From positions 17,150 to 81,149 of the forward strand of contig JBNGDS010000004.1 in the NCBI GenBank assembly GCA_049975365.1: a DNA stretch of 64,000 nucleotides, in the 5' to 3' direction. This DNA is from Desulfomonilia bacterium. GTDB lineage: Bacteria; Desulfobacterota; Desulfomonilia; UBA1062. Positions within the stretch are counted from its first letter, which is position 1; every line of letters begins with the position of its first letter. Both the position numbers and the translations under genes were made by a program. The notes beneath the pieces are model-generated. The model saw only the letters and a program-made list of their open reading frames with translations, searched no databases and was not told the DNA's origin. Below are positions 1-64,000 of the stretch, one piece after another.

Positions 1-1642
1 GAGAGTGAAGGTTATCCAGGCGATACCGCCGTACAGGCCCCCTGACATTCGTCTTGAAGAATTCGGCAACCCTGGAAGCAGTGAGCTCTCTGACGATTTC
101 AGGGTACAGTTCCGGTTTGAGTGCGGCAACACCGATGTTGCAGATATCCCCCTTATCACCTGACCGGGCATGGGCAATCCTATACAGAGGAACCTTGACG
201 TGTTTTTTTGACCCCATTGTGTGCGGATCAGGTCCTTCGGGCTGGGTGACAGGATCTCCAGCCTCGCCGGAAGCACACTCGAAGAATTCCTCGGTGTCAT
301 TGAACACCATGCGAGCCTTCACAAGATCTCTCGGGATCAATGCAGGCCAGAACCCGAAGGCCGGGACCACGTCCGGACGGCCACCCATGACCGTCACACC
401 GGGAGGGCCGGCGAGTATCAGACCGGAAAGTTCCCTGCTCATGACCTCTAGAGGTTTCTTGTCTTCTGCACGGGCAGCGAATCTCAGGATGATCTCGTTG
501 GGTTCAACCTTCGGGGCTGCGGATTCACCCCAGCAGGAATTGTACCCTACGAAGTCGGTGCGATGCTCGATAAAATCTCCCGATACCCTGTCCCAGAACA
601 TCTCGGCAAACTTTTTCCCTTTGGCCACGACATCAGGCCCGCTGAGCACCAGGGGGGCTATCACCTTAAATCCTGCTTCATACGTCACGGAGACCTTGAG
701 ATATGGTGTGGGCTTCTGGCCTCGGGCGTTTTTCACGAGCACCCTGTCTTTCCCGACGTCTTCCAGGGAAAACGAGGTAAAATCCGCAATGACATCAGGG
801 CAGATGTAGACCTGAGGATCGCCGATCTCGTAGAGGAGCTGCTCCTTTGCAGTCCTTGTGCTCACAAGACCGCCAGTTCCGGGGTGCTTGGTAAGGACGA
901 ACGACCCGTCGCCATGCATCTCTACGAGGGGGTAGCCCATGTTGTGATAGCTTTCGATTTCTCTCCACAGGGTGTAGTTGCCCCCGGTGGACTGTGTTCC
1001 GCACTCCACGAGGTGGCCGGCGACCAGGGCCGAGGCAAGCCTGTCGTAGTCTCCCCACATCCATCCGAACTCATGGGCGAATGCAGCAACCACTCCTGCA
1101 GCGTCATAGGTCCGCCCTGTAATGACAATGCGGGCTCCCTTTTCAAGAGCGGCGACAATGGGATGTGCACCGATATAGGCATTTGCAGAGATGACCTTGT
1201 CGATCATGGGGCCAAGGGATTCACCGGTATCCTGGTGGGTAAATTCACACTCGTTCTCGTGCAGTTCTTTCAGTCTCGGCATCAGATCATCACCGTCGAC
1301 GATTGCAACCGGGAGACGAATACCTTTCTCTTCCATCACCGCCTCGAGGGCGCGGGCGCACCCCACTGGGTTTATCCCCCCTGCATTGGCGATGACGGAT
1401 ATGTCGTGGTCGGCAATATATGACAGCAGCCTGCCCATGGCTGAGACGAAATCCCGTGCATATCCTGCTTCAGGATTCTTGGCCTTCTGGCGAGCCAGGA
1501 TGATCATGGTGATCTCGGCGAGGTAGTCCATAGTCAGGTAGTCGATAGGCCCCCCCTTGACCTGCCGTTCTATCGCCGCCAGTTCATCGCCCCAGAAGCC
1601 GCTCGCGTTTGCTACGATTATGGTTTCCTTGTTCCTTCTCAT
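1..1642 (-). CDS. AtuA-like (acyclic terpene utilisation family, DUF1446-type N-domain) protein; C-terminal end lies beyond window start
   Basis: Absent from the ORF track because it has no stop inside the window. My own minus-strand translation from ATG (complement of 1640-1642, GGAG RBS 8 nt upstream) gives MRRNKETIIVANASGFWGDELAAIERQVKGGPIDYLTMDYLAEITMIILARQ..., the hallmark N-terminus of DUF1446/AtuA proteins. Plus-strand ORFs 54-809 and 563-1423 are shadows of it. Confidence 0.65.
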   Translation of the reverse strand, partial: MRRNKETIIVANASGFWGDELAAIERQVKGGPIDYLTMDYLAEITMIILARQKAKNPEAGYARDFVSAMGRLLSYIADHDISVIANAGGINPVGCARALEAVMEEKGIRLPVAIVDGDDLMPRLKELHENECEFTHQDTGESLGPMIDKVISANAYIGAHPIVAALEKGARIVITGRTYDAAGVVAAFAHEFGWMWGDYDRLASALVAGHLVECGTQSTGGNYTLWREIESYHNMGYPLVEMHGDGSFVLTKHPGTGGLVSTRTAKEQLLYEIGDPQVYICPDVIADFTSFSLEDVGKDRVLVKNARGQKPTPYLKVSVTYEAGFKVIAPLVLSGPDVVAKGKKFAEMFWDRVSGDFIEHRTDFVGYNSCWGESAAPKVEPNEIILRFAARAEDKKPLEVMSRELSGLILAGPPGVTVMGGRPDVVPAFGFWPALIPRDLVKARMVFNDTEEFFECASGEAGDPVTQPEGPDPHTMGSKKHVKVPLYRIAHARSGDKGDICNIGVAALKPELYPEIVRELTASRVAEFFKTNVRGPVRRYRLDNLHS

Positions 1643-1776
1643 CTGTGGAATCTCCTTGTCCAGAGTGCCTTGTCGTGAATATCATGGAACCATGGGAGAT
1701 CAGTATCTCCCGGTACACGATCCGTTCTGCCGTTTCCTTCCGTTGCAATCGGCCTTCACGGTCCGGCCAGCCGTTC

Positions 1777-3045
1777 TCACTCCTTCTTCAGTTCGGCGAG
1801 GATTTCCTGCGCACGGTCTACCCTGATTTTGCCTTCTTCCACCAGGAGTTTGGCCACTTCGTCGATCAGATCTCCCTCTGCACCAGCCATGACAGCGATA
1901 TTCTTCGCGTGCAATGACATGTGACCCCGCTGAATGCCCTCGGAGGCCAAGGCTCTGAGTGCAGCGAGGTTTTGGCACAGACCAAGGGCAACGATAATCT
2001 CTCCGAGTTCAGTTGCTGTCTGAATGCCGAGGATCTTTTTGGTCAGCTTGGCAAGGGGGTGGAGCGCTGTTGCACCTCCTACTAGGCCCACAGCCATGGG
2101 AAGCTCAAGGGTGCCGGCGAGATTCCCCTCGGGGGTCTTTTCCCACCTGCTCATGGACCGGTACCGGCCTGAGCGGGCAGCATAGCTGTGCGCACCTGCC
2201 TCGATGGCGCGGAAATCATTTCCGGTCGCGATGACAAGAGGGGTGATGCCATTCATGATCCCCTTGTTGTGGGTTGCCGCACGGTGAGGATCCGCATCGG
2301 CAAAAGCCCACGCATAGATAATGCCGTCAACGATGTCATCGGCACCTTTTATGGCATCTTTCATCACCGTGACACGGGCTCTGCACAGGCGTCGGTCGGC
2401 CAGATTGGACAGGATCCTGAGGTAGACCTTCCCGCCGGTAATGTGCTCGATGGTCGGTGCAAGCGCCTCTGCCATTGTATTCACGGCATTGGCCCCCATT
2501 GCATCCCGAACATCAACGAGGAGGTGGGAGATCACCATGGGACCTGCAGCAGTGTCGATCACCCGTACCTCGATGTCCTTCGCCCCACCGCCGATGTCCA
2601 CGAGAACAGGGTCCTGGGCATTTGCAATTTTCAGGATGTCATCCCTGTTTTCCAGGATCTTCAGCCTGGCACCGTAGGGATCGGTCAGCTTCACGGCCTG
2701 GATCTGGGCAATCATGATCGGGCCGGAATTGCTCGTGAAGAATCCCCCGCCGCTGCGCGCCATGCTTGCTGCATTTGAGACACCCGCCACCACCGAAGAT
2801 TCCTCGACCACCAGGGGAATGAGGTACTCCCTGTTGTTGATGATCATGTTGATCACGATCCCGACCGGGATCTGGAACGTGCCCACCACGTTTTCTATCA
2901 TTCTGTCCGCCGTCTGCACGTCCAGGGCCTGCTTCTGGAAGAGGGACACTTCCTCGTCCGTGAGGTCGGCGAACTCCTTGACCTTGCTGAGCCTCTCAGC
3001 AATGCTGAGCTTGTGAAACCCTGATATCCGAGATGATTTTGCCAT
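1777..3045 (-). CDS. mvaA: Hydroxymethylglutaryl-CoA reductase, class II (degradative/NAD(P)H type)
   Basis: 422 aa. The length and global similarity pattern match class II HMGR. GGAGAG RBS upstream of the ATG. Confidence 0.85.
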   Translation of the reverse strand: MAKSSRISGFHKLSIAERLSKVKEFADLTDEEVSLFQKQALDVQTADRMIENVVGTFQIPVGIVINMIINNREYLIPLVVEESSVVAGVSNAASMARSGGGFFTSNSGPIMIAQIQAVKLTDPYGARLKILENRDDILKIANAQDPVLVDIGGGAKDIEVRVIDTAAGPMVISHLLVDVRDAMGANAVNTMAEALAPTIEHITGGKVYLRILSNLADRRLCRARVTVMKDAIKGADDIVDGIIYAWAFADADPHRAATHNKGIMNGITPLVIATGNDFRAIEAGAHSYAARSGRYRSMSRWEKTPEGNLAGTLELPMAVGLVGGATALHPLAKLTKKILGIQTATELGEIIVALGLCQNLAALRALASEGIQRGHMSLHAKNIAVMAGAEGDLIDEVAKLLVEEGKIRVDRAQEILAELKKE

Positions 3046-3100
3046 AGTTCGCTCTCCTTTCTATGTGCTCTCGTTGCACGTATACGTATTCACGAGTGTG

Positions 3101-4417
3101 TTAATCCATGAGATCCGGGAGATACATGATGATCTCCGGGAAGATCATGCACAGGATCAGCCCGAGTGCCTGCAGGAGCACGAAGGGGAATACTCCCCGA
3201 TAGATGTCGCCCATGGTCATGCCCTTGGGAGCCACCCCCTTGAGATAAAAGAGCGTGTACCCGAACGGGGGGGTGATGTAGTCCATCTGTGCGTTCACCA
3301 GGAACAGGATTCCGAACCACACCGGGTCAAACCCGACTGACTGGATAATTGGGAGGAAGATGGGAACACACAGGAGGATGATTCCGATCTCGTCGAGGAA
3401 AAGTCCAAGCACAATGAGAATCAACTGCATGATGATCAAGATGATCCACCTGTTCACTTCAAGCCCGAGGACGAAGTTCTGGATGAGCTCATCACCGCCT
3501 ACGGCGGAGAAGACCGAGATGTAACAGCGAGCCCCGATGGTTATCCAGAGAATCATGGAGGTGACGACCGCTGTGTTGAACACAGATTCCTTGAGCATCT
3601 GCCAGTTGAAGCGTCTGTAGACCATGGCGGATATGATCGCTCCAATGCACCCGACTCCTGCCGCCTCTGTCGGTGTTGCAATCCCGGTATATATGGAACC
3701 GAGCACCCCCAGGATGAGCAGGATTGGGAGAATCACGGTTTTGAATGCAATGACCTTGTCAATGAACGAATATTTCGCCCGTTCTTCCTTGGAAGGTGCA
3801 GGTCCCATTTCGGGCTGAATCCAGCACCGCAGCCCAATGTATACAATGAAGAGACCCGACAGGAGCAGGCCGGGCAGGACCCCCCCGATGAACATCTTGC
3901 CGATGGAGACGCCCGCTGTTACTGCATACACGATGGTGATGACACTCGGAGGGATGAGGATTCCCAGGGTGCCCCCTGCGCAGATGCTGCCTGCGGCCAT
4001 GCCTTTGTCATAGCCGCGGTTGAGCATGGCGGGCAGGGCAAGGATCCCCATGGTGGCCACGGCGGCGCCAACGATTCCTGTCATTGCCGCCATGAGGGTA
4101 CAGATCACGATGGTGCCTATGGCAAGCCCGCCACGCAGGGGGCCGAACCACATCTCCATGAAGCTGAAGAGGTCTTCCACGAGTCCCGAGCGCTCCAGCA
4201 CATTTGCCATAAACACGTACAGCGGAATGGCGACAAAGAAGTAGGAAGTCATTACGCCCCAGGACTGCACGGCGACCAGGAGCATGGAATTCGGACCCCA
4301 CAGAAAATAGGCAAAAAACATTGCAAGCCCGCCCAGAACAAAGGCAAGGGGAAGGCCTGTGGAGAGGAGAATGACCAGGGATGCAAACATGGCAAATACA
4401 GTGAATTCGATACTCAT
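3101..4417 (-). CDS. dctM: TRAP transporter large permease subunit (DctM family)
   Basis: 438 aa polytopic membrane protein with typical DctM sequence. ATGA start/stop overlap with dctQ at 4414-4417. Confidence 0.9.
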   Translation of the reverse strand: MSIEFTVFAMFASLVILLSTGLPLAFVLGGLAMFFAYFLWGPNSMLLVAVQSWGVMTSYFFVAIPLYVFMANVLERSGLVEDLFSFMEMWFGPLRGGLAIGTIVICTLMAAMTGIVGAAVATMGILALPAMLNRGYDKGMAAGSICAGGTLGILIPPSVITIVYAVTAGVSIGKMFIGGVLPGLLLSGLFIVYIGLRCWIQPEMGPAPSKEERAKYSFIDKVIAFKTVILPILLILGVLGSIYTGIATPTEAAGVGCIGAIISAMVYRRFNWQMLKESVFNTAVVTSMILWITIGARCYISVFSAVGGDELIQNFVLGLEVNRWIILIIMQLILIVLGLFLDEIGIILLCVPIFLPIIQSVGFDPVWFGILFLVNAQMDYITPPFGYTLFYLKGVAPKGMTMGDIYRGVFPFVLLQALGLILCMIFPEIIMYLPDLMD

Positions 4418-4929
4418 GATTCCAACTCCCTGTTCGTGACTGCGAGGTGAAAGTCACGGATGAACTTGGCGATTCCCTGGAGGAGGATGAGCCCTGCGGC
4501 GATCGGAATACACAGCTTGATGGGGTAGACTGGCGGTGCCCAGGCAGAGGACAGGGTCTCCCTCACAAGGATAGAATTCCAGGCAAATCTCCACCCGTAG
4601 ACAAGCATGGTATAGATGAAGAAGAAGAATGCCGGCGCTGTGATGAGATCGACAATGGCCCTCCTGCGGGGAGAGAGACGACCATAGAGGATGTCGACAT
4701 TCACATGCTTGCCGATGGCCAGGGTGTAAGCTCCTGCGAGGAGGAAGTACGGGCCATAGAGAAGATAGTTGAACTCAAATGCCCAGATCGTGGGGGAATC
4801 GAAAAAATACCTCATGACGACCTCATACACGGTTGCAATGGTAATCAGGATAATGACAAAGCTCAGGATCTTTGCCACCCACTCATTGATCTTGTCTATG
4901 GTGAATACGATTTTCCGCAACCCTTTCAT
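4414..4929 (-). CDS. dctQ: TRAP transporter small permease subunit (DctQ family)
   Basis: 171 aa protein with 4 TM segments. Translationally coupled to dctM. Confidence 0.8.
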   Translation of the reverse strand: MKGLRKIVFTIDKINEWVAKILSFVIILITIATVYEVVMRYFFDSPTIWAFEFNYLLYGPYFLLAGAYTLAIGKHVNVDILYGRLSPRRRAIVDLITAPAFFFFIYTMLVYGWRFAWNSILVRETLSSAWAPPVYPIKLCIPIAAGLILLQGIAKFIRDFHLAVTNRELES

Positions 4930-5066
4930 GATCTTCTCCCGGGGAGCTGAGTGAATCCGCTCGAAATCATTGTGTAAATAAGTTTGCAGGCTGAATAGGG
5001 GTGCTGTCGTGCACTCCCCCCCTGAATGAGACTATCTCCTGGGACTGAATCGAGAAAAAACCGCTG

Positions 5067-6110
5067 TTAATCGATCAGTCCGAGTTCTTTCATCCATGTC
5101 TTCTGGGAATCGAGAACCTTTCTGGCCTTCTCGCTCTTGTTGCCGTACTCTTCCCACACTTCCATGGCTATCTTCCTGGCCTTACGAACCTCTTCATCAG
5201 GCAGACGTATGATTTCGACTCCTTTCTGCCTGTATTTCGGCAGAGAATTCATGCCATTGATATACTCCTGATGAAAGAGCTCGGAAGATATCTCACGAGC
5301 AGCAGATTCCAGGATGGCCTGGATGTCTTTGGGAAGCTTGTTCCACGCTGCCATGTTGATGGCATAGCAGGTGGACGTAACCGGCTGGTGGAATCCCGGA
5401 AGGATGATGTACTTGGCCACTTCGTACAAACCGGCATCGTAGTTGGCCTGGAGAGACCCTCTGTCAGCGAAGTCGATGACACCCTTTTCAAGGGCGGAGT
5501 AGACTTCTGCCGTGGGTAGCGGAGTGACTGCAGCCCCAATCTTGGCAAGAACCGGCCCGGCCAGACCTACGAACCGGCCTTTCTTTCCCTTGAGATCCTC
5601 AATGCTTCGGATAGGTATTTTCGAGTGGAGAGGTTCTTCAGCGTAGATGGTGGGCGCCAGGTAGTATACACCGAGTGGGGCGTACGATTCGCGCAGCATG
5701 TCCACCCCACCTTTCTCCCAGAACCATATCTCAAGCTGCCATGGATCGGTGAACCCGCAGGGCAGTGACGCTGTGAAGGCAACCTCAGGCATCTTTCCGA
5801 TGTAGTACCCCTCGTACTGCTTCATCATCTCGAACATGCCGGCCTGGATGGCGTCCAGCATCTCGTTGGTGGGCACGAGGGAGCCGGGAGGGAAGATCTT
5901 GATGACAAGACGACCTCCGGTGAGTTCATTCACCCGCGCCACGAACTGCTCTTCCACCTTGTATGGGAGCGTTCCAGGATCCCAGAGAATCTGCATACGC
6001 CAGTTGATCACCTTGTCCGCTGCTGATGAAGGAGCAGGGACGGTCGTCCAGAGAACCCCGAGTGCGATGAAAAGGCATACAATGATTTTTGTGCTTCTAT
6101 GGAACCACAT
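5067..6110 (-). CDS. dctP: TRAP transporter substrate-binding protein (DctP family)
   Basis: 347 aa with signal peptide (MWFHRSTKIIVCLFIALGVLWTTVPAPSSAA) and the DctP-type fold signature. First gene of the dctPQM-mvaA-atuA operon. Confidence 0.85.
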   Translation of the reverse strand: MWFHRSTKIIVCLFIALGVLWTTVPAPSSAADKVINWRMQILWDPGTLPYKVEEQFVARVNELTGGRLVIKIFPPGSLVPTNEMLDAIQAGMFEMMKQYEGYYIGKMPEVAFTASLPCGFTDPWQLEIWFWEKGGVDMLRESYAPLGVYYLAPTIYAEEPLHSKIPIRSIEDLKGKKGRFVGLAGPVLAKIGAAVTPLPTAEVYSALEKGVIDFADRGSLQANYDAGLYEVAKYIILPGFHQPVTSTCYAINMAAWNKLPKDIQAILESAAREISSELFHQEYINGMNSLPKYRQKGVEIIRLPDEEVRKARKIAMEVWEEYGNKSEKARKVLDSQKTWMKELGLID

Positions 6111-6218
6111 GCGTTACCTCCTTCAAGTATTTTCTGGTTCTTTGTTTCTGAACCAGGTTGTTCCGCTTAGGAGAACTCTGTCCTTTCAGACACATTTCCG
6201 TATATTCATTCACGAGGG

Positions 6219-6794
6219 TTATTGCTTTCCGGGTTTTTCAGAATAGATGACAACCAGGACCTTGCTCTCTGTATCACCTATACACTGACCTCGATGGGGC
6301 ACCTCGGAATCGAAGAACACGCAGTCTCCGACATCGAGAACATGGCGCTCGTCGCCGTACCAGAATTCCATGCTTCCCTCCAGGACGAACATCAGCTCCT
6401 GTCCCTCATGGCGAAAGATCGTGCGGTCGTCAGCGTGGGGGATGAGGGTGATGATGAACGGGTTCATGACCTTGTTGTGCTTTTTGTATGCGATGGATTC
6501 ATAGAAATAGCCGAAGATGTTTCCCCGCTGTGCAACGGGCTTCCGCTCTGTACTCCTGACAATGGAACACTTGAGGTTGTTCACCTTGCGCTCCAAAAAG
6601 TCTGCGATCTCAACGTTCAACGCATCGGCTATCTTGCTCAGGGTCGCAATCGGCGGGCTCTGGAGGCCGCGCTCGATCTTCGAGAGATACCCCTTGGTAA
6701 ACCCGGTTCTTACCGAAAGCGTGTCCAGGGTGGTTTTCATGCCCTTTCTGATGGATCGAATCTTCAGACCGATATTTTCATACGTATCGTACAT
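6219..6794 (-). CDS. XRE-family HTH transcriptional regulator with C-terminal cupin domain
   Basis: N-terminal HTH_3 (LKIRSIRKGMKTTLDTLSVRTGFTKGYLSKIERG) and C-terminal cupin (VLEGSMEFWYGDERHVLDVGDCVFFDSEVPHR). The track's first codon is GTG; I place the start at the ATG (MYDTYEN) preceded by GGTGAG. Confidence 0.75.
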   Translation of the reverse strand: MYDTYENIGLKIRSIRKGMKTTLDTLSVRTGFTKGYLSKIERGLQSPPIATLSKIADALNVEIADFLERKVNNLKCSIVRSTERKPVAQRGNIFGYFYESIAYKKHNKVMNPFIITLIPHADDRTIFRHEGQELMFVLEGSMEFWYGDERHVLDVGDCVFFDSEVPHRGQCIGDTESKVLVVIYSEKPGKQ

Positions 6795-7282
6795 TGGATT
6801 CTCACCTGGAGAGAGCACTCACCAGGGACGGGAGTGTAAAATGAAATGAACAGGATATCGATGAAGTATCCAGGTTGTATACGTGTGACACATCCATGGA
6901 ACAATGTCCCCCTCATGGATGAAATATATTTCCTGACAGGAAACAGTATACGAATCAAAATACGGCTGTCAAGATCTCAGGCAATATTTATTAAAATAAT
7001 ATAAACAATATGTTATAATCTCTACAATCCCAATATCCCGTGATGCTTGGGTTTTTCATGGAAAGGAAACAAGGAGTAAGATTCAACCATGTCTGGAAAC
7101 TCTCAGGAACGGTCAGACCCCTAGAGAAACACGATGGCGCAAAGCCTTCACCAAGATTCCTGAATAGTGAATACGGAATGGGAAATATAGGAGAGTTCGC
7201 ATTCACCAAGATACAAAAGAACAGGGAGGCCCTTTGGCGAGAGATGAACATTCCCTGCTCCTACGATGAACGGGAAGCAGGG

Positions 7283-8047
7283 TCATGGAACGTTCTGTGT
7301 TTCCCCTTGAGAGAGAAAGTTCAGAACAGCCTCCTTGTACCTGGGATTCATGAGGGCTGTCAGGTGGTCGCAGCCGGGGATGATCGAGAGTTTTGCACCG
7401 GGGATGGTTCGCGCAAAGCCGTAGGCATCACCGACAACACCATCATCCCGTGCCGAAACAACCAGTACCGGTTTCGTGTTCATCCTGAAATCAGGGGGAT
7501 CGTCTCTATACACACGGCTGATACACGCGCTGAGTGCCATGAGATCGTTCCTGTGAAAGTCGGCGAATTCTCTGAGTGCCCTGATAAACGGGTCGTGGAT
7601 GGAGGTCGCATTCTCAGAAGGCAAGTAAAGCGCGATCATTCGTGCTCGCTCCCTGTAGTCGAGGAGGTGTGCCCCGACACCACCGAGAACCACGGACCGT
7701 ACACGATCAGGGTGTGATACCATGAGGTGTGTGGAGATCCATCCCCCCAGGGAATACCCCATGATGTCGGATGCATCGATGGCGAGGTGGTCCATGAGTG
7801 AGATCACATCGGTTACAATCCTCTCGGGTGCATAGTCCTCGGGTTCATGGAATTTCGTGCTTTCTCCATGGCCTCTCAGGTCAAGGGCAACGACTCTTCT
7901 TCCCGATCTCACCAGGAGTTTGTACCAGGACGTGATCTTCCAGTTTACCGTGCGGTTGCTCGCAAACCCGTGGAGGAGGATGATAGGGTTTCCTCTGCCC
8001 TCGACCTCATAGCCTATGGATGCCTCGTGTGTCAGAAGTGTTGTCAT
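7283..8047 (-). CDS. alpha/beta-fold hydrolase
   Basis: HGFASN oxyanion motif and GYSLGG nucleophile elbow. GAGGATAA RBS. Confidence 0.75.
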   Translation of the reverse strand: MTTLLTHEASIGYEVEGRGNPIILLHGFASNRTVNWKITSWYKLLVRSGRRVVALDLRGHGESTKFHEPEDYAPERIVTDVISLMDHLAIDASDIMGYSLGGWISTHLMVSHPDRVRSVVLGGVGAHLLDYRERARMIALYLPSENATSIHDPFIRALREFADFHRNDLMALSACISRVYRDDPPDFRMNTKPVLVVSARDDGVVGDAYGFARTIPGAKLSIIPGCDHLTALMNPRYKEAVLNFLSQGETQNVP

Positions 8048-8173
8048 GCGCGGTTATCCTCGGGTGCAGGCTGTTACCATGCAATTCCATCCCAGGGCAA
8101 GGGAAAGGGGATCATCCTTCCATGCATCCCTGTCCACGCAGTGAACGCGGGAGAACGACTCTGAGGAAAGGAG

Positions 8174-9364
8174 CTATTTCTTCTCCTGATCGAGGTAGGC
8201 AAGGGCAATCCTGGAGAGCATTGTTGTGCCGATCAAAAGGGCACGTTCGTCAAAGTCAAACCTGGCATTGTGGTGGGGTTCGCAGATCCCCCGTTCGAAG
8301 TTGCCTCCCCCGACGTAGAAATAACTACCCGGGATCCGCTGGAGGTAGAATGACATATCTTCGCTTGCCATGGTCGCTGGTACCTCGAACACCGACTCTG
8401 TTCCGACAACATCCACGGCAATACGCTCCACAAGATCGGTCATACGGGCATCATTCACTGTCACGGGATAGCCTGGAACATACTCGAGTTCAAAATCTCC
8501 CCGCAAACTCTGCGTGATGCCTCCGAGAATCCGTTTCATGCGCTCAGGTATAGTCTTCCTGATCTGTTCGTCGAGGCACCTGACCGTCCCTGTCAACTCG
8601 ACGGTCTCCGCGATCACATTCGATGCCGTGCCGCCATGGAATGTCCCAATGTTGACGATCAATGGAATCAGCGGTGATATCTCCTTCTGGATAAGGGCCT
8701 GGATGTTGATGGCTACGTGTGCAGCGATGGCAATCGCGTCGATTCCGCCTTCCGGCATAGCGGAGTGGCCTCCTTTTCCCTTGATATGTATGGTGAAGGA
8801 ATCCATGGCTGCCATGATGGAGCCGCTGCGGAAGGCGATCATACCTACAGGGATCTGGTTGATGATATGGAGCCCGAACGCTGCATCCACCCTGGGATCC
8901 TCCAGAACCCCGTCGTTGATCATGTATCGGGCCCCGCCAAGGCTTTCCTCGGCAGGCTGGAACACGAATTTCACTGTGCCGGCCAATTCAGATCTGAGCT
9001 CAGCGAGTATTCGCGCGGTGACAAGCAGTATGGCCATGTGGCCGTCGTGACCGCAGGCATGCATGACGCCCTCACGTACCGAGCGGTATTCCGTGAGGTT
9101 CATCTCCTGGATGGGCAGCGCATCCATGTCTGCCCTCAGGAGGACAGTCCTCCCAGCAGGATTTCCCGCAAGAAGTGCCACCACGCCAGTCTTGCCGATC
9201 CCTTCGTGGACCTCGAGACCAAGCCCTTTGAGGTAATCGGAGATGATGCCAGCGGATCTCCTCTCTTCGAACCCCAGTTCCGGATGTCTGTGGAAATCAC
9301 GCCGGAGACGTATGAGTTCATCCTCGTAATGAGAAACCCTCTTTCCGATGTCGGCAACGGTCAT
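8174..9364 (-). CDS. M20D-family amidohydrolase (N-acyl-amino-acid/hippurate hydrolase-like)
   Basis: 396 aa. Metal-ligand motifs of the M20 peptidase family (HACGHDGH ... GGHSAMP). Confidence 0.85.
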   Translation of the reverse strand: MTVADIGKRVSHYEDELIRLRRDFHRHPELGFEERRSAGIISDYLKGLGLEVHEGIGKTGVVALLAGNPAGRTVLLRADMDALPIQEMNLTEYRSVREGVMHACGHDGHMAILLVTARILAELRSELAGTVKFVFQPAEESLGGARYMINDGVLEDPRVDAAFGLHIINQIPVGMIAFRSGSIMAAMDSFTIHIKGKGGHSAMPEGGIDAIAIAAHVAINIQALIQKEISPLIPLIVNIGTFHGGTASNVIAETVELTGTVRCLDEQIRKTIPERMKRILGGITQSLRGDFELEYVPGYPVTVNDARMTDLVERIAVDVVGTESVFEVPATMASEDMSFYLQRIPGSYFYVGGGNFERGICEPHHNARFDFDERALLIGTTMLSRIALAYLDQEKK

Positions 9365-9498
9365 TCATTCACCTCTTCCCTGACAACCATACCTGTTTGA
9401 CGCTGAAGATGAAAGGGGAAACAGGAGGAGAAAAGAGTGAACACCTTGGCACGACCGGGAGTGCATATTATTATGGTCCATAGACAGAGGGGGTATCT

Positions 9499-10479
9499 AT
9501 GGGACTGAAAGTTCTCTCGCTTGCACCACTTCCCGGTGACCTGGTCAAGCTCCTGATTCAGCAGACACAGGGCGTACCTGATTTTGAGGTGGTAAGCGGT
9601 CATGAATTGGAGGACGGGGATCTTCTCAGGGCTGTATCCGAGGCAGATGTTGTGCTTGGAGACTACACGTTCAACAAGAAGATCACTGCAGATATCGTGA
9701 ATGCCGCCGGCAGGCTCAAAATGATCCAGCAGCCGAGCGTCGGGTATCAGCACATCGACGTTGATGCATGCACGCTCAAAGGAATCAGGGTTGCCAATAC
9801 AGCCGGCGCGAACACCGTGAGCGTTGCTGAGCATACCATCGCATGGGCACTCTGCCTCCTGAAGAATCTCTTTTTTGCTCACACGAGCACCAAACTGGGA
9901 GGGTGGGAGCAGATGAATGTCAAGCCAGTGGAGCTCAAGGGCAAGATCTGGGGTATCGTGGGATTTGGAAGGATCGGCCAGGCCCTTGCAGCCAGGCTGA
10001 GACCGTTTGAACTTGAGCGAATTCTCTACTATGACATCATCAGGCAGCCCAGAAACATGGAAGAAGAACTCGATGCAACCTTCTGCGAGTTGCCAGACCT
10101 TTTACAGCTCTCTGATATTGTGAGCCTCCATGCCCCCCTTACAGAGACAACACGGTGCATGATCGATGAGCATGCGTTTCACGCCATGAAGCCCACCGCT
10201 TACCTCATCAATGTCGCCAGGGCTGAGCTCGTGGATGAAGAAGCACTCGCCAGGGCGATCATGGCCAAGACGATAGCCGGTGCAGGCATCGATGTGTTTT
10301 CCGAAGAACCTGTGCGCTTGTACAATCCACTTCTCGATGTGGAGAGCGACAAGTTTCTGCTCTCTCCACACACTGCAGGAGTGAGTGACGAAGCAGCTGG
10401 ACGGATCATCAACATGGCAACAGCCAATATTGCGAAGGTGCTCAAGGGTGAAGAGCCGGATTCTCTCGTCAATCCTTGA
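9499..10479 (+). CDS. D-isomer-specific 2-hydroxyacid dehydrogenase family protein (NAD-binding)
   Basis: GxGxxG Rossmann motif (GIVGFGRIGQALAARL) and catalytic R/E/H pattern. GAGGGGG RBS. Confidence 0.85.
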   Translation: MGLKVLSLAPLPGDLVKLLIQQTQGVPDFEVVSGHELEDGDLLRAVSEADVVLGDYTFNKKITADIVNAAGRLKMIQQPSVGYQHIDVDACTLKGIRVANTAGANTVSVAEHTIAWALCLLKNLFFAHTSTKLGGWEQMNVKPVELKGKIWGIVGFGRIGQALAARLRPFELERILYYDIIRQPRNMEEELDATFCELPDLLQLSDIVSLHAPLTETTRCMIDEHAFHAMKPTAYLINVARAELVDEEALARAIMAKTIAGAGIDVFSEEPVRLYNPLLDVESDKFLLSPHTAGVSDEAAGRIINMATANIAKVLKGEEPDSLVNP

Positions 10480-10547
10480 GGGTGAGCCTGCATTGGCACA
10501 TGCCGATCCGGGAGATGTTTTGACCGAAAGGGTGTGAAGGAGGATGT

Positions 10548-12089
10548 ATGAATGGAGCAGAGCTCCTGGTGAAAACAGCTCTTCAGGCAGGGGTGAGGCA
10601 CTGTTTTGCAAACCCGGGCACTACCGAGCTCCCCCTTGTCGTTGCCCTGGACACGGTTCCGGGCATGAAGGCAGTGTTAGGGCTTTTCGAAGGCGTGTGC
10701 ACGGGTGCCGCGGACGGATACGCGCGTATGCTGGACAGACCTGCAATGGTGCTGCTGCACCTCGGGCCTGGACTGTCAAATGGATTGTCGAATCTCCACA
10801 ACGCACGACGGGCTTCGAGCCCGGTCTTGAACGTGGTGGGCGAGCACGCGACATGGCACAGGATCCTTGACCCGCCCCTCGCCATGGATATCGAGTCACT
10901 GGCAAACACAGTCTCTTCCTGGCAGAGAACCTGCACAAAGACGGATGAAATTGCCATAGACACTGCTGATGCGATTTCTGCGGCACTGATGGGCAAGGTA
11001 GCAACGCTCATTATCCCTTATGACCTCCAGTTGAAGACATCCACGGCCAGTGAACCGGCGACAACGATCCCCGCCAGTGATCCGGTTGAGACGGGCCCGA
11101 TAAACACTGCAGCAACACTCTTGAAAAGCGGAAAGAAATGCGCACTTGTTCTTGGTGGCACAGCACTGAGAGAAAAAGCCCTGTTCCACGCAGCACGAAT
11201 CAGGACAGGGGTAGGCTGCGACCTCCTTGCAGAGAATTTTCCTGCCCGTATGGAGAGGGGGGCGGGCCTGCCCGATCTCATCCGCATCCCGTACCTTCCT
11301 GAGATGGCTCTTGACATGCTTTCGCGCTATGAAGTGTTTATCTTTGCAGGTGCACGAGAACCAATATCGTTCTTCGGCTATGAGGGAATTCCCGGTCCAC
11401 TGCTGAGGGACAACCAGAAGAGGCTCCGCATCGATCATGGCCGGCATGACATGGAAGATGTGCTCCAGGCGCTTGCAGAAGCAGTTTCAGCCCCACACTC
11501 TCCGGCAAAGGTTCACCTCGCACCCTTGAAAAGGCCTGAAATCCCCTCCGGTGAACTCACAGGTGACAAGATCTGTTCCGTGATTGCTGCCCTGCAGACA
11601 GACAACGCCATCGTCGTGGAAGAGGCGATCACGAACTCTCTCATGTACTATCCCCTCAGTTCAGGAGCACCCCCACACAGCCTGCTCACGCTCACCGGTG
11701 GATCTCTCGGGCAGGGACCTCCCTGTGCTGTGGGTGCGGCATTCGCGTGCCCGGACAGACATGTCATCAGTTATCAGGCGGACGGTGCGACACTGTATAC
11801 ACTCCAGGCCCTGGGAACCCAGGCAAAAGAATCTTTGAACGTGATCACCCTGGTGTGTGCAAACAACAGGTATGATATCCTGAAGCTGGAGATGACCAGG
11901 CTGGGCGTGTTCGAACCTGCTGTGAATTCAGCACATCTCATGGACCTTGGAAGGGTTGACTGGGTGAAGATTGGAGAGGGTTTCGGCATCCCGTCCGTTT
12001 CGGTCAGGACGGCTGAAGACCTTGCACGAGAATTCAAGCGATCCCTGGAGGCCCAGGGGCCGAATCTCATCGAGATGGTTCTGTATTAG
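10548..12089 (+). CDS. Thiamine-pyrophosphate-dependent enzyme (acetolactate synthase/sulfoacetaldehyde acetyltransferase-like)
   Basis: 513 aa with N-terminal TPP_enzyme_N (CFANPGTTELP) and C-terminal TPP-binding GSLGQG...N motif. Confidence 0.8.
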   Translation: MNGAELLVKTALQAGVRHCFANPGTTELPLVVALDTVPGMKAVLGLFEGVCTGAADGYARMLDRPAMVLLHLGPGLSNGLSNLHNARRASSPVLNVVGEHATWHRILDPPLAMDIESLANTVSSWQRTCTKTDEIAIDTADAISAALMGKVATLIIPYDLQLKTSTASEPATTIPASDPVETGPINTAATLLKSGKKCALVLGGTALREKALFHAARIRTGVGCDLLAENFPARMERGAGLPDLIRIPYLPEMALDMLSRYEVFIFAGAREPISFFGYEGIPGPLLRDNQKRLRIDHGRHDMEDVLQALAEAVSAPHSPAKVHLAPLKRPEIPSGELTGDKICSVIAALQTDNAIVVEEAITNSLMYYPLSSGAPPHSLLTLTGGSLGQGPPCAVGAAFACPDRHVISYQADGATLYTLQALGTQAKESLNVITLVCANNRYDILKLEMTRLGVFEPAVNSAHLMDLGRVDWVKIGEGFGIPSVSVRTAEDLAREFKRSLEAQGPNLIEMVLY

Positions 12090-12251
12090 CGTATCAGGAC
12101 ACAGCTGAACATGGAAGATTTTCGGTCTTGGCTCACACGGAGGCAGGTCATCAGGAAGGGAAGGGATCTCTTCATGAGCATGGCCTTCGTTTCGGTCTTT
12201 CCCATTCGAATCATGGCGTCTTCAAGGAACGAAAAATCCAAGGAGGATGGA

Positions 12252-12848
12252 ATGAAACTCCCAGATCCCAGGATAGACGGGTCCATTTCAGTGGAAAAGG
12301 CGATAAAAGACCGGAGAACCGTTCGGTGGTTCTCCGGGAAGGAAATCCGTGCCCAACAGCTTTCCCAGATTCTCTGGGCTGCGCAGGGCATCACCGATGA
12401 CGCAGGATTCAAGCGGGCAGCTCCCTCTGCTGGAGCTCTCTATCCCATGGACCTGTACACAGTTGTGGGGACCGGGTGTGTAGAAGGGTTCAGCCAGGGA
12501 CTCTATCACTATGAACCAAGGAGTCATGTCCTCTCGCTTGCACTCGGCGGCGATCACCGCGATGAGCTTGCCAGGGCATCACTCTCGCAGACATGGATGG
12601 CGAAAGCGCCTGTCAATATAGTCATCTGTGCCGAGTATGAACGCATCACCCCCAAGTATGGATCGCGAGGGGAGCGATATGCGATGATCGAGGCGGGACA
12701 TATTGCTCAGAATATCTTTCTTCAAGCCCAGGCGCTGGAACTCGAAGCAGGAATCGTGGGTGCATTCAACGATGATGACGTCATCCGGGTCATGAGGATC
12801 AAACCGACCCACAGGCCGCTGCTCATCATGCCCATCGGGTATCGATAA
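12252..12848 (+). CDS. SagB-type dehydrogenase / nitroreductase-superfamily protein
   Basis: Start moved to the ATG after AGGAGG (MKLPDPRIDG...). The RRTVRWF motif and the PSAGALYP signature are typical of the SagB/ThcOx branch. Confidence 0.7.
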   Translation: MKLPDPRIDGSISVEKAIKDRRTVRWFSGKEIRAQQLSQILWAAQGITDDAGFKRAAPSAGALYPMDLYTVVGTGCVEGFSQGLYHYEPRSHVLSLALGGDHRDELARASLSQTWMAKAPVNIVICAEYERITPKYGSRGERYAMIEAGHIAQNIFLQAQALELEAGIVGAFNDDDVIRVMRIKPTHRPLLIMPIGYR

Positions 12849-12931
12849 AACAGCTCTTGGTGTTGAGTAAAACCTGATATTCCCGTTGCGATTGCTCCCA
12901 ACCAATGCCAGAAGACTGTATGATTACCTGT

Positions 12932-13870
12932 TCAACTGTTCATAAATTCTTCGACCATGGTGTTGACCACGGCTGGATACTCCTCGTGGGATGAGTGTCC
13001 GCAGTTCTCGAGAATTTCCACTCGAATGTTCGTCAAAAGACCCTTGAACCGCTGTGTGAGTGTCACATCGAGGTAGTGGTCGTTCCTGCCCCAGACAAGG
13101 AGGGTGCTGTGAGCAAGGGCTGACAGTACTGATTCTGTCTCCTTCCAGCTCTGCCTTCGGGCGAGTTCGAGCTGCGCCTTCCGGTTATGGGAAAAGCGTA
13201 GCGGAAGATAGACCTCCCTGACCATGTCCTCGGTTACCAGCCGGGGCTGGAAAAAGGAATTTCTGAGTCTTTTCCTCACCCCCCGTCGTGAAATGAACGC
13301 CATGAGGAACGTTCCGATCAGAGGTCGTTTCAGCAGTTCCCACTCCAGCACATCCGGGACGTCAAGACCGCTGGAGTCTATGAGTATGAGCCGTTCGACC
13401 CTGAGGGGATGGCAGGATGCAAACGAGAGGGCCCATCCGCCTCCCCAGGAGTGGCCGAGCAGCGTTGCACTCTCGAGGGAATGAGCGTCCATGAAACTCA
13501 GCAGCGTCTGCCGCATCGTATCCAGGCCCTCATGACTTCTGGATGTGAGAGGATACGTATACCCGTATCCCGGCATGTCGAGCGCATATACTGAAAACTG
13601 CCGTGCCAGTTGTGGAAGGTTGTTTCTGAAGGAATAGAGCCACATGCCTCCGCCGTGGACCATGATGAGGGGTTTCCCCGATCCTTCATGGAGAAAGTGA
13701 ATGTTCCAGTCAGTTGTTGAGCAGTACTGAGAGTGCACTGTTTTCAGGTATGCCGAATCAGCACGGAGATCAGTGCGTACTCGTCTCAGGGGCACTGCAT
13801 GGTTCGGGCCAGAGGTACGATCAGGATCCTGTGTACCAGCACTGCTGGAGGATTCATCTATTCCAGGCAT
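12932..13870 (-). CDS. alpha/beta-fold hydrolase
   Basis: HGGG oxyanion motif and GHSWGG nucleophile elbow. Has an N-terminal low-complexity extension. Confidence 0.7.
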   Translation of the reverse strand: MPGIDESSSSAGTQDPDRTSGPNHAVPLRRVRTDLRADSAYLKTVHSQYCSTTDWNIHFLHEGSGKPLIMVHGGGMWLYSFRNNLPQLARQFSVYALDMPGYGYTYPLTSRSHEGLDTMRQTLLSFMDAHSLESATLLGHSWGGGWALSFASCHPLRVERLILIDSSGLDVPDVLEWELLKRPLIGTFLMAFISRRGVRKRLRNSFFQPRLVTEDMVREVYLPLRFSHNRKAQLELARRQSWKETESVLSALAHSTLLVWGRNDHYLDVTLTQRFKGLLTNIRVEILENCGHSSHEEYPAVVNTMVEEFMNS

Positions 13871-14048
13871 GTCCGGGTCTCCCTCAGGTGTATTCTATAG
13901 GCTGGGTGTGTGGTTTACAACCGCGATCTCTCTTGGGAAGCAGCGCTCGACTCCTTGAGAGTTCAAAACATTGACATCGAGGGTCCCAGAGGTTACCATC
14001 AAAAGAGAGGCGCTTTTATTTTCAGAGCTTCAGAAAGGAGTTGTGAAC

Positions 14049-15098
14049 ATGTCGTGGGATCCGCGGAATCAAGGAGGCTTTCAGGGGAACGAAAAAGATA
14101 TCGGGGACATCATCCGTCAGGCTACCGCGGGATTCAAGGGGATGAAATCCAGCGGAATGAGTTACTGGCCCTGGGTGATTCTCATCATCCTCATTGCAGG
14201 AGCGATCCTGACCTCCGCATACACAATCCCCGCCGGACACAGAGGTGTTGTGCTCAGGTTCGGGAAGTTCACCAACATGGTGATGCCGGGACTGCACTTC
14301 AAGATCCCCTTCGGGGTAGACCAGGTCTTCAAGGTTCATGTGGACAAGGTTGATACCGAATCCTTTGGATTCAGAACCGTGAAGCCCGGAATACGCAGCG
14401 TCTTCGAGAAGGATTCTGAAAGCCTGCGGGAGGCCCTCATGCTCACGGGAGACCTGAACGTGATCGACATGGAGTGGATTGTCCAGTATCGCAGGGAAGA
14501 TCCGAGGAGGTTCCTCTTCGCCATCAATGACCCCATCCAGACGATCCGTGACATCAGCGAGTCTGTCATACGCCGCATCGTGGGGGATGGCAGCTTCGAC
14601 TACGTCCTCCAGAACCGGGAAGAGGTGAACAGTACTTTCAGAGAAGAACTCCAGGAAATCCTGGATAGCTATGAGAGTGGCATCAGGATTGTGAACGTAC
14701 GGCTGCAGAACGTGGTTCCGCCTGACGCGGTCAGGGGGGCGTTCAACGAGGTGAACGAGGCCCAGCAGATGAGGGAGCGACTCATCAACGAGGCCCAGGA
14801 GATCTACAACCGTGAGATACCCAAGGCCAGAGGCGAGGCTGATCGCGTCATCAACAATGCCCAGGGGTACGCCCTCGAGCGTGTGAACAGGGCAAAAGGT
14901 GACTCCTCACGATTTGCCGATGTCCTGAAAGAGTACCGGTCCGCCAAGGAGGTGACCCGGCAGAGACTCTATCTCGAGACATTCCAGGAGATTATCCCCA
15001 ATGCAAAAGAGATCTTCGTGATCGACAGTGACCAGAAAACCATTCTTCCACTTCTCAACCTTGACAAACAGAACCTGATGGAAGGGGGTGCCAAGTGA
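14049..15098 (+). CDS. hflK: FtsH protease modulator HflK (SPFH/band-7 domain)
   Basis: Start moved to the ATG after GGAG (MSWDPRNQGG...). Single TM segment plus SPFH domain. 4-nt overlap with hflC. Confidence 0.85.
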   Translation: MSWDPRNQGGFQGNEKDIGDIIRQATAGFKGMKSSGMSYWPWVILIILIAGAILTSAYTIPAGHRGVVLRFGKFTNMVMPGLHFKIPFGVDQVFKVHVDKVDTESFGFRTVKPGIRSVFEKDSESLREALMLTGDLNVIDMEWIVQYRREDPRRFLFAINDPIQTIRDISESVIRRIVGDGSFDYVLQNREEVNSTFREELQEILDSYESGIRIVNVRLQNVVPPDAVRGAFNEVNEAQQMRERLINEAQEIYNREIPKARGEADRVINNAQGYALERVNRAKGDSSRFADVLKEYRSAKEVTRQRLYLETFQEIIPNAKEIFVIDSDQKTILPLLNLDKQNLMEGGAK

Positions 15099-16042
15099 AG
15101 ACATTCAGTTCAGCCATCATCATCGTCGTCATTGGCGCGTTTTTCGTTCTCACCGGCATGTTCTATGCCGTGCCAGAATACGAGCAGGTCGTCATCACCC
15201 AGTTCGGTAAGCCAGTGCGGGCTGTCACCGATACAGGGCTGAAGATCAAGCTCCCGTTCATCCAGACGATTACCCGCTACGACAAGCGAATCATGAGATG
15301 GGATGGTGCCCCGGTGGAAGTCCCTACACGGGACAAGCGCTTCATCTGGGTGGATACCACCGCTAGGTGGAAAATCGTGAACCCCATGCGGTTTCTGCAG
15401 GTCATCGGCACCTATGAACAGGCCTATGCCCGGCTCGACGACACCATCGACTCGGTGGTAAAGGATTATGTGTCCTCGAACAATCTGGTGGAACTTGTCA
15501 GAAACGGCGAACTCAATGTTGCCGTCATTGATGAGAGCACCGATTCAGATGTCGTGTTCCCTGACCAGGATGCTGAGACCAAGATCGAATTTGGAAGAGA
15601 GCTGATTAGCCGGGCCATTCTCGCCGAGGCTGCAAAAGCAATGCCCGATTTCGGAATGGAACTCGTGGATGTGCGCTTCAAGCGCATCAACTATGTTGAT
15701 AGTGTTCAGAAGAAGGTTTTTGAGCGAATGATCTCCGAGCGCAAACGCATCGCCTCACAGTACCGATCCGAAGGTGAAGGGAAAAAGTCTGAAATTTTAG
15801 GACAGATGGAAAAGGATCTTCTTGGAATCAGCTCCACGGCTTTCAGAAGATCCGAGGAGATAAAGGGAAAGGCGGATGCGGAAGCCACACAGATCTATGG
15901 CCAGGCCTATGGCCAGGATCCTGAATTCTACACCTTCTACAAGACCCTGGAGACCTACCGGCAGACTGGTTTCAAAAACGCTACCGTGATTCTTGGCACT
16001 GATTCGGAGTACTATTCCCGCCTCATGAGTCCAAGAAAGTAG
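15095..16042 (+). CDS. hflC: FtsH protease modulator HflC (SPFH/band-7 domain)
   Basis: 315 aa with N-terminal TM plus SPFH domain. Translationally coupled to hflK. Confidence 0.85.
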   Translation: MKTFSSAIIIVVIGAFFVLTGMFYAVPEYEQVVITQFGKPVRAVTDTGLKIKLPFIQTITRYDKRIMRWDGAPVEVPTRDKRFIWVDTTARWKIVNPMRFLQVIGTYEQAYARLDDTIDSVVKDYVSSNNLVELVRNGELNVAVIDESTDSDVVFPDQDAETKIEFGRELISRAILAEAAKAMPDFGMELVDVRFKRINYVDSVQKKVFERMISERKRIASQYRSEGEGKKSEILGQMEKDLLGISSTAFRRSEEIKGKADAEATQIYGQAYGQDPEFYTFYKTLETYRQTGFKNATVILGTDSEYYSRLMSPRK

Positions 16043-16056
16043 ACCGGAACAAAAAA

Positions 16057-16110
16057 GCGGCCTCACTGAGCCCAGGTGCAGGATTCCTGCTCACGTGAGG
16101 CCGCATTTTC
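16057..16110 (+). terminator. Rho-independent terminator after hflC
   Basis: Arm GCGGCCTCAC (16057-16066) pairs with GTGAGGCCGC (16095-16104). There is an inner GCAGGA/TCCTGC pairing, and the hairpin is followed by ATTTTC. Confidence 0.55.
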
Positions 16111-16349
16111 ATGGTGATATCTCAGTGGACAAAGACTCAGGGTGGTGGCTTAGGCCACGAACGCTCCATGAGAGAGGAACCCCTCCACTGGTACATGACA
16201 GCGAATGTTCGGTGGAGCCATGATTCCGATCAGGGAGTGTCCTTTGGCATGTCAGAGAAAAACTCTTTGAGCGAAAATTCCTTGACACATGAGGGCGCGA
16301 TACTACTATAGCAATGGTAATACTTTGTAGTACCAACGAGGAGACTGTC

Positions 16350-16607
16350 ATGAAAAAGCATGAAATCATCAGCTTCAAGGTGGACGAGAACCTCTTCGAC
16401 GCCATCAAGGACCTTCCCAATCGTTCGGAATTCATCCGGGCAGCCATCGTCTCTGCCATGGGAAGCACCTGTCCGCTGTGCAACGGGTCGGGCATGCTCA
16501 GCCCCAAACAGAAGGAGCACTGGGATGAATTTTCCACAATGCATTCCGTCGAGACCTGTGATGAATGCAACGAGCGATACATCACGTGTTCGAGAATCAA
16601 GGGGTGA
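16350..16607 (+). CDS. Ribbon-helix-helix (CopG/NikR-like) protein with C-terminal Cys4 zinc-ribbon; putative metal-responsive regulator of znuABC
   Basis: MKKHEIISFKVDENLFDAIKDLPNRSEFIRAAIVSAM is a beta-strand plus two helices, the RHH signature. C-terminal motif CPLCNGSG...CDECNERYITC. GGAG RBS. Its stop (TGA at 16605-16607) lies 3 nt before the znuA ATG at 16611, so the two genes are co-operonic. Confidence 0.6.
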   Translation: MKKHEIISFKVDENLFDAIKDLPNRSEFIRAAIVSAMGSTCPLCNGSGMLSPKQKEHWDEFSTMHSVETCDECNERYITCSRIKG

Positions 16608-16610
16608 TCA

Positions 16611-17579
16611 ATGATCGGAAGGAAGCATCGGCTATCACTGGCGCATTCACGAGGGCTGCGAAGCATTGTGACAGTTGCATCTGCTCTGATCTGTGTGCTC
16701 ATTGTCGGACTGCCCCAGGCCCTATCCGGGAATGAAAGGGAACAGACCCTCAAGATCTTCGTGAGTGTGCTCCCACAGGCCTACTTCGTTGAGCGTGTCG
16801 GTGGGGATCGTGTCGATGTATCGGTGATGGTCGGTCCCGGTCAGTCGCCTCACACATACGAACCTGCGGCACGGCAGATGGCGGACATCTCGAGAGCAGA
16901 TATGTACTTTCGCGTGGGAGTTCCGTTCGAACACGGTCTGATCCCGAAGATCAGGAATATGTTCCCGGATCTTGCCATTGTTGATACCCGTGAGAACGTG
17001 GACATGCTCTTCTTTACTGACACTGAGCACCATGAGGAACATGGCCATGAACATCATGGAGACGAAGGCGGGGCCCCTGATCCTCACATCTGGCTCGATC
17101 CCAAGCGGGTGAAGATCCAGGCACACACCATTGCTCAGACACTTGTTCGGATAGATCCGGATCATGAAGGTCTCTACAGGAAGAACCTCGAAGGATTCCT
17201 CGAGGATCTTGACAGGCTCGATCGTGATATCAGTCGTTCCCTCAGCCCGTATCGGGGTACGAAGCTCTACGTCTTTCACCCGGCGTTCGGATATTTCGCA
17301 GATTCCTACGGCCTGATCCAGGTGGCCTTCGAGAGTGAAGGCAAAGAGCCAAGCGCCAGGCAACTTGCAGACCTCATCGAGCAGGCACGTTCGGATGGTG
17401 TGAAGGTGATTTTCGTGCAGCCACAATTTTCCCGCAGAAACGCCCAGGCCGTCGCACGTGCGATCGATGGAGCAGTCGTACCCATAGATCCCCTCCCCAG
17501 AGACTATCTCACACAGATGCGGGATATGGCTCAGGCCATTCAGACAGCACTTGCAGATCGCGGTGATTTAGGGATTTGA
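16611..17579 (+). CDS. znuA: Zinc ABC transporter substrate-binding protein ZnuA (cluster A-I SBP with His-rich loop)
   Basis: Signal peptide/TM and the His-rich loop HHEEHGHEHHGDEG typical of ZnuA. Confidence 0.85.
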   Translation: MIGRKHRLSLAHSRGLRSIVTVASALICVLIVGLPQALSGNEREQTLKIFVSVLPQAYFVERVGGDRVDVSVMVGPGQSPHTYEPAARQMADISRADMYFRVGVPFEHGLIPKIRNMFPDLAIVDTRENVDMLFFTDTEHHEEHGHEHHGDEGGAPDPHIWLDPKRVKIQAHTIAQTLVRIDPDHEGLYRKNLEGFLEDLDRLDRDISRSLSPYRGTKLYVFHPAFGYFADSYGLIQVAFESEGKEPSARQLADLIEQARSDGVKVIFVQPQFSRRNAQAVARAIDGAVVPIDPLPRDYLTQMRDMAQAIQTALADRGDLGI

Positions 17580-17597
17580 CGCACCGGAGGAGGTGGT

Positions 17598-18350
17598 ATG
17601 AACCCGGTAATCGAATTCACACAGGTCAGCTTTTCCTATAATGGGGCGCCTGTGCTGGAGAATGTCGATCTTACGGTACACGAGAAAGAATTTCTCTCCT
17701 TGGTCGGGCCGAACGGGGGAGGGAAGACAACCATCTTGAAACTCGTTCTCGGACTCATCAAACCCACCTATGGGACCGTGAAGGTCTTCGGGAATTCACC
17801 CGTCAAGGCACGGGTGCGCATCGGCTATATGCCCCAGCACGCTTCTCTCGACCCGATGTTTCCCGTAAATGTCCTGGATGTGGTGCTCATGGGAAGGCTG
17901 GGCCATGGTATGAACATGGGCTTTTACCGGGGAAAAGACAAGAAGGCAGCCCAGGATGCGCTCAGGAAAGTCGAGATGCTGGATGCACGCGATAAGCCGT
18001 TTTCAGAGCTTTCGGGAGGGCAGGCGCAGAGGGTGCTCATTGCCAGGGCACTGGCAACGAGCCCGGATCTCCTGATTCTTGACGAACCCACGGCAAACGT
18101 TGATATCGCTGTCGAGACCGAATTGTACGAGATCCTGAAGGAGATCAACAAAGACATGACCATCGTGCTGGTTACCCACGATCTCGGATTCGTCTCACGG
18201 TACGTGACGAATGTTGCATGTGTGAATCGCAGAGTTCTCGAGCACCCGACGTGTGACATATCAGGTGAGATGATCCATGAAATCTACGGAAGTCATGTGC
18301 ACATGGTCAGGCATGATGCCATTTCCACCAGGGAGAGCCCTCGTGATTGA
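17598..18350 (+). CDS. znuC: Zinc ABC transporter ATP-binding protein ZnuC
   Basis: Walker A (GPNGGGKTT), ABC signature (LSGGQAQR) and Walker B (ILDEP). Confidence 0.85.
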   Translation: MNPVIEFTQVSFSYNGAPVLENVDLTVHEKEFLSLVGPNGGGKTTILKLVLGLIKPTYGTVKVFGNSPVKARVRIGYMPQHASLDPMFPVNVLDVVLMGRLGHGMNMGFYRGKDKKAAQDALRKVEMLDARDKPFSELSGGQAQRVLIARALATSPDLLILDEPTANVDIAVETELYEILKEINKDMTIVLVTHDLGFVSRYVTNVACVNRRVLEHPTCDISGEMIHEIYGSHVHMVRHDAISTRESPRD

Positions 18351-19191
18351 GTTTGTGACCGACCTCCAGCAGCTGAGATTCCTTCAGTATGCTCTCTTCA
18401 CGGGGATCCTTGCGAGCATTGCCTGTGGAATCATCGGGAGCTATGTGGTCACCAGGCGTATTACCTATATGGCTGGCGCCATAGCCCACAGTGTACTCGG
18501 TGGAATGGGGGCGGCACGGTATGTTCAGGTTGTCTTCGGGTGGGACTGGGCAACACCGATGTTCGGCGCCGTCATCGCATCTCTGATATCTGCTCTCATT
18601 ATCGGAATCGTCAGCCTGAAGGCACGGCAGCGGGAAGACACAGTTATCGGAGCTGTGTGGGCGATCGGCATGGCCATCGGCATTCTCTTTATCTTCAGGA
18701 CACCGGGCTACAACGAAGATCTCATGAGCTATCTCTTCGGGAATATCCTGATGGTTTCTCCCAACGAACTCTGGATGATCGCGGGTCTTGACGCCCTGGT
18801 AATCGTCGTGGGCCTGCTCTTCTACAACCAGCTGCTCGCCGTGTGCTTTGATGAAGAGTTTGCACGCCTCCGGGGCATTCATGTCGAGTTCTACCATCTC
18901 CTTCTCCTGTGTCTCACTGCCCTGACGGTTGTCCTGCTGGTCAGTGTTGTGGGCATCGTTCTGGTGATCGCCCTCTTGACCCTTCCGGCTGCAACGGCCG
19001 GTCACTTCTCCAGAAAGCTCTGGCACATGATGGCCCTGGCAACACTGTTCACGATCCTCCTCACAACAGCAGGGTTGTCCCTCAGTTATGGGCCGAATCT
19101 TCCCCCGGGAGCGACGACCATCGTATTATCGGGTGCCTTCTACCTCATTGTGGTGATTTCAGTGCGGATGGTGCGCAGCTGGCGACTGTAA
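18343..19191 (+). CDS. znuB: Zinc ABC transporter permease ZnuB
   Basis: ABC-3 family permease. Start placed at GTG 18343 (GGGAGAG RBS, 8-nt overlap with znuC), giving MIEFVTDLQQL.... In-frame ATGs at 18277 and 18313 are alternatives. Confidence 0.75.
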   Translation: MIEFVTDLQQLRFLQYALFTGILASIACGIIGSYVVTRRITYMAGAIAHSVLGGMGAARYVQVVFGWDWATPMFGAVIASLISALIIGIVSLKARQREDTVIGAVWAIGMAIGILFIFRTPGYNEDLMSYLFGNILMVSPNELWMIAGLDALVIVVGLLFYNQLLAVCFDEEFARLRGIHVEFYHLLLLCLTALTVVLLVSVVGIVLVIALLTLPAATAGHFSRKLWHMMALATLFTILLTTAGLSLSYGPNLPPGATTIVLSGAFYLIVVISVRMVRSWRL

Positions 19192-19335
19192 TCGCTCCAC
19201 TGTCTGCCCCGAGGATCTGGTGAAATGTCGCGCGCATGGACCAACACGGTGGAGCAGTGCCTGCACCTGGTATTTTCGCTTCACGGGATTACTATGGAAG
19301 AGTGTGGGTGAAGTGAACACTCTGTGAGGTGATGA

Positions 19336-20226
19336 ATGAACCTGATGAATATGCGGATGAACAGATTTGTGACCAGGGCATTGAGCACCATGGTGGTCTT
19401 TCTGACTCTCAGTTTGGGGATCCTGTCTTCGCCTGTACTGGGAAACAGCCAGGATGAAAACAGTCTCGTGAGTCTCGGGAACACCGTTACCGTGGAGAAA
19501 GAACAGGTTGTCGAGGGTGCCGTAGCCATCGGCGGGGATGTGAATGTGTACGGTACAGTCCGTGAAGATGTCGTCTCTATCGGGGGGTCCGTATTCCTTG
19601 GACCCGAGGCAACAGTCCACGGGGACATCATCTCGATCGGGGGATCTGTGATCAGGCAGGAAGGATCGAGGGTTGGAGGGAAGATCACGGTGTTCGACAC
19701 CTCCGACGTGTCCGGGCTCTTTTCATTCTTCACAAAAGAACACATGCCCAGTATGCCCGAGATACCAAGGGGATTCAGCATCATATCATTCCTCGGGTAC
19801 CTGGCCCTTGCACTCCTTGTCGTGCTGATCATCCCCGGAACTGTCGGGTATGTCTCGTTTCAGATTGAATTCAACACGGGAAGAGTGTTTCTGTGGGGTG
19901 TGCTGGGCATGGTCCTGATCGCTCCCGTGGCATTCATTCTCGCCGTATCCATCGTGGGTATCGTGCTGATTCCCGTTGAACTGATTCTCGTGGCCGCTGC
20001 TTTTCTCCTTGGCTCCATATCCGTTGCGCAGCTCATCGGGAAGAAGATCACCGTGGCAGTGAAGAGACCGGGAAGAACGATTCTTGTAGAGACCCTGCTC
20101 GGAACGATTGTGCTATGGCTGATCGGGCTCATCCCCGTATTCGGGTGGATCGTGAAGATCCTTGTCCTGCTCTTCGGGTTCGGGGGTGTCATCCAGGGTA
20201 TTCTTTCCCACAGGAGGGCTCTCTAA
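19336..20226 (+). CDS. Membrane protein with N-terminal bactofilin-like beta-helical repeats and C-terminal multi-TM region
   Basis: Signal/TM segment, then repeats (VVEGAVAIGGDVNVYGTV, VVSIGGSVFLGPEATVHGDIISIGGSVI) resembling the polymer-forming DUF583/bactofilin repeat, then 4 predicted TM helices. Confidence 0.55.
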   Translation: MNLMNMRMNRFVTRALSTMVVFLTLSLGILSSPVLGNSQDENSLVSLGNTVTVEKEQVVEGAVAIGGDVNVYGTVREDVVSIGGSVFLGPEATVHGDIISIGGSVIRQEGSRVGGKITVFDTSDVSGLFSFFTKEHMPSMPEIPRGFSIISFLGYLALALLVVLIIPGTVGYVSFQIEFNTGRVFLWGVLGMVLIAPVAFILAVSIVGIVLIPVELILVAAAFLLGSISVAQLIGKKITVAVKRPGRTILVETLLGTIVLWLIGLIPVFGWIVKILVLLFGFGGVIQGILSHRRAL

Positions 20227-20276
20227 AAGATAGGGAGGCGCGCACATACTCCACTGTGCGCAGGGAACCACATGAT

Positions 20277-20307
20277 AAAAAAACCGGATCCGATTCATCG
20301 GATCCGG
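20277..20307 (-). terminator. Rho-independent terminator of the PPOX-family gene (convergent gene pair)
   Basis: CCGGATCCGA ttca TCGGATCCGG hairpin flanked by A7 on the + strand (T7 on the minus transcript). Confidence 0.55.
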
Positions 20308-20341
20308 ATATCGGTGCTCCCACGGTAAGGGAGGCAGTACT

Positions 20342-20722
20342 CTATGAGCCGATAAGAGGGAGAACCTTGTCGATCCTGAATGTTACGAGATACTTGTTCT
20401 CCTTGTAGTATTCGTCGTGCGGTATATAGTGCCGTTTTCTCCTCAAGGTCTCTATGAGTTCGCTGTTCTGATCCTCCTTGATCATGGTCAAATACAGCCT
20501 CTTTCCCACGTACTTGTCACCATCTTCGAAAAAGAGGTACGCTGCATGGGGGTTCGACGTGAGATTTTCGTGGCTCAACCGTTCCGCCATGATGAAAGCG
20601 ATTGTGTTTTCATCCATGAAATGAGGGCGTGCATACACAGCTGCATCAACCTTTCCTTGTGAATCTGAGGTGGCAAGAACCCCTTTCCCTTTCACGTTTT
20701 CAAAGTATTCACTGAGCTTCAT
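20342..20722 (-). CDS. Pyridoxamine 5'-phosphate oxidase family (FMN-binding split-barrel) protein
   Basis: 126 aa with the general pattern of PNPOx-like split-barrel proteins. Confidence 0.65.
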   Translation of the reverse strand: MKLSEYFENVKGKGVLATSDSQGKVDAAVYARPHFMDENTIAFIMAERLSHENLTSNPHAAYLFFEDGDKYVGKRLYLTMIKEDQNSELIETLRRKRHYIPHDEYYKENKYLVTFRIDKVLPLIGS

Positions 20723-20841
20723 CTGTATCCCCCTCCAGTCATTCTTCTTCTTTGTATAGGAGCTCTGAAGGAAAAATCAAAGGGGGGAGAAAAAAATAAT
20801 TCTTGGAGCATAAAGTTCGACAGGAGCTGTCCTGGAATGCA

Positions 20842-21846
20842 TCACACCAGGGATCGCACCTTCAGGTCGTACAGGGAATACGCCAGGTTTTTCAATTCGT
20901 GAATTCCCCACTCACCCTGATCCGTGATGTGTTCTGCGAGGGCAGGAGGAATGGCTTCGAGGCCAAGGTAGGCACCGCTGATGGCACCGGCCATTGCAGA
21001 GGTGGTATCGACATCCCCACCTACTGCAATGGCAGTGTGAATGGTGTTAAGATAGCTGGATGTGTTCTTCAGGAACGCGTAGATGCTCCACATGACACTG
21101 CCGGTTACGAACGGGGTAATCCCCAGCCAGTCGTCAGAGTATTCAGGGACATAGCCTTTCCGGGCGAGCGTCTCGAACGCATCGTGAGGTTCGAGAGCCA
21201 CACAGCCATCAAGGTGTTCAACGGCCTGTGCAACCGATGGATCGATCTTCTTGGCCAGGTTCGAGATAGTTCCGAGAAACCGGTGGGGAACGATCTGATC
21301 TCCCTGGAGTGCTTGAGCAACCGAACAGGCTATTGCCACTGCACCTGCAGAACACCGTGAATCTGTGTGAGTTATACGTCCCTGGTCGTGCGCAGCCAAG
21401 GTGAGGGCACCCGGATCATCAAAGAAGAATAATCCTATGGGACCAGCTCTCATTGCACTCCCGTTTCCCGCAGACGGTCTCGGGGTCCCGGATTTCTCCC
21501 ATGGAACCCCCTGCGCAAGACGCAGTGCAGCCTGGGTTGTTGCTCTGCCCCCACCGACCACGCGATGGTGTGAAAACATCTCACGAATCCTGTCTGCGTA
21601 GCGAGCAGGGTCGAATTCACCTCGTTCGACAATGCTGATCATGAGTTCACGTGCGAGCTGAGAGTCATCCGTGTACTGGCCGAAGGGAAACGGATATCTC
21701 CCTTGTGGAGAAGCACCTGCCTTCAGTTCTTCGACATACCGGGAGCAGACGCTTCGTGGATATCCTTCCACCGGAAACCCCAGGGCATCTCCGAGGCACT
21801 GGCCGATCAGGCAGCCAGCGAAATGCTCTTTACTGGGGATCAGCAT
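20842..21846 (-). CDS. ADP-ribosylglycohydrolase family protein (DraG-like)
   Basis: 334 aa with the CLIGQCLGDALG N-terminal motif, a GNGSAMR motif and the C-terminal DTTSAMAGAISGAYLG motif, all characteristic of ADP-ribosylglycohydrolases. Confidence 0.8.
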   Translation of the reverse strand: MLIPSKEHFAGCLIGQCLGDALGFPVEGYPRSVCSRYVEELKAGASPQGRYPFPFGQYTDDSQLARELMISIVERGEFDPARYADRIREMFSHHRVVGGGRATTQAALRLAQGVPWEKSGTPRPSAGNGSAMRAGPIGLFFFDDPGALTLAAHDQGRITHTDSRCSAGAVAIACSVAQALQGDQIVPHRFLGTISNLAKKIDPSVAQAVEHLDGCVALEPHDAFETLARKGYVPEYSDDWLGITPFVTGSVMWSIYAFLKNTSSYLNTIHTAIAVGGDVDTTSAMAGAISGAYLGLEAIPPALAEHITDQGEWGIHELKNLAYSLYDLKVRSLV

Positions 21847-21852
21847 CTCTCA

Positions 21853-24731
21853 TCAGTCCTCCCGGATGATCTTTTTCAGGATCATGCTGAGATCCTGGAT
21901 CCTGTAGGGTTTTGCGATACCATCCCTGAACCCGTACTCCCGCGGGTTGGACATGATGGGATCAGGGGAGTATCCACTGGACACGATGGCCTTTACATGG
22001 GGATCGATCTTCAGAAGTTCCTGGATGCATTCCCTGCCTCCCATGCCATTGTTCACCTCGAGGTCGAGGATCACGATGTCGAATGGTCTCCCCTGCCGGT
22101 ATGCAGTCTGGTATTGCCTGATGGCTTCACCACCGTCCTTGGCGAACGAGACCTCATACCCGAGGTGGGTAAAGATGCTCTGGGCGAGGTCTCTGATGAA
22201 CTCTTCGTCATCCATGAAGAGAATTGATCGCTTCTTGTGGATTGATTTTTGGTGTCTTTTCTTTTTCTCCGGCTCTTGACCGGGAGATGCGGGCAGGTAA
22301 AAGGTGATGGTGATTCCCCTGGACGGGTTCAACGCGGCAGTGATATGGCCCCCGTGTTTCTGGAGAATGGAGTATGACGTGGCGAGGCCAAGACCGTAGC
22401 TCTGCTTCTTGGTCGTAAAGAACGGGTCGAAGATCTTTTCGAGGTGCTCGCTCGGCATTCCGCTCCCCGAATCTTCGATGGCAATTTTCACGTACGGGCC
22501 TTCCGTCATAGGCAAGGAACTCTTTTTCGGCAGCACGGTGTTTTCCGCCCTGATCATGACAACCCCGCCGTCTGGCATCGACCGGACCGCATTGGCGACA
22601 ATGTTGCCGATTACCTGTGTTATTTGTACTTCATCGATCTCAACACTCCAGAGACCGTCTGGGAGAGAGAATTCTGCCTTGACGTTCGTATCGATCAGCG
22701 ATCGGGTGACAGTATCACGCAGAAAGACCTCAGCAGGGATCTTCTTCTTGAGGGGGCTTCCTCCCTTTGCAAACGTCAGGAGCTGACTTGCAAGGTCTTT
22801 TGCCTTGAGCGAGGCATTTTCTATGTCTATGCAGCGTTTATACGCCTTGTCCGAGTTGTCAAGGAGCATCTTGGCAAGGGATATATATTCCCCAGGATCA
22901 CTGTCAGGAGATTGTTGAAATCGTGGGCAATACCCCCGGCAAGCATGCCAAGAGCCTCGAGTTTTTCCCTTCTCTGAAGTTCCTCGTCGAGGATCTTTCT
23001 TTCCGTGACATTCCTGGTGATTTCGATTGCGCCCCTCACGGTGCCGCCGGTGTCCTTCAACGGAAATGCACGAATCTCCCAGAGAAACCCGTCAGGAGTG
23101 GTCTGGACTCCTTCGTGAACCAGGCCATCCTGCAGGGACCTCACCATGGGGCAATTTTCACATGGGGATTTTCTCGCGTGCCAGAGCTCGTAGCAGGTCT
23201 TCCCGATCAACTCTGCAGGACTCATGTCAACTGAAAGAGCAGCCGCATCGTTTGCCCAGACGATCCTGAGATCTGCATCCTGCAGGGTGATGTTGTCAGT
23301 AATGCCGTTGAGAACTACGTTCAGCTCCTGGGCCATCTGCCGGTACCGGTCTTCACTCTTTTTCAAGTCGCTCTCTGCCTGCGTCCGTACCTTGACCTCA
23401 TTCTTCAGGAGACGGTTTGTCTGCTTCAAGGCAGATGTCCTCTCACGGACCATTTCTTCTAGCCTGTCGTAGGCCTTTTTCAGGGCTTCTTCAGCCTTCT
23501 TGCGCGACGTGATATCAGTGAGCAGTCCGAAGATTCTTTTTCTATCACCATCGATCGCCGGTCTGCTGAATGAGCTGACCCAGCAGAATGAACCGTTCTT
23601 TCTCATGATGCGGTATTCAAACGGCATGATCTTGCCTGTGAGCAGATCGGTGAATCGTGACGTCAAGCCATTGAGATCATCGGGGTGGATGAAATCAGTG
23701 AAGTGCCGTCCGGTCATCTCTTCCGGGGTGTACCCGAGGATCTTCTTCATGACCGGGCTTGCGTAGGTGATACGGCCGTCCTCATCCAGAGAAAACAGGG
23801 CGTCATTGATGTTCTCCACGAGTTCTCTGAAGTTCTTTTCACTCCTCCTGAGCGCCTCTTCGGTCTTGTTCTGATGGGTTATATCCCGCACGATTGCCGT
23901 AATGAGCGTTCTCTCCTCCAAATGAAATGGGCTGAGGACCACATCCGTGAGGAAAAGGGAACCGTCTTGCTTTCTGCAGAGCCATTGGAATTTTTCCACC
24001 CCTTTTGACAGTGCATTCCTGAAGTGGGTTTCCAGTGCGGTATCCGAGAGAGAGCCATCTTTCTGCCGGGGTGGAGACAACTCACTGTAGTGCAGATTCA
24101 ACAGTCGAATTTTTTCATCATAGCCGAAGATCCTGAGCGTGGCAGAATTGCAGTCTATGACCCGATCGCGGTCCAGAATAATGATCGCATCGTTGGATGA
24201 TTCGAACAGAGAGGAGTATTTCTCGAGCGCCTGGATGAGACTGTTCTCCACGTACTTGGCTGTTGTGACGTCTCTCCCGGTGGAGAGATAGTGAGTGATC
24301 CTGCCGCTGTCATCGAAAATTCCACGGATAACCCACTCGTGGGGTCGTGGGGATCCATCGGCCCTGATGAAACTGAACACCGTTCTCTGCACAGGGTCTG
24401 TGTGGGCAAGCAGCTTCAGATAATTCGAAAGGACCTTCCTGTCTTCCCGGGGAATGGAATCATAGATGCTCGTCCCGGTTATCTCGTTGGATGCTCTATT
24501 GAGGTAGGAGCAGTACGATGCGTTTGCATAGGTGATCATCCCATGGGGAGTGAACATGCAGACAAGGTCGGGAAGAAGCTCCGCAATCTTCCGGGAGTGA
24601 TCGTGTACGCCCGATCCCTGTCCAGCCGACATAGTCTTGTCGAAACTCGTCATGCGTTCCACCCCTCTCCATACCCGGACCATGTCCGGGACAACGACAC
24701 TCCAAACGAGCCTGGAAGGCTGTTTTCTCAT
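21853..24731 (-). pseudogene. PAS-domain hybrid sensor histidine kinase/response regulator, interrupted by a frameshift at an (AT)4 run
   Basis: ORF 22827-24731 encodes about 4 PAS domains and the HisKA H-box (IAHDFNNLLTVILGNI), then runs out of frame. ORF 21853-22869 continues in another frame with SLAKMLLDNSDKAYKRCIDIENASLKAKDLASQLLTFAKGG, then HATPase_c and a receiver domain. Removing one AT unit from ATATATAT at 22881-22888 restores a single roughly 950 aa reading frame. Confidence 0.75.
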
Positions 24732-25106
24732 TGTATGTTACCCCATATTGCCGGAATGTCAAACACAAGCTGAAATGAAGACAATTCAAATTCTTGTTTT
24801 GAGCAAAAAAAATGGGATGGCGGTTAGGGCATAGGACGCGCCACCCCTAAGAGGAGGTTAAAAAACGTCTTGTGGTATACGTTATTTTAGATGGTTTATT
24901 CTCTAAAAGGATGCAGGAGATACTCTATCTTCACGGGTGATACCGGAACAAAAAAAAGATGAGCGAACTGCCTGTAAAACAGCTCCAGATAAGGGATTAC
25001 AGGCTATCAAAAAACGCCTTGGGTATGAATAACACTATTCTCCTATGGAATTAAAAATATTCAAAAACTGAACAATTACAATGACATATGAAACAATTTT
25101 TTCTTT

Positions 25107-26057
25107 TTATAGTGTTTTATACTTGATGCGGGAGCGGGAGCGAGAAAAAAACAGGGACCATCCTGTCTTCAGGGACCCGGGAACCAGCGAGAACGCACCA
25201 GATGCCTCTGCAACAGGGGTGAATCCACACAGTGAACAGTCCATATTTCCACGACCCCTGACATAACACCCCTGGTCTATGGATCCGTCCGGGTTGACAT
25301 TTGCCAGCAGCCAGTCGTGGCATGTCCAGTGACCGGTCATCATGGCATTGAGGCTCCATGCAGAGTTCATGATGGGGTACCCTGACCGTTTCAGATTCAT
25401 GACAGACATCAGTGCCTGCCTCCTGTCATCAGTGCTCAGGGTCAGGTCGTCTTCACCCTGCCCATAGGGGTAGAATATCTGCACGGTGATTCCTTTTACA
25501 GCAGTCAGTGAGAGCATTGTGGTCGCACACTCACCGAACTCCCTCCAATTGAGCCTGTTCAGGGTATAGTGGACCAAGAGGTTCGGATGCCGGCAGGAGG
25601 AGATTTCGTGAAGAACACGCTGGTAGGAATTGCTTCTCAGAAAATTGTGGGTGTCCTCCAGCCCATCAACGCTCACCCACAAGATGTCGGCGGGCACATC
25701 GAATCCGAGGGTTCCGTTCGTTGTCGCCCCCACACAGGGGAACAATTCGCGTGCCGAGGTGACGAGATCACGGAACGTGTGGTCCCCATCCGACCACAGA
25801 AAGGGCTCACCCCCCTCAAAGATCACGATAAGACACCCTCTTTTCTTGAGCTCACGCAGTGATCTCATGGCAGTTTCCCAGTCAATGTGCGAATGTATCT
25901 CAGACGATCGCGTGTGGAACGGGCAGGCCCTGCAGGAAAGATTGCACCGGTAGGTCAGCTTGAAGCTTGCAATCAGGGGGATCTTGTGCCCCAGAATCCT
26001 GGTTCGTACGGAAAACCAGGCAAGATCGGTGAGCGATGTCAGGAAGCCTCGGGCCAC
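25107..26057 (-). CDS. Radical SAM protein with C-terminal SPASM/twitch-like Cys cluster
   Basis: CNLSCRAC (CxxxCxxC) near the N-terminus. C-terminal GCYVRGRGNMDCSLCGF. Overlaps the upstream CoA-ligase gene by 19 nt. Confidence 0.75.
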   Translation of the reverse strand: MARGFLTSLTDLAWFSVRTRILGHKIPLIASFKLTYRCNLSCRACPFHTRSSEIHSHIDWETAMRSLRELKKRGCLIVIFEGGEPFLWSDGDHTFRDLVTSARELFPCVGATTNGTLGFDVPADILWVSVDGLEDTHNFLRSNSYQRVLHEISSCRHPNLLVHYTLNRLNWREFGECATTMLSLTAVKGITVQIFYPYGQGEDDLTLSTDDRRQALMSVMNLKRSGYPIMNSAWSLNAMMTGHWTCHDWLLANVNPDGSIDQGCYVRGRGNMDCSLCGFTPVAEASGAFSLVPGSLKTGWSLFFSRSRSRIKYKTL

Positions 26058-27538
26058 GCCAGGCTGTTCTCCATTCCACGGATGAGGTGCTGATAGCCAA
26101 CCACCTTTGCCAGGGCGTGGACAGCCCGGTCCGGAGACGGGTAGGGCATGATCCCGTGTGCATCGAGGAACTGCACTGGATTCCCGTCCATGACAACGTC
26201 GAACCCCATGATGTCGATAACCGGGATAATGGGCCTCTCGTACCTGCGGATCAGGTCCACGATGAGCTCGAAAAGCTTTCTCTCTTCAGAGATCATGATG
26301 TCTGCAAATTCCTTCACAGCATCGGTTGGGATAGCCTCCGATTTCAGCCACGTTCGTGCGCGGAGAGACATGTACCCAAGTCCCATCAGGAACACAGCAT
26401 CCGTGAGAGAATTCTCCATGAGAATTTGTACAGCGTCTGTGATGACGCTCACCCGGCCTGGTGCCACGAGATCGATGGGATTCCCCCTGCTCCAGTAGGC
26501 AGGAAGGATCCTGTCAAGCATCTCGATAACAGGTTTTTCAAGGGGTTCGACAGAGAGGCCCTCGTGGATGCACATATCCGTGGCGATGACCCCCCAGCCG
26601 CCCCCCAGAGTGATGATTCCGACCTTGTTGCCCGTGGGCCGTGGCTGCATGAACATGCCGGCCACGTCCACCATTTCATCCATGGTTTCCACCTGGATGA
26701 TCCCAGCCTGGCGGCACATGGATGTGAAGATCTCGTCACTGCCGGCTATTGCGCCGGTATGGGACATGGCAGCTACTGCCCCCCTGTCTGTTCTGCCTCC
26801 CTTGATGAGGATGATGGGCTTTCGTGGGGAAATTCTCCGTGCCGCTTCAAAGAATCTCCTGGGCTGCCGCAGTCCCTCGACATACAGACAAATGACCCGT
26901 GTTTTCTCGTCGTGCTCGAGGTATTCCAGGAAATCTTCGGTGGTGAGGTCGGCCTCGTTGCCCGAGCTGATGAGGCGGCTGATGCCTATTCTCCTGCGCA
27001 GAAAGCGGTATGATATGGACGTCCCCAGGTTTCCGCTCTGGACAATGAGGCCGATACCGCCGGGTGTCAGCTGCATGGAGCCCATGAGAGCGTGCATGAT
27101 TGAAGGGTACGCGCTGAAGACCCCCATGGTGTTCGGCCCGATAAGGCGCATACCGCCTGACCGTGCCAATTCCACGATCTCACGCTCCCTGCGCGCTCCC
27201 TTCTCTCCTGTCTCGGAAAATCCTGCGGTAATGATGATTCCCGCAGGGATCTTCTTCTGGATGCACTCTTTGATGGTTTCGAGAACCAGGGAATCCTTCA
27301 CAACAATGACGGCGAGATCGATGTGGTTCTCGATCTCATCGAGGCTGGTGTACATCTTTTTTCCAAACCAGTCGCCGCCTCTGGGGTTGATGGGGTAGAG
27401 GTCTCCTGAATAGCCCCGCTTCACGATGTGGTGGAGGACATTGAACCCCCATTTGAAAATATCCTTCGAAGCCCCGATAAACGCGATGGATTTCGGTTCA
27501 AACAGGGGCCTCAACTCTGAGGTGCTCTTCATGGTCAA
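26039..27538 (-). CDS. ADP-forming acyl-CoA synthetase alpha-like (CoA-binding + succinyl-CoA-synthetase-like domains)
   Basis: 499 aa with N-terminal CoA-binding Rossmann (KSIAFIGASKD...YPINPRG) and a central ligase-CoA domain. No beta (ATP-grasp) partner seen nearby. Confidence 0.7.
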   Translation of the reverse strand: MTMKSTSELRPLFEPKSIAFIGASKDIFKWGFNVLHHIVKRGYSGDLYPINPRGGDWFGKKMYTSLDEIENHIDLAVIVVKDSLVLETIKECIQKKIPAGIIITAGFSETGEKGARREREIVELARSGGMRLIGPNTMGVFSAYPSIMHALMGSMQLTPGGIGLIVQSGNLGTSISYRFLRRRIGISRLISSGNEADLTTEDFLEYLEHDEKTRVICLYVEGLRQPRRFFEAARRISPRKPIILIKGGRTDRGAVAAMSHTGAIAGSDEIFTSMCRQAGIIQVETMDEMVDVAGMFMQPRPTGNKVGIITLGGGWGVIATDMCIHEGLSVEPLEKPVIEMLDRILPAYWSRGNPIDLVAPGRVSVITDAVQILMENSLTDAVFLMGLGYMSLRARTWLKSEAIPTDAVKEFADIMISEERKLFELIVDLIRRYERPIIPVIDIMGFDVVMDGNPVQFLDAHGIMPYPSPDRAVHALAKVVGYQHLIRGMENSLAWPEAS

Positions 27539-28347
27539 TATGTGCCTGGAAAGTTCGGCTTGCGTTGCTCCTTCTGGGCCTTCACGCCCTCGCGGGCATC
27601 TTCACTGGAGAAAATTGGCATACCGATCTCCACTTCCCGGATGAATGCCTCTCTGAATTCACGCATCCTCATTTCCCGCGAGAATTGAATGATGCCCTGG
27701 GTAGCGAGCGGCCCGTTTGACGCAATCTTATCAGCGAGCGCGAGAGCAGTTTCCATGAGTTTGTCCTTCTCAACCACCCTGTTGAGGAATCCCCACTCGT
27801 AGAGTGTCTTCGCGTCGAAGTTGCCTGCCGTGAGGAGAATTTCCAGCGCTCTGCAGGGGCCGACGTGCCTGGGCAGGAAGATATTGCCGCCACCGGTCGG
27901 CATGATACCGAGGCTTGCCTCCCTCATCTGGAAGAGCGCATCGGTTGATGCAACTCGCAGGTCAGCCCCCATGACCATCTCGAATCCACCGGTGAGACAG
28001 TATCCGTGGATGGCTGCTATGATGGGCTTGTTTGCATAGCTGATCTTGAGCATGGCCTCTCCGACACCCCTGCCGTCCCACCCCGAAATGATCCATTCCT
28101 CAGCCTCGTTCTCCGGTTTTCGCGCGCCCGTGAGGATCGGGATGGCGGTCTTGAGATCCATGCCTGCACAGAAGATGTTGGGAAGGGCTGAATAGAGTAC
28201 AGCCACCCTGATGTTCCTGTCCTCATTGATATCCTTCCACGTCTCGTGGAGTTCGAGGAGGATCCCGGGATCCAGTGCGTTGAGCTGCTTGGGACGGTTG
28301 AGACCCACTTTTGCGATGTGCCCGATCTTTTCATAGACGAGGTTCAT
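27535..28347 (-). CDS. Enoyl-CoA hydratase/isomerase (crotonase) family protein
   Basis: Crotonase fold motifs (LNRPKQLNAL ... CAGMDLK ... GGG). Start placed at the ATG after AAAGGGGGAAG (MNLVYEKIG), 7 codons inside the track ORF. Confidence 0.85.
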   Translation of the reverse strand: MNLVYEKIGHIAKVGLNRPKQLNALDPGILLELHETWKDINEDRNIRVAVLYSALPNIFCAGMDLKTAIPILTGARKPENEAEEWIISGWDGRGVGEAMLKISYANKPIIAAIHGYCLTGGFEMVMGADLRVASTDALFQMREASLGIMPTGGGNIFLPRHVGPCRALEILLTAGNFDAKTLYEWGFLNRVVEKDKLMETALALADKIASNGPLATQGIIQFSREMRMREFREAFIREVEIGMPIFSSEDAREGVKAQKEQRKPNFPGTY

Positions 28348-28524
28348 GGCTTCCCCCTTTTCATGCATGATATGATTGACAGTTCAGGTGTAGCGGTATG
28401 GGTAAGGTTTGTCAACATTGGGCAGATCATATCATAAAACAGTAATTACCAGGCACACCGCAACAGCCGGTATTCCAGCAGAATTCGTACCATTCGGCCG
28501 AGGATCGGAAGATCTGCGGCCGAA

Positions 28525-29340
28525 TCAAGCCTTGCGTATCTCTTGAAATATCTTCCGTGCGAAAATGGCTGCCCCCAGGGCCCCGATTATCTGGGGATCC
28601 ACCGGAAGCGGTGTGACCTCCATGTTGAGTATCCTGGCGAGGGCCTTGATGAGTCCCCTGTTCTTTGCGCAGCCTCCGGTTACCGTGACCTGTGGTCGCA
28701 TGCCGATCCTCTTGAGCAGGGTGAAGCACCGTTTCGAGACTGACGCCTGGATGCCTGCCGCCACATCTTCGGGAGGGTTGCGTCTGGCCAGCAGGCTTAT
28801 CACTTCACTCTCTGCGAAGACGCTGCACTGGGCGGTGATCGGGATGACCTTCTTCGCCTTCATGGAAAGCTCGGAGAACTCGTCGAGATCCATGCGGAAC
28901 GTCCTGCTCATGGCCTCGAAGAACCGTCCCGTGCCGGCGGCACACTTGTCGTTCATGGCAAACTCCAGGACCGATCCGTCGCTGTCGATGGCAATGGCCT
29001 TCACGTCCTGCCCGCCAATGTCCACGATGGTCTTGATACGGTGGTCGCAGGAAAAGGTTCCCATGGCATGGCAGCTGATCTCCGAGATGTTCTTGTCGGC
29101 AAAGACCACCTCGTTTCTCCCGTAACCCGTTCCCACGAGGTACGCGAGCTTCTTGTAGCCGCCCATGTCCGGCACCTGCGAGCAGGCCTTCTCCAGGGCA
29201 AGGATGGATGTCCGTTCAGGATCGATCTCGCTTGGGATAATGGATGTGGCCCTGATGGTGCCGCTTTCATCGATGATTACGGCTTTTCCCGTCGTCGATC
29301 CAACGTCACATCCGCCGAAGTAGGCATTGTTCTGGTACAT
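28525..29340 (-). CDS. BadF/BadG/BcrA/BcrD-type ATPase (HgdC-like activator/archerase), paralog 1
   Basis: GCDVGSTTGKAV N-terminal ASKHA motif and bridging-[4Fe-4S] Cys pattern. Shows about 45 % identity by eye to the two other copies. Confidence 0.85.
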   Translation of the reverse strand: MYQNNAYFGGCDVGSTTGKAVIIDESGTIRATSIIPSEIDPERTSILALEKACSQVPDMGGYKKLAYLVGTGYGRNEVVFADKNISEISCHAMGTFSCDHRIKTIVDIGGQDVKAIAIDSDGSVLEFAMNDKCAAGTGRFFEAMSRTFRMDLDEFSELSMKAKKVIPITAQCSVFAESEVISLLARRNPPEDVAAGIQASVSKRCFTLLKRIGMRPQVTVTGGCAKNRGLIKALARILNMEVTPLPVDPQIIGALGAAIFARKIFQEIRKA

Positions 29341-29351
29341 GCTGTCTCTCC

Positions 29352-30878
29352 TTACTGATCGAGACGGGGTGCCTTCATGACGTTCTCCATGAAGTGCTCC
29401 ACCTGTCTCATCATGTTGTCATGGGATACGATGCGCGGATCGCTCAGGTCGTAATCGAGGATGAGCAGAGGGATCCCCTTCTCTCGGCACTTCTCGCGCA
29501 GGATACCGTTCATGGCCTGGCCGCTCTTGCAGCCCACATGGTTGGCAACCAAGACCAAGTCGAGGTCGAACTGCTTCACCATGCGAAAGATGTCGTCCAG
29601 GTAGTTCTCCGCAGGCCCCCGGGTATGGCGGACCATGGGGCCATGCATGACGATCCTGCTCCATCCGCGCAGCATGGACTCGGGTGTCGAGGTGTCGATG
29701 GGCTCGAGGTGGTTATAGCTCATGCTGTCATTCAGGATGGTCAGGCCATAAGTGCGTTCCGTCCAGTTGAATATGTCGGGGAAATGGAGAAAGGGCGGGT
29801 TCCAGCACACTGCCCGATACCGTTCGTTCACCGTGGCCGGGAGATTGTCCTCTAGGTTCTTCCGGGCCAGCTTCACCAGACGCTCGAAGTGCTTCGTCGA
29901 CTCCCTGAATTCGGGGGTCACGTTGAAGTGCCAGAGATGGCTCAGCCAAACGGCCTCGGAGGCAAGGGGGGCAGGCCTGACCCGAAGCATGTCCCACAGC
30001 TCCAGCTCCAGTTCCAGCATACGGTTGCGGTTTTCGCACATCTGCCTGAAGCGATCCCAATCCATGCGGCCGGGCGTGTGCTGCTCGAGGAATGCGATCA
30101 TACCCTTCACGTCTTCAACGAAGAGGTCCACTGCGCGTTCTGTGTGAAAATGATACGGCACGTCGAGGCGATAGATGGGTATACCGAAGGCCCTCTGGAA
30201 GAAGGAGTACGATGCCGCGCCAGCATCACAGGGAAGGTTGGAGCTCACGATGGCCGTGCCCCCCGGCATGTGGCCCTTGAGAACCATGCCGATGGTCACC
30301 TTGGGAAGGCTGCATGAATCCGGATTGATCCCCTCATTCTCCGCCTCGTCTATGTATTTCAGACAGACATCAGGATCCAGCATGGGAAGGACTATACCCA
30401 TGGCCTCGAGCAGATAGCACCTCAGTCCCATTGCATGAGCGATGTCAGGAGGGACCAGATCTTCGTTCAGGACCAGGCGGTCGGGGTCGAAGAACATCTC
30501 CCTGAGCAGCCACACGGTTCCTGCTACAATGGTGTGCATGGTCATGCAGACTGCATCGTGATAGCGGCCGGTCCTCGCCTGGAGGAACCGTCTCGCCAGG
30601 GCGTTCACCTTCAGTAATGTCAGGATCCAGGGATTCCGGATGAGGGTCCGAATGGATCTTACCGGGCCGAGGGTGAAGATATATTCAATGAGAAACCTCA
30701 TGATGACTGCATAGTTGAGAAGCCAGTACCACATGTATACGGCCAGATCCCTGGGGCTCCGCGTGTGTACGAGGTATTGCGCCAGAGAGTTGTCCCAGAG
30801 TTTTATCCCTGTTTCCCTCAGACTGGCGACCAGGAATTTTATGACAGCAATCATATTCTTCACGCCCGGAATCCTCAT
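29352..30878 (-). CDS. 2-hydroxyacyl-CoA dehydratase/benzoyl-CoA reductase superfamily subunit (HgdA/BcrB-like), long form
   Basis: Conserved Cys positions (PCDAG...). Pairs with the adjacent HgdB-like gene. Start chosen at an internal ATG (MRIPGV...) to avoid overlapping the upstream gene; the upstream ATG at 30956 is possible. Confidence 0.65.
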   Translation of the reverse strand: MRIPGVKNMIAVIKFLVASLRETGIKLWDNSLAQYLVHTRSPRDLAVYMWYWLLNYAVIMRFLIEYIFTLGPVRSIRTLIRNPWILTLLKVNALARRFLQARTGRYHDAVCMTMHTIVAGTVWLLREMFFDPDRLVLNEDLVPPDIAHAMGLRCYLLEAMGIVLPMLDPDVCLKYIDEAENEGINPDSCSLPKVTIGMVLKGHMPGGTAIVSSNLPCDAGAASYSFFQRAFGIPIYRLDVPYHFHTERAVDLFVEDVKGMIAFLEQHTPGRMDWDRFRQMCENRNRMLELELELWDMLRVRPAPLASEAVWLSHLWHFNVTPEFRESTKHFERLVKLARKNLEDNLPATVNERYRAVCWNPPFLHFPDIFNWTERTYGLTILNDSMSYNHLEPIDTSTPESMLRGWSRIVMHGPMVRHTRGPAENYLDDIFRMVKQFDLDLVLVANHVGCKSGQAMNGILREKCREKGIPLLILDYDLSDPRIVSHDNMMRQVEHFMENVMKAPRLDQ

Positions 30879-30888
30879 GTTCAGTCGT

Positions 30889-32022
30889 TTATTTGCCAAG
30901 ACTCTCGATGAATGCCTGTACACGGGTACGCAGCTGGCCTTCTCCTCCGGTGGCATATTCCCGCTCGAGTTTCAGGACCGGCACGCCTTTCTTTCTGAGT
31001 GCACTGACCAGGGGCATGGTATCCACTCCCCAGAGATCACAGAACTTGATGATCTCAATGACCACGCCGTCTGCACGGTATTCCTCTACTGTGTCGAGGA
31101 TGTTTTCCAGCCGGCGATCGAAGTCCTCCATCATGCGGGGGCACAGGGTCTTCTTGAACGTGTGCTCGGCCAGGCACCTGATGGGATGTACGCCTTGTTC
31201 CACAGGCATGAGCCCGGGAATGGACCCGGTGCAGAACCGGTCGGCCACCACGAGCCCTCCCTGTGATTCGATGATGGCGATGAATGCAGGATCGTGCAGA
31301 TGCGCCCCAACCATCATGAGGCGTGCACGGTAGTCAGCATTCCCTTCTTCGTGTTCGATCTCCCTGTAGAATGACTCGATGGCGGGGAGGATCAGATCCT
31401 TCGGAGATGCGAGGGATGCCATGACGATCCGGTGAAAATCAGCTCCAGTCAGGGGGGGATGCAGTCTTTTCCTCAGGTCGCCTATAGAACGCATGATGCT
31501 GGAGAACCTGTTCCACCGGTCTATGGCCTCCTCGATGGAAGCAGTGCCCATATTGACACCGAAATAGTCAGAGAGTTTCTCCGCCAGGATCGAGAGTTCA
31601 TCGGCAAGCCATGAAGTGGTGACGTCGTTCACCTTGCGCGGCACGTCGATGACGTGACTGAAAGCCGGCTTCCTGAGGTATTCGAGGTTGTCTATGAGGC
31701 GCTGCATGTGAGCGCACGAAGGCACGAAGACCCACCCCTGGATGAGATCGTACCGGTCGTCCATAACAAACTCGAGCAGGCTGCGGGTATACGAACAGGT
31801 CAGCGACGACATGTAGTTGTCGGCGATCTCGGTCCCGGCAATTCCAGGGGCCATCAGACGAACCGGAAAGAGCCTGTCTGCCATGAGCAGCGCCTCGGGC
31901 ACGAAGGAACAGGAATACCCAATGGGTATGCGGCAGTCCTGTGAGGCCTGTTCGACAAGGGTGTTCTGAGGGCTTTCCAGGAGATCATCGAACAGGTGCA
32001 TGGTCTTGGTAGGCATCCTCAC
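30889..32022 (-). CDS. 2-hydroxyacyl-CoA dehydratase superfamily subunit (HgdB/BcrC-like)
   Basis: N-terminal IGYSCSFVPEALLMADRLFP and C-terminal IKFCDLWGVDTMPLVSALRKKGVPVLKLEREY match the HgdB pattern (GCLPYYVPEEL ... FCDPEE...GIP). Confidence 0.75.
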   Translation of the reverse strand: MRMPTKTMHLFDDLLESPQNTLVEQASQDCRIPIGYSCSFVPEALLMADRLFPVRLMAPGIAGTEIADNYMSSLTCSYTRSLLEFVMDDRYDLIQGWVFVPSCAHMQRLIDNLEYLRKPAFSHVIDVPRKVNDVTTSWLADELSILAEKLSDYFGVNMGTASIEEAIDRWNRFSSIMRSIGDLRKRLHPPLTGADFHRIVMASLASPKDLILPAIESFYREIEHEEGNADYRARLMMVGAHLHDPAFIAIIESQGGLVVADRFCTGSIPGLMPVEQGVHPIRCLAEHTFKKTLCPRMMEDFDRRLENILDTVEEYRADGVVIEIIKFCDLWGVDTMPLVSALRKKGVPVLKLEREYATGGEGQLRTRVQAFIESLGK

Positions 32023-32037
32023 AGCTACGTTCTCCCC

Positions 32038-32808
32038 TTATGTCAGTACGCCCATGGTTTCGAGGATGTGTTCAACAACGCCCAGGGTGGGGGAGGTGTC
32101 CGGGAGCTCCCTTAAAGACGTTCCCCTGAAATCGAAATCCCTGATGAGGTCGTCCTCTGCAATCCATCCGTAGATGGGTAGACCGGTCCTCGATCTGATG
32201 TCATTCACCTCTGCCTGGCTCTTCACCCGGTTGAGCACGAGCCCCAGGCTCCTGAAATCAACGGCCTTGTTGTCATGCGCAACATGGGCTATGGCGCCAA
32301 CAACTCCTAGACCTTTGGCCGAGGTGTCCGAGATGAGTACCAGGTGATCGACGGTCTTCATGACTCGGCGGTTGATCTGCTCCACACCTGCCTCGCCGTC
32401 AATGATGACCACATCGAACGCATAAGCAAGTTCTACAAGGATGTCCTTGAGCAGTGAATTAACCTTGCAGTAGCACCCTTCATCCTCCGGCCTTCCGATG
32501 GCGAGCATGGCAAACCCGTCCTGCTCGTGAAGCGCATCGAACACCTCGTAGTCGAGCTGCCTCAGTGTCTGTGGCGCTCCCTGTGATGTGCCTTTTCTGA
32601 TCTGGGAGATAAGCCCCTTTCTTATGTCGTCCACGGTTTTCCGGACAACCACCCCAAGGGCCACGGCAAGGCCGCACGCCGGGTCCGCATCGATGGCCAG
32701 GATCTTCCTGTTCCCGTTTTCGCTCAGAAGCTTCACCATGACGGCTGCCACTGAGGTCTTGCCTACACCCCCTTTGCCGCACAGCGCGATTCTCGTGGTA
32801 TCACTCAT
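32038..32808 (-). CDS. CooC/MinD/Mrp-family P-loop ATPase (putative metallocentre or Fe-S maturation ATPase)
   Basis: Deviant Walker A (CGKGGVGKTSVAA) and the IDADP motif. Length and pattern resemble CooC/AcsF-type ATPases. Confidence 0.8.
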   Translation of the reverse strand: MSDTTRIALCGKGGVGKTSVAAVMVKLLSENGNRKILAIDADPACGLAVALGVVVRKTVDDIRKGLISQIRKGTSQGAPQTLRQLDYEVFDALHEQDGFAMLAIGRPEDEGCYCKVNSLLKDILVELAYAFDVVIIDGEAGVEQINRRVMKTVDHLVLISDTSAKGLGVVGAIAHVAHDNKAVDFRSLGLVLNRVKSQAEVNDIRSRTGLPIYGWIAEDDLIRDFDFRGTSLRELPDTSPTLGVVEHILETMGVLT

Positions 32809-33538
32809 TTCTTGCCTCTCTCTTCTTGCTCTGCATAGAAAGCCTCATGGATTTGAGCTGCTCCGCATCGGCACATACATCCTGGTATTCGCAGGATTCG
32901 CAGTCGAAATCGAGCTCGAGGGCCATCTTGTCCATGGCCGCAATGATCCTTGCAGCCGGGGCGACGATTTCGCGCAGCTCAGTAACATCTTCGGGTGACG
33001 AGGTGACCATGATCACTTCCACGGATTGGACATAGTCCCTGGCGTGGAACAGCCTCATGAGTGCCGATGCGAGTATCTGCGTTGAGAATCCCGACTGGAT
33101 CGCCTCCCTGCTGATTCTGCACCACTCCTTCTGGTACTGGGACACGGCCCTGATCATGAACCCCTTCAGATCGAGGTCGTAACGGAGAAAGTCCATGTCA
33201 CGGTGCCGATCGTAAGTATTCTCTTCAGTGAAGCCGACCACCCCTGCCAGGACCACCTTTCCGAAGGGCAATGCCGGGTTCCCGGTTTCAGTGAAATCCG
33301 GACCGACGAGGGTGATACGTCCGTGCGAGACTTCGGCCAGGTCTCCCGACCAGAGCAGACTGCTCACTGATTCCACATCAGGGCTTCCCAGCTCGAGGCC
33401 CAGGTCTTCTTTCATCACGATGCCCCTGTGGCCGCCAACGGGCCAGGTGAATGCGGGGTGCTCCGACCAGCAGCGTTTATTCGGACGGGACTCGATGAAG
33501 TCACGCACTTTGTGGATGATGTCTAAGAAGAGTTCCAT
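32801..33538 (-). CDS. Hypothetical protein with C-terminal CxxCx5C motif, co-transcribed with CooC-like ATPase
   Basis: 245 aa with C-terminal DFDCESCEYQDVCAD. 8-nt overlap with the CooC-like gene. I do not recognise a family. Confidence 0.5.
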   Translation of the reverse strand: MELFLDIIHKVRDFIESRPNKRCWSEHPAFTWPVGGHRGIVMKEDLGLELGSPDVESVSSLLWSGDLAEVSHGRITLVGPDFTETGNPALPFGKVVLAGVVGFTEENTYDRHRDMDFLRYDLDLKGFMIRAVSQYQKEWCRISREAIQSGFSTQILASALMRLFHARDYVQSVEVIMVTSSPEDVTELREIVAPAARIIAAMDKMALELDFDCESCEYQDVCADAEQLKSMRLSMQSKKREARNE

Positions 33539-33555
33539 GTTACCGGATACAGTTC

Positions 33556-34341
33556 CTAGCTGTCCCTTGCAGCCATCTCACGTGCCATGACAGCCGCCCC
33601 CAGGGCGCCGATGATCTGAGGGTCAGTCTCCATCTTCCTGAGTTTCACCCCAAGGGCCTCTTCAAGGGCGCTGAACATGCCGATATTCTTCGCTACCCCG
33701 CCGGTCATGGTGATTTCTCTGGAGAGCTCGATCCCCTTGGCAAGGGATGCGACCCGGTGCGCCATGGCCCTGTGGAGGCCGTGGATGATGTCGGGGATAT
33801 CTCTGCCGTTGTTGATGAGGGAGATGATTTCCGTCTCGGCAAACACAACGCACTGGTTGGAGATCGTCACGGGATTCCGTGCCTGGAATGAAAGTTCACC
33901 CATGTCCTCGAGGCATACACCCAAAGCACTTGCCATGATCTCGAGAAATCTCCCGGTACCGGATGCACATTTATCGTTGTAGGCATAGCGGATCACGTTC
34001 CCGTTCTCATCCAGCCGGATGGCCTTGGCATCCTGCCCTCCGATGTCGATGACCATGCGGACCTCCGGGATGAGCCACTGGGCGCCCATCCCGTGGCAGG
34101 CGATCTCGGATTCGACTGCAGTGGAAAATGGGATGTGGTTTCTTCCATATCCGGTTCCGACGCAGGATTTGATCTCGCTCAGCGGTATACCTGCCTGTGC
34201 AAGGGCTGCACCCATAACTTCCCGGGCAGATTCTTCCGGCTCGGGGCGGGCGAGAATGACTTCAGAGGCAACGATGTCTCCGTTTTTCATGATGACGGCC
34301 TTGGCACTCAGGGATCCAACATCACATCCTGCAACGTACAT
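33556..34341 (-). CDS. BadF/BadG/BcrA/BcrD-type ATPase (HgdC-like), paralog 2; candidate BcrD-position subunit
   Basis: YVAGCDVGSLSAKAV N-terminus, length 261 aa. Last gene of the C-B-A-D-ordered set. Confidence 0.85.
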   Translation of the reverse strand: MYVAGCDVGSLSAKAVIMKNGDIVASEVILARPEPEESAREVMGAALAQAGIPLSEIKSCVGTGYGRNHIPFSTAVESEIACHGMGAQWLIPEVRMVIDIGGQDAKAIRLDENGNVIRYAYNDKCASGTGRFLEIMASALGVCLEDMGELSFQARNPVTISNQCVVFAETEIISLINNGRDIPDIIHGLHRAMAHRVASLAKGIELSREITMTGGVAKNIGMFSALEEALGVKLRKMETDPQIIGALGAAVMAREMAARDS

Positions 34342-34345
34342 CTGT

Positions 34346-35125
34346 TCACCCTCCTATCTTCTCACGCGCATACACAGCCGCACCCAGGGCTCCGACGAGC
34401 TGCGGATCGATCCTCAGACGCCGCACCTTCACGTCGAGCATCCGCTCGAGGGCAGCAACGACACCGGCATTCTTTGCCACTCCACCTGTCATGCAGACAT
34501 CCTTTTCCACACCCACACTGCGGGCCAGGATCGCCACTCTGGCAGCCATGGCCTGGTTGACGGCGGATGCGATATCGGCCTTGGATCGTTTTTCATTCAG
34601 GTGGTGAATGACTTCGGCCTGGGCCCACACCGTGCAGGTCGATGCGAGGGAGAGCGGGTTTTTTGCCTGGTGTGAAAGCCTTCCCAGTTCATCGAGTTCA
34701 AGACCCAGTATATGTGCCATCACCTCGAGAAACCGGCCAGTTCCGGCAGCGCACTTGTCGTTGGTAAAGAACTTTACCACGCCGCCTTTCGCATCGAGTT
34801 TTATTGCCTTGCAGTCCTGTCCGCCGACATCGATGACGGTCCTCGCTGTAGGCATGAGCCATTGTGCGCCTTTCGCATGACAGGTAATCTCTGAGACAGC
34901 CGTGCTCACGAACGGAATCCGTTCCCGTCCATAGCCGGTTCCTACACAGAACGTGATCGTGTCCATGGAAAGGCCCGCAGACGAGAGAGCGGCTTCCATC
35001 ACCTCGCGGGCGGATGCTTCAGGGTTGAACCCAGACCTGATGATCGCCTGGGACAGAACCCGTTTATTGTTGAGAATGACTGCCTTGGTGGTCAGAGAAC
35101 CCACGTCACAACCGGCAACAATCAT
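34346..35125 (-). CDS. BadF/BadG/BcrA/BcrD-type ATPase (HgdC-like), paralog 3; candidate BcrA-position subunit
   Basis: MIVAGCDVGSLTTKAV, 259 aa. GAGGAGG RBS lies inside the upstream small ORF. 4-nt gap to paralog 2. Confidence 0.85.
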   Translation of the reverse strand: MIVAGCDVGSLTTKAVILNNKRVLSQAIIRSGFNPEASAREVMEAALSSAGLSMDTITFCVGTGYGRERIPFVSTAVSEITCHAKGAQWLMPTARTVIDVGGQDCKAIKLDAKGGVVKFFTNDKCAAGTGRFLEVMAHILGLELDELGRLSHQAKNPLSLASTCTVWAQAEVIHHLNEKRSKADIASAVNQAMAARVAILARSVGVEKDVCMTGGVAKNAGVVAALERMLDVKVRRLRIDPQLVGALGAAVYAREKIGG

Positions 35126-35355
35126 GCGACTATCCTCCTCAGTTGAAAGAATTCGCTCGTTGTGTCTGTCAGGATCACGCTCATCATTAACCTGTCGCGA
35201 CAGCGCATTAGGTTGCAGATCCCAGGGACCGCGCTGGGCATGATACTCATGAGGTCGATGCGTTCAGAGACCGGCCGGTCCTGGTTCGGTGCATCATGGA
35301 TGATGGTTCCAAAGATATTCTCCTCCGGATACCTGAGATCCTGGTTCTCGTTCAT
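35122..35355 (-). CDS. Small hypothetical protein (77 aa), translationally coupled (ATGA) to the ATPase gene
   Basis: The ORF's TGA stop overlaps the ATG of the 34346-35125 gene, and its 3' end carries that gene's RBS. Weak own RBS (AAGGA). May be real or a read-through artefact. Confidence 0.3.
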   Translation of the reverse strand: MNENQDLRYPEENIFGTIIHDAPNQDRPVSERIDLMSIMPSAVPGICNLMRCRDRLMMSVILTDTTSEFFQLRRIVA

Positions 35356-35365
35356 CAACGCGTCC

Positions 35366-35608
35366 TTACAGGGTCATACTGATGCGTGCACCCTGCCTGA
35401 TCCTCTGGATATAGAGCTTCGAGCGCTCTTTCAGCACAACCATGTCCGTCTTGCGCTCGATGTACTGCAGTGCAGGGATGGCTTCTTCCCTGAACAGGGT
35501 CAGGCTGTCGATTGCCCGCTGCCGCTCCACCAGGACCCTGGAGCTGTCCATGGCAATGTTCTTCAAGACCTCGATTGCGATCGCTTCCTTCTCATTTTCC
35601 GTCTCCAT
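35366..35608 (-). CDS. Small hypothetical protein (80 aa), helical/charged
   Basis: AGGAGG RBS 6 nt upstream of ATG. Plausible composition. Sits between the HgdA-like and ATPase genes. Confidence 0.5.
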   Translation of the reverse strand: METENEKEAIAIEVLKNIAMDSSRVLVERQRAIDSLTLFREEAIPALQYIERKTDMVVLKERSKLYIQRIRQGARISMTL

Positions 35609-35727
35609 ACATCCTCCTGAACCTTATTCAGGCAACCCTGACAGACATCCGGATCTCGGATATCGGTTCCATCTCCTATCAGAGAGAGTGTATTCAGCCC
35701 CTATGACACCTGTGCTCGACATCCTTG

Positions 35728-37131
35728 TCATGTGCCGAGCCCCCGCAGGTGTATGAACTCGCTTATTTTGTCGGTCACAGCTTCCCATGACTGGACACGG
35801 TCGTCGAACGCATCTGCATAGAGAATCAGGGTCGGGATTCCGCTGCGCTCGAGATCCCGGGCATAGGATTTGACCATTCCCCAGGTGTTCCTGCACCCGA
35901 TGGTCCCAAAATAGGCCACGAAGTCTGCCTTCATGACCCTGGTCATGATGAGCGTGTCGTCGAGCCACATGTTGGGCGCGTCATACGGGCCCCGGATGGA
36001 TTTCACCATGGGCATGCGTGACATCTGCATAGCGAGCGAATCGATCATGTCCTCGAGGGTGTCTCGTTTCATCGTGAACACGGCATCTTCCCGTTCACTG
36101 CTGTAGGGTGCCTCGTCTTCCCAGAAGGTGCTCAGGATGCAGCCCAGGTGCGAGATCTCGTTGCGGTCAAGAAAAGACCACAGCCTCAGGTCCGTGGTGT
36201 AGTGATCGATGTAGGAAAAAAACCCCCGGAGGCGTTCTCTCCCTGTGCTCATGCCGGAGACCCCTCTGGCGGCGTTCTCTTTGATCCTTTTCAGCATGGA
36301 CCGGAGCAGATCGGTGAAGTCTTTCGTCCCCCCCATGAGAAAGTTCCCGGAGTAGAGAAAGAGGTTGAAGATCGGGGGGATGGGGGAGGGGACAAGCCGC
36401 TGAAATTCTGTGAATTCATTGATGAGTTCGGTCTGAAGCTCGATCTCGGCAACGATCTCCCTGAGCCTGTCGATATCCAGTCTGTTCCCTGTCTGCTCCT
36501 CGAGAAAGGATACAAGATTCATGAAATCCTGCCTGTGAAACATGCCGGCCCGCTCATCGGTTAAAGTCGGGGGGTAGCAGAGCTGGTAGAAGGGGATATC
36601 AAGGTACGCGGAGGCGAACGAGTAGGAGTTGGCGTTCGTATCGCAGATGCCGGGTGAATCGCAGATGATCATGTCAGGTCTGACCCCGAGCCCCGCCAGA
36701 TATGCGCCGAGGGCACCGCGCTGTGATGAACAGGATGTCTCGGTGAATCCCACCTCGCAGCAGTAGTCAAGGTATTCCCCGGTTCCACGCTGGAGTATGA
36801 ACGTGCCGAACACGGTCATGGGCTCAAGCAGGAGTGGAACGATATCGAAGGCGTACAGGATCGGTGGAGCGAAGCAGAAGGTTGTCATGGCCACTTTTCT
36901 GCCGTTGTCATGGGCAGAGAGGATGGTTTGCAGATAGTTTGCGAGGAGTTTCATGAGCAGAATACCCGGTTCTCCCTGGCGAATGATGGCATCAAGGGCA
37001 TCACGGAAATGGGGGATGAGACTGAGCAGCGTCTCATACTCCTTGGATGAACCGTCGTAGGTAACAGAGGCGTTCTCGATGATGCTCCAGATGTTCCAGT
37101 CGTAATTGTACTCTCTGGTTTCCCGTTTCAT
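35728..37131 (-). CDS. Benzoyl-CoA reductase/2-hydroxyacyl-CoA dehydratase superfamily subunit (HgdA/BcrB-like)
   Basis: 467 aa. VAMTTFCFAPPILYAFDIVPL and multiple conserved Cys (CDSPGICDT) follow the HgdA/BcrB architecture. Confidence 0.8.
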   Translation of the reverse strand: MKRETREYNYDWNIWSIIENASVTYDGSSKEYETLLSLIPHFRDALDAIIRQGEPGILLMKLLANYLQTILSAHDNGRKVAMTTFCFAPPILYAFDIVPLLLEPMTVFGTFILQRGTGEYLDYCCEVGFTETSCSSQRGALGAYLAGLGVRPDMIICDSPGICDTNANSYSFASAYLDIPFYQLCYPPTLTDERAGMFHRQDFMNLVSFLEEQTGNRLDIDRLREIVAEIELQTELINEFTEFQRLVPSPIPPIFNLFLYSGNFLMGGTKDFTDLLRSMLKRIKENAARGVSGMSTGRERLRGFFSYIDHYTTDLRLWSFLDRNEISHLGCILSTFWEDEAPYSSEREDAVFTMKRDTLEDMIDSLAMQMSRMPMVKSIRGPYDAPNMWLDDTLIMTRVMKADFVAYFGTIGCRNTWGMVKSYARDLERSGIPTLILYADAFDDRVQSWEAVTDKISEFIHLRGLGT

Positions 37132-37148
37132 GCGTCAATCCTTATCTT

Positions 37149-38282
37149 TTATGCAATCCTCTCCATGAAGGCATCCACGCGCATCTTAACCCTGCCTGTC
37201 TCAACCAGGGGACCGTATTCCCGTTCCATCCGCATACAAGGGATCCCGGCAGCCTCGAGGTCACGCTCGAAGATGCCGTTTTCCGAACCGTGGAGATCGC
37301 AGAAGCGTATGTTCTGCAGGATGACCCCGTCGATGCGGACCTCCTCTATCCGTTCCATGATGTAGGAGAGCCTGTCTCTGTAGCAGCCGAACATCCTGGG
37401 ACATGACTTGTGGCTGAGGTAGCGCTTCGCGAGGGCAAAGACAGGGTCTTCCTTCTCGTCAACGAGGTCCCGGTAGGACCGCGACCCGAAGCACATGGTG
37501 TCTGCCACCACGATGCCGCCGGATTCCTCGATCAGGCGGACAAATTCCAGGTCGTCGTTTGTGCTGCCCACGATCATGAGCCGTTTCCTGCCATCGAGAA
37601 CAGAGGGGGCCTCTTTGAGTTCAGAGATGACATTCTTAAGCAGGTCTGTATAGCGCTCCCTCGGCAGTGCAAACCCTGCGAGAATGACAGCCGTGGTATC
37701 CTCGCCGGTTATGGCAGGGGTATCAGATGCCCTCATCTCGTCGAGCTCGATGAGGAGTCTCCTTCCTTCGTTGTACAGTTTGATGGATTCTTTGAGTGCC
37801 TTCTTGGTGATCTTCACACCAAAGTGCTCCTCGATGCTCTTGATGAAGAGCTTCAGTTCGTCCACGAACCATGCAATGCTGTAGTCGGTCACCTTGTGTG
37901 GTACACCCATGTAGTGAAAGTATGAGGGCAGGACTCCGGGGTAGTCGTCTCCTGCCTTTCTCCAGCATTCGTCGAGCCTGCGCATGGAATCGCACCCGTT
38001 CATGATGATCGCCCCGTCGAGGAAGGTGTACGCACCTTGTCCGGCAAGCTGCAGGATGCACTTGGGAAAACTGCAGATAACCGGACCAAAGTAGGTGTCA
38101 CCGATGGACAGAGAGGTTGTCCCGATTCCGCGCATCCTGAAGGGCAGCATGCCTGCTGCGTGGATGATCTCTTCAGGCATATACGTGCACGGGTAGCCTA
38201 TGACCCTTTTCCCGGCATCCTTCCATTGGGTGACGTACTGGTTTGATATGCTCCGGGCGATGTCTTTGAGTTCGTTGATCAT
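37149..38282 (-). CDS. Benzoyl-CoA reductase/2-hydroxyacyl-CoA dehydratase superfamily subunit (HgdB/BcrC-like)
   Basis: 377 aa. VIGYPCTYMPEEIIHAAGMLPF ... IRFCDLHGSENGIFERDLEAAGIPCMRMEREYGP parallel HgdB (IGCLPYYVPEELVYAAGMVP ... FCDPEEMEYPDLKKALDAHHIP). Confidence 0.8.
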   Translation of the reverse strand: MINELKDIARSISNQYVTQWKDAGKRVIGYPCTYMPEEIIHAAGMLPFRMRGIGTTSLSIGDTYFGPVICSFPKCILQLAGQGAYTFLDGAIIMNGCDSMRRLDECWRKAGDDYPGVLPSYFHYMGVPHKVTDYSIAWFVDELKLFIKSIEEHFGVKITKKALKESIKLYNEGRRLLIELDEMRASDTPAITGEDTTAVILAGFALPRERYTDLLKNVISELKEAPSVLDGRKRLMIVGSTNDDLEFVRLIEESGGIVVADTMCFGSRSYRDLVDEKEDPVFALAKRYLSHKSCPRMFGCYRDRLSYIMERIEEVRIDGVILQNIRFCDLHGSENGIFERDLEAAGIPCMRMEREYGPLVETGRVKMRVDAFMERIA

Positions 38283-39565
38283 CTCTCACCCCCGGCGGCG
38301 AGCAGCACCTCTCTCAGACGCTGCAGTGCCTGGTCGTGTTCTTCATCTGCCATCCCTTCCCCGGGGCTCAGCACATCGGTGAGTCCTCGGACCAGAGAGG
38401 GCATCACTGCTTCGAGAACAGGACGGGCTGCATCGATAATTTCTGGAACGAACCACCGGGCAGTCTCCTTGACCTGATCCGGATCAACACAGTCAGCGAT
38501 GCTGTTCACGATGGTGGTGAGCATCTCGGGTCTGGTGTCATGAAGCGTGTTGACAAGGCGGAGAAACCCATTGATCACCTCGGCTATCTCGAAGGTGTCC
38601 AGGTCGGACAGGCCGTGTGCGAGAGCCTCTGCAAGAGCATTTCCGTCCACTTCCTCGAAGAGACGAACCTTTCGGGAAAGACCCCTGATTGCAGGTGTTT
38701 TCACAGACCCGTAAGCAGACACGAGCTCGATGAGGATTCCCGGGTTCTCCGACAGAGAGTCTGCCAGCGCATGGACCATGGCCTCCTTGTCTTCGGAAAG
38801 GGCGATACGGGCCTTCTTCAAAAGGACAGGATCGATATTCGGGAGTGCATCCTGGAACTGCTGGGTGAGGTACAGCTGGAACAGTGGTTTTCCTGCCTTT
38901 GCCAGGAGGTAGTTTCCTGTATGGAGTCTCCTGATGAGTTCACTCATCGAATTGACCAGGGTGGCTGCCTCACGGGCATCGATCCCTTTCAGCAGCGAGA
39001 GGGTGAGGTCTGCGAGCAGGTCTGGGCCCACCTTCTGTTCAATGGGGCGCAGGAGTTCTCGTACAGACCTGATGCCGGTATTGACAAGGGCGAGGAGCGT
39101 TGCCAGGATGCTCCCGACCTTGGCAGGGTATCTCCACAGGTGCTCGTTGAAGATCTCTACTGTCTTGAGGAAACACCCTTGTGACGATTCAGCAACCTCC
39201 CTGATCTCGCCGAAATCAGTGTTCTTCAGGAAGTCTTCGATAGCTTGTGAACGGCCGGCGGCATGGTACACCGGGTTGGATGCGTGCTCTGCGTTCACCT
39301 TTCGCGCCCACGAGGTGAGCAGACTGCCTACAGGCCCTGATATTCCCCTTCCAGAAACCCCTCCCGGATGGATTAACACCCGTGAGACGATCCGTTGCGC
39401 ACCGGAGGCGATCCGCTCCCTGGTTCTCCTTCCTGAAGCCCAGCCCCTGATCAGTTCTCCGGCAATGGAAGAGAGGAAGTATCTGGTGCCCGGAGACCGT
39501 ACGATGTCTGCAACGATCTTTGCCGAAGCTTCAGCGGGTGGCCCGAGATGTTCAGTGGTGTCCAT
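38279..39565 (-). CDS. Hypothetical protein, long member (428 aa) of a three-member paralogous family of unknown function
   Basis: Shares a roughly 130 aa region (FLKNTDFGEIREVAES...LWRYPAKVGSILATLLALVNTGIRSVRELL) with the 228 aa and 143 aa proteins downstream. 4-nt overlap with the HgdB-like gene. Confidence 0.5.
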   Translation of the reverse strand: MDTTEHLGPPAEASAKIVADIVRSPGTRYFLSSIAGELIRGWASGRRTRERIASGAQRIVSRVLIHPGGVSGRGISGPVGSLLTSWARKVNAEHASNPVYHAAGRSQAIEDFLKNTDFGEIREVAESSQGCFLKTVEIFNEHLWRYPAKVGSILATLLALVNTGIRSVRELLRPIEQKVGPDLLADLTLSLLKGIDAREAATLVNSMSELIRRLHTGNYLLAKAGKPLFQLYLTQQFQDALPNIDPVLLKKARIALSEDKEAMVHALADSLSENPGILIELVSAYGSVKTPAIRGLSRKVRLFEEVDGNALAEALAHGLSDLDTFEIAEVINGFLRLVNTLHDTRPEMLTTIVNSIADCVDPDQVKETARWFVPEIIDAARPVLEAVMPSLVRGLTDVLSPGEGMADEEHDQALQRLREVLLAAGGER

Positions 39566-40235
39566 GAATGGAGTCCTCCGTTTTTGTATGTATCTGTTTC
39601 TGAAGCGCTTTCATTCCCGCTTCGGTCAGGTATGATTCGAACATGGTCATACTCCCGTCAGTGAGTGTACTGATCGCATCCTCCCTGGTGAATTGTTCTT
39701 CCATGAGGTAGCTGTGTCCCAGGTGCATGGCCATGCCCACTACCGCATAGGCAAGGGTATGGGGATTCACTCCCTCGATGATGCCGATATCCAGCCACGT
39801 CTGGATATCGTTGGCCAGATCCCGGGCAATATCGCTGTAATGACGCCACACATTGTTGTCCAGTTCCTCGTCGACCCCGAAACTGCCCCTCAGGAGGATG
39901 AGAAACTGCTGGCGGTGGCCATCGATGTAATCGAAGTAGGCGGTAAATGTCTCGATGAGTTTGGCGTAGCGGTCGTCCCTGTCCCAGATATTCACGGGCT
40001 CTCTGAGTTTCCTGATCCGATCCCTGAAGTCTTCGAAGTTCTGCCTGGTTATCTGGGCAAAGAGTTCACGTTTGTCCTGGAAGTAGTTGTAGAATGTCCC
40101 TGCAGACATCCCCACCTTCTTGACAATGTCCATGACTTGAGTGTTGTGGTAGCCACGCTGGCTGAAGAGTTCCTCGGCAGCCTCTATGATCACCTCTTTG
40201 GTAAAGGTCCGTTTCTTGTCGGCCAGGGTTGGCAT
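39552..40235 (-). CDS. TetR/AcrR-family transcriptional regulator (paralog A)
   Basis: HTH region FSQRGYHNTQVMDIVKKVGMSAGTFYNYFQDKRELF. Start placed at ATG (MPTLADKK) after AGAAAGGAA. Paralog of the regulator at 44289-44954. Confidence 0.85.
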   Translation of the reverse strand: MPTLADKKRTFTKEVIIEAAEELFSQRGYHNTQVMDIVKKVGMSAGTFYNYFQDKRELFAQITRQNFEDFRDRIRKLREPVNIWDRDDRYAKLIETFTAYFDYIDGHRQQFLILLRGSFGVDEELDNNVWRHYSDIARDLANDIQTWLDIGIIEGVNPHTLAYAVVGMAMHLGHSYLMEEQFTREDAISTLTDGSMTMFESYLTEAGMKALQKQIHTKTEDSIHGHH

Positions 40236-40261
40236 GTCTGGTTCCTTTCTGTTCGCGGATT

Positions 40262-40948
40262 TCACGAACACTCCCAGCGGCGTATGTCCACGTGGTGTGT
40301 CTCTTTCCCAAATCGCCTTCGGATTCTCCTGCGCACGAGTTCCAGCACCCATGATCCGAACTTCCACTTCTGGTCCAGGAGCCCATCGGCAAGGGTGTGG
40401 GTTGCCGTTCCGATCTCGTGCCGGTCGAGACCTGCGAGCAGGTCTGAGAGAAACGTGCGGACGATGCCGGGCTCAGCGGTTTCGAGGGCATTGATTACCC
40501 TGGCCATGGAGTTGATGCCCTGGCTGAGGGACACAGGGCCTGTTTTCGTAATGGATGCTCTCATACTCTCCCGCTGAACGGTAGATGATGTCCACAGGCC
40601 CCCCAGCAGTTCCGACCACGTGTGCGAGCAGGCTTTCAGCCTCTCTGTGTCGATCTCGGAAGCGATGCTCAGAATGAAATGGCTCAGGAGTTCGGGTGGA
40701 AACTTCTCCTTGAGCTGTTCCCCCATCTCTGCACACGCATCCACCAGGGTATTGACCAGAGAGGGAAGGGCGCTGACCAGGGAGAGAAAGACCTCAGGGT
40801 CCTGCCACATGATGCTCCTCACCAATGAACTTCCCGAAGAGGACGTGGCCATTTTCAGACATGATCTGAGCTGATCCTTGCAGACCGGTGTCCTGAGAAC
40901 CTCTGTGAGAATACCGGGATCGATTTTTTTGCTCTGAGTGCTCGTCAT
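40262..40948 (-). CDS. Hypothetical protein, 228 aa member of the paralogous family
   Basis: Contains MWQDPEVFLSLVSALPSLVNTLVDA, closely matching LLWQDPEVILGLVGALPALANIVICA in the 143 aa paralog. Confidence 0.5.
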   Translation of the reverse strand: MTSTQSKKIDPGILTEVLRTPVCKDQLRSCLKMATSSSGSSLVRSIMWQDPEVFLSLVSALPSLVNTLVDACAEMGEQLKEKFPPELLSHFILSIASEIDTERLKACSHTWSELLGGLWTSSTVQRESMRASITKTGPVSLSQGINSMARVINALETAEPGIVRTFLSDLLAGLDRHEIGTATHTLADGLLDQKWKFGSWVLELVRRRIRRRFGKETHHVDIRRWECS

Positions 40949-41376
40949 GACGTCACCTCCCTGGGAGATTTCCCGGGCCCCTCAAGGGATTGGAATTTCT
41001 GTGCGACGATCGGGGATATCTGTTCGATGAGTGTTCGGCTCGAGCTCACGGCCCGGGCAAGGGTTTCGTGATCGATCTCATCGAGGAGGGATTCGATGAA
41101 CCCGTTCAGGAGCACGGGAGAGTATTTCTCTGTGACCTGCCTGACAAGCTCGTCGAGTGCGCAGATCACGATGTTTGCCAGAGCGGGGAGTGCACCCACA
41201 AGCCCGAGGATCACCTCGGGATCCTGCCAGAGCAGGGTTTTCACGAACTCCGGGCTGGCCTGGGGGTCGAGGTTTTTCAGGAACGCCCTCAGGTTGTCCT
41301 TGAAACCGGGCTTTTTCAGCAGTTCTTCAAGAATACGAGTGCCTGCATCGACAATGCCTCGTTCCTGGGTATGCAT
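40945..41376 (-). CDS. Hypothetical protein, 143 aa member of the paralogous family
   Basis: FLKNLDPQASPEFVKTLLWQDPEVILGLVGALPALAN. 4-nt overlap with the downstream paralog. Confidence 0.5.
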   Translation of the reverse strand: MHTQERGIVDAGTRILEELLKKPGFKDNLRAFLKNLDPQASPEFVKTLLWQDPEVILGLVGALPALANIVICALDELVRQVTEKYSPVLLNGFIESLLDEIDHETLARAVSSSRTLIEQISPIVAQKFQSLEGPGKSPREVTS

Positions 41377-41388
41377 GATCTGTACTCC

Positions 41389-42663
41389 TTACAGCGTCTC
41401 GCAGTTGAAGAAATAGCGGGCCGCCTCCATCTGACAGAGCTGTTTGCCTCCCATCCAGAGCTGGACCATCTTGATGTCTCTCCAGTGTTTCTCGATATCC
41501 CACTCGCGATCTGCTCCATTCTGTCCGAGAGCGTCCATGGCCTTTCCGAAGACATCCACCGCCCTGTCCGACACGAAGTCCTTGATGTTCCGCACTCTCC
41601 CCACAACGTCTTCGCTGATCAGGGGTTTTCCGTAAGGCTTGTTCCTCCGGTCGCAGATCATGGCCGCCTCGTATCCGAGGATTCTGCAGATGTCGATATC
41701 ACCTGCAATACGGCCGATGATGGCCGCTATTGCATCGTGTTCCTTCAGGGGACGGTTGTTGTACGTTCGTGTGGACACGAATTCATAGAGCCGTTCATAG
41801 AGGTTCATCATGGCACCGGTGAGAAATGCGACACTCATGACCTGGCCGAACGGGATGAGTTGGTAGAATGCCTCGGCATCCCTGCCCGGGCCGTGGGCCC
41901 GGTACCAGGACGGCACGCGCACGTCCTCGAACCAGATGTCACCGTTCTTGTCAGCGGCCATCCCGGCCTTTTCATATGCCCCGCCCTGGGTCACTCCCTT
42001 GGCATCGGCAGGGACGTAGATGAATGCAAAATCCTTCGGGTCGTCCGATCCGGGATTCGTCGTGCACGGAACACCAAAGAGCTGCGAGACACCCCCTGAA
42101 TTCGTGGGCCAGAGCTTGTGGCCGTTGATTACCCACTCATCGCCTTCCAGGCGCGCTGTTGTGCGGATGGTCTTCCCCTTGAGCAGGCCGAGGTTTTCGA
42201 TATCGGACCCGCCCTGGGGTTCGGTCATGGCGTTGGCGGCAAATACCGCTTTCTTCGAGGTGCAGAACATGGGTGCGAATTCAGCGATGAGCCTGTCGTT
42301 CACGTAGGGTTCGACGAGGATCACAAGCATGGGCCAGAATGTGACCCCCAGGGCAACCGCAAAGCCGGTATCTGCCCTGCCGAGCTCTTCGCAGAGCATG
42401 TAGCCGACCCTGAACACTGAATCGGAACCGGCGAGACCCCACCCGCCGTATTCCTGGGGAAAGAGGGCCTTCTGGAGACCGATCTCTCCCATGAGCCTGT
42501 CAAAGGCGGGTTCGATGAGGGCGTGATCCTTCCAGTCTTCATCATACTTGCGCCTGTGCGGCATGATGATTTCTTCAAGGAAACCCCTCAGGACAGCTCG
42601 AAAGTGCTTGTCGAACGGGGAAATATATTCATCCGGGCGTGAGAATTCATCGATATGGTTCAT
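41389..42663 (-). CDS. Acyl-CoA dehydrogenase family protein (paralog 1)
   Basis: Start placed at ATG (MNHIDEFSRPDEY) with GGGAGAG RBS; the 89-codon upstream extension in the track has no RBS and is Gly/Arg-rich. Shows the ACAD N/M/C domain pattern. Confidence 0.85.
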   Translation of the reverse strand: MNHIDEFSRPDEYISPFDKHFRAVLRGFLEEIIMPHRRKYDEDWKDHALIEPAFDRLMGEIGLQKALFPQEYGGWGLAGSDSVFRVGYMLCEELGRADTGFAVALGVTFWPMLVILVEPYVNDRLIAEFAPMFCTSKKAVFAANAMTEPQGGSDIENLGLLKGKTIRTTARLEGDEWVINGHKLWPTNSGGVSQLFGVPCTTNPGSDDPKDFAFIYVPADAKGVTQGGAYEKAGMAADKNGDIWFEDVRVPSWYRAHGPGRDAEAFYQLIPFGQVMSVAFLTGAMMNLYERLYEFVSTRTYNNRPLKEHDAIAAIIGRIAGDIDICRILGYEAAMICDRRNKPYGKPLISEDVVGRVRNIKDFVSDRAVDVFGKAMDALGQNGADREWDIEKHWRDIKMVQLWMGGKQLCQMEAARYFFNCETL

Positions 42664-42677
42664 GGCTTCTCTCCCTT

Positions 42678-43913
42678 TCAGATCTCTGTGCAGGCATTGA
42701 AAAACCGGCTGGTATCCATTCTGACCGGGCCCTCTGCTCCCACACCGGACAGCAGTGAGCCTATGGTTTTGACATCCCTCCAGTGCTTTTCTACGTGCCA
42801 TTCCTTGGAATAGCCCGCCGAACCCATGAGTTCCATTCCGCGGTTGATCGCCCTCAGGATGCCCTGCTGCACTCGGCACCCGATCATCTCCGCATAGGTG
42901 AACAGGTGAAGCAAACTGACCTGTCCCCATTCATCCGGTTTGGAGATGAGGTGAGCCAGATTGTACAACAGGAGCCGTGCAGTCGCGATCTCGTCCGCAG
43001 CATCGGCAAGCACAGATGCACAGAGAGGATTTTCCTTCAGGAGGCCGCCGCCCTTGATCACCCTGTTCTCGCTCCAGTCGCGGAAAATCTCGTAGGAGTT
43101 GATGCCTGCCCCGAGACTCACCCCGGAGAGCAGCAGGTTGAGCCAGGTGAAGAGCTCTTCCACTACGCCGTCACGGTCGATGAGGAATTCTTTCCCGATC
43201 TCCACGTCACTGAAGGTGACATCGGCATTCTCCAGGGCATTGAGGCCTGTTGTTTTGAAGGTCTTTCCCCGTTTGACACCAGGGGCATCACCAGGAATGA
43301 ACGCGATGCATGGTTTGTCCTTCTTTCCGGCGCAGACCACACAGAACATGTCTGCACGGGCGCCTGCAACAAGCGGCCTGAGGGTTTTCCCGGAGATGAC
43401 GTACCCACTTTTGACCGACTGTGCACGGGCAAGAATGGATCTTCCTTTGTACAAGGGGGTGTCCTGTCCAACGAACCCCGCACCGGGCAGGATGAGCGTG
43501 GGTGTCTTGATCTCGTCCGCCGTGTACAGGGGAGCCAGGGCATCGCAGAGTTTTCTGTTCAGGGTGTGACCCATGGTGATGGTGGCAAAGATCACATACT
43601 TGATGGCGGATGAAACCCCCATGGCTGCATCGGCCCTGCCGATCTCGCTTACAATCGTGAGCACGCCTGGTGCGTTCGCTGGGCTGTTCCACCCGAATCC
43701 GCCGTGTGTTGTTGGAAGCGTGAGCCTCTGGAGGCCGATTGTGAGGTTGAGCTGTTTCCGTTTATCCAGGAAGAGCTTTCCGTAGTTCTCGCGGTAGTCC
43801 ATCCGTTTCGAGAGGATCTCTTTTTCCGCCCACTGCCGTACCAGGTCAGAGACACTTCTGGATTCATCATCCATCCACTGCCTGGGGAAAAGAAACAGAT
43901 CGTCTGGATTCAT
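42678..43913 (-). CDS. Acyl-CoA dehydrogenase family protein (paralog 2)
   Basis: 411 aa ACAD fold. Its C-terminal tail (RFFNACTEI) resembles that of paralog 1 (YFFNCETL). First structural gene of the cluster. Confidence 0.85.
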   Translation of the reverse strand: MNPDDLFLFPRQWMDDESRSVSDLVRQWAEKEILSKRMDYRENYGKLFLDKRKQLNLTIGLQRLTLPTTHGGFGWNSPANAPGVLTIVSEIGRADAAMGVSSAIKYVIFATITMGHTLNRKLCDALAPLYTADEIKTPTLILPGAGFVGQDTPLYKGRSILARAQSVKSGYVISGKTLRPLVAGARADMFCVVCAGKKDKPCIAFIPGDAPGVKRGKTFKTTGLNALENADVTFSDVEIGKEFLIDRDGVVEELFTWLNLLLSGVSLGAGINSYEIFRDWSENRVIKGGGLLKENPLCASVLADAADEIATARLLLYNLAHLISKPDEWGQVSLLHLFTYAEMIGCRVQQGILRAINRGMELMGSAGYSKEWHVEKHWRDVKTIGSLLSGVGAEGPVRMDTSRFFNACTEI

Positions 43914-44113
43914 GCGCGTATTTCCTCCTTTGACGTGTACGGATATGTGTACAGGAACAGCGTTTGCCTCAGGCGATCACTTCCTGAATGAGCTCGAGCA
44001 GGTCACCAAATCCAGACAGAATGCGGAAACGGTTCAGGCAACAATACCAGAGGCTTCCGTCCCGTACACATATTCCGATACTGCTAAACCCTCCACTATA
44101 AGTCAGTTACAAA

Positions 44114-44153
44114 GAGAGTAATGAAAATTCACTATCAAGAATAGTAATTACTC
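44114..44153. promoter_or_regulatory. Inverted repeat AGAGTAAT-N24-ATTACTCT in the AT-rich promoter region upstream of the ACAD operon; candidate TetR operator
   Basis: Perfect 8-bp arms at 44114-44121 and 44146-44153 in the 376-bp gap between the TetR stop and the ACAD start. This gap has the lowest GC of the region. Confidence 0.3.
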
Positions 44154-44288
44154 TTCATCATTTGTCAAGGGGAATTTCTCGGAAGAGAATTATATCTGGT
44201 GATTCAGGGGGTGTATACTGAAACAGCTACTGAAAAAAATGAAAAAGATCCGAGATGACCAGGGAGAATAAACCCGGGAAAAGCATCG

Positions 44289-44954
44289 CTACTCCATGCC
44301 CTGAGACTGTCGGTGCTGCTCCAGCACCTTTTTCCCTTCGTTTGTGAGGTATGCCTCGAACATGGCGAGCACCATCTTGATCAGGTTTTCAATGATCACG
44401 TCGCGGGAAAATTTCTTTTCCATGAGATAGCTGTGAATGAGCTGCAGGCTCATGCCGATGACTGCCGTTCCGAACAGCATGGGATCGATCCCCTCGATGA
44501 CGCCGTCCTTGATCCATTTCTCGATGTCCTCACCGGCGTCCTGGGCGAACCCCTGGAAGTAATTCCACACATTCCAGTCCAGGGCAGTATCCACCCCGTA
44601 GCTCCCCCGCAGGATCATGAGGAGTTGCTGGGGATTGTTGTCAACGTAGTCGAAGGCTGCATTGAAGGTTTTCAACAAGGTCTGGGCCCGCTCATCAGGA
44701 TTCCAGATGTCAACCGGCTGCCGCATGAGTTTCACGGTCACCCGAAGGCTCTCCAGGCTTTCCATGGTAATCTGTTCAAAGAGCTCCCGCTTGTCCTTGA
44801 AGTGATTGTAGAACGTCCCGGCAGACATTCCCACGGCCTTCACGATATCCATGACCTGGGTGTTGTGGTATCCGTATTTGCTGAACAGCTCGCAGGCCGC
44901 GTTGATGATCTTTTCCCGGGTTTCTTCCTTTCTCTTTTCAGACCCTCTGGACAT
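44289..44954 (-). CDS. TetR/AcrR-family transcriptional regulator (paralog B)
   Basis: FSKYGYHNTQVMDIVKAVGMSAGTFYNHFKDKRELF is almost identical to the HTH of paralog A. The track's first codon is GTG; the start is set at the in-frame ATG (MSRGSEKRK). Confidence 0.85.
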   Translation of the reverse strand: MSRGSEKRKEETREKIINAACELFSKYGYHNTQVMDIVKAVGMSAGTFYNHFKDKRELFEQITMESLESLRVTVKLMRQPVDIWNPDERAQTLLKTFNAAFDYVDNNPQQLLMILRGSYGVDTALDWNVWNYFQGFAQDAGEDIEKWIKDGVIEGIDPMLFGTAVIGMSLQLIHSYLMEKKFSRDVIIENLIKMVLAMFEAYLTNEGKKVLEQHRQSQGME

Positions 44955-45378
44955 GATTTTTTCCACACGTCAAATATACGGAATTTGTTGTCATTTTGTA
45001 TGGCGAAAGTGCTGGCATGTCAAGGAAATACTTGTGAATACAGCTGAAAACACTCCGGAATTCAGAAAGGGAAGATGACATCCCCTGCTGCTGACTAGCA
45101 ATCGATCCGTGCACGGCTACACGAACAGGGAGCATCGGATTAATCCGGCAGATTATCCTCCCCAGCAGAGGGGCCACATATCTTGAAATGGTCTAAGAAC
45201 AAGGAATAGTGTCTGTTTTGGCCCTCGGGTGAGTGCACGAATCCAGGGGTGTGATTAACCCTTCTGATTCACGCTCGTTTTTGATTTTCCACGCTGGACG
45301 ACATATTGAAAGTATGGTACTCACTACAAGGATCACAGGGAATATCTCAATAAAAATTTTGTGAATGGGAGGAAATCT

Positions 45379-46140
45379 ATGAGGCGTTTTGGATTCATTT
45401 TCGCACTGGTTCTGACTCTTGGTGTGTGCATGATGGCACTGGTGCCCGGTCAGGCACGTGCTGCAGACATGAAGACAATCGTGGTGGCAACGGATGCTAC
45501 CTGGCCGCCCATGGAAATGCTCGATGCCAACAAGAACATCGTGGGATTCGATATCGATTTTCTGAATGCGGTTGCCAAAGAGGCCGGATTCAAAGTCGAG
45601 TACAAGAACACCGCGTGGGACGGCATCTTCGGGGGGCTTGACCTGGGCAAGTATGACGCGGTGATTTCATCGGTCACCATCACCGAGGAACGACAGAAGA
45701 CATTCGACTTCTCTCTGCCCTACATCAATGCAGGACAGGTGCTCATTGTTCCAAGGGATCTGAAAGGGGTGACCACCCTTGCAGACATGAAGGGGAAGAA
45801 AGTCGGCGCCCAGATCGGCACTACAGGGTCAATGGAAGTGAAGAAGGTCGATGGCATCGAGCTCAAGAATTACGACGAGATCGGACTCGCATTCGAGGAC
45901 ATGGCTTCAGGCAGGATCCAGGGCGTCGTGTGTGATACCCCGGTTGCAGCAGACTATGCGCTCCAGAGGGCAGAGTACAAGGAAAAGTTCATGATCGTGG
46001 GTGAGCCTTTCACCGAGGAGAGCTACGGGATCGTGGTGAAGAAGGGCAACCAGGAACTCCTCGACCTCCTCAACAAGGGAATCAAGGCTGTACAGGCCAA
46101 AGGCATCGATAAAGAGCTCGAGAAGAAGTGGCTGCGCTAA
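45379..46140 (+). CDS. Polar amino-acid ABC transporter substrate-binding protein (PBP type 3)
   Basis: GGGAGGAAA RBS plus ATG (MRRFGFIFALVLTLGVCMMALVPGQARA signal peptide). Family 3 SBP pattern. Confidence 0.85.
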   Translation: MRRFGFIFALVLTLGVCMMALVPGQARAADMKTIVVATDATWPPMEMLDANKNIVGFDIDFLNAVAKEAGFKVEYKNTAWDGIFGGLDLGKYDAVISSVTITEERQKTFDFSLPYINAGQVLIVPRDLKGVTTLADMKGKKVGAQIGTTGSMEVKKVDGIELKNYDEIGLAFEDMASGRIQGVVCDTPVAADYALQRAEYKEKFMIVGEPFTEESYGIVVKKGNQELLDLLNKGIKAVQAKGIDKELEKKWLR

Positions 46141-46934
46141 AGACCAAACCAAAGAAAGAAGAACACAAAAAAGTTACCATTGATGTCGGCGACGGGGCCG
46201 CCATCCCCAAGAAAGAGGATGTCGGCCTCTTCACGGCCTGGCGGGTGGCATTCTTCGGTGCCATTGCCGTCATCGCCTACCTCGCGATCTTCAAACAGGA
46301 CCCATATCTGGCCATCATGAAATTCGTACCGGACGGGATCCTGGTCACCTTCCAGGTCACGGTCCTGTCAATCATCCTTGCCTTGGGCATTGGCCTGTTC
46401 ACCGGGCTCGGGAGGATCTCCAAGAACCCCCTCATCAACGGCATCGCCTCGCTCTACGTGGAGGTGATCCGGGGTATCCCGCTGCTTGTCCAGCTTTTCT
46501 ATATCTACTTCGCCCTTGGTCGCATCATCCAGATGCCGCCCATGACCAGTGCGGTGCTTGCCATGGCAATTTGCTACGGGGCATACATGGGTGAAATATT
46601 CAGGGCTGGAATTCAGTCCATTTCCAAGGGGCAGACCGAGGCGGCGCGCTCACTGGGTATGACCCCGGCACAGTCCATGTACCATGTCATTCTGCCGCAG
46701 GCGGTCAAGACCATTCTTCCGCCCGTCGGGAATGAGTTCGTAGCCCTGCTGAAAGACTCATCCCTCGTGTCAATCCTGGCGGTGGCAGACCTGCTGCGCA
46801 GGGGAAGGGAGTTTGCGGCAGAGAGCTTCGCGTACTTCGAGACATACACAGTGGTGGCGCTGGTCTACCTCATCATTACCCTGTTCCTGTCCAAGCTCGT
46901 GAGCATCCTGGAGGAGAAGATCGGTGCAGAATAA
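46128..46934 (+). CDS. Amino-acid ABC transporter permease (HisM/GlnP family)
   Basis: EAA-loop region ([20 protein letters not shown]) and 5 TM segments. Confidence 0.85.
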
Positions 46935-47670
46935 TATCCGCAGGAAAATGGTTGAGATGAACGGGGTGTACAAGATCTACGGCACCCTGAAGGCACTGGA
47001 CAATGTCTCTCTCGATGTCTATGACGGCGAAAAGGTGGTGATCATCGGTCCGAGCGGTTCGGGCAAGAGCACCCTGCTTAGGTCCATCAACAAGCTTGAA
47101 GAGGTGGACAGGGGGACCATCATCGTGGACGGGTATGAGATCAACGACCCCAAGACCAACATCAACAAAGTGAGGGAAGAGGTGGGCATGGTCTTTCAGC
47201 AGTTCAACGTTTTTCCCCACAAGACCGTGCTCCAGAATCTCACACTGGCCCAGGTCGTGGTGAGAAAGCGCCCGAAGAGCGAAGCTGAAAATATCGCCAA
47301 AGAGCTTCTGAAAAAGGTCGGTATCCTCGAGAAGCTCAACGAATACCCGACCAAGCTCTCGGGAGGCCAGCAGCAGCGCGTTGCAATCGCCCGAGCGCTG
47401 GCCATGCAGCCGAAGCTCATGCTCTTCGACGAGCCGACCTCGGCCCTCGATCCGGAGATGATCGGTGAGGTGCTCGATGTCATGATCAAGCTCGCAAAAG
47501 AGGGCATGACCATGATCGTGGTGACCCACGAAATGGGTTTCGCCCGCGAGGTGGCAGACCGTGTCATCTTCATGGACGAGGGCAAGATCCTGGAGGAGGG
47601 CTCCCCCGAACACTTCTTCAAGAATCCAACCCACGAACGTGCCCAGCAGTTCATGAGGCAGATCCTGTAG
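46924..47670 (+). CDS. Amino-acid ABC transporter ATP-binding protein (GlnQ/HisP-like)
   Basis: Walker A (GPSGSGKST), signature ([15 protein letters not shown]) and Walker B ([11 protein letters not shown]). Confidence 0.9.
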
Positions 47671-47814
47671 CAGGTCGTGAAGTACATCAAAGGGACCTGA
47701 GGCACGAGGAAACACAGCATCCGTCTATCATTCAGAACCTGACTGCAGATCCACAGGCCGTGATTTCAGAACCCATTGACAATGCCAAGGCTATATGCAA
47801 AAACCATTTCCGGT

Positions 47815-47889
47815 GCCAACGTAGCTCAGTGGTAGAGCAGCTGATTCGTAATCAGCCGGTCGACAGTTCAAATCTGTCCGTTGGCTCCA
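47815..47889 (+). tRNA. tRNA-Thr (anticodon CGU)
   Basis: Manual cloverleaf: acceptor GCCAACG/CGTTGGC, D-arm GCTC-AGTGGTAGA-GAGC, anticodon stem GCTGA/TCAGC with loop TTCGTAA (anticodon CGT), T-arm GACAG-TTCAAAT-CTGTC, discriminator T plus encoded CCA. Confidence 0.85.
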
Positions 47890-48060
47890 GCACACCTTCC
47901 GAATGATGGTTCTGTCCTATCACAGCTGAACGTTCCCTTCCATTGTAGAGGATTATTCGCTCACCGATGCGTGGGGTCAGTACACGGGTCGCACGAGAAA
48001 CAGAAAAGCGGGTTCACTCTGCATTCCGGCCTTGATTTCTGATCACGGGATACCCATGTA

Positions 48061-48471
48061 TTGTTCATGGACGTGAGGTTGAAGAATGCGTTCGAGTATG
48101 TCCGAAAGATCTTCTTTCCTTCCTGGGACAGGGACGGGAAGTGGATAATCCGACTGGCTCCTGAACAGACGGCTCATGGATACTGCGATGCACAAAGCAA
48201 TACGATATTCTTGAGACGGGTATCAGAGGATCGCCAGCGTCTCATCGAGTCGATTATCCACGAGGTCTGTCATGCGACGTCCTCTCCCACCCATGGCAGA
48301 AGATGGCGGTTCTGCATGTTCAAGGCCGCCGCCGTTGCAGAGACAATAGGGGAAATCGTACTGAGCAATCTCCTAAAAGTGGAAGTCAGCATCTATACCA
48401 TTCTTGGAAAAAAGCCTGAAGATCAAATGACCGACCAGTGTGGGTCCTCTACACTGGGAGATCAAAACTAG
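48061..48471 (+). CDS. SprT-like / zinc-metallopeptidase-motif (HExxH) domain protein
   Basis: IIHEVCHA motif in the context typical of the SprT-like family. 136 aa. Confidence 0.5.
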   Translation: MFMDVRLKNAFEYVRKIFFPSWDRDGKWIIRLAPEQTAHGYCDAQSNTIFLRRVSEDRQRLIESIIHEVCHATSSPTHGRRWRFCMFKAAAVAETIGEIVLSNLLKVEVSIYTILGKKPEDQMTDQCGSSTLGDQN

Positions 48472-48652
48472 AACACTCTCCAGGTGTCGGGATTGCACCT
48501 CCGAAAAAACTCCTTATTATTAGTCTGTAGACATGTATGAACTATGGTTTGTACAGGCTCATACATTGGCTGTTGTCGGCAGGGAATCGAAGACACGGGT
48601 TTGAGATCGGCCTGCAGAGAATGCGGGTTACTACTGATCAAAGGAGGATAGT

Positions 48653-48868
48653 ATGCCTGAGAGTGTCTATAATGTGATCGAAATTATCGGAAGCAGCCCT
48701 GATTCATGGGAAAAGGCAGCATCTGCTGCGGTGGAAACCGCCTCAAAGTCATTGAGGGATCTGCGTATCGCCGAGGTCGTTGAGATGGACCTGCAGATCG
48801 AAAACGGCAAGGTCATCAGCTACCGCACCAAGCTGAGGCTCTCCTTCAAGTATCACGCAAAGGGCTGA
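48653..48868 (+). CDS. Dodecin family flavin-binding protein
   Basis: 71 aa. VYNVIEIIGSSPDSWEKAASAAVETASKSLRDLRIAEVVEMDLQIENGKV matches the dodecin consensus (VYKVVELVGSS...). Confidence 0.8.
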   Translation: MPESVYNVIEIIGSSPDSWEKAASAAVETASKSLRDLRIAEVVEMDLQIENGKVISYRTKLRLSFKYHAKG

Positions 48869-49096
48869 ACCTCATTCTGACTGTACCTCGATTCTGTTCC
48901 TCATTCACATTCCTCCTGTCTGTCCTTCCCGGGAAAACGTCTTGAGGGGTTCACGAAAGACTGGTATGGTCAAAGGGGTATGATCAAAACACGAGGGCAG
49001 CAGATTCAGATAAACAACCACTGAATCAGGATCTTCAGACAACACACGGCGCGGATTTTCACTGTCTGATGGATGGGCGCCAGAGGATACCATTGA

Positions 49097-49807
49097 ATGA
49101 ACAACACGATCATCATTGAGAAACGGTTCTGCGGCCCTCCGGATTCTGGTAACGGCGGGTATGTGTGCGGTCTTCTTGCCGGGAATATCCAGGGTGTGGC
49201 CACAGTCACACTCAGGAAACCGCCGCCCCTCGAGACGGCACTCAGGGTTGAGGTGATCGATGGAGGAAAGGTTGTACTGAAAGACCGAGACTCCATCATC
49301 GCCGAGGCCAGGCCTTCATCCCTGGATATGGAGATACCCGCGCCCCCCACATTCGAAGATGCGCAGCAGGCAACCCGCACCTACCTCTCACCGGAAGAGC
49401 ACTTCTTCCCCACCTGTTTTGTCTGTGGTCCGGCGAGAACAGCGGGCGATGGGCTTCGGATATTCCCCAGTTCTGTTCCCGGCACATCTCTGGTCGCATC
49501 CCCCTGGATTCCTGACAAGAGCCTCTGCGATGGTTCAGGAAGGATTCGTCCGGAATTCGTCTGGGCATCTCTTGACTGCCCCGGTGCGTTCGCAGTCCTC
49601 GATAAAAACCTCAGTCCGGTTGTTCTCGGGGAGCTGACTGCGCAGATTATTCGCCTCCCTGTTCCGGATGAGCCGTACATAGTGGTCGGATGGGAGTTGT
49701 CCAGGAAGGGAAGGAAACGGTTTGCTGGGACAGCCCTGTATTCACGCTCAGGAGAGATCTTTGGCATGGGGAAAGCAGTCTGGATCGAACTGACGCGGGT
49801 GTCCTGA
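49097..49807 (+). CDS. Hypothetical protein (possible hotdog-fold thioesterase-like)
   Basis: 236 aa with FCGPPDSGNGGYVCG and CFVCGP motifs. Family not confidently recognised. Confidence 0.45.
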   Translation: MNNTIIIEKRFCGPPDSGNGGYVCGLLAGNIQGVATVTLRKPPPLETALRVEVIDGGKVVLKDRDSIIAEARPSSLDMEIPAPPTFEDAQQATRTYLSPEEHFFPTCFVCGPARTAGDGLRIFPSSVPGTSLVASPWIPDKSLCDGSGRIRPEFVWASLDCPGAFAVLDKNLSPVVLGELTAQIIRLPVPDEPYIVVGWELSRKGRKRFAGTALYSRSGEIFGMGKAVWIELTRVS

Positions 49808-49852
49808 AGGTTCTCGCCACACGCAGTCTCATGCACGGATATCTGCTCTAGG

Positions 49853-50533
49853 TTACTCGAATACACTCACATACCGGTAGATTACCCAGAAGTGTGCACC
49901 GCTGCCGAGCATGACGAGAATATGGAAGATCTCGTGGTGCCCAAACACCAGGGGAAATGGATCGGGTTTTTGCGTCGCATAGACAATGGCTCCTGTGCTG
50001 TAGAAGAAGCCACCTGTGAGCAGCCAGAAGATCGCTCCCGGCTGAAGCGTCTGCAGAACCGGCCCGGTACCGATCAGGGCGAACCAGCCCACGCATACAT
50101 ACACGATGATGCAGACCCGTCGGGAGGTGTTGATCCAGAACAGCTTGTAGAGGGAGCCGAGAAATGCCATGATCCAGATGCAGACACAGACGCTCACCCC
50201 GAAGGGTCCTCTGAAAGGAATGAGGCAGAACGGTGTGTAGGTTGATGCGATAAAGATGAATATCATGATATGGTCGAGCTTTCTGAGCCTGGATGTTTCC
50301 TCTTCAGTGATGGGAAGCCAGTGGAAGAGGGTGCTGGTGGTGTACAGGAGAACCATGCTGGTGCCGAATATGGAGTATGTCGCCAGGTGCCATGGCCTGA
50401 GAGGGTCAGACGCCTCCTGGATGAGGAATATCAGACCCATGCATGCCAGAAGGGAACCGACAAAGTGGGTGAGTCCGTTTACCGGGTCTCTAAAGAGTGC
50501 GACGGACTCTCTGGTGGAAACACCTGCCTCCAT
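49853..50533 (-). CDS. Hemolysin III / PAQR family membrane protein
   Basis: 7 TM segments and the C-terminal HHEIFHILVMLGSGAHFWVIY motif typical of the HlyIII family. Confidence 0.8.
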   Translation of the reverse strand: MEAGVSTRESVALFRDPVNGLTHFVGSLLACMGLIFLIQEASDPLRPWHLATYSIFGTSMVLLYTTSTLFHWLPITEEETSRLRKLDHIMIFIFIASTYTPFCLIPFRGPFGVSVCVCIWIMAFLGSLYKLFWINTSRRVCIIVYVCVGWFALIGTGPVLQTLQPGAIFWLLTGGFFYSTGAIVYATQKPDPFPLVFGHHEIFHILVMLGSGAHFWVIYRYVSVFE

Positions 50534-50907
50534 ACCGACAAGAAACCTCCTGAGATCTGAGTTGAATCCCCGCAGGCTGTAGCCTCAAGAATGGTCCCAT
50601 TAGAAGAGACAGAACAAAGGGCACGCGATAGCCGGTGATCAGGCAGACATGCATGAAATATGTTTTTCCTGATCGAGCCCATACTCTCATTGTAGAAAGG
50701 GTCATTGTTTTCCCACCAGGAGAGTGTATTCATGTATCGTGCCATGAGTGTGAATGCAGATAATGAGTTGTAACTAATTGAAATAATGAGCTATATGAAA
50801 AACAAAAGCCTCGTGCAGTAGAGATGACAGCCCGAAAAGTGGAAAACATTTACACAACACTTCAAAATTAAGTGTAATCAAAGAGTGAGTATGTCGCTGG
50901 GAGAGCG

Positions 50908-51399
50908 CTATTCTTTTCTCAACACGACAGAGGTCTCCACCTGACGGTCCGGGATGTTCCAGTATATCCTGAGGAGGCGGGTTTTCTCCTGTTCACACAC
51001 GAGGGTGTACCCGTTCTTCTCGTAAAATGAGATCGCCCATGATGCGGCTGCCCATGTGCCGATGAGGATGGGTTTTTCCGCTAGGCCTTCCAGATGCCCA
51101 AGGAGCGTTGTTCCCACTCCCTGCCTCTGGAATTCCTCGAGTACGTAGGCATGGCGGATGAGTACCACCTTCACCCTGTCCTGAATGCCCATGACACCAC
51201 GGAATTGTCCCTCTTTCTGCAGGGCCCAGAACTCAACGCCATCGGCGATCTCTCCAAGGAGTTCATCCATGGTCATGTACGGTTCGTGCCACCTGTCGTA
51301 CGGAATTACGCCGTTGTACACCCGTGCCGATTTGTTGATGATCTCATGGATGATATGAATATCGGATTCACTGCACCTGCGTATCATGTCCGTCCCCAT
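50908..51399 (-). CDS. GNAT-family N-acetyltransferase
   Basis: Acetyl-CoA binding motif (RQGVGTTLL) in a 163 aa protein. Confidence 0.8.
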   Translation of the reverse strand: MGTDMIRRCSESDIHIIHEIINKSARVYNGVIPYDRWHEPYMTMDELLGEIADGVEFWALQKEGQFRGVMGIQDRVKVVLIRHAYVLEEFQRQGVGTTLLGHLEGLAEKPILIGTWAAASWAISFYEKNGYTLVCEQEKTRLLRIYWNIPDRQVETSVVLRKE

Positions 51400-51574
51400 G
51401 AAGGTGACAATCGCATGGATATACTGCTATACACAATCTCTCCAGAATGTGAACCTCTTGTTTTCACTGATCTCACGTACGTAGAAGTGGAACAATCACT
51501 ATCCTGCAGGAGAGGATGACGTTCTCCCACAGACAAAGATGGCAGAATGCGGTATACTACATATAAAGGATTGT

Positions 51575-51940
51575 ATGATGAAGGAATACCTGTACGAAAA
51601 GGCCGAGCAGGCACTCCTTGAAAAAGAGTTCGACCCGGCCAAGTCGACATCTCTTGCCCAGTGGAGTGCATCCGAGCTCTCGGGTACCTTCAGGACCGAC
51701 ACGGAGACCCTGTATGTGAGCGGGAAGGGTGAGTACTTCATCCTGTACGAAGGAGGCATGCACTCGCGTTTCCACGAACTCACCGGTGTGGAGACATGGT
51801 TCGGCGGATCATACATCAGACCTGTAACGGTTTCGGAGGCTGTTGCCTGGTGCGAAGAGACCGGCAACTACGAGGTCCTCGACAGGCACTTCCCCTACTA
51901 CCGGATTGTTGCACGCCGTGGCGGACCGGGCAAGGGATGA
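51575..51940 (+). CDS. Hypothetical protein
   Basis: AAGGA RBS then ATGATG (MMKEYLYEKAEQ...). No family recognised. Confidence 0.4.
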   Translation: MMKEYLYEKAEQALLEKEFDPAKSTSLAQWSASELSGTFRTDTETLYVSGKGEYFILYEGGMHSRFHELTGVETWFGGSYIRPVTVSEAVAWCEETGNYEVLDRHFPYYRIVARRGGPGKG

Positions 51941-52258
51941 AGGTGTTTCTGGAATACCAGGGTTCGTCAATGTCTGAATGAGTGGAGAGAACCCTGGCTC
52001 ACCGAGAAATATCTGAACATGCCCGATAGTATACTCAGGTTCCGGCAATCATGCCAGCACTGTCTCCACTCACTTTTCCCATACGATACACGCAGAATAT
52101 CCCCTGTGTATCGACCAGGGATTGAATCAGGTCAAAAGGGATTTTTTTGACTGGATGATAGCACACGTTGTGGGGACATTGTCAGACCTTGCTTTTCATC
52201 CCAGGCTTCTTAATTAGAGAATATACAGAAACCACACATTCGCGAGGGAGAGAAAACC

Positions 52259-52558
52259 ATGCAATTTCTTATTATCGCCTATGATGGTACAGATGAGCAT
52301 GCCCAACAGAGAAGGCTTGCCCATCGGGAACAGCACCTCTCTCAGATCGAAACACTCAAAGAAGAAGGGAAAGCCCTTTTTGGTGCTGCGCAGCTCAACG
52401 AACAATCAGAAATGATCGGATCTGTCCTTGTCATGGAGTTTGGGACTCAAGAAGAACTGAAAGAATACCTGGAGAAGGAACCCTATGTGACAGGAGGGGT
52501 CTGGGAAAAAATCGATGTGAAGCCATGTGCGATAGCCCCTCTTTTCCTGAACACATGA
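52259..52558 (+). CDS. YciI-family protein
   Basis: 99 aa with the typical YCII-related pattern (HLS...KEEGKALFGAAQL...GSVLVMEFGTQEELKEYLEKEPY). GGGAGAG RBS. Confidence 0.7.
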   Translation: MQFLIIAYDGTDEHAQQRRLAHREQHLSQIETLKEEGKALFGAAQLNEQSEMIGSVLVMEFGTQEELKEYLEKEPYVTGGVWEKIDVKPCAIAPLFLNT

Positions 52559-52659
52559 ACACGAAGACAGGGACGAATCGAACCAGACCAAGAGAGGAGT
52601 GAATCCCGACGGGCGTGCACCACGAACATGATCGGCGGAGGGTGACTGGAGGATTGCCA

Positions 52660-53229
52660 ATGGAGAATTTCCGAGAACTTGCACAACTCAGGCGGTCGAT
52701 CCGGGATTTCGAGGACAAGACAATTTCAGATTCGATTCTCCAGGAAATCATCACCGAGAGCTGCCTTGCACCGAATGCCCAGAACTCTCAACCCTGGAGA
52801 TTTATCATCATTCATGACAAAGCTCTCATCCAGCGCCTGTCCGATGAGAGCAAAAAGAACATTCTACAGAGGATCAACACCGATTCGGCACCCAACCTGA
52901 ACAAATACCGTGAGATCCTGAAAGATAGAAACTTCAACGTCTTCTATAACGCACCGTGCCTGATCTATATTGCGGGGCCGAAAGATGTCCGAAGCCTTCA
53001 GGTCGACTGCGCCCTGTGGGCCTGTTATTTCATGCTCTCCGCAGCTTCCAGGGGGTTGGGAACATGCTGGGTGGACCTTGGTTCAGATATTCAGAGTCAG
53101 GAACTCCTCGCTGAGATCGGACTGCCCGAAGGACACCGGATCGTGGCGCCGCTCATTGTGGGATACCCGAAGACAATCCCGGACCCTCCAAAAAGAGATG
53201 CACCCAAGGTATTGAAAATCGTATCATAG
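52660..53229 (+). CDS. Nitroreductase family protein
   Basis: RRSIRDF and APNAQNSQPWRF motifs. GGAGG RBS then ATG (MENFRELAQL). Confidence 0.8.
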   Translation: MENFRELAQLRRSIRDFEDKTISDSILQEIITESCLAPNAQNSQPWRFIIIHDKALIQRLSDESKKNILQRINTDSAPNLNKYREILKDRNFNVFYNAPCLIYIAGPKDVRSLQVDCALWACYFMLSAASRGLGTCWVDLGSDIQSQELLAEIGLPEGHRIVAPLIVGYPKTIPDPPKRDAPKVLKIVS

Positions 53230-53260
53230 CCTCCAGGGGGAAAAGGTGAACAGGGGGGAG

Positions 53261-53623
53261 TTATTTATTGAAAAGATTTTTTTTCTCTGTGAATGTTTCC
53301 CATTTCTGTCCGTTCGACGTAGAATGTACTGTCACTGCAAGCTCGTCTTTGAATGTGTCGACCCGTACAACCGTTCCATGGACGCTGAATGATTCAGACG
53401 GAAGAAAGATAGTGATCTCTGCACTCTGAAACACATGGGCCTGTTCGGGCTTGAAAAACGCAAACAGCTCTGGAGAGGAGATACACACGCCACTCTTGCT
53501 TACGTTCTTGATAAGTCCTATGCCTTTCAGGTGGACCCCGATCTTCAGGTGCACATCGATCTTCAGGGGTTTGCGCTCGAATTTTCTCCTGTCATTAAAA
53601 AAGTTGTACGCCGAATCCTGCAT
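53261..53623 (-). CDS. PilZ-domain (c-di-GMP-binding) protein
   Basis: RRKFERKPL ... GLIKNVSKSGVCI matches the RxxxR/DxSxxG PilZ signature. Confidence 0.65.
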   Translation of the reverse strand: MQDSAYNFFNDRRKFERKPLKIDVHLKIGVHLKGIGLIKNVSKSGVCISSPELFAFFKPEQAHVFQSAEITIFLPSESFSVHGTVVRVDTFKDELAVTVHSTSNGQKWETFTEKKNLFNK

Positions 53624-54128
53624 CCCACGTTCTCCTTAAAAGGAAAGTTTCACGGGTTGACGCACGTGTTCACGTCTCATGGATTACGTCGGTTTCTTTC
53701 GTCTGTAACTTGAGGCTTTTTTTGAGATATTTCTTCACAGCTCGATAGAGGAGGGAGAGGCTGATTCATGAACGAGAAGGCTGCAGAGAGAGTCTGTCAA
53801 AAGCATGATGAGAAGACGGTGCTCCCGCCTACGCCGAACAATTTTGTTCCATCCCGAGATGGTTTCCCCCCTCGATCGTACATACCCAGGCCCGGTGTGG
53901 ATCACGAAAGGGCGGCACGCAGCCCCTTGAACCCTGGGTTTAAAGATATGAGAGAATTGTTGGTACCAAGTTTGCTTGCTGAAGAACATATGGGCGGGAC
54001 ACCTGACATGAACCTCATACGAATCTCGCGAGCATGGTGGGTGCTGCCGGTCATGACTGGGAAAGCTTCAGGAATCATACCATGTATGTGCAGCGAAAGA
54101 AAGACATCGGGCGGTGAAGGGTTCTGAT

Positions 54129-55526
54129 ATGCACCCTCTGCAAGACGATCACTGGCATGAAGAATGTGGTGTTTTCGGGATATGGAATCACTCCAGAGCC
54201 GCTGAGCAGATCTACCTGGGCCTGTATGCCCTTCAGCACAGAGGGCAGGAGAGTTCTGGGATCGCATCATCAGACGGATGCGATATCCATCTGCACAAAG
54301 GGCTTGGCCTGGTGTGGTCAGTATTTGCGGATCCAACCGCAATGCCCCGTCTGTCAGGATGTGCGGCGATAGGGCACAACAGGTATTCAACGAGGGGCTC
54401 AAGTGATCTGATCAATGCACAGCCGATCTCCATCGAGTGCAAGGCTGGCAAGATCGCTGTGGCGCATAACGGGACCATCACCAATGCAAAGGATATCAGG
54501 ATGAGCATGCGGCAGAAGGGGTCCATATTTCAGACCACCTCTGACAGCGAACTTGTTCTCCACCTGATTGCCCGTTCACAGAAGTCCACGATCGTCGATG
54601 CGGTCATGGATGCCTTGAGCCACCTCATCGGTTCGTATTGCTTTCTCTTTCTCACACCAGGAATGCTCATCGCTGCCAGAGATGCATACGGATTCAGACC
54701 CCTCAATCTCGGAAGACTCGGTGAAGCAATTGTCATTGCATCCGAGAGCTGTGCCTTCGACATCATCGGTGCCGAATACATCAGATCGATAGAGCCTGGC
54801 GAGGTGGTCTGTATCGATGAGAAGGGGATTACTTCACGGATGCTCCCGCGCGTAGAGAAGAGGTGTTTCTGCATCTTCGAGCACATCTATTTTTCCCGCC
54901 CCGACAGTCTCATATTTGGAGAAAAAGTGGACAAGATCCGCCGGAGGCTGGGCAAACAGCTAGCCCTTGAAGAACCGGCAGACGCCGATATCGTCATCTC
55001 GGTGCCTGACTCGGGGAACACTGCAGCGCTCGGATACGCACGGGCCTCGGGAATCAAGTACGAGATCGGGCTCATCCGGAATCACTACGTGGGGAGGACA
55101 TTCATTGCACCGCACCAGGACAAGAGAAAGCTCGATGTGAAAGTAAAGCTCAATCCTGTCTCAGGTGTTCTTCAACAGAGACGAGTGGTGCTTGTGGATG
55201 ACTCCATCGTACGGGGCACGACCATGCGGCAGATCGTGAGGCTCCTTCGGGACAAGGGTGCACGTGAGGTGCACGTGAGAATCAGTTCACCGCCCATCAG
55301 GTTCCCCTGCTTCTATGGGATTGATATTTCGAAGAGGGCCGAACTCATTGCCGGCTATCAGACGATCGGGGAGATCCGCGACTATCTCGAGGCCGATTCA
55401 CTGGGGTATCTCACCATCCCAGGGCTTCTGAGTACGGTCGATGACCCACAGAACTACTGCACGGCGTGTTTTACCGGGGAATACCCGACACCAGTTCCAG
55501 AGAATTTTGACAAGTACCGCATCTGA
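54129..55526 (+). CDS. purF: Amidophosphoribosyltransferase
   Basis: ECGVFGIW N-terminal nucleophile segment, Ntn-GATase and PRTase domains. The track ORF starts at GTG 54114; I prefer ATG 54129. Confidence 0.9.
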   Translation: MHPLQDDHWHEECGVFGIWNHSRAAEQIYLGLYALQHRGQESSGIASSDGCDIHLHKGLGLVWSVFADPTAMPRLSGCAAIGHNRYSTRGSSDLINAQPISIECKAGKIAVAHNGTITNAKDIRMSMRQKGSIFQTTSDSELVLHLIARSQKSTIVDAVMDALSHLIGSYCFLFLTPGMLIAARDAYGFRPLNLGRLGEAIVIASESCAFDIIGAEYIRSIEPGEVVCIDEKGITSRMLPRVEKRCFCIFEHIYFSRPDSLIFGEKVDKIRRRLGKQLALEEPADADIVISVPDSGNTAALGYARASGIKYEIGLIRNHYVGRTFIAPHQDKRKLDVKVKLNPVSGVLQQRRVVLVDDSIVRGTTMRQIVRLLRDKGAREVHVRISSPPIRFPCFYGIDISKRAELIAGYQTIGEIRDYLEADSLGYLTIPGLLSTVDDPQNYCTACFTGEYPTPVPENFDKYRI

Positions 55527-55575
55527 CGATCAACAGGACGACACACAGAATCGATCGATCTCTGAACACGGTTCC

Positions 55576-55621
55576 TGAACAGATTTGTTGGATATCTGGC
55601 AGACCTGAACAAATTTGTTCA
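55576..55621. promoter_or_regulatory. Tandem palindromic sites (TGAACAGATTTGTTGG and perfect 16-bp palindrome TGAACAAATTTGTTCA) roughly 200 bp upstream of a sigma-54 promoter; candidate enhancer-binding-protein sites
   Basis: Sites at 55576-55591 and 55606-55621 (centre-to-centre 30 bp), plus a third CTGAACA half-site at 55562. A related site TTGAACAAGTTTGTGCAA is found upstream of amtB. Confidence 0.4.
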
Positions 55622-55815
55622 CTTCCCTCCATGGTGTTGAGACCCCCTTACCCGTGTACACACCAGGACAGAGTTTCTTCTGTCATATCCTGAGGAGGAT
55701 CCCAGAAATTTAGGGAATACAGGAAGTTAGGAATAAAATGTCATCCTTCCTCAGGTTCCTGATCAGCCAGAACAGGTGGAAAATTCATGCCCTTCAGGTC
55801 ACCGTGAACTGTTCC

Positions 55816-55831
55816 TGGCACATCAGTTGCT
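55816..55831 (+). promoter_or_regulatory. Sigma-54 (-24/-12) promoter TGGCAC-N5-TTGCT upstream of the AsnA-like gene
   Basis: Exact match to the TGGCAC-N5-TTGCW consensus at 55816-55831, about 75 nt upstream of the ATG at 55906. Confidence 0.55.
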
Positions 55832-55905
55832 TTTCAAAGGGGTCAGGGTGGAGGACTCTTTCGTGATCCTCTTTCCTGCTGAAACCACACAACAGGAGGT
55901 ACTCT

Positions 55906-57129
55906 ATGGGATTCATTGGCGAAGATCTGTTTCACTTTCAGGCAACACTGGTTCAATCAGGCATGAGCTTTGAAGAGTTTATAAGAGAAAACTACATAAA
56001 CAAGTGGGTGAACGATGAGATCTACCATGCCATGAGAATCCGTACAACCCTGGTTTCAGCCATACAGAATTACCTCGTCAATGAAGGCCTCGTGAATCTT
56101 GAGCGAATACAGATGAGCCCGGTGACCGACCCTCTGGCTCATGACGTCGAGCATGTACCCACGATTCACTACAAGGGCATGCCCTATGTAGCGACGCATT
56201 CCATGATCTACAGCAAGTTTCTCGCGTGCTTCAATCCCAGGATCAAGGGGATATTTGTGGATTCGCCGAACATACGACTGGAGATCGAGAGTCCCCAAAG
56301 GAAGCAACGGGGGAAATACCTCATTGATTTTTCCCAGATAGACATGGAAATCCGTCGCAATCGCGGCATCGGTATTGATGAATACAAGAACAAACCGGAA
56401 CAGGTGAAGGCGATCTTGGCGGAAGACATGGAAAAAGCCATCGATTTCTTCGAACGCATGATGGTGGCTGCACTACAGGCAATCCTCGAGGAGAATGAAG
56501 ATGAACTCAAGGCACTCGGGGTAGCACTCGAGCTTCCGGTGCAGCCGTTTCCCCGTATTCGGCACGACGAGGCGGTAAAGCTCTACGGGAAAGTGGATCT
56601 GGATGCCAAGGTCGGAGAGGAGATCTCCTCGCAGTTCTTCTGGATAACCGGCCTGATGCGGGAGAACTACGACCTCATCTACCCGTACATACTCCCCGAT
56701 GGATCAAAAATTCCGCTGTCATCATTCACGTCGGACATGGTCTACAATTACGATATCTGTGCCAAATCCATCATACGTAAGACCAACACCTATACGCCCG
56801 CTCTCGAGATTCTCTCGGGTGCCATACGGGAATGGCTCTATGAACCAATTGTTCAGAGACTGATCGACAACAAGATCATCCTGGAAGAGCCTGTGTTCAA
56901 GGACGGGGTCCTTGAAAACATCTCCAATCTTGACGGGTACGGCCCGTTCCTCACTGCTGTGAACATGAAGGACGCACATGGGCACCCTCTGTTCCCCGAG
57001 ACATTCGGCGCTGGTATCGGAGTCGAGCGGTCATTGTATGCGCTGCTCAAGGGACCGAAGATCGAAAAAATCGATGATGTGACCTGCTTCGGGAAGAACC
57101 CGGACTCATACCCGCTATTCCTGTTCTGA
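55906..57129 (+). CDS. Class-II aminoacyl-tRNA-synthetase-like catalytic-core protein (AsnA / aspartate-ammonia-ligase-like candidate)
   Basis: 407 aa. C-terminal FGAGIGVERSLYALL resembles class II motif 3 / AsnA GGGIGQSRL. No anticodon-binding domain. AGGAGG RBS. Confidence 0.45.
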   Translation: MGFIGEDLFHFQATLVQSGMSFEEFIRENYINKWVNDEIYHAMRIRTTLVSAIQNYLVNEGLVNLERIQMSPVTDPLAHDVEHVPTIHYKGMPYVATHSMIYSKFLACFNPRIKGIFVDSPNIRLEIESPQRKQRGKYLIDFSQIDMEIRRNRGIGIDEYKNKPEQVKAILAEDMEKAIDFFERMMVAALQAILEENEDELKALGVALELPVQPFPRIRHDEAVKLYGKVDLDAKVGEEISSQFFWITGLMRENYDLIYPYILPDGSKIPLSSFTSDMVYNYDICAKSIIRKTNTYTPALEILSGAIREWLYEPIVQRLIDNKIILEEPVFKDGVLENISNLDGYGPFLTAVNMKDAHGHPLFPETFGAGIGVERSLYALLKGPKIEKIDDVTCFGKNPDSYPLFLF

Positions 57130-57262
57130 CGAACTCTGTCAGGCCCCCTCCTGCGATGCGGCCCTTCCACACCCGCCCTGGGTGGAGGGGCCATTTTTTA
57201 CGCAGGGAGAGAACAGGGTATGTTCTCTTCACAGCTGCAGGTCACATCATCAGGGAAACCGA

Positions 57263-59782
57263 TTATCCCGAAACTGCTTCCCGGATGCTCGTGATGAGAT
57301 CCTTCATGAGGCCAGGATCCGTGATCTTTTCCCCCGACTCATCTACCACGTAGAAGACGTCTGAACTTGGGTCGGCACTGTGTGAGACAAATGCCCGGTG
57401 AATGTCCAGATGAAAGCCTGTGATGATCGTTGCGACACGGTTCAGGAGTGCGAATTTCTTGGGCCTTGTCACCTCAATGAGGCTGAAGAAATCAGAGTAT
57501 TCGTTGTCGATTATGACCGTGGGCATGCGCCTGGTGTTTCCTGAGGCCTTGTATTTTGGAATCCGTATGGATGCAAGACGTTTTTCAATGTCCAGAGATC
57601 CTGAACAGGCCTGCCTGAACTGGAGTTCAACCCTGTCCCACTCATGAAAATTCTTCCATGCCGGAACCAGGGTGAACACATCCACCGCGATACCGTCGAG
57701 CCAGGTGAATACCTTTGCGGATATGATTTCAAGCTGGTTGATTGCAAGGATTCCCGTGAGCAGTGCAAACAGACCAGGACGGTCACGGGCAATGACTGCC
57801 AGAACGACATGCTCTCCCTCGTGCCGGACATCGAGTTTGATGTCATCGTGGGCCAGAATGTGAGAACTGAGGGCGATGTGTGTTTTTATGTCCGACACCT
57901 CTGAGTGAAGAATATAGGCTTGTGGAAGTGCCCAGAGACGCCCTGCATGGGATGGGCCGATATCCAGGGGAACCTCTTCGATGAGCTGCTCCCATTTCTT
58001 TTCAAGGGCGATGCTTGTTTCCGGGTCTTTGAAGATCCCTGTTTCCAGGACATGCAGCACCTTGGAGAAGAGTTCCCTGATGAGGGCGGCACGCTACTGG
58101 TTCCAGGCCCTTGGCCCCGTAGCCCGTGAATCTGCCACGGTGAGAAGGTACAGCATGGTAAGCCTCTGTGCATCTCCTACACACCGGGCGCACTCCATGG
58201 CGACCCGTTCCTCGGAGAGATCACGCTTTACAGCGAGATTTGCAAGGAGAAGATGATTCCTCACGAGAAATTCAACGAGTTCTGCGCGATCTTCAGTCAT
58301 GTCAAGCTGTCTCGCGATCCGGCATGCAACAGGAGCCCCTGTATCCGCATGAGGTCTCCCGAACCCCTTCCCGATGTCATGCAAGAGCGCACTGAGATAC
58401 AACACATCAGGATCGCCGATCTTTCTGAAGAGCTCCTTCTCCTCCAGTTCAAGAGAGGTGAGTTCTGCTACGGTATTGATACTGTGCAGGTCTGTCGTAT
58501 AGGTGTGGTATGGGTCAGGCTGGGTTCTCCCCTTGATGAAGGAGAATTCCGGGATGAAACGCTCCAGCACACCAAGTTCGAGCATGGATGTCAGCGATTT
58601 TTTGCTGTCTCGAAGCCTGAGAAGCGAAAGAAAACATACCTTGGCACGGGGGTCGTGGCGGGCCATTTCAACGAGGCCCGGTGTATTCTTCAGCATCACC
58701 CTGGCAGATGGTGAGAGAATGGCATTTTGGAGGGTTATATGTTTGAAAAGCTGGACCATGAGAAACGGATTCAGTTCCAGGTCATCTCTGCTGGTCACGG
58801 TGAGCTGGCCCGAGATGATGGTGAAATGCCCATCGACTACGCGATTCTTTCCCATGGAAGAGAGGCCGAGCGAGTGTTCTGCCGTGGAGAGAAGGAGTTC
58901 GCTGAGGGTCTTTATCACCAGGGCACTTCGATGATAGGTTCTCATGAGCAGTTCACCGGGTGACTCGACCCCGTTGTCCACAAAGCCAAGCGCCTGTGCA
59001 AGGGGATCCTGATACTCGATGTACACCCTGTCGTTCTTTCTGCCCGATATCTCGTGCAGTGCATATCTGATCTGTAGAATGGAATCAACTGCCAGGCAGA
59101 GTTGTGAGGTGTCCATCTCGTGAAGGATGTGATCCAGGCTCCCGGAGAGATTCTGTTCCTCGAGGACTTTCCGGCCCCACAGGATGCTGTGGTAATCCCT
59201 TAGTCCGCCGAGTCCCTCCTTGAGGTCAGGTTCCAGGATATAGGCGGTATCACCATATTTTTCATGACGTTTCCTGGTGTGGAAGATGAGATTTTGAAAG
59301 AATTTTTTCCCATTGCTCAACACCCTGTCATGAACCAGGGCATCTCGAAGGGTATTCAGACATTCTTCCGATCCCCAGATGTGCCTGGCATCGAACAGGG
59401 ATGTTCTGAAAAAGAAATCTTTCCGGGCATCAGATACGGCCTGCCGTATGGTCCTGACACTGTAACTTGCATGGAACCCCACATCCCACAGAGGATAGAG
59501 GACTTCTTCCAGAACACTGCGGATCTCGCGGTACGGAGTATGCTTCTCCACAAGCAGGAGAATATCGAGGTCAGAATGTGGACAGAGATCCATTCGTCCG
59601 TATCCTCCGAGTGCAATGATAGCCCACTCGGGCTCTGAGACATCGAAGTAGCGCGAACAGAGCGAGGTGAGCTCTCTGTCAGCAATGGATGTGCGATCCC
59701 TGACAAGGGACGTGCCTTCCATGGCAGATCGGGCTATTTGAATTTCAGGCAGGAGAGAATGAACGGGCTCCTGTTCCGGCAT
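57263..59782 (-). pseudogene. glnD: [Protein-PII] uridylyltransferase/uridylyl-removing enzyme GlnD, interrupted by an in-frame TAG
   Basis: ORF 58094-59863 holds the nucleotidyltransferase and HD domains (LHDIGKG) and ends ...ADSRATGPRAWNQ*. Reading on in the same frame gives RAALIRELFSKVLHVLETG... and two ACT domains (ORF 57263-58060). The TAG (complement of 58094-58096) sits where GlnD proteins have a conserved Trp (AWNxW), so it is a TGG-to-TAG change. TAG is used as a normal stop elsewhere, for example in hflC. Confidence 0.75.
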
Positions 59783-59783
59783 A

Positions 59784-60149
<366 letters not shown>

Positions 60150-61355
60150 TTACCGGATCGAATAGCCTGTCTCGCCATGGAGACTCAGGTCGAGTCCCTG
60201 TACCTCATCATCTTCAGAAACCCTCAGCCCCATGGTGTGCTTGATGATCACCAGGATGACAGCCGTTACAACGGCGGAAAAAGCCATTGCGCTCAGGGCC
60301 CCGATGATCTGTATGAGGAATTGTTTCGGGTTTCCGAAAAACAGACCGGTTGCCCCTATGGAGGCAAACAGCCCTGTGGCGAGAGCCCCCCAGAGACCTC
60401 CCATACCATGGACTGCAACAACATCAAGGGAGTCGTCATAGCCGAGTTTTTCCTTCAGCAGGACACCGAGATAACAGAGTGTTCCGCCTACGAGCCCGAT
60501 TATGAGGGCAGAGAAGGGACCCACGAACCCGGCCCCTGGTGTGATGGCAACAAGACCAGCGACAGCACCACTGGCTGCTCCCAGGGTTGTAGGTTTTCCA
60601 CGGAGTATCCGTTCTGCCAGGGTCCATGACAGGGCTGCAGTCCCTGTTGCAATCTGAGTGGTGAAGAAGGCCAGTGTCGCAATTTCGTTTGAGGCAAGTG
60701 CGCTGCCCGCGTTGAATCCAAACCATCCAAACCAGAGCAGTGATGCACCAAGGACCGTTATGGGGAGGTTGTGGGGATACATGGCCTCAGCCTTGAATCC
60801 TTTGCGTCTTCCTACAATGAACGCTGCTACAAGTGCCGCAGTCCCCGAGTTGAGGTGAATGACCGTTCCTCCTGCAAAGTCCAGTGCTCCAAGCCTGCCG
60901 AGCCATCCCCCTCCCCAGACCCAGTGGCAGATAGGGAAATAGACAAATGTACTCCATGCGATAGTGAAGACAAGGAACGAGGAGAATTTCATGCGTTCTG
61001 CAAACGCTCCGGTGATGAGGGCAGGGGTAATGATGGCGAACATGAGCTGGAATGAACTGAAGAGCAGGTGAGGGATCTTGTCTGAATAGGGTCCGGGCTC
61101 GAGGCCCACACCTCTGAAGCCTGCCCACGAGAGTGATCCGATGATTCCCCAGATATCCCCTGAGAAAGAGAGAGAATACCCGTAGATCACCCAGATGACC
61201 GAGACCACGCCGAGACAGATAAAGCTCTGCATCATCGTGGCCAGGACGTTCTTTGAACGGACGAGCCCGCCATAGAAGAGTGCGAGACCGGGTGTCATGA
61301 GCATCACCAGGGCGGTTGCAACCAACATCCACGCTGTGTCACCAGGACTGATCAT
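60150..61355 (-). CDS. amtB: Ammonium transporter (Amt family)
   Basis: 401 aa with 11 TM segments and the conserved Amt signature regions. Confidence 0.9.
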   Translation of the reverse strand: MISPGDTAWMLVATALVMLMTPGLALFYGGLVRSKNVLATMMQSFICLGVVSVIWVIYGYSLSFSGDIWGIIGSLSWAGFRGVGLEPGPYSDKIPHLLFSSFQLMFAIITPALITGAFAERMKFSSFLVFTIAWSTFVYFPICHWVWGGGWLGRLGALDFAGGTVIHLNSGTAALVAAFIVGRRKGFKAEAMYPHNLPITVLGASLLWFGWFGFNAGSALASNEIATLAFFTTQIATGTAALSWTLAERILRGKPTTLGAASGAVAGLVAITPGAGFVGPFSALIIGLVGGTLCYLGVLLKEKLGYDDSLDVVAVHGMGGLWGALATGLFASIGATGLFFGNPKQFLIQIIGALSAMAFSAVVTAVILVIIKHTMGLRVSEDDEVQGLDLSLHGETGYSIR

Positions 61356-61390
61356 GATTCAAACCTCCGTATTCAGGATAGCCCTGCATG

Positions 61391-61406
61391 AGCACAGACA
61401 ATGCCA
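61391..61406 (-). promoter_or_regulatory. Sigma-54 promoter (TGGCAT-N6-TGCT on minus strand) upstream of amtB-glnK-glnD
   Basis: Minus-strand sequence TGGCATTGTCTGTGCT has GG and GC separated by 10 nt, as in the sigma-54 consensus. It lies 32 nt upstream of the amtB ATG. A palindrome-like site sits about 70 bp further upstream (61468-61485). Confidence 0.5.
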
Positions 61407-61889
61407 GCCTGAAATTTTGTTAACATGCTGATTTACTGAAGAAAATCTGCGCAGGAAATGTGTATGGTTGAACAAGTTTGTGCAACATGCCCTGCGAGGG
61501 AACAAAAATGAGGCATGCCCGGGCTCAGGATTATGCACTGTTCATACAAGCCCGAAGCGAGCACTCGATGAGTATCACAGAAGGATTCTCCCCAAAAGAC
61601 TCATCCTCTTCCTCTCGTTCAATCATCTGCCACGCGCATTGAACGGGTTGGCGTGCTGTTCCGGGATGTTCGTGTATCCGATCGCCTTCCCGATCATGGG
61701 AATGGAATGAATCGCAGCAGCCAAGGACGGGCATGGGAAAAGATACCTTGTGTTTATCGAAAAAATAGAGGATGATACATGTAAAGTACAATATTGTATC
61801 ATCCGAACAGAAAGATCAAGGAATAGTGCGGAAGATCAAGAAATGAACAGACGAATACGGAATTCAGTGATTCAGGTCAGAGGTCTCCG

Positions 61890-64000
61890 ATGAGGTCCCT
61901 GACCCACGTGAGCACAGGGCTGTCTGGTCTCGATGAGATCATTGACTGGCTGCGTATTGGCGACAACGTTGTCTGGCAGGTTGATGACATCAGTGACTAC
62001 AAGGGTATTGTCAGGCCGTTTGTTGAAGGTGCACTGGAGAGCAACCACAAGGTTGTCTACATGCGGTTCGCTCACCACGAGCCGCTCTTCAGCCCCCGGG
62101 AAAACCTCACGATCTACACACTGAACTCAAGCCTGGGGTTTGAGACCTTTTCGACGCAGGTCCACACGATCATCACAGAAGAAGGCCAGGGTGTGTTCTA
62201 TGTGTTTGACTCCCTTTCCGATCTGCTTTCATCCTGGGCCACGGACCTCATGATCGGGAATTTTTTCCTCATCACCTGTCCCTACCTCTTTGAACTGAAC
62301 ACGATTGCCTACTTTGCCATTGTGAGGAACAGGCATTCGTATGCAACGGTCGCACGCATACGGGAGACCACCCAGGTGCTTCTGGATACCTACAACTGCG
62401 ACGGTCAGTTCTATGTCCAGCCGCTGAAGGTGTGGAAGCGCTATTCTCCCACCATGTTCCTGCCGCACATGGAGAAGGGGCAGCAGTTCATCCCCATTAC
62501 CAGCAGCGTGGATGCCGCAAAGCTCTTCACTCACATGTCGAGGTTTGCAGGCAGCTCCAAGAGGATCCTCGACTACTGGGACAGGCTTTTCATCAAAGCG
62601 GAAGACATGCTCTCGCGTGATACAGATCCGATGGCCAAGGCGAACATGGTAGAACAGCTCTGCGAAATCATGGTGACGAGAGATCCGCGGATGGCGTCCC
62701 TGGTCAAGGAACACCTGGTGCTTGAAGACATGCTCGACATCAAGGCCAGGCTCATCGGATCCGGGTTCATCGGCGGCAAGACCGTCGGTCTCCTGCTCTC
62801 ACGGAAAATCCTGTCCAAAGATCTTGAGATCGATTGGGGCAGGCACCTCGAACCGCACGATTCATTCTATGTCGGGTCCGATGTGTTCTACTCCTACCTC
62901 GTGAATAACGGGTGCTGGAAATTACGCATGGAGCAGAAAACCGAGAAAGGATATTTCAACATCGCACCGGACCTGGCCGACCGTATGCTGTACGGCACAT
63001 TCCCTGATGAGATCAAGGAACACTTTCTCCAGGTCATCGAATATTTCGGGCAATCCCCCATCATCGTCCGATCGAGCTCTCTCCTGGAAGACTCTTTCGG
63101 CAATGCATTCGCAGGCAAGTATGAGAGCATTTTCTGCGCGAATCAGGGGTCTCCGGAACAACGGTACGAAAAATTCGAAGAGGCGGTCAAGAGGATCTTT
63201 GCGAGCACCATGAACGAGGATGCCCTCATATACCGAAGGCAGCGTGGTCTGGAATTCCAGGATGAACAGATGGCCCTCCTGGTGCAGAGGGTGTCAGGGT
63301 CCTACAGGAAGCACTACTTCTTCCCGGATATCGGGGGCGTCGGCGTATCACACAACACCTTTGTCTGGAAAACGGGAATGGATTCCAGCGCTGGAATGAT
63401 CAGGATGGTCTTCGGCCTGGGAACCCGTGCAGTGGACCGTGTCGAGGGAGACTATCCTCGTGTCGTGGCCCTCGACGACCCCCTCTCCAGGCCCTTCGCA
63501 GGAATGGATGAACTGAGGACGTTTTCCCAGCACAACGTCGATGTCATCAACACAATAGAAAATGTTCTGGAGACCAAGTCGGTCATGGATCTTGTGTCAG
63601 AACGTCTGGGTATACCCATGGAGCGCATTGCGCTGTTTGATGATGAAACAACCGAGCGCATCAGGGAACGTGGAAAAAGGAACCAGGAGGCATGGATCAT
63701 CACCTTTGATGATCTTCTGACGAACTCCCTTTTCGTCGACATCATGCACAGGATGCTCAAACTCCTGGAAAAGCAGTATGCGTATCCGGTCGATATCGAA
63801 TTCACCGTGAATTTTACGGATCAGAACGGGTTCCGGATCAATCTCGTCCAGTGCCGTCCCCTCCAGACAATCGGAGAGGAGAAACCCGTTATGTTCCCTG
63901 AACGTGTACCCGATGATTCGGTGTTCTTTTCCATGGAGGGAAATTTCATGGGTGGCAGCATCTTGCAGGACATTGAACGTCTGATATACGTTGAACCGGA
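61890..64000 (+). CDS. PEP-utilising enzyme family protein (PEP synthase/PPDK-type ATP-grasp nucleotide-binding domain) with ~300 aa N-terminal extension; 3' end beyond window
   Basis: Not in the ORF track because it has no stop within the window. My translation from ATG 61890 (AGAGG RBS) gives an open frame to the window end, including IIVRSSSLLEDSFGNAFAGKYES, which matches the PPDK_N/PEP synthase ATP-binding motif VRSSATAED. Confidence 0.6.
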   Translation, partial: MRSLTHVSTGLSGLDEIIDWLRIGDNVVWQVDDISDYKGIVRPFVEGALESNHKVVYMRFAHHEPLFSPRENLTIYTLNSSLGFETFSTQVHTIITEEGQGVFYVFDSLSDLLSSWATDLMIGNFFLITCPYLFELNTIAYFAIVRNRHSYATVARIRETTQVLLDTYNCDGQFYVQPLKVWKRYSPTMFLPHMEKGQQFIPITSSVDAAKLFTHMSRFAGSSKRILDYWDRLFIKAEDMLSRDTDPMAKANMVEQLCEIMVTRDPRMASLVKEHLVLEDMLDIKARLIGSGFIGGKTVGLLLSRKILSKDLEIDWGRHLEPHDSFYVGSDVFYSYLVNNGCWKLRMEQKTEKGYFNIAPDLADRMLYGTFPDEIKEHFLQVIEYFGQSPIIVRSSSLLEDSFGNAFAGKYESIFCANQGSPEQRYEKFEEAVKRIFASTMNEDALIYRRQRGLEFQDEQMALLVQRVSGSYRKHYFFPDIGGVGVSHNTFVWKTGMDSSAGMIRMVFGLGTRAVDRVEGDYPRVVALDDPLSRPFAGMDELRTFSQHNVDVINTIENVLETKSVMDLVSERLGIPMERIALFDDETTERIRERGKRNQEAWIITFDDLLTNSLFVDIMHRMLKLLEKQYAYPVDIEFTVNFTDQNGFRINLVQCRPLQTIGEEKPVMFPERVPDDSVFFSMEGNFMGGSILQDIERLIYVEP

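Follow-up and report, generated by a model that had tools for sequence, protein, structure and literature searches.

Known 2-hydroxyacyl-CoA-type dehydratases use one homodimeric activator. Two tandem ATPase domains also occur in the plasmalogen synthase (PlsA) family, so that a pair of ATPases does not by itself mark an arene reductase. DCCP is a double-cubane protein, yet its ATPase is homodimeric, and MbdN is a true reductase subunit, yet it lacks the double cubane; hence, neither a double cubane nor a heterodimeric ATPase is diagnostic of a reductase. Short ATPases are typical of the Bzd/Mbd type (MbdQ, 269 aa; MbdP, 273 aa). In a reductase, the [8Fe-9S] cluster has been assigned to two-electron storage (Fuchs et al. 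2025). Strict anaerobes usually avoid the ATP-costly class I type reductases, which counts against a reductase reading.

The window analysed here, a 64-kb stretch of DNA, had been proposed to encode a four-subunit, ATP-dependent module of this kind, with two short ATPase genes and two small ORFs inserted before them. An ORF check of the window found every one of these ORFs on the minus strand, with the sizes and positions as predicted, a gap of 4 nt between the ATPase genes, and the ATGA overlap of the second small ORF with the start of ATPase-1. Given that the core ORFs match Pfam with E-values of 1e-43 to 1e-92 and are syntenic in more than 20 loci, chance is ruled out. The four genes of the original prediction are thus real, but it stopped too early: a second HGD-D pair and a third ATPase lie downstream, so the window holds three ATPases and two catalytic pairs. 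Positions 33556-38282 form the core of a conserved operon that extends well beyond them, from roughly 25.1 to 43.9 kb in the window; this is an unstudied cluster with unexpected helper genes. In the direction of transcription, its features are:

41389-43913, minus strand: pair of neighbouring acyl-CoA dehydrogenase genes, with a degenerate upstream copy
40945-41376, minus strand: unk143, small helical protein (unk428 family profile, 2.4e-12)
40262-40948, minus strand: unk228, small helical protein (unk428 family profile, 2.5e-19)
39552-40367, minus strand: TetR-family regulator (PF00440, 66 bits), likely start near 40235
38279-39565, minus strand: unk428, all-alpha protein of 428 aa, first gene of the conserved core unit
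37149-38282, minus strand: B1, HGD-D protein of HgdB/BzdN type, 377 aa (PF06050, 310 bits)
35728-37131, minus strand: A1, HGD-D protein of HgdA/BzdO type, 467 aa (PF06050, 148 bits)
35366-35608, minus strand: sm80, 80-aa ORF, a kept gene by tblastn conservation
35122-35358, minus strand: ORF of 77/78 aa, aligning in two pieces to A1' and read as its remnant
34346-35125, minus strand: ATPase-1, BcrAD_BadFG ATPase of the ASKHA 'archerase' type, 259 aa (PF01869, 205 bits; TIGR00241, 247 bits)
33556-34341, minus strand: ATPase-2, BcrAD_BadFG ATPase, 261 aa (PF01869, 193 bits)
32801-33538, minus strand: CdhC-like protein, 245 aa (PF03598, 4.5e-11)
32038-32808, minus strand: CooC-like metallochaperone-type ATPase, 256 aa (CooC1 match)
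30889-32022, minus strand: B2, B-type, 377 aa (PF06050, 269 bits)
29352-30956, minus strand: A2, A-type (PF06050, 177 bits)
28525-29340, minus strand: ATPase-3, 271 aa, single activator accompanying B2/A2 (PF01869, 181 bits)
27535-28368, minus strand: enoyl-CoA hydratase, operon tail
26039-27538, minus strand: ADP-forming acyl-CoA synthetase alpha, operon tail
25107-26057, minus strand: radical SAM protein, operon tail

The core is common to about 24 loci, found in Desulfomonilia, Bacillota and Binatia MAGs and in the cultured Desulfatibacillum strain AK-01, and shares the order helical protein, B, A (often also A'), ATPase-1, ATPase-2; an ACS middle-domain protein usually comes next, often with a CooC-type ATPase. 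When orthologous loci were searched for cases without the ATPase duplication, the tandem was present in every related locus long enough to cover it, including the distant Bacillota/Binatia loci with a single B/A pair (L016-L018) and AK-01, at a spacing of -4 to +5 nt. Both ATPases accompany a single A gene in the window, L001-L003, L016-L018 and L021, and many loci carry two A paralogues beside them. The distant loci and AK-01 differ in their neighbours: a GMC flavoprotein and Fer4 proteins stand in place of CoA-metabolism genes, which leaves a CoA-ester substrate less than certain.

ATPase-1 and ATPase-2 are 53% identical and are each other's closest relatives, with bootstrap values of 97% and 98% for their respective clades and 100% for their joint monophyly. 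Both are 41-44% identical to MbdQ, HgdC and HadI, which are also their PDB matches, and 31-33% identical to MbdP, so that neither is a counterpart of the P-type ATPase. Since they form sister clades with full bootstrap support, they must have duplicated separately from MbdP and MbdQ, the sole reductase P/Q pair in the comparison. It is also asymmetric: seven of the nine positions with fixed differences between the clades lie within residues 161-175 (p = 1.5e-8), that is, around the second cluster Cys and in the helix that follows. ATPase-2 keeps the canonical cluster helix (F167, E169), while that of ATPase-1 is derived: its W167 and Q169 occupy positions that are F and E throughout the rest of the family. 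This signature recurs in L021 and AK-01, both of which were left out when the signature residues were defined. The ATP-binding and cluster motifs are complete in both proteins, as in the homodimeric HgdC and HadI, and the bridging-cluster residues C125 and C164 are invariant in each orthologue alignment. We infer that the two form a heterodimer. The suggestion that two short subunits resemble the Bzd type or a new variant holds for size, which is normal for Bzd/Mbd, but not for Bcr/Bzd orthology, as the scores fall far below the NCBIfam equivalog cutoffs.

In B1, C32/C70/C97/C264/C294/C328 align with C36/73/100/263/293/327 of BzdN, and R49/R268/H331 with its R53/R267/H330; all nine residues are invariant in 21/21 orthologues. 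B1 is accordingly predicted to be an [8Fe-9S] double-cubane electron-storage subunit, with six ligands where HadC lacks two and MbdN lacks three. It is nevertheless equidistant from HadC (29% identity), DCCP (28%), BzdN (27%) and MbdN (27%), and does not group with BzdN in the sequence comparison. Its top NCBIfam match is the double_cubane model (190 bits vs a cutoff of 350), and its PDB matches include DCCP besides HadC (158.6 bits) and BzdN (148.6 bits). In A1, two of the cluster Cys, C134 and C163, pair with C95 and C128 of BzdO in the alignment; the third, C413, aligns with a DCCP cluster Cys and presumably corresponds to BzdO C380. All three are kept in 30/30 A1 sequences, and A1 is predicted to bind the substrate and to carry a [4Fe-4S] cluster held by three Cys. 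The catalytic His131 of BzdO is replaced by an invariant N166; it is missing from HadB as well, against which A1 scores best and whose Glu aligns with the invariant E103. A search of 1.84 billion cluster representatives with A1 gave just 36 matches at E<=1e-30. Judged from these alignments, the B1/A1 ligand set is the BzdNO cofactor pattern, not that of HadBC.

The two inserted small ORFs are both present, but only the 80-aa one is a conserved gene. Its tblastn matches (59-82% identity, 13 loci) all immediately follow an A or a B gene, and L021 has a 79-aa gene at this position; the protein is Cys-free and has no match in Pfam. None of the related loci searched contains an orthologue of the 77-aa ORF, which aligns in two pieces to residues ~207-267 (E 4e-9 to 6e-7, values that apply within a small search only) and ~444-465 of A1', the second HgdA paralogue found at the same position in other genomes. 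It was therefore rejected as a genuine gene and is, by this alignment, an internally deleted remnant of a lost A1', which still holds the ribosome-binding site GAGGAGGA and the ATGA coupling for ATPase-1.

Downstream of the core, the ACS-like, CooC-like, B2/A2 and ATPase-3 genes are co-directional with it. B2 is sister to B1 (31% identity), likewise has the double-cubane reductase model as its top NCBIfam match, and has Cys in all six double-cubane columns in the window, L001-L003 and L021. A2 is 23% identical to A1, with three aligned cluster Cys and Gly at the BzdO H131 position; its true start is likely 30878, giving 508 aa, because the longer ORF overlaps B2 and the L021 orthologue has 503 aa. 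ATPase-3 is 41% identical to both ATPase-1 and ATPase-2 and occurs only in loci with B2/A2 (the window, L001, L002, L003 and L021); hence, ATPase-1 and ATPase-2 belong to B1/A1.

Given this homology, the conserved cofactor ligands and the synteny, we hold with moderate confidence that the cluster represents a so far uncharacterised lineage within the benzoyl-CoA reductase / 2-hydroxyacyl-CoA dehydratase (BCR/HAD) family of radical enzymes. It probably encodes an ATP-driven reductase whose ATPase is heterodimeric, and it is not a benzoyl-CoA reductase orthologue. The likeness to benzoyl-CoA reductases lies in the predicted iron-sulfur cofactors, while the ATPase pair evolved independently. The direction of electron flow, and reductase over dehydratase chemistry, we infer as follows. 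In the ATPase-1/ATPase-2 dimer, C125 and C164 of both chains would together hold a single bridging [4Fe-4S] cluster. A low-potential donor would supply the dimer with an electron, which ATP hydrolysis would push into the double cubane of B1; the double cubane would store electrons and hand them to the [4Fe-4S] cluster of A1. The substrate bound there, most probably an acyl-CoA, would be reduced by radical chemistry. The A subunit may be exchangeable, with A1, A1' and other paralogues gained or lost beside a single B to tune substrate range, and B2/A2 would be a second, more divergent module served by its own ATPase-3. CoA-related chemistry is favoured because acyl-CoA dehydrogenases, an enoyl-CoA hydratase and a CoA synthetase, which may process substrate or product, lie in the operon.

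The original prediction preferred a reductase to a dehydratase, and the tandem ATPases and the BzdNO cofactor pattern agree with it; Birch-type benzoyl-CoA reduction, however, is unsupported, since dch, had, oah and ferredoxin genes are all absent from the cluster in this window. In fact, a true class I (Bzd-type) reductase that dearomatises benzoyl-CoA or another aryl-CoA is very unlikely. The gene order (N-like, O-like, ATPase, ATPase), the short ATPases and the BzdN residues of B1 would suit it, as would the downstream acyl-CoA dehydrogenase, which is closest to cyclohexane-1-carbonyl-CoA dehydrogenase at only 100 bits vs a cutoff of 650. Bcr or Bzd orthology was rejected because TIGR03190, TIGR03191, TIGR03192 and the models for Bcr all score far below cutoff, the ATPases duplicated independently and His131 is changed to Asn; the lack of a P-type ATPase and the distance of B1 from BzdN point the same way. 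A radical enzyme with no net redox change, for instance a dehydratase of the 2-hydroxyacyl-CoA type, in which one ATP-activated electron is recycled over many turnovers and the ATPases serve activation only, is unlikely. Sequence scores put B1 and the ATPases no farther from HadC and HadI, which are dehydratase proteins, than from reductases, A1 shares with HadB its missing His, and the hydratase and acyl-CoA dehydrogenases would suit enoyl-CoA products. Against this stand the complete double-cubane ligands of B1 and B2, the strict conservation of the tandem, HadB and HadC scores of 35 and 179 bits vs cutoffs of 750 and 700, and a cluster with no 2-hydroxyacid dehydrogenase or CoA-transferase gene. 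Indeed, every protein scores below all Bcr, Bzd, Had and double-cubane equivalog cutoffs.

That ATPase-1 and ATPase-2 are separate homodimeric activators with different clients (the A1 and A1' enzymes, or module 1 and another enzyme) is less likely again: the frequent pairing of two A paralogues with two ATPases and the complete motifs in each would fit, but both are kept in single-A loci, module 2 has its own ATPase-3, the tight spacing suggests equimolar co-translation, and the fixed differences gather on the cluster helix rather than protein-wide. Slightly less probable still is a substrate other than a CoA thioester, as for a DCCP-like small-molecule reductase or a PlsA/PlsR-like lipid-modifying enzyme. 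The double-cubane matches of B1 and B2, the neighbours of the distant loci and AK-01, and the two ATPase domains of PlsA speak for it; the consistent CoA enzymes of Desulfomonilia-type loci, the resemblance of the heterodimeric B/A pair with its three-Cys A subunit to the CoA-ester enzymes BzdNO and HadBC, and the derivation of the ACS A2-like protein from a CoA-handling enzyme speak against it.

Returning to the preferred ATP-driven reductase, its flanking genes are themselves recurrent. The acyl-CoA dehydrogenases are kept with the cluster in 12-13 loci (in a downstream position in L021), and the tail genes (25107-28368, minus strand) are found again behind the core in L004, L010, L012 and L013, with a Succ_CoA_lig gene in L024. 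The TetR gene lies directly upstream of unk428 in most loci, AK-01 included. When the unk428 profile was run against 20 cluster proteins, unk228 and unk143, conserved in 14 loci, matched as paralogues of parts of unk428. The stop of unk428 overlaps the start of B1, directly downstream, by 4 nt (translational coupling). Possible roles for the conserved accessories (unk428, sm80 and the ACS-A2-like and CooC-like proteins) are scaffolding, CoA binding, or metal/cluster delivery. The CdhC-like protein stands alone and is homologous to the middle (A2) domain of acetyl-CoA synthase: its profile matches Moorella ACS residues 334-481, all 23 of the 23 significant Foldseek matches of its AF2 model (pLDDT 86.5) are ACS (best 2.4e-11), and its C-terminal CxxCx5C motif (C213/C216/C222) is invariant in 16/16. 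Its stop is overlapped by 8 nt by the start of the CooC-like gene, whose product has CooC1 (3kje, 5.6e-15) as its top PDB match; in that alignment C112-x-C114 falls on the CYC motif of CooC1, and the CxC is invariant in 14/14.

The genes named in the original prediction are present on the minus strand exactly as it described them. The two large ORFs encode HGD-D proteins (PF06050, 310 and 148 bits), here called B1 (HgdB/BzdN-type) and A1 (HgdA/BzdO-type), and the two ORFs of about 260 aa encode BcrAD_BadFG ATPases (PF01869, 205 and 193 bits; TIGR00241, 247 and 235 bits), here ATPase-1 and ATPase-2. The 4-nt gap between the ATPase genes and the ATGA overlap of a 77-aa ORF with ATPase-1 were both confirmed, and the bridging-cluster cysteines C125 and C164 are invariant in both ATPases. 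The prediction stopped short of the whole unit, as four further same-strand elements lie downstream of ATPase-2. The operon extends from about 25.1 to 43.9 kb, and the genes beyond it, for which the flanks were scanned, are unrelated. No riboswitch turned up near the operon in Rfam and tRNA scans, whose sole match was a tRNA-Thr at 47815. The operon genes carry the annotation "hypothetical" in a Desulfomonilia MAG matching the window.

Upstream genes: unk428 (428 aa, no family hit), a TetR regulator, two small unknown proteins and two acyl-CoA dehydrogenases
37149-38282, minus strand: B1, 377 aa
35728-37131, minus strand: A1, 467 aa
35122-35358, minus strand: 77-aa ORF
Downstream of ATPase-2, minus strand: CdhC-like protein, 245 aa
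Downstream of ATPase-2, minus strand: CooC/MinD-like ATPase, 256 aa
28525-32022, minus strand: second HGD-D pair, B2 (377 aa) and A2 (up to 534 aa), with ATPase-3 (271 aa); a module divergent from the first
Operon tail after ATPase-3: enoyl-CoA hydratase, ADP-forming acyl-CoA synthetase alpha subunit and radical SAM protein
25107-26057, minus strand: the radical SAM protein (PTO1314-family, 108 bits; DUF3463-like C-terminus) that closes the operon
Unrelated, 16611-19191, plus strand: ZnuABC-type metal ABC transporter
Unrelated, 21853-24731, minus strand: multi-PAS sensor adjoining a kinase/receiver protein
Unrelated, 47815-47889, plus strand: tRNA-Thr(CGT)
Unrelated, 58094-61355, minus strand: GlnD-like uridylyltransferase beside an ammonium transporter

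With three ATPases for two catalytic pairs in the window, the simple reading of two ATPases per pair is weakened unless comparison with other loci settles the pairing. Scanning genomes with A1 (467 aa) gave 20 related loci. Most come from MAGs of Desulfomonilia and 'Deltaproteobacteria', Phox-21 and UBA1062 among them, and the others from MAGs of Bacillota and Binatia. Exact-protein look-up added L021 (from a 5.2-Mb genome), L022 (Desulfatibacillum AK-01, CP001322; ACL06569-ACL06574) and L024, whose genes are frameshifted and which was left out of the Cys-correlation comparison. Synteny mapping gives a conserved unit in the order (TetR), unk428, B, A, [sm80, A'], ATPase-1, ATPase-2, CdhC-like, CooC-like, where sm80 is the 80-aa ORF and A' a second A paralogue. 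The prediction had staked itself on the ATPase duplication recurring in orthologous loci, and the tandem is found in every locus extending that far, among them AK-01 and the loci L016-L018, which have one B and one A each. ATPase-3 occurs nowhere but alongside B2/A2 (the window, L001-L003 and L021). Given that ATPase-3 is tied to B2/A2 and that the tandem is kept with a single B/A pair, we assign ATPase-1 and ATPase-2 to module 1, which leaves module 2 with a single activator; the operon thereby contains its own contrast between the two arrangements. The radical SAM gene recurs 3' of the core in L004, L010 and L012.

Two small ORFs had been placed between the catalytic and ATPase genes, and only one holds up as a gene of the unit. 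The 80-aa sm80 is conserved in 13 loci, with a 79-aa equivalent in L021. The 77-aa ORF has no orthologue and aligns in two pieces (residues ~207-267, then ~444-465) with A', which occupies the same position elsewhere; on these grounds we read it as what is left of a lost A' gene after an internal deletion, a remnant that retains the ribosome-binding site of ATPase-1 and the start overlap with it. In L001, the closest relative, even this remnant is gone. Among the 20 scanned loci, module 2 is missing wherever both module-1 A copies are kept, and the loci that carry it have a single module-1 A, which suggests that it functionally replaces the extra A copy.

All three ATPases retain the ASKHA motifs and both cluster Cys. 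Against PDB sequences the ATPases score 198-222 bits with HadI, MbdQ and HgdC versus 126-144 bits with MbdP. ATPase-1 and ATPase-2 are 53% identical, and each shares 41-44% identity with MbdQ, HadI and HgdC and 31-33% with MbdP. In a neighbour-joining tree of 43 sequences, bootstrapped with a fast distance method, the ATPase-1 clade is recovered at 97%, the ATPase-2 clade at 98% and their joint monophyly at 100%; the references were five PDB sequences plus NCBIfam scores, with BcrA/D, BadF/G, BzdP/Q, FldI, LcdC and PlsA left out. Given this monophyly, the duplication is older than the split of the sampled lineages and independent of the MbdP/MbdQ split, the sole reductase pair compared.

Nine positions are fixed differently between the ATPase-1 and ATPase-2 clades, and seven of them fall at residues 161-175, the surroundings of the second cluster Cys and the helix starting there (hypergeometric p = 1.5e-8; 4e-6 after correction for window choice). 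W167 and Q169 occur in ATPase-1 alone, as opposed to F and E in ATPase-2, ATPase-3, HgdC, HadI, MbdQ, MbdP and DCCP-R. This signature is repeated in L021 and AK-01, both outside the set that defined it. From the HgdC and HadI structures, we take the helix after the second cluster Cys to face the bridging cluster at the dimer interface. Given where the fixed differences lie on this helix, and that the two genes are spaced by -4 to +5 nt across loci, we infer that ATPase-1 and ATPase-2 form an asymmetric heterodimer.

For the catalytic subunits, the BzdNO structure provides the reference: BzdN binds its [8Fe-9S] cluster through C36/73/100/263/293/327, BzdO binds [4Fe-4S] through C95/128/380, and Glu65 and His131 are the catalytic residues of BzdO (Fuchs et al. 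2025, PMC11971306). In the evolutionary series drawn by the same authors, the cofactors are two double cubanes for DCCP, one double cubane and a [4Fe-4S] for BCR, and a [4Fe-5S] and a [4Fe-4S] for HAD. The six BzdN ligands have aligned counterparts in B1 at C32/70/97/264/294/328, and BzdN R53, R267 and H330 at R49, R268 and H331; all of these B1 residues are invariant in 21/21 orthologues. The six double-cubane Cys are likewise all present in B2, while two are missing in HadC (the C32 and C264 equivalents) and three in MbdN. In A1, C134 and C163 fall at the positions of BzdO C95 and C128 in the alignment, and C413, which aligns with the cluster Cys of DCCP and A2, probably corresponds to C380, the third [4Fe-4S] ligand. 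At the position of BzdO His131, A1 has an invariant Asn166 and A2 a Gly. An invariant E103 of A1 aligns with the HadB Glu; BzdO residues 1-77, with Glu65 and Trp46, lie outside the alignment.

B1 is 27-29% identical to BzdN, MbdN, HadC and DCCP (27% to BzdN) and groups with B2 (31% identity) on a separate branch. Matches to A1 at E<=1e-30 number only 36 among 1.84 billion cluster representatives, many of them fragments. The A subunit has been duplicated repeatedly, forming at least three A clades in Desulfomonilia, with a separate duplication in AK-01, and the neighbouring B is always single; such a pattern would fit substrate binding by A and electron storage by B.

Further conserved cysteines were seen in both subunits. 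In B1, C75, C106 and C349 are invariant in 21/21 orthologues and L021, and their equivalents are absent from BzdN, DCCP, HadC and B2. In AK-01, the only intact locus without both the CdhC-like and the CooC-like gene, C75 and C349 are Ala; this single contrasting locus hints that an extra metal site in B1 may be linked to the gene pair. In A1, C124 is conserved in 30/30, C157 in 28/30 and C86, which sits at the BzdN C36 position, in 26/30 sequences. Where B subunits have distal-cluster Cys, A1 has an invariant Asp-His (D309/H310), and this site, without the distal sub-cluster, may bind something else.

Among the accessory proteins, the CdhC-like protein matches ACS residues 334-481 (Moorella numbering), the middle (A2) domain. 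Its AF2 model has a pLDDT of 86.5, and its 23 structure hits are all ACS (best 2.4e-11). It ends 50 residues after the A2 domain and lacks the A3 domain with the A-cluster (four Cys plus Cys-Gly-Cys); judged by spacing only, the invariant CxxCx5C at its C-terminus would sit about where the first A-cluster Cys would follow. The CooC-like protein aligns with CooC1 (3kje) at 5.6e-15, CYC motif included, and it has a deviant Walker A (GKGGVGKT) and a CxC invariant in 14/14. It thereby has the sequence features of the CooC/AcsF metallochaperones, which are nickel-insertion ATPases.

The 428-aa protein unk428 (38279-39565, minus strand) consists of helices only and has no structural counterpart in the PDB, and unk228 (40262-40948, minus strand) and unk143 (40945-41376, minus strand) are paralogues of parts of it. 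The three proteins share an all-alpha domain with a W-x-x-P...N...P-x-L-L...I-D motif, a previously undescribed domain that has neither a Pfam family nor a structural relative in the PDB. A Pfam search at E<=5 gave nothing usable for unk428, unk143, unk228 or sm80. Membrane anchoring was considered for unk428 and for A2 and ruled out, as neither has a 19-residue window above 1.6 mean Kyte-Doolittle. Further upstream, at 41389-43913 (minus strand), stand two adjacent acyl-CoA dehydrogenase genes, the upstream copy only weakly matched (Pfam 22-42 bits); the pair recalls heteromeric ACADs in which one subunit lost flavin binding.

With two PF06050 subunits and PF01869 ATPases carrying two bridging Cys, the cluster falls within the BCR/HAD superfamily, and it was compared with BzdNOPQ of Aromatoleum sp. 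CIB (8S02), Mbd (9GAI, 9G87), HadBC/HadI (3O3M, 4EHT) and DCCP/DCCP-R of Carboxydothermus hydrogenoformans (6ENO, 7YYL). It resembles BzdNOPQ in its gene order (N-like, O-like, then two ~260-aa ATPases), in an N-like subunit with the six [8Fe-9S] Cys and the R53/R267/H330 equivalents, and in an O-like subunit with a three-Cys [4Fe-4S] site. Unlike in Bzd, the catalytic His131 is replaced by Asn in A1, a P-type ATPase is absent, the ATPase pair comes from a separate duplication, and there are extra conserved partners (unk428, sm80, the ACS-A2-like protein and the CooC-like ATPase). The proposed place among the Bcr or Bzd enzymes could not be upheld: both ATPases are Q/HgdC-like, and all proteins fall below the NCBIfam equivalog cutoffs, for Bzd (TIGR03190/91/92) with BzdN at 150 versus 454, no A1 hit for BzdO, and BzdQ at 213 and 183 versus 380, and for Bcr with BcrC at 145 versus 421 and BcrD at 135-145 versus 313.

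MbdONQP likewise has four subunits, two of them short ATPases (MbdQ 269 aa, MbdP 273 aa), and ATPase-1 and ATPase-2 each share 44% identity with MbdQ; however, MbdN keeps three of the six Cys where B1 keeps six, and MbdP and MbdQ are 38% identical to each other, compared with 53% for the window pair, whose members are both Q/HgdC-like. The top raw scores belong to the Had system (HadC 158.6 bits, HadI 216-222 bits), and like A1, HadB lacks the BzdO His and has the aligned, conserved Glu. Yet HadI is a single homodimeric activator where the window has a conserved tandem, HadC holds a [4Fe-5S] remnant with two of six double-cubane Cys missing, and the 2-hydroxyacid pathway context is absent around the window cluster; the Had equivalogs score 179 versus 700 (HadC model) and 35 versus 750 (HadB model). 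B1 and B2 share the six-Cys double-cubane motif with DCCP, and NF040772 is the best NCBIfam model for both, at 190 bits (B1) and 147 bits (B2), below its cutoff of 350. DCCP is a homodimer with one homodimeric ATPase, unlike the B/A pair of the window, in which A is without the distal sub-cluster ligands. The CooC-like/CdhC-like gene pairing resembles ACS with AcsF, the former protein sharing the deviant Walker A and aligned C-x-C motif of CooC/AcsF and the latter the fold of the ACS middle domain; unlike ACS/CdhC systems, the window has no CODH, corrinoid protein or A3 domain, and its CdhC-like protein has only 245 aa. We know of no prior description of such a pair associated with an archerase system.

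The best-supported reading is that the cluster represents a new BCR/HAD branch with a predicted BzdNO-type cofactor configuration and a likely heterodimeric ATPase that evolved independently. The BzdNO-type cofactors and the ATPase tandem favour an ATP-coupled reductase over a dehydratase, as had been proposed, but only moderately, since the double cubane of DCCP works with a homodimeric ATPase, MbdN belongs to a reductase yet has no double cubane, and two ATPase domains are also a feature of the PlsA family. As for the Birch-type part of that proposal, benzoyl-CoA is an unlikely substrate, because His131 is absent, the scores are low and pathway genes are lacking (no dch, had, oah or ferredoxin among the ORFs at 25-44 kb and flanks, only one generic enoyl-CoA hydratase). 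The surrounding operon genes point to an acyl-CoA as substrate, although the distant loci do not require it. A bolder reading, which we consider doubtful, is a third, independently evolved architecture of ATP-driven low-potential reductases, with a heterodimeric archerase, a double-cubane store, an exchangeable A subunit, dedicated accessories and an unusual substrate. Were it true, the archerase cluster site would be asymmetric (W/Q versus F/E), and the family would gain as new accessories a three-copy helical family, an ACS-middle-domain Cys-triad protein and a CooC-type chaperone, the last implying a step dependent on nickel or another metal, or dedicated cluster maturation. The reaction would be a difficult reduction of a non-aromatic or unusual acyl-CoA in strict anaerobes.

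Archerase enzymes are ATP-driven and perform some of biology's lowest-potential chemistry. To our knowledge, those with known substrates are few: benzoyl-CoA reductases, 2-hydroxyacyl-CoA dehydratases, DCCP and PlsAR. Literature searches on the cluster, on BCR/HGD proteins of Desulfomonilia/Phosphitivorax, on the AK-01 genes and on archerase networks found no description of it; a 2026 paper on benzene degradation was dismissed, as it concerns an unrelated VAO/PCMH flavoprotein. Measured against MbdP/MbdQ, the only pair compared, the two-ATPase architecture has evolved at least twice, and a second origin offers a natural experiment on the usefulness of a heterodimeric activator, with the cluster-helix differences between ATPase-1 and ATPase-2 amenable to mutagenesis. 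The BzdN-type double cubane, predicted from its ligands, is extended to a new lineage, and the association of a CooC-type chaperone and an ACS-domain protein with an archerase system may bear on cluster building or a hidden metal site. A close version occurs in the cultured, genome-sequenced Desulfatibacillum AK-01, which makes the system experimentally addressable.

The distant loci differ from the window in two further genes. Directly upstream of their core lies an orthologous short GMC flavoprotein (52-63% identical, about 434-451 aa) that is absent from the window; in the Bacillota, delta-proteobacterial and Desulfatibacillum loci it stands where the window has the acyl-CoA dehydrogenase pair.

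L016, 6230-7534: GMC flavoprotein
L018, 3802-5157: GMC flavoprotein
L022, 8016-9350: GMC flavoprotein
L024, 8558-9892: GMC flavoprotein

A Fer4 protein of 436 aa, which the window is without, is found in L001, L013 and L021; L017 and L018 have distantly related proteins of ~375 aa. In L001 and L021, the 436-aa Fer4 gene lies between A2 and ATPase-3.

Follow-up and report, generated by a model that had tools for sequence, protein, structure and literature searches.

Three paralogous helical-repeat proteins of an orphan family, putative accessory subunits in a BCR-like/ACAD operon

The window, a 64,000-nucleotide stretch of DNA from a Desulfomonilia bacterium, carries on its minus strand three ORFs of 428, 228, and 143 aa (here A, B, and C). 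All three were found where the initial annotation had placed them, between an ACAD pair (41389-43913) and an HGD-D/BcrAD module, with a TetR gene lying between B and A (Table 1). An 11-nt gap separates ACAD2 from C, which has a ribosome-binding site (aaggag) 7 nt upstream. The 4-nt overlap reported for C and B is a real ATGA stop/start overlap, and A is joined to the downstream HGD-D gene HGDa1 in the same way. These overlaps suggest co-translation of C with B and of A with HGDa1. All three proteins are under purifying selection, with dN/dS of 0.21-0.29 (0.21 for C). The interleaved TetR gene probably starts at 40235 (MPTLADKK); its longest ORF, of 271 aa, would overlap B.

Table 1. Genes and repeat units of the operon (positions in the window)
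Feature	Position	Strand	Support and remarks
Second TetR, head of operon	44289-44966	minus	Pfam TetR_N 1.4e-17; position conserved
ACAD1	42678-43913	minus	Pfam; PDB phmmer matches weak
ACAD2	about 41389-42666	minus	Pfam; PDB phmmer matches moderate
C (143 aa, one-unit member)	40945-41376	minus	ORF
Repeat unit of C	41014-41340	minus	aa 13-121; FLKNLD and LWQDPEVILGLVGALPALAN; domain HMM iE 2.9e-47
B (228 aa, two-unit member)	40262-40948	minus	ORF
Repeat unit of B	40577-40918	minus	aa 11-124; MWQDPEVFLSLVSALPSLVN; domain HMM iE 6e-53
TetR regulator between B and A	39552-40235	minus	Pfam TetR_N 1.9e-18, TetR_C_46
A (428 aa, multi-unit member)	38279-39565	minus	ORF
Best-conserved repeat unit of A	38921-39139	minus	aa 143-215; LWRYPAKVGSILATLLALVN; domain HMM iE 1e-9
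HGDa1 (HGD-D subunit, BCR I/HAD family)	37149-38282	minus	Pfam HGD-D
HGDb1 (HGD-D subunit, BCR I/HAD family)	35728-37131	minus	Pfam HGD-D
80-aa ORF within module	35366-35608	minus	Conserved; orthologues in 36 loci; no known family
Two BcrAD/HgdC-type ATPase genes	34346-35125 and 33556-34341	minus	Pfam BcrAD_BadFG 2e-60, 1e-56; NCBIfam CoA_E_activ
CdhC-N-domain-like protein	32801-33538	minus	Conserved downstream operon member
CooC/MinD-type ATPase	32038-32808	minus	Conserved downstream operon member
Second HGD-D pair	30889-32022 and 29352-30956	minus	Without A-like partner
Single activator ATPase of second HGD-D pair	28525-29340	minus	

A, B, and C are paralogs whose similarity is far above chance. 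BLASTP aligned B with C at 42% identity over 106 aa (E 4e-25), residues 104-214 of A with C at 31% (E 8e-9), and residues 143-218 of A with B at 29% (E 6e-8). Profile-profile comparison of the A and B families (hhalign) gave 97.5-98% probability (E 1e-11 to 1e-13, 200 columns), and B could be aligned over its full length with A, apart from the N-terminal extension and middle insert of A. The common segment is a helical repeat unit of ~75-110 aa, of which C has one copy, B two, and A at least two; across the family, unit number varies from 1 to at least 4. The unit at aa 143-215 of A is also supported by BLASTP against B and C. Internal repetition was detected by hhalign in A (88%, E 3e-6) and in B (54%).

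The motifs ascribed to all three proteins proved less uniform. LWQDPEV occurs literally in C alone, while B starts MWQDPEV and A contains a loose version (LWRYPAKVGSILATLLALVN). The preceding FLKN.D motif reads FLKNLD in C and FLKNTD in A; B, which lacks it, has CLKMAT. The three paralogs of this triplicated domain do not represent a single triplication. They fall into two sub-modules, each conserved separately: in one, A goes with the HGD-D enzyme, and in the other, C followed by B goes with the ACAD pair.

The initial annotation could not assign the trio to a family. Our searches of Pfam, NCBIfam, PHROGs, and PDB profiles, and of the PDB by Foldseek, likewise gave no placement in a well-known family. 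A and B had no Pfam match, and the only match of C was RbcX, a non-significant one (E 0.16) scoring 12.7 bits where the family cut-off is 27. NCBIfam returned only noise for all three (E >= 0.17), PHROGs no match, and Foldseek nothing in the PDB below E 5. In a Pfam scan of 63 A-family members, no family was matched by more than 4 members, no match was significant, and HEAT, ARM, and TPR were not matched. Ten long family members also gave nothing significant in Pfam. The phasin, apolipoprotein, ACBP, and HsbA profiles of Pfam did not match A, B, or C at E <= 1, and lipid- or acyl-CoA-binding families were absent from the best 25 of 54 families listed for the 63 A-family members.

PDB profile searches with the trio families produced marginal or compositional matches only. 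Residues 307-396 of A marginally matched the AP-1/AP-2 beta trunk (E 0.03, 16 bits). Apolipoprotein A-IV matched the poorly conserved C-terminal part of the broader, 101-sequence profile A4 (E 4e-4), and an apolipoprotein domain matched one distant family member (E 0.032). The apolipoprotein and designed-bundle matches fall among the least conserved columns of the profile and seem to be compositional. The B+C profile A3 matched 5j5k (E 2.4e-4, 145 columns), a genuine HsbA member (PF12296, 2.6e-31). HsbA was nevertheless rejected: hhalign gave 26%, 5j5k was lost with profile A4, and A, B, and C have no PF12296 match, such that the 5j5k match was treated as chance or compositional. A, B, and C are an orphan family, with no detectable relatives in the families and structure libraries searched.

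Predicted models of the trio are all-helical, with the AF2 model of A (pLDDT 80) comprising 20 helices. No signal peptide or transmembrane segment was found in A, B, or C, and their GRAVY values are about 0. The length of A is constant across lineages (~427 aa), with 12 invariant and ~40 near-invariant columns. Conserved motifs in A include NTDFGEI.EMVE, LWKYPAKVG, GPDLLAD, and EL.RR.HTG; its invariant polar residues are D117, Y146, K149, E209, T216, and D323, together with R212, R213, and H215. B ends in a conserved, basic, amphipathic C-terminus (LDQKW..SW.L.L.RRRIRKRFG). The conserved columns of A, B, and C contain no Cys/His cluster or CxxC-type motif; A and C have no conserved cysteines, and B has one that is invariant. 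Of the electron-transfer role floated by the initial annotation, the form relying on a bound cofactor is disfavored because no such motif is conserved. Ferredoxin-, flavodoxin-, and cytochrome-like proteins were rejected on this basis, together with the all-helical models and the lack of a matching Pfam domain.

Operon loci numbered ~110, spanning Desulfomonilia, Syntrophales/Smithella, Desulfobacterales, and Spirochaetota. Hosts include the phosphite oxidizer Phox-21 (Desulfomonilia) and the cultured D. alkenivorans AK-01 (Desulfobacterales), and many host lineages, such as Smithella and Desulfatibacillum, degrade hydrocarbons or fatty acids. A suggestion that homologs always neighbor HgdAB/BCR-like genes was borne out: an HGD-D gene directly followed A at 57 of 58 genome and 22 of 22 metagenome loci, with the ATGA (-4) overlap at 37 of 57 genome loci. 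C came directly after ACAD2 at every genome locus (33 of 33) and was directly followed by B at 32 of 33. In metagenomes, the first of the C/B genes directly followed ACAD2 (42 of 42). The trio is fixed in the operon, as had been supposed, and the strict A–HGD-D and ACAD2–C–B adjacencies are retained despite divergence down to 22% identity. Where the ACAD pair is missing, A stands alone (e.g. D. alkenivorans AK-01, L001; Smithellaceae, L003 and L035). C–B fusion proteins (354-386 aa) fill the C–B slot at 8 of the metagenome loci, and several representative clusters contain such fusions too; another protein (P0175) fuses a C-like unit to the A core. A word search returned only 3 close homologs of C; the family as a whole comprises 516 clusters at 50% identity. 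We found no paper on this operon in the literature.

The interleaved TetR gene is a variable, dispensable insert, missing in about one third of loci. A TetR gene precedes A at 33 of 60 genome loci, and B directly precedes A at 12. ACAD1 and ACAD2 are a divergent pair and conserved partners upstream of C–B, with ACAD1 strongly degenerate relative to ACAD profiles. HGDa1 and HGDb1 score 2.8e-92 and 5.6e-43 against Pfam HGD-D, and the nearest solved relatives of HGDa1 are HadC (2e-45), BzdN (2e-42), DCCP (5e-33), and MbdN. Genes for the CdhC-N-domain-like and CooC/MinD-type proteins occur in 39 and 37 loci, respectively, and many loci have a third HGD-D copy. A polar amino-acid ABC transporter is also a conserved neighbor of the operon.

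BCR I/HAD enzymes catalyze some of the hardest reductions and dehydrations of anaerobic metabolism. The genes coupled to A are members of this family (BzdNOPQ, MbdONQP, HadBC with HadI, DCCP with DCCP-R). Two BcrAD-type ATPases follow them, and the overall scheme, in which ATP drives the chemistry of an Fe-S radical enzyme on CoA esters, is common to both. The trio does not itself supply the catalytic or ATPase subunits, as HGD-D (PF06050) and BcrAD_BadFG (PF01869) are absent from all three. The operon differs from known systems in several respects. NCBIfam equivalogs for BCR, HAD, and DCCP are all far below cut-offs for its HGD-D genes, and it adds the CdhC-N-domain protein, the CooC-type ATPase, the paired ACAD, and often the third HGD-D copy. 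None of the characterized enzymes, including those with solved structures, contains a subunit similar to any of the trio or to the 80-aa protein (PMC11971306).

Like the trio, alpha-solenoid adaptors (HEAT/ARM-like proteins, the AP-1/AP-2 beta trunk, and designed helical repeats) are all-alpha, cofactor-free, and built from tandem helical units that vary in number. However, a HEAT repeat has 40 aa and two helices, whereas the trio unit has ~75-110 aa and several, and the trio has no significant sequence or structure match to these adaptors. HsbA/Mp1p-type fungal hydrophobic-surface and lipid-binding proteins (PF12296; 5j5k) are helical bundles of similar size, but they are eukaryotic and secreted, unlike these cytoplasmic bacterial operon proteins. 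Heteromeric alpha2beta2 ACADs encoded by adjacent genes are known, such as mycobacterial FadE26-FadE27. The ACAD pair resembles these in its adjacent divergent genes, degenerate ACAD1, and nearby TetR, and may likewise form a heteromer. FadE26-FadE27-type ACADs are not known to have helical partner proteins, whereas here a C–B pair or C–B fusion always follows the ACAD pair.

Because this orphan trio permanently accompanies the uncharacterized BCR-like/ACAD operon in many anaerobic bacteria, A, B, and C are probably accessory subunits of a kind not previously described. A more specific model, to which we give slightly less than an even chance, is that they are accessory or adaptor subunits without a cofactor of their own, with A serving the ATP-dependent BCR-like enzyme and C·B the putatively heteromeric ACAD. 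As soluble all-alpha helical-repeat proteins, they would serve as dedicated, non-catalytic adaptors or scaffolds of the adjacent enzyme modules. A would be made together with the HGD-D core of a BCR I/HAD-type radical enzyme and bind to it, while C and B would form a heteromer structurally equivalent to A which binds the ACAD. Since the units are paralogous and fused in other genomes, they plausibly contact one another, and could hold both enzymes in one assembly that passes on a CoA-ester intermediate. Strict adjacency, stop/start overlaps, module specificity, fusions, the alignment of B with A, all-helical models, the missing Cys/His cluster, and dN/dS all favor subunits. Weighing against them, no fusion to an HGD-D or ACAD domain occurs among 120 A homologs or the 10 long family members, and the invariant polar residues of A would fit a ligand site or active site equally well. 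Furthermore, the BCR, HAD, and DCCP enzymes with known structures do without a subunit of this kind (PMC11971306).

Judged by operon membership alone, a permanent subunit and an assembly factor look the same. A, B, and C could be transient chaperones which aid folding or assembly of the HGD-D and ACAD complexes, or keep the apo-enzyme in an open state while its cluster or flavin is inserted, acting for the HGD-D enzyme alongside the CdhC-like/CooC-like pair. Synteny and translational coupling fit this as well as they fit subunits, the CooC/MinD-type ATPase and CdhC-N-domain protein suggest a dedicated maturation system, and small all-helical assembly chaperones such as RbcX are known. We nonetheless consider it fairly unlikely: the RbcX match of C is below every threshold, paralogs serving an Fe-S enzyme and a flavoenzyme alike argue against a cofactor-specific maturase, and conservation as strong as that of A is more characteristic of a permanent interface or ligand site. 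A, B, and C could also be ligand-binding or carrier bundles, comparable to apolipoprotein, phasin, HsbA, or ACBP, which bring acyl-CoA or a hydrophobic substrate to both enzymes. The amphipathic all-helical repeats, the invariant basic and aromatic residues of A (Y146, K149, R212, R213, H215), the weak 5j5k and apolipoprotein A-IV matches, and the degradative lifestyle of many hosts are consistent with this role. With the HsbA match vanishing in the broader profile, the apolipoprotein and designed-bundle matches confined to poorly conserved columns, no lipid-binding Pfam family detected, and a transporter neighbor that does not point to a lipid substrate, we judge it unlikely.

The invariant acidic, basic, and hydroxyl residues, set within sharply conserved motifs of a protein of constant length, could instead mark A (perhaps also B and C) as a new all-alpha enzyme acting on a CoA ester, such as an isomerase, hydratase, or lyase. 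This is very unlikely, as these motifs are mostly absent from B and C, variable unit number is unusual in enzymes, and no likeness to any enzyme fold was found. Finally, the trio could be regulatory partners (anti-repressors or co-sensors) of the interleaved TetR repressors. In the window a TetR gene lies between B and A, at several related loci it shares a 4-nt overlap with A, and isolated TetR_C matches appeared in single family members (E 0.05-0.1). These matches are non-significant and inconsistent among members, the invariant neighbors are enzymes rather than regulators, and a DNA-binding motif was not detected. The trio also stays the same at the 12 genome loci, including Smithella, where the interleaved TetR is missing. 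We therefore regard this role as highly improbable.

An extension of the accessory-subunit model, which we consider distinctly unlikely, would make A, B, and C the frame of a super-complex, with the ACAD docked via C·B and A onto the BCR I/HAD-type enzyme. Such a frame would tie CoA-ester oxidation at the flavin physically to ATP-boosted radical chemistry at the Fe-S core. The intermediate would be channeled directly, or electrons might even pass straight between the two enzymes, bypassing ETF and free ferredoxin. If true, this would constitute a new BCR/HAD class whose adaptor subunits have a new fold and whose maturation relies on a CdhC-like/CooC-like pair. Characterized BCR I/HAD members are not known to contain anything besides HGD-D-type core subunits and ASKHA ATPases. 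Should A, B, and C prove to be subunits, they would set apart a new class of BCR I/HAD architecture, and the WQDPEV/LWKYPAKVG unit would provide a simple sequence signature for finding it in metagenomes. The novelty lies in the family and fold status of the trio rather than in mechanism; at minimum, this populous family merits a domain-of-unknown-function entry. D. alkenivorans AK-01 offers a cultured host.

All three reading frames proposed in the initial annotation were found on the minus strand, encoding proteins A, B, and C in an operon headed by a TetR gene (TetR2). The stop codon of C and the start codon of B overlap in an ATGA, and the same holds for A and the gene downstream of it, HGDa1 of the first HGD-D pair. 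An aaggag ribosome-binding site for C lies immediately past the stop codon of ACAD2, one of two paired acyl-CoA dehydrogenase genes. Two gene starts required correction. The longest ORF of TetR1, the TetR gene between B and A, spans 39552-40367 (-; 271 aa) and runs into B, a longest-ORF artefact. Because of this overlap, the true start is most likely the ATG at 40235. Likewise, the longest ORF of ACAD2 (41389-42930, -; 513 aa) would overlap ACAD1 by ~250 nt, also an artefact; as its orthologues have 424 aa, we placed its start near 42666.

Gene layout of the operon, in order of transcription (BcrAD, BcrAD/HgdC-type ATPase)
Feature	Coordinates	Strand	Remark
TetR2	44289-44966	-	
ACAD1	42678-43913	-	strongly degenerate
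ACAD2	about 41389-42666	-	
C	40945-41376	-	143 aa
B	40262-40948	-	228 aa
TetR1	39552-40235	-	TetR_N match, 1.9e-18
A	38279-39565	-	428 aa
HGD-D (HGDa1)	37149-38282	-	
HGD-D (HGDb1)	35728-37131	-	
80-aa ORF	35366-35608	-	
BcrAD ATPase	34346-35125	-	
BcrAD ATPase	33556-34341	-	
CdhC-N-domain-like	32801-33538	-	
CooC-type ATPase	32038-32808	-	
HGD-D, second pair	30889-32022	-	
HGD-D, second pair	29352-30956	-	
BcrAD ATPase	28525-29340	-	single activator type
Enoyl-CoA hydratase	27535-28368	-	
ADP-forming CoA ligase	26039-27538	-	
Radical SAM	25107-26057	-	

The proposed paralogy of the trio was borne out by pairwise BLASTP: B and C were 42% identical over 106 aa (E 4e-25), while A matched C at E 8e-9 and B at E 6e-8. 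The motifs offered for the three proteins held in part. LWQDPEV is literal in C only, with B beginning MWQDPEV and A carrying a looser version (LWRYPAKVGSILATLLALVN), and FLKN.D occurs in both C and A and is missing from B. Identical sequences are deposited as "hypothetical protein" from a Desulfomonilia MAG (ACP5G0_01215, _01225, and _01230). Comparison with two orthologous loci gave dN/dS values of 0.21-0.29 for A, B, and C, which are therefore real genes under purifying selection. These values, together with conservation across about 110 loci, ruled out spurious ORFs.

A, B, and C are orphans in every collection searched. Neither A nor B matched Pfam or NCBIfam, C gave sub-threshold noise only against both, none of the trio matched PHROGs, and 63 aligned A-family members searched individually against Pfam returned no consistent match. 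Sequence-profile searches of the PDB gave marginal matches only (AP-1/2 beta at E 0.03), and Foldseek found no match in the PDB. Several candidate relationships were rejected. A profile built from B and C matched a fungal HsbA-family protein (PDB 5j5k, E 2.4e-4), but assignment to this lipid-binding bundle was not sustained by hhalign (26%) and the match disappeared with a broader, 101-sequence profile. Matches to coronavirus spike HR1, apolipoprotein A-IV, and designed bundles were compositional and heptad-like, falling where the profile is least conserved. RbcX reached only E 0.16, and one homologue that JGI labels "phage-related protein" carried no weight either, PHROGs giving no match. Because no membership test we ran against Pfam, NCBIfam, PHROGs, and the PDB placed them in a known family, we regard A, B, and C as a new family, this newness covering family and fold, not mechanism.

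A, B, and C have in common a repeat unit that is about 75-110 aa long. With a domain HMM, C showed a single unit, B a strong and a weak one, and A a strong one together with weaker ones. Profile-profile comparison aligned the A and B families over 200 columns (probability 97.5-98%, E 1e-11 to 1e-13), with B corresponding to A residues about 104-218 and 324-385; A additionally has a ~100-aa N-terminal extension and a middle insert. Self-comparison revealed an internal duplication in the A family (profile columns 146-267 against 274-383; 88% probability, E 3e-6) and a weaker one in the B family (54%). AlphaFold2 predicted both proteins to be all-helical, A with 20 helices (mean pLDDT 80, pTM 0.64) and B in a model of poor quality (pLDDT 61). 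All three are soluble by composition, with GRAVY about 0 and calculated pI values of 5.8, 8.3, and 5.1 for A, B, and C. At its C-terminus, B has a basic, amphipathic stretch that is conserved, LDQKW..SW.L.L.RRRIRKRFG.

When 1.84 billion representatives were searched exhaustively by HMMER, the B+C profile matched 516 clusters at E <= 1e-3, 295 of them at E <= 1e-10. Longer members were of two kinds: C-B fusions (354-386 aa) and proteins in which an A core comes after a C-like unit (460-600 aa). For example, P0175 is C-like at residues 2-109 and matches the A profile at 2e-152 over residues 113-468. No Pfam domains were detected in the ten long members examined.

Gene neighbourhoods were scored by mapping the window proteins onto all ORFs of each locus. 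The A profile, run against 185,579 species genomes, gave 57 loci, from Desulfomonilia, Syntrophaceae/UBA1062, Smithella/Smithellaceae, Desulfobacteraceae, Desulfatibacillaceae, and Spirochaetota MAGs, Phox-21 included. Exact-protein look-ups added further loci, among them that of the cultured D. alkenivorans AK-01. A was followed by HGDa1 in 57 of 58 informative genome loci, with a 4-nt overlap in 37 of 57. ACAD2 preceded C in all 33 genome loci, and C preceded B in 32 of 33. An independent metagenome set, 54 loci found with the B+C profile (A3), agreed: ACAD2 lay ahead of C/B (42/42), TetR1 or A came after C/B (35/36), and A preceded HGDa1 (22/22); eight loci carried a fused C-B gene. Even for P0122, a 593-aa relative only 22% identical to A, the neighbourhood was unchanged. 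Loci lacking the ACAD pair, such as those of AK-01 and Smithellaceae, carry A only. These adjacencies and the A-only loci therefore define two sub-modules, one joining A to the HGD-D/BcrAD enzyme and the other joining C-B to the ACAD pair. In 14 loci including AK-01, most of them without the ACAD/C/B sub-module, a GMC-family FAD oxidoreductase-like gene sits just upstream of TetR-A-HGD-D. The AK-01 locus (L001; CP001322, 6.036-6.057 Mb) has three consecutive HGD-D genes after A, whose homologue there is ACL06569.1 / WP_015949606.1, and two BcrAD genes as well.

The enzyme system of the operon is of the BCR I/HAD kind, in a new form. HGDa1 is closest to HadC (2e-45), BzdN (2e-42), DCCP (5e-33), and MbdN; HGDb1 is highly divergent, and the NCBIfam equivalogs for BCR, HAD, and DCCP all scored far under their cut-offs. 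Two different ATPase genes after the first HGD-D pair recall class I BCR, while a single activator ATPase with the second pair recalls HAD. This second set (28525-32022, -) lies downstream of the BCR-like module in the same operon and lacks an A-like partner; its HGDb2 (534 aa) is considerably extended at the N-terminus. A recent structural paper on the BCR I/HAD radical-enzyme family (PMC11971306) names BCR, HAD, DCCP, and TudS as members, and a term search of its text returned no mention of an additional subunit. The naphthalene thn operon and other described aryl-CoA reductase clusters were rejected as context, their gene content being different (PMC12016498). Our literature search found no paper on this operon.

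Genomic context suggests a function for the trio. That these genes lie almost invariably next to those of enzyme subunits, with stop/start overlaps, makes it plausible, though we hold this tentatively, that all three proteins act as accessory or adaptor subunits free of cofactors, A for the BCR-like enzyme and C·B for the ACAD. A would then serve the ATP-dependent BCR-like enzyme, and C·B, as an A-equivalent divided over two chains, would serve a heteromeric ACAD; A and C·B may also touch each other, linking the ACAD to the BCR-like enzyme. Electron transfer via a bound cofactor is disfavoured because redox-ligand motifs are not conserved in A, B, or C, whose conserved alignment columns contain no cysteine/histidine cluster.

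The same neighbourhoods could belong to transient assembly chaperones, which we consider unlikely, or, with somewhat lower probability, to carriers of acyl-CoA or another hydrophobic ligand. In the A family, 12 positions are invariant and about 40 nearly so, and many of these are polar (including D117, Y146, K149, E209, R212, R213, H215, T216, and D323); that A, and perhaps B and C, is a new all-alpha enzyme nevertheless seems improbable. Least credible are TetR-linked regulators, and the TetR gene between B and A is missing from 12 genome loci. Accessory subunits of the proposed kind would be obligate additions to a BCR-like system that is widespread and uncharacterised, a surprise to specialists in anaerobic radical enzymes, and the cultured host AK-01 opens the question to experiment.

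Other genes of the operon also recur. The 80-aa ORF lies downstream of HGDb1 and ahead of the first BcrAD ATPase gene. Conserved in 36 related loci, in some of which it separates the two HGD-D genes, it has a sharply conserved motif (AERQRAIDALTLFRE ... RKTD..VLKER..LYIQRIK). It matched nothing in Pfam, NCBIfam, or PHROG and probably encodes a further small subunit of the BCR-like enzyme. Directly after the two BcrAD ATPases, a CdhC-like protein and a CooC/MinD-type ATPase form a pair (32038-33538, -) kept in 37-39 related loci. The CdhC-like protein (245 aa) resembles the ACDS beta subunit (PDB 9c0s_E, E 1e-5) solely over that subunit's N-terminal ~160 residues and bears a C-terminal CxxCx5C motif. 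This pair, an unusual and undescribed companion of a BCR/HAD-type enzyme, may serve in metallocluster maturation. The last gene of the operon encodes a radical SAM protein whose C-terminal region is DUF3463-like, and in at least two related loci (L026 and L029) such a gene follows the CoA ligase or hydratase.

Divergent from TetR2 is a polar amino-acid ABC transporter (45361-47670, +) comprising an SBP_bac_3-like binding protein, permease, and ATPase. These three genes adjoin the operon in 14-17 related loci, a conserved association that hints at an amino-acid-like substrate. Just outside the operon (20842-24731, -) are a four-PAS-domain sensor (634 aa), a histidine-kinase ATPase plus receiver protein (338 aa), and an ADP-ribosylglycohydrolase. 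Farther away (1777-3045, -; 3101-6110, -; 9499-12089, +) lie genes for HMG-CoA reductase and for DctM and DctP of a TRAP transporter, as well as genes for a D-2-hydroxyacid dehydrogenase and a TPP-dependent enzyme; this latter pair, though 25 kb off, could feed 2-hydroxy/2-oxo acids into a HAD-type pathway.
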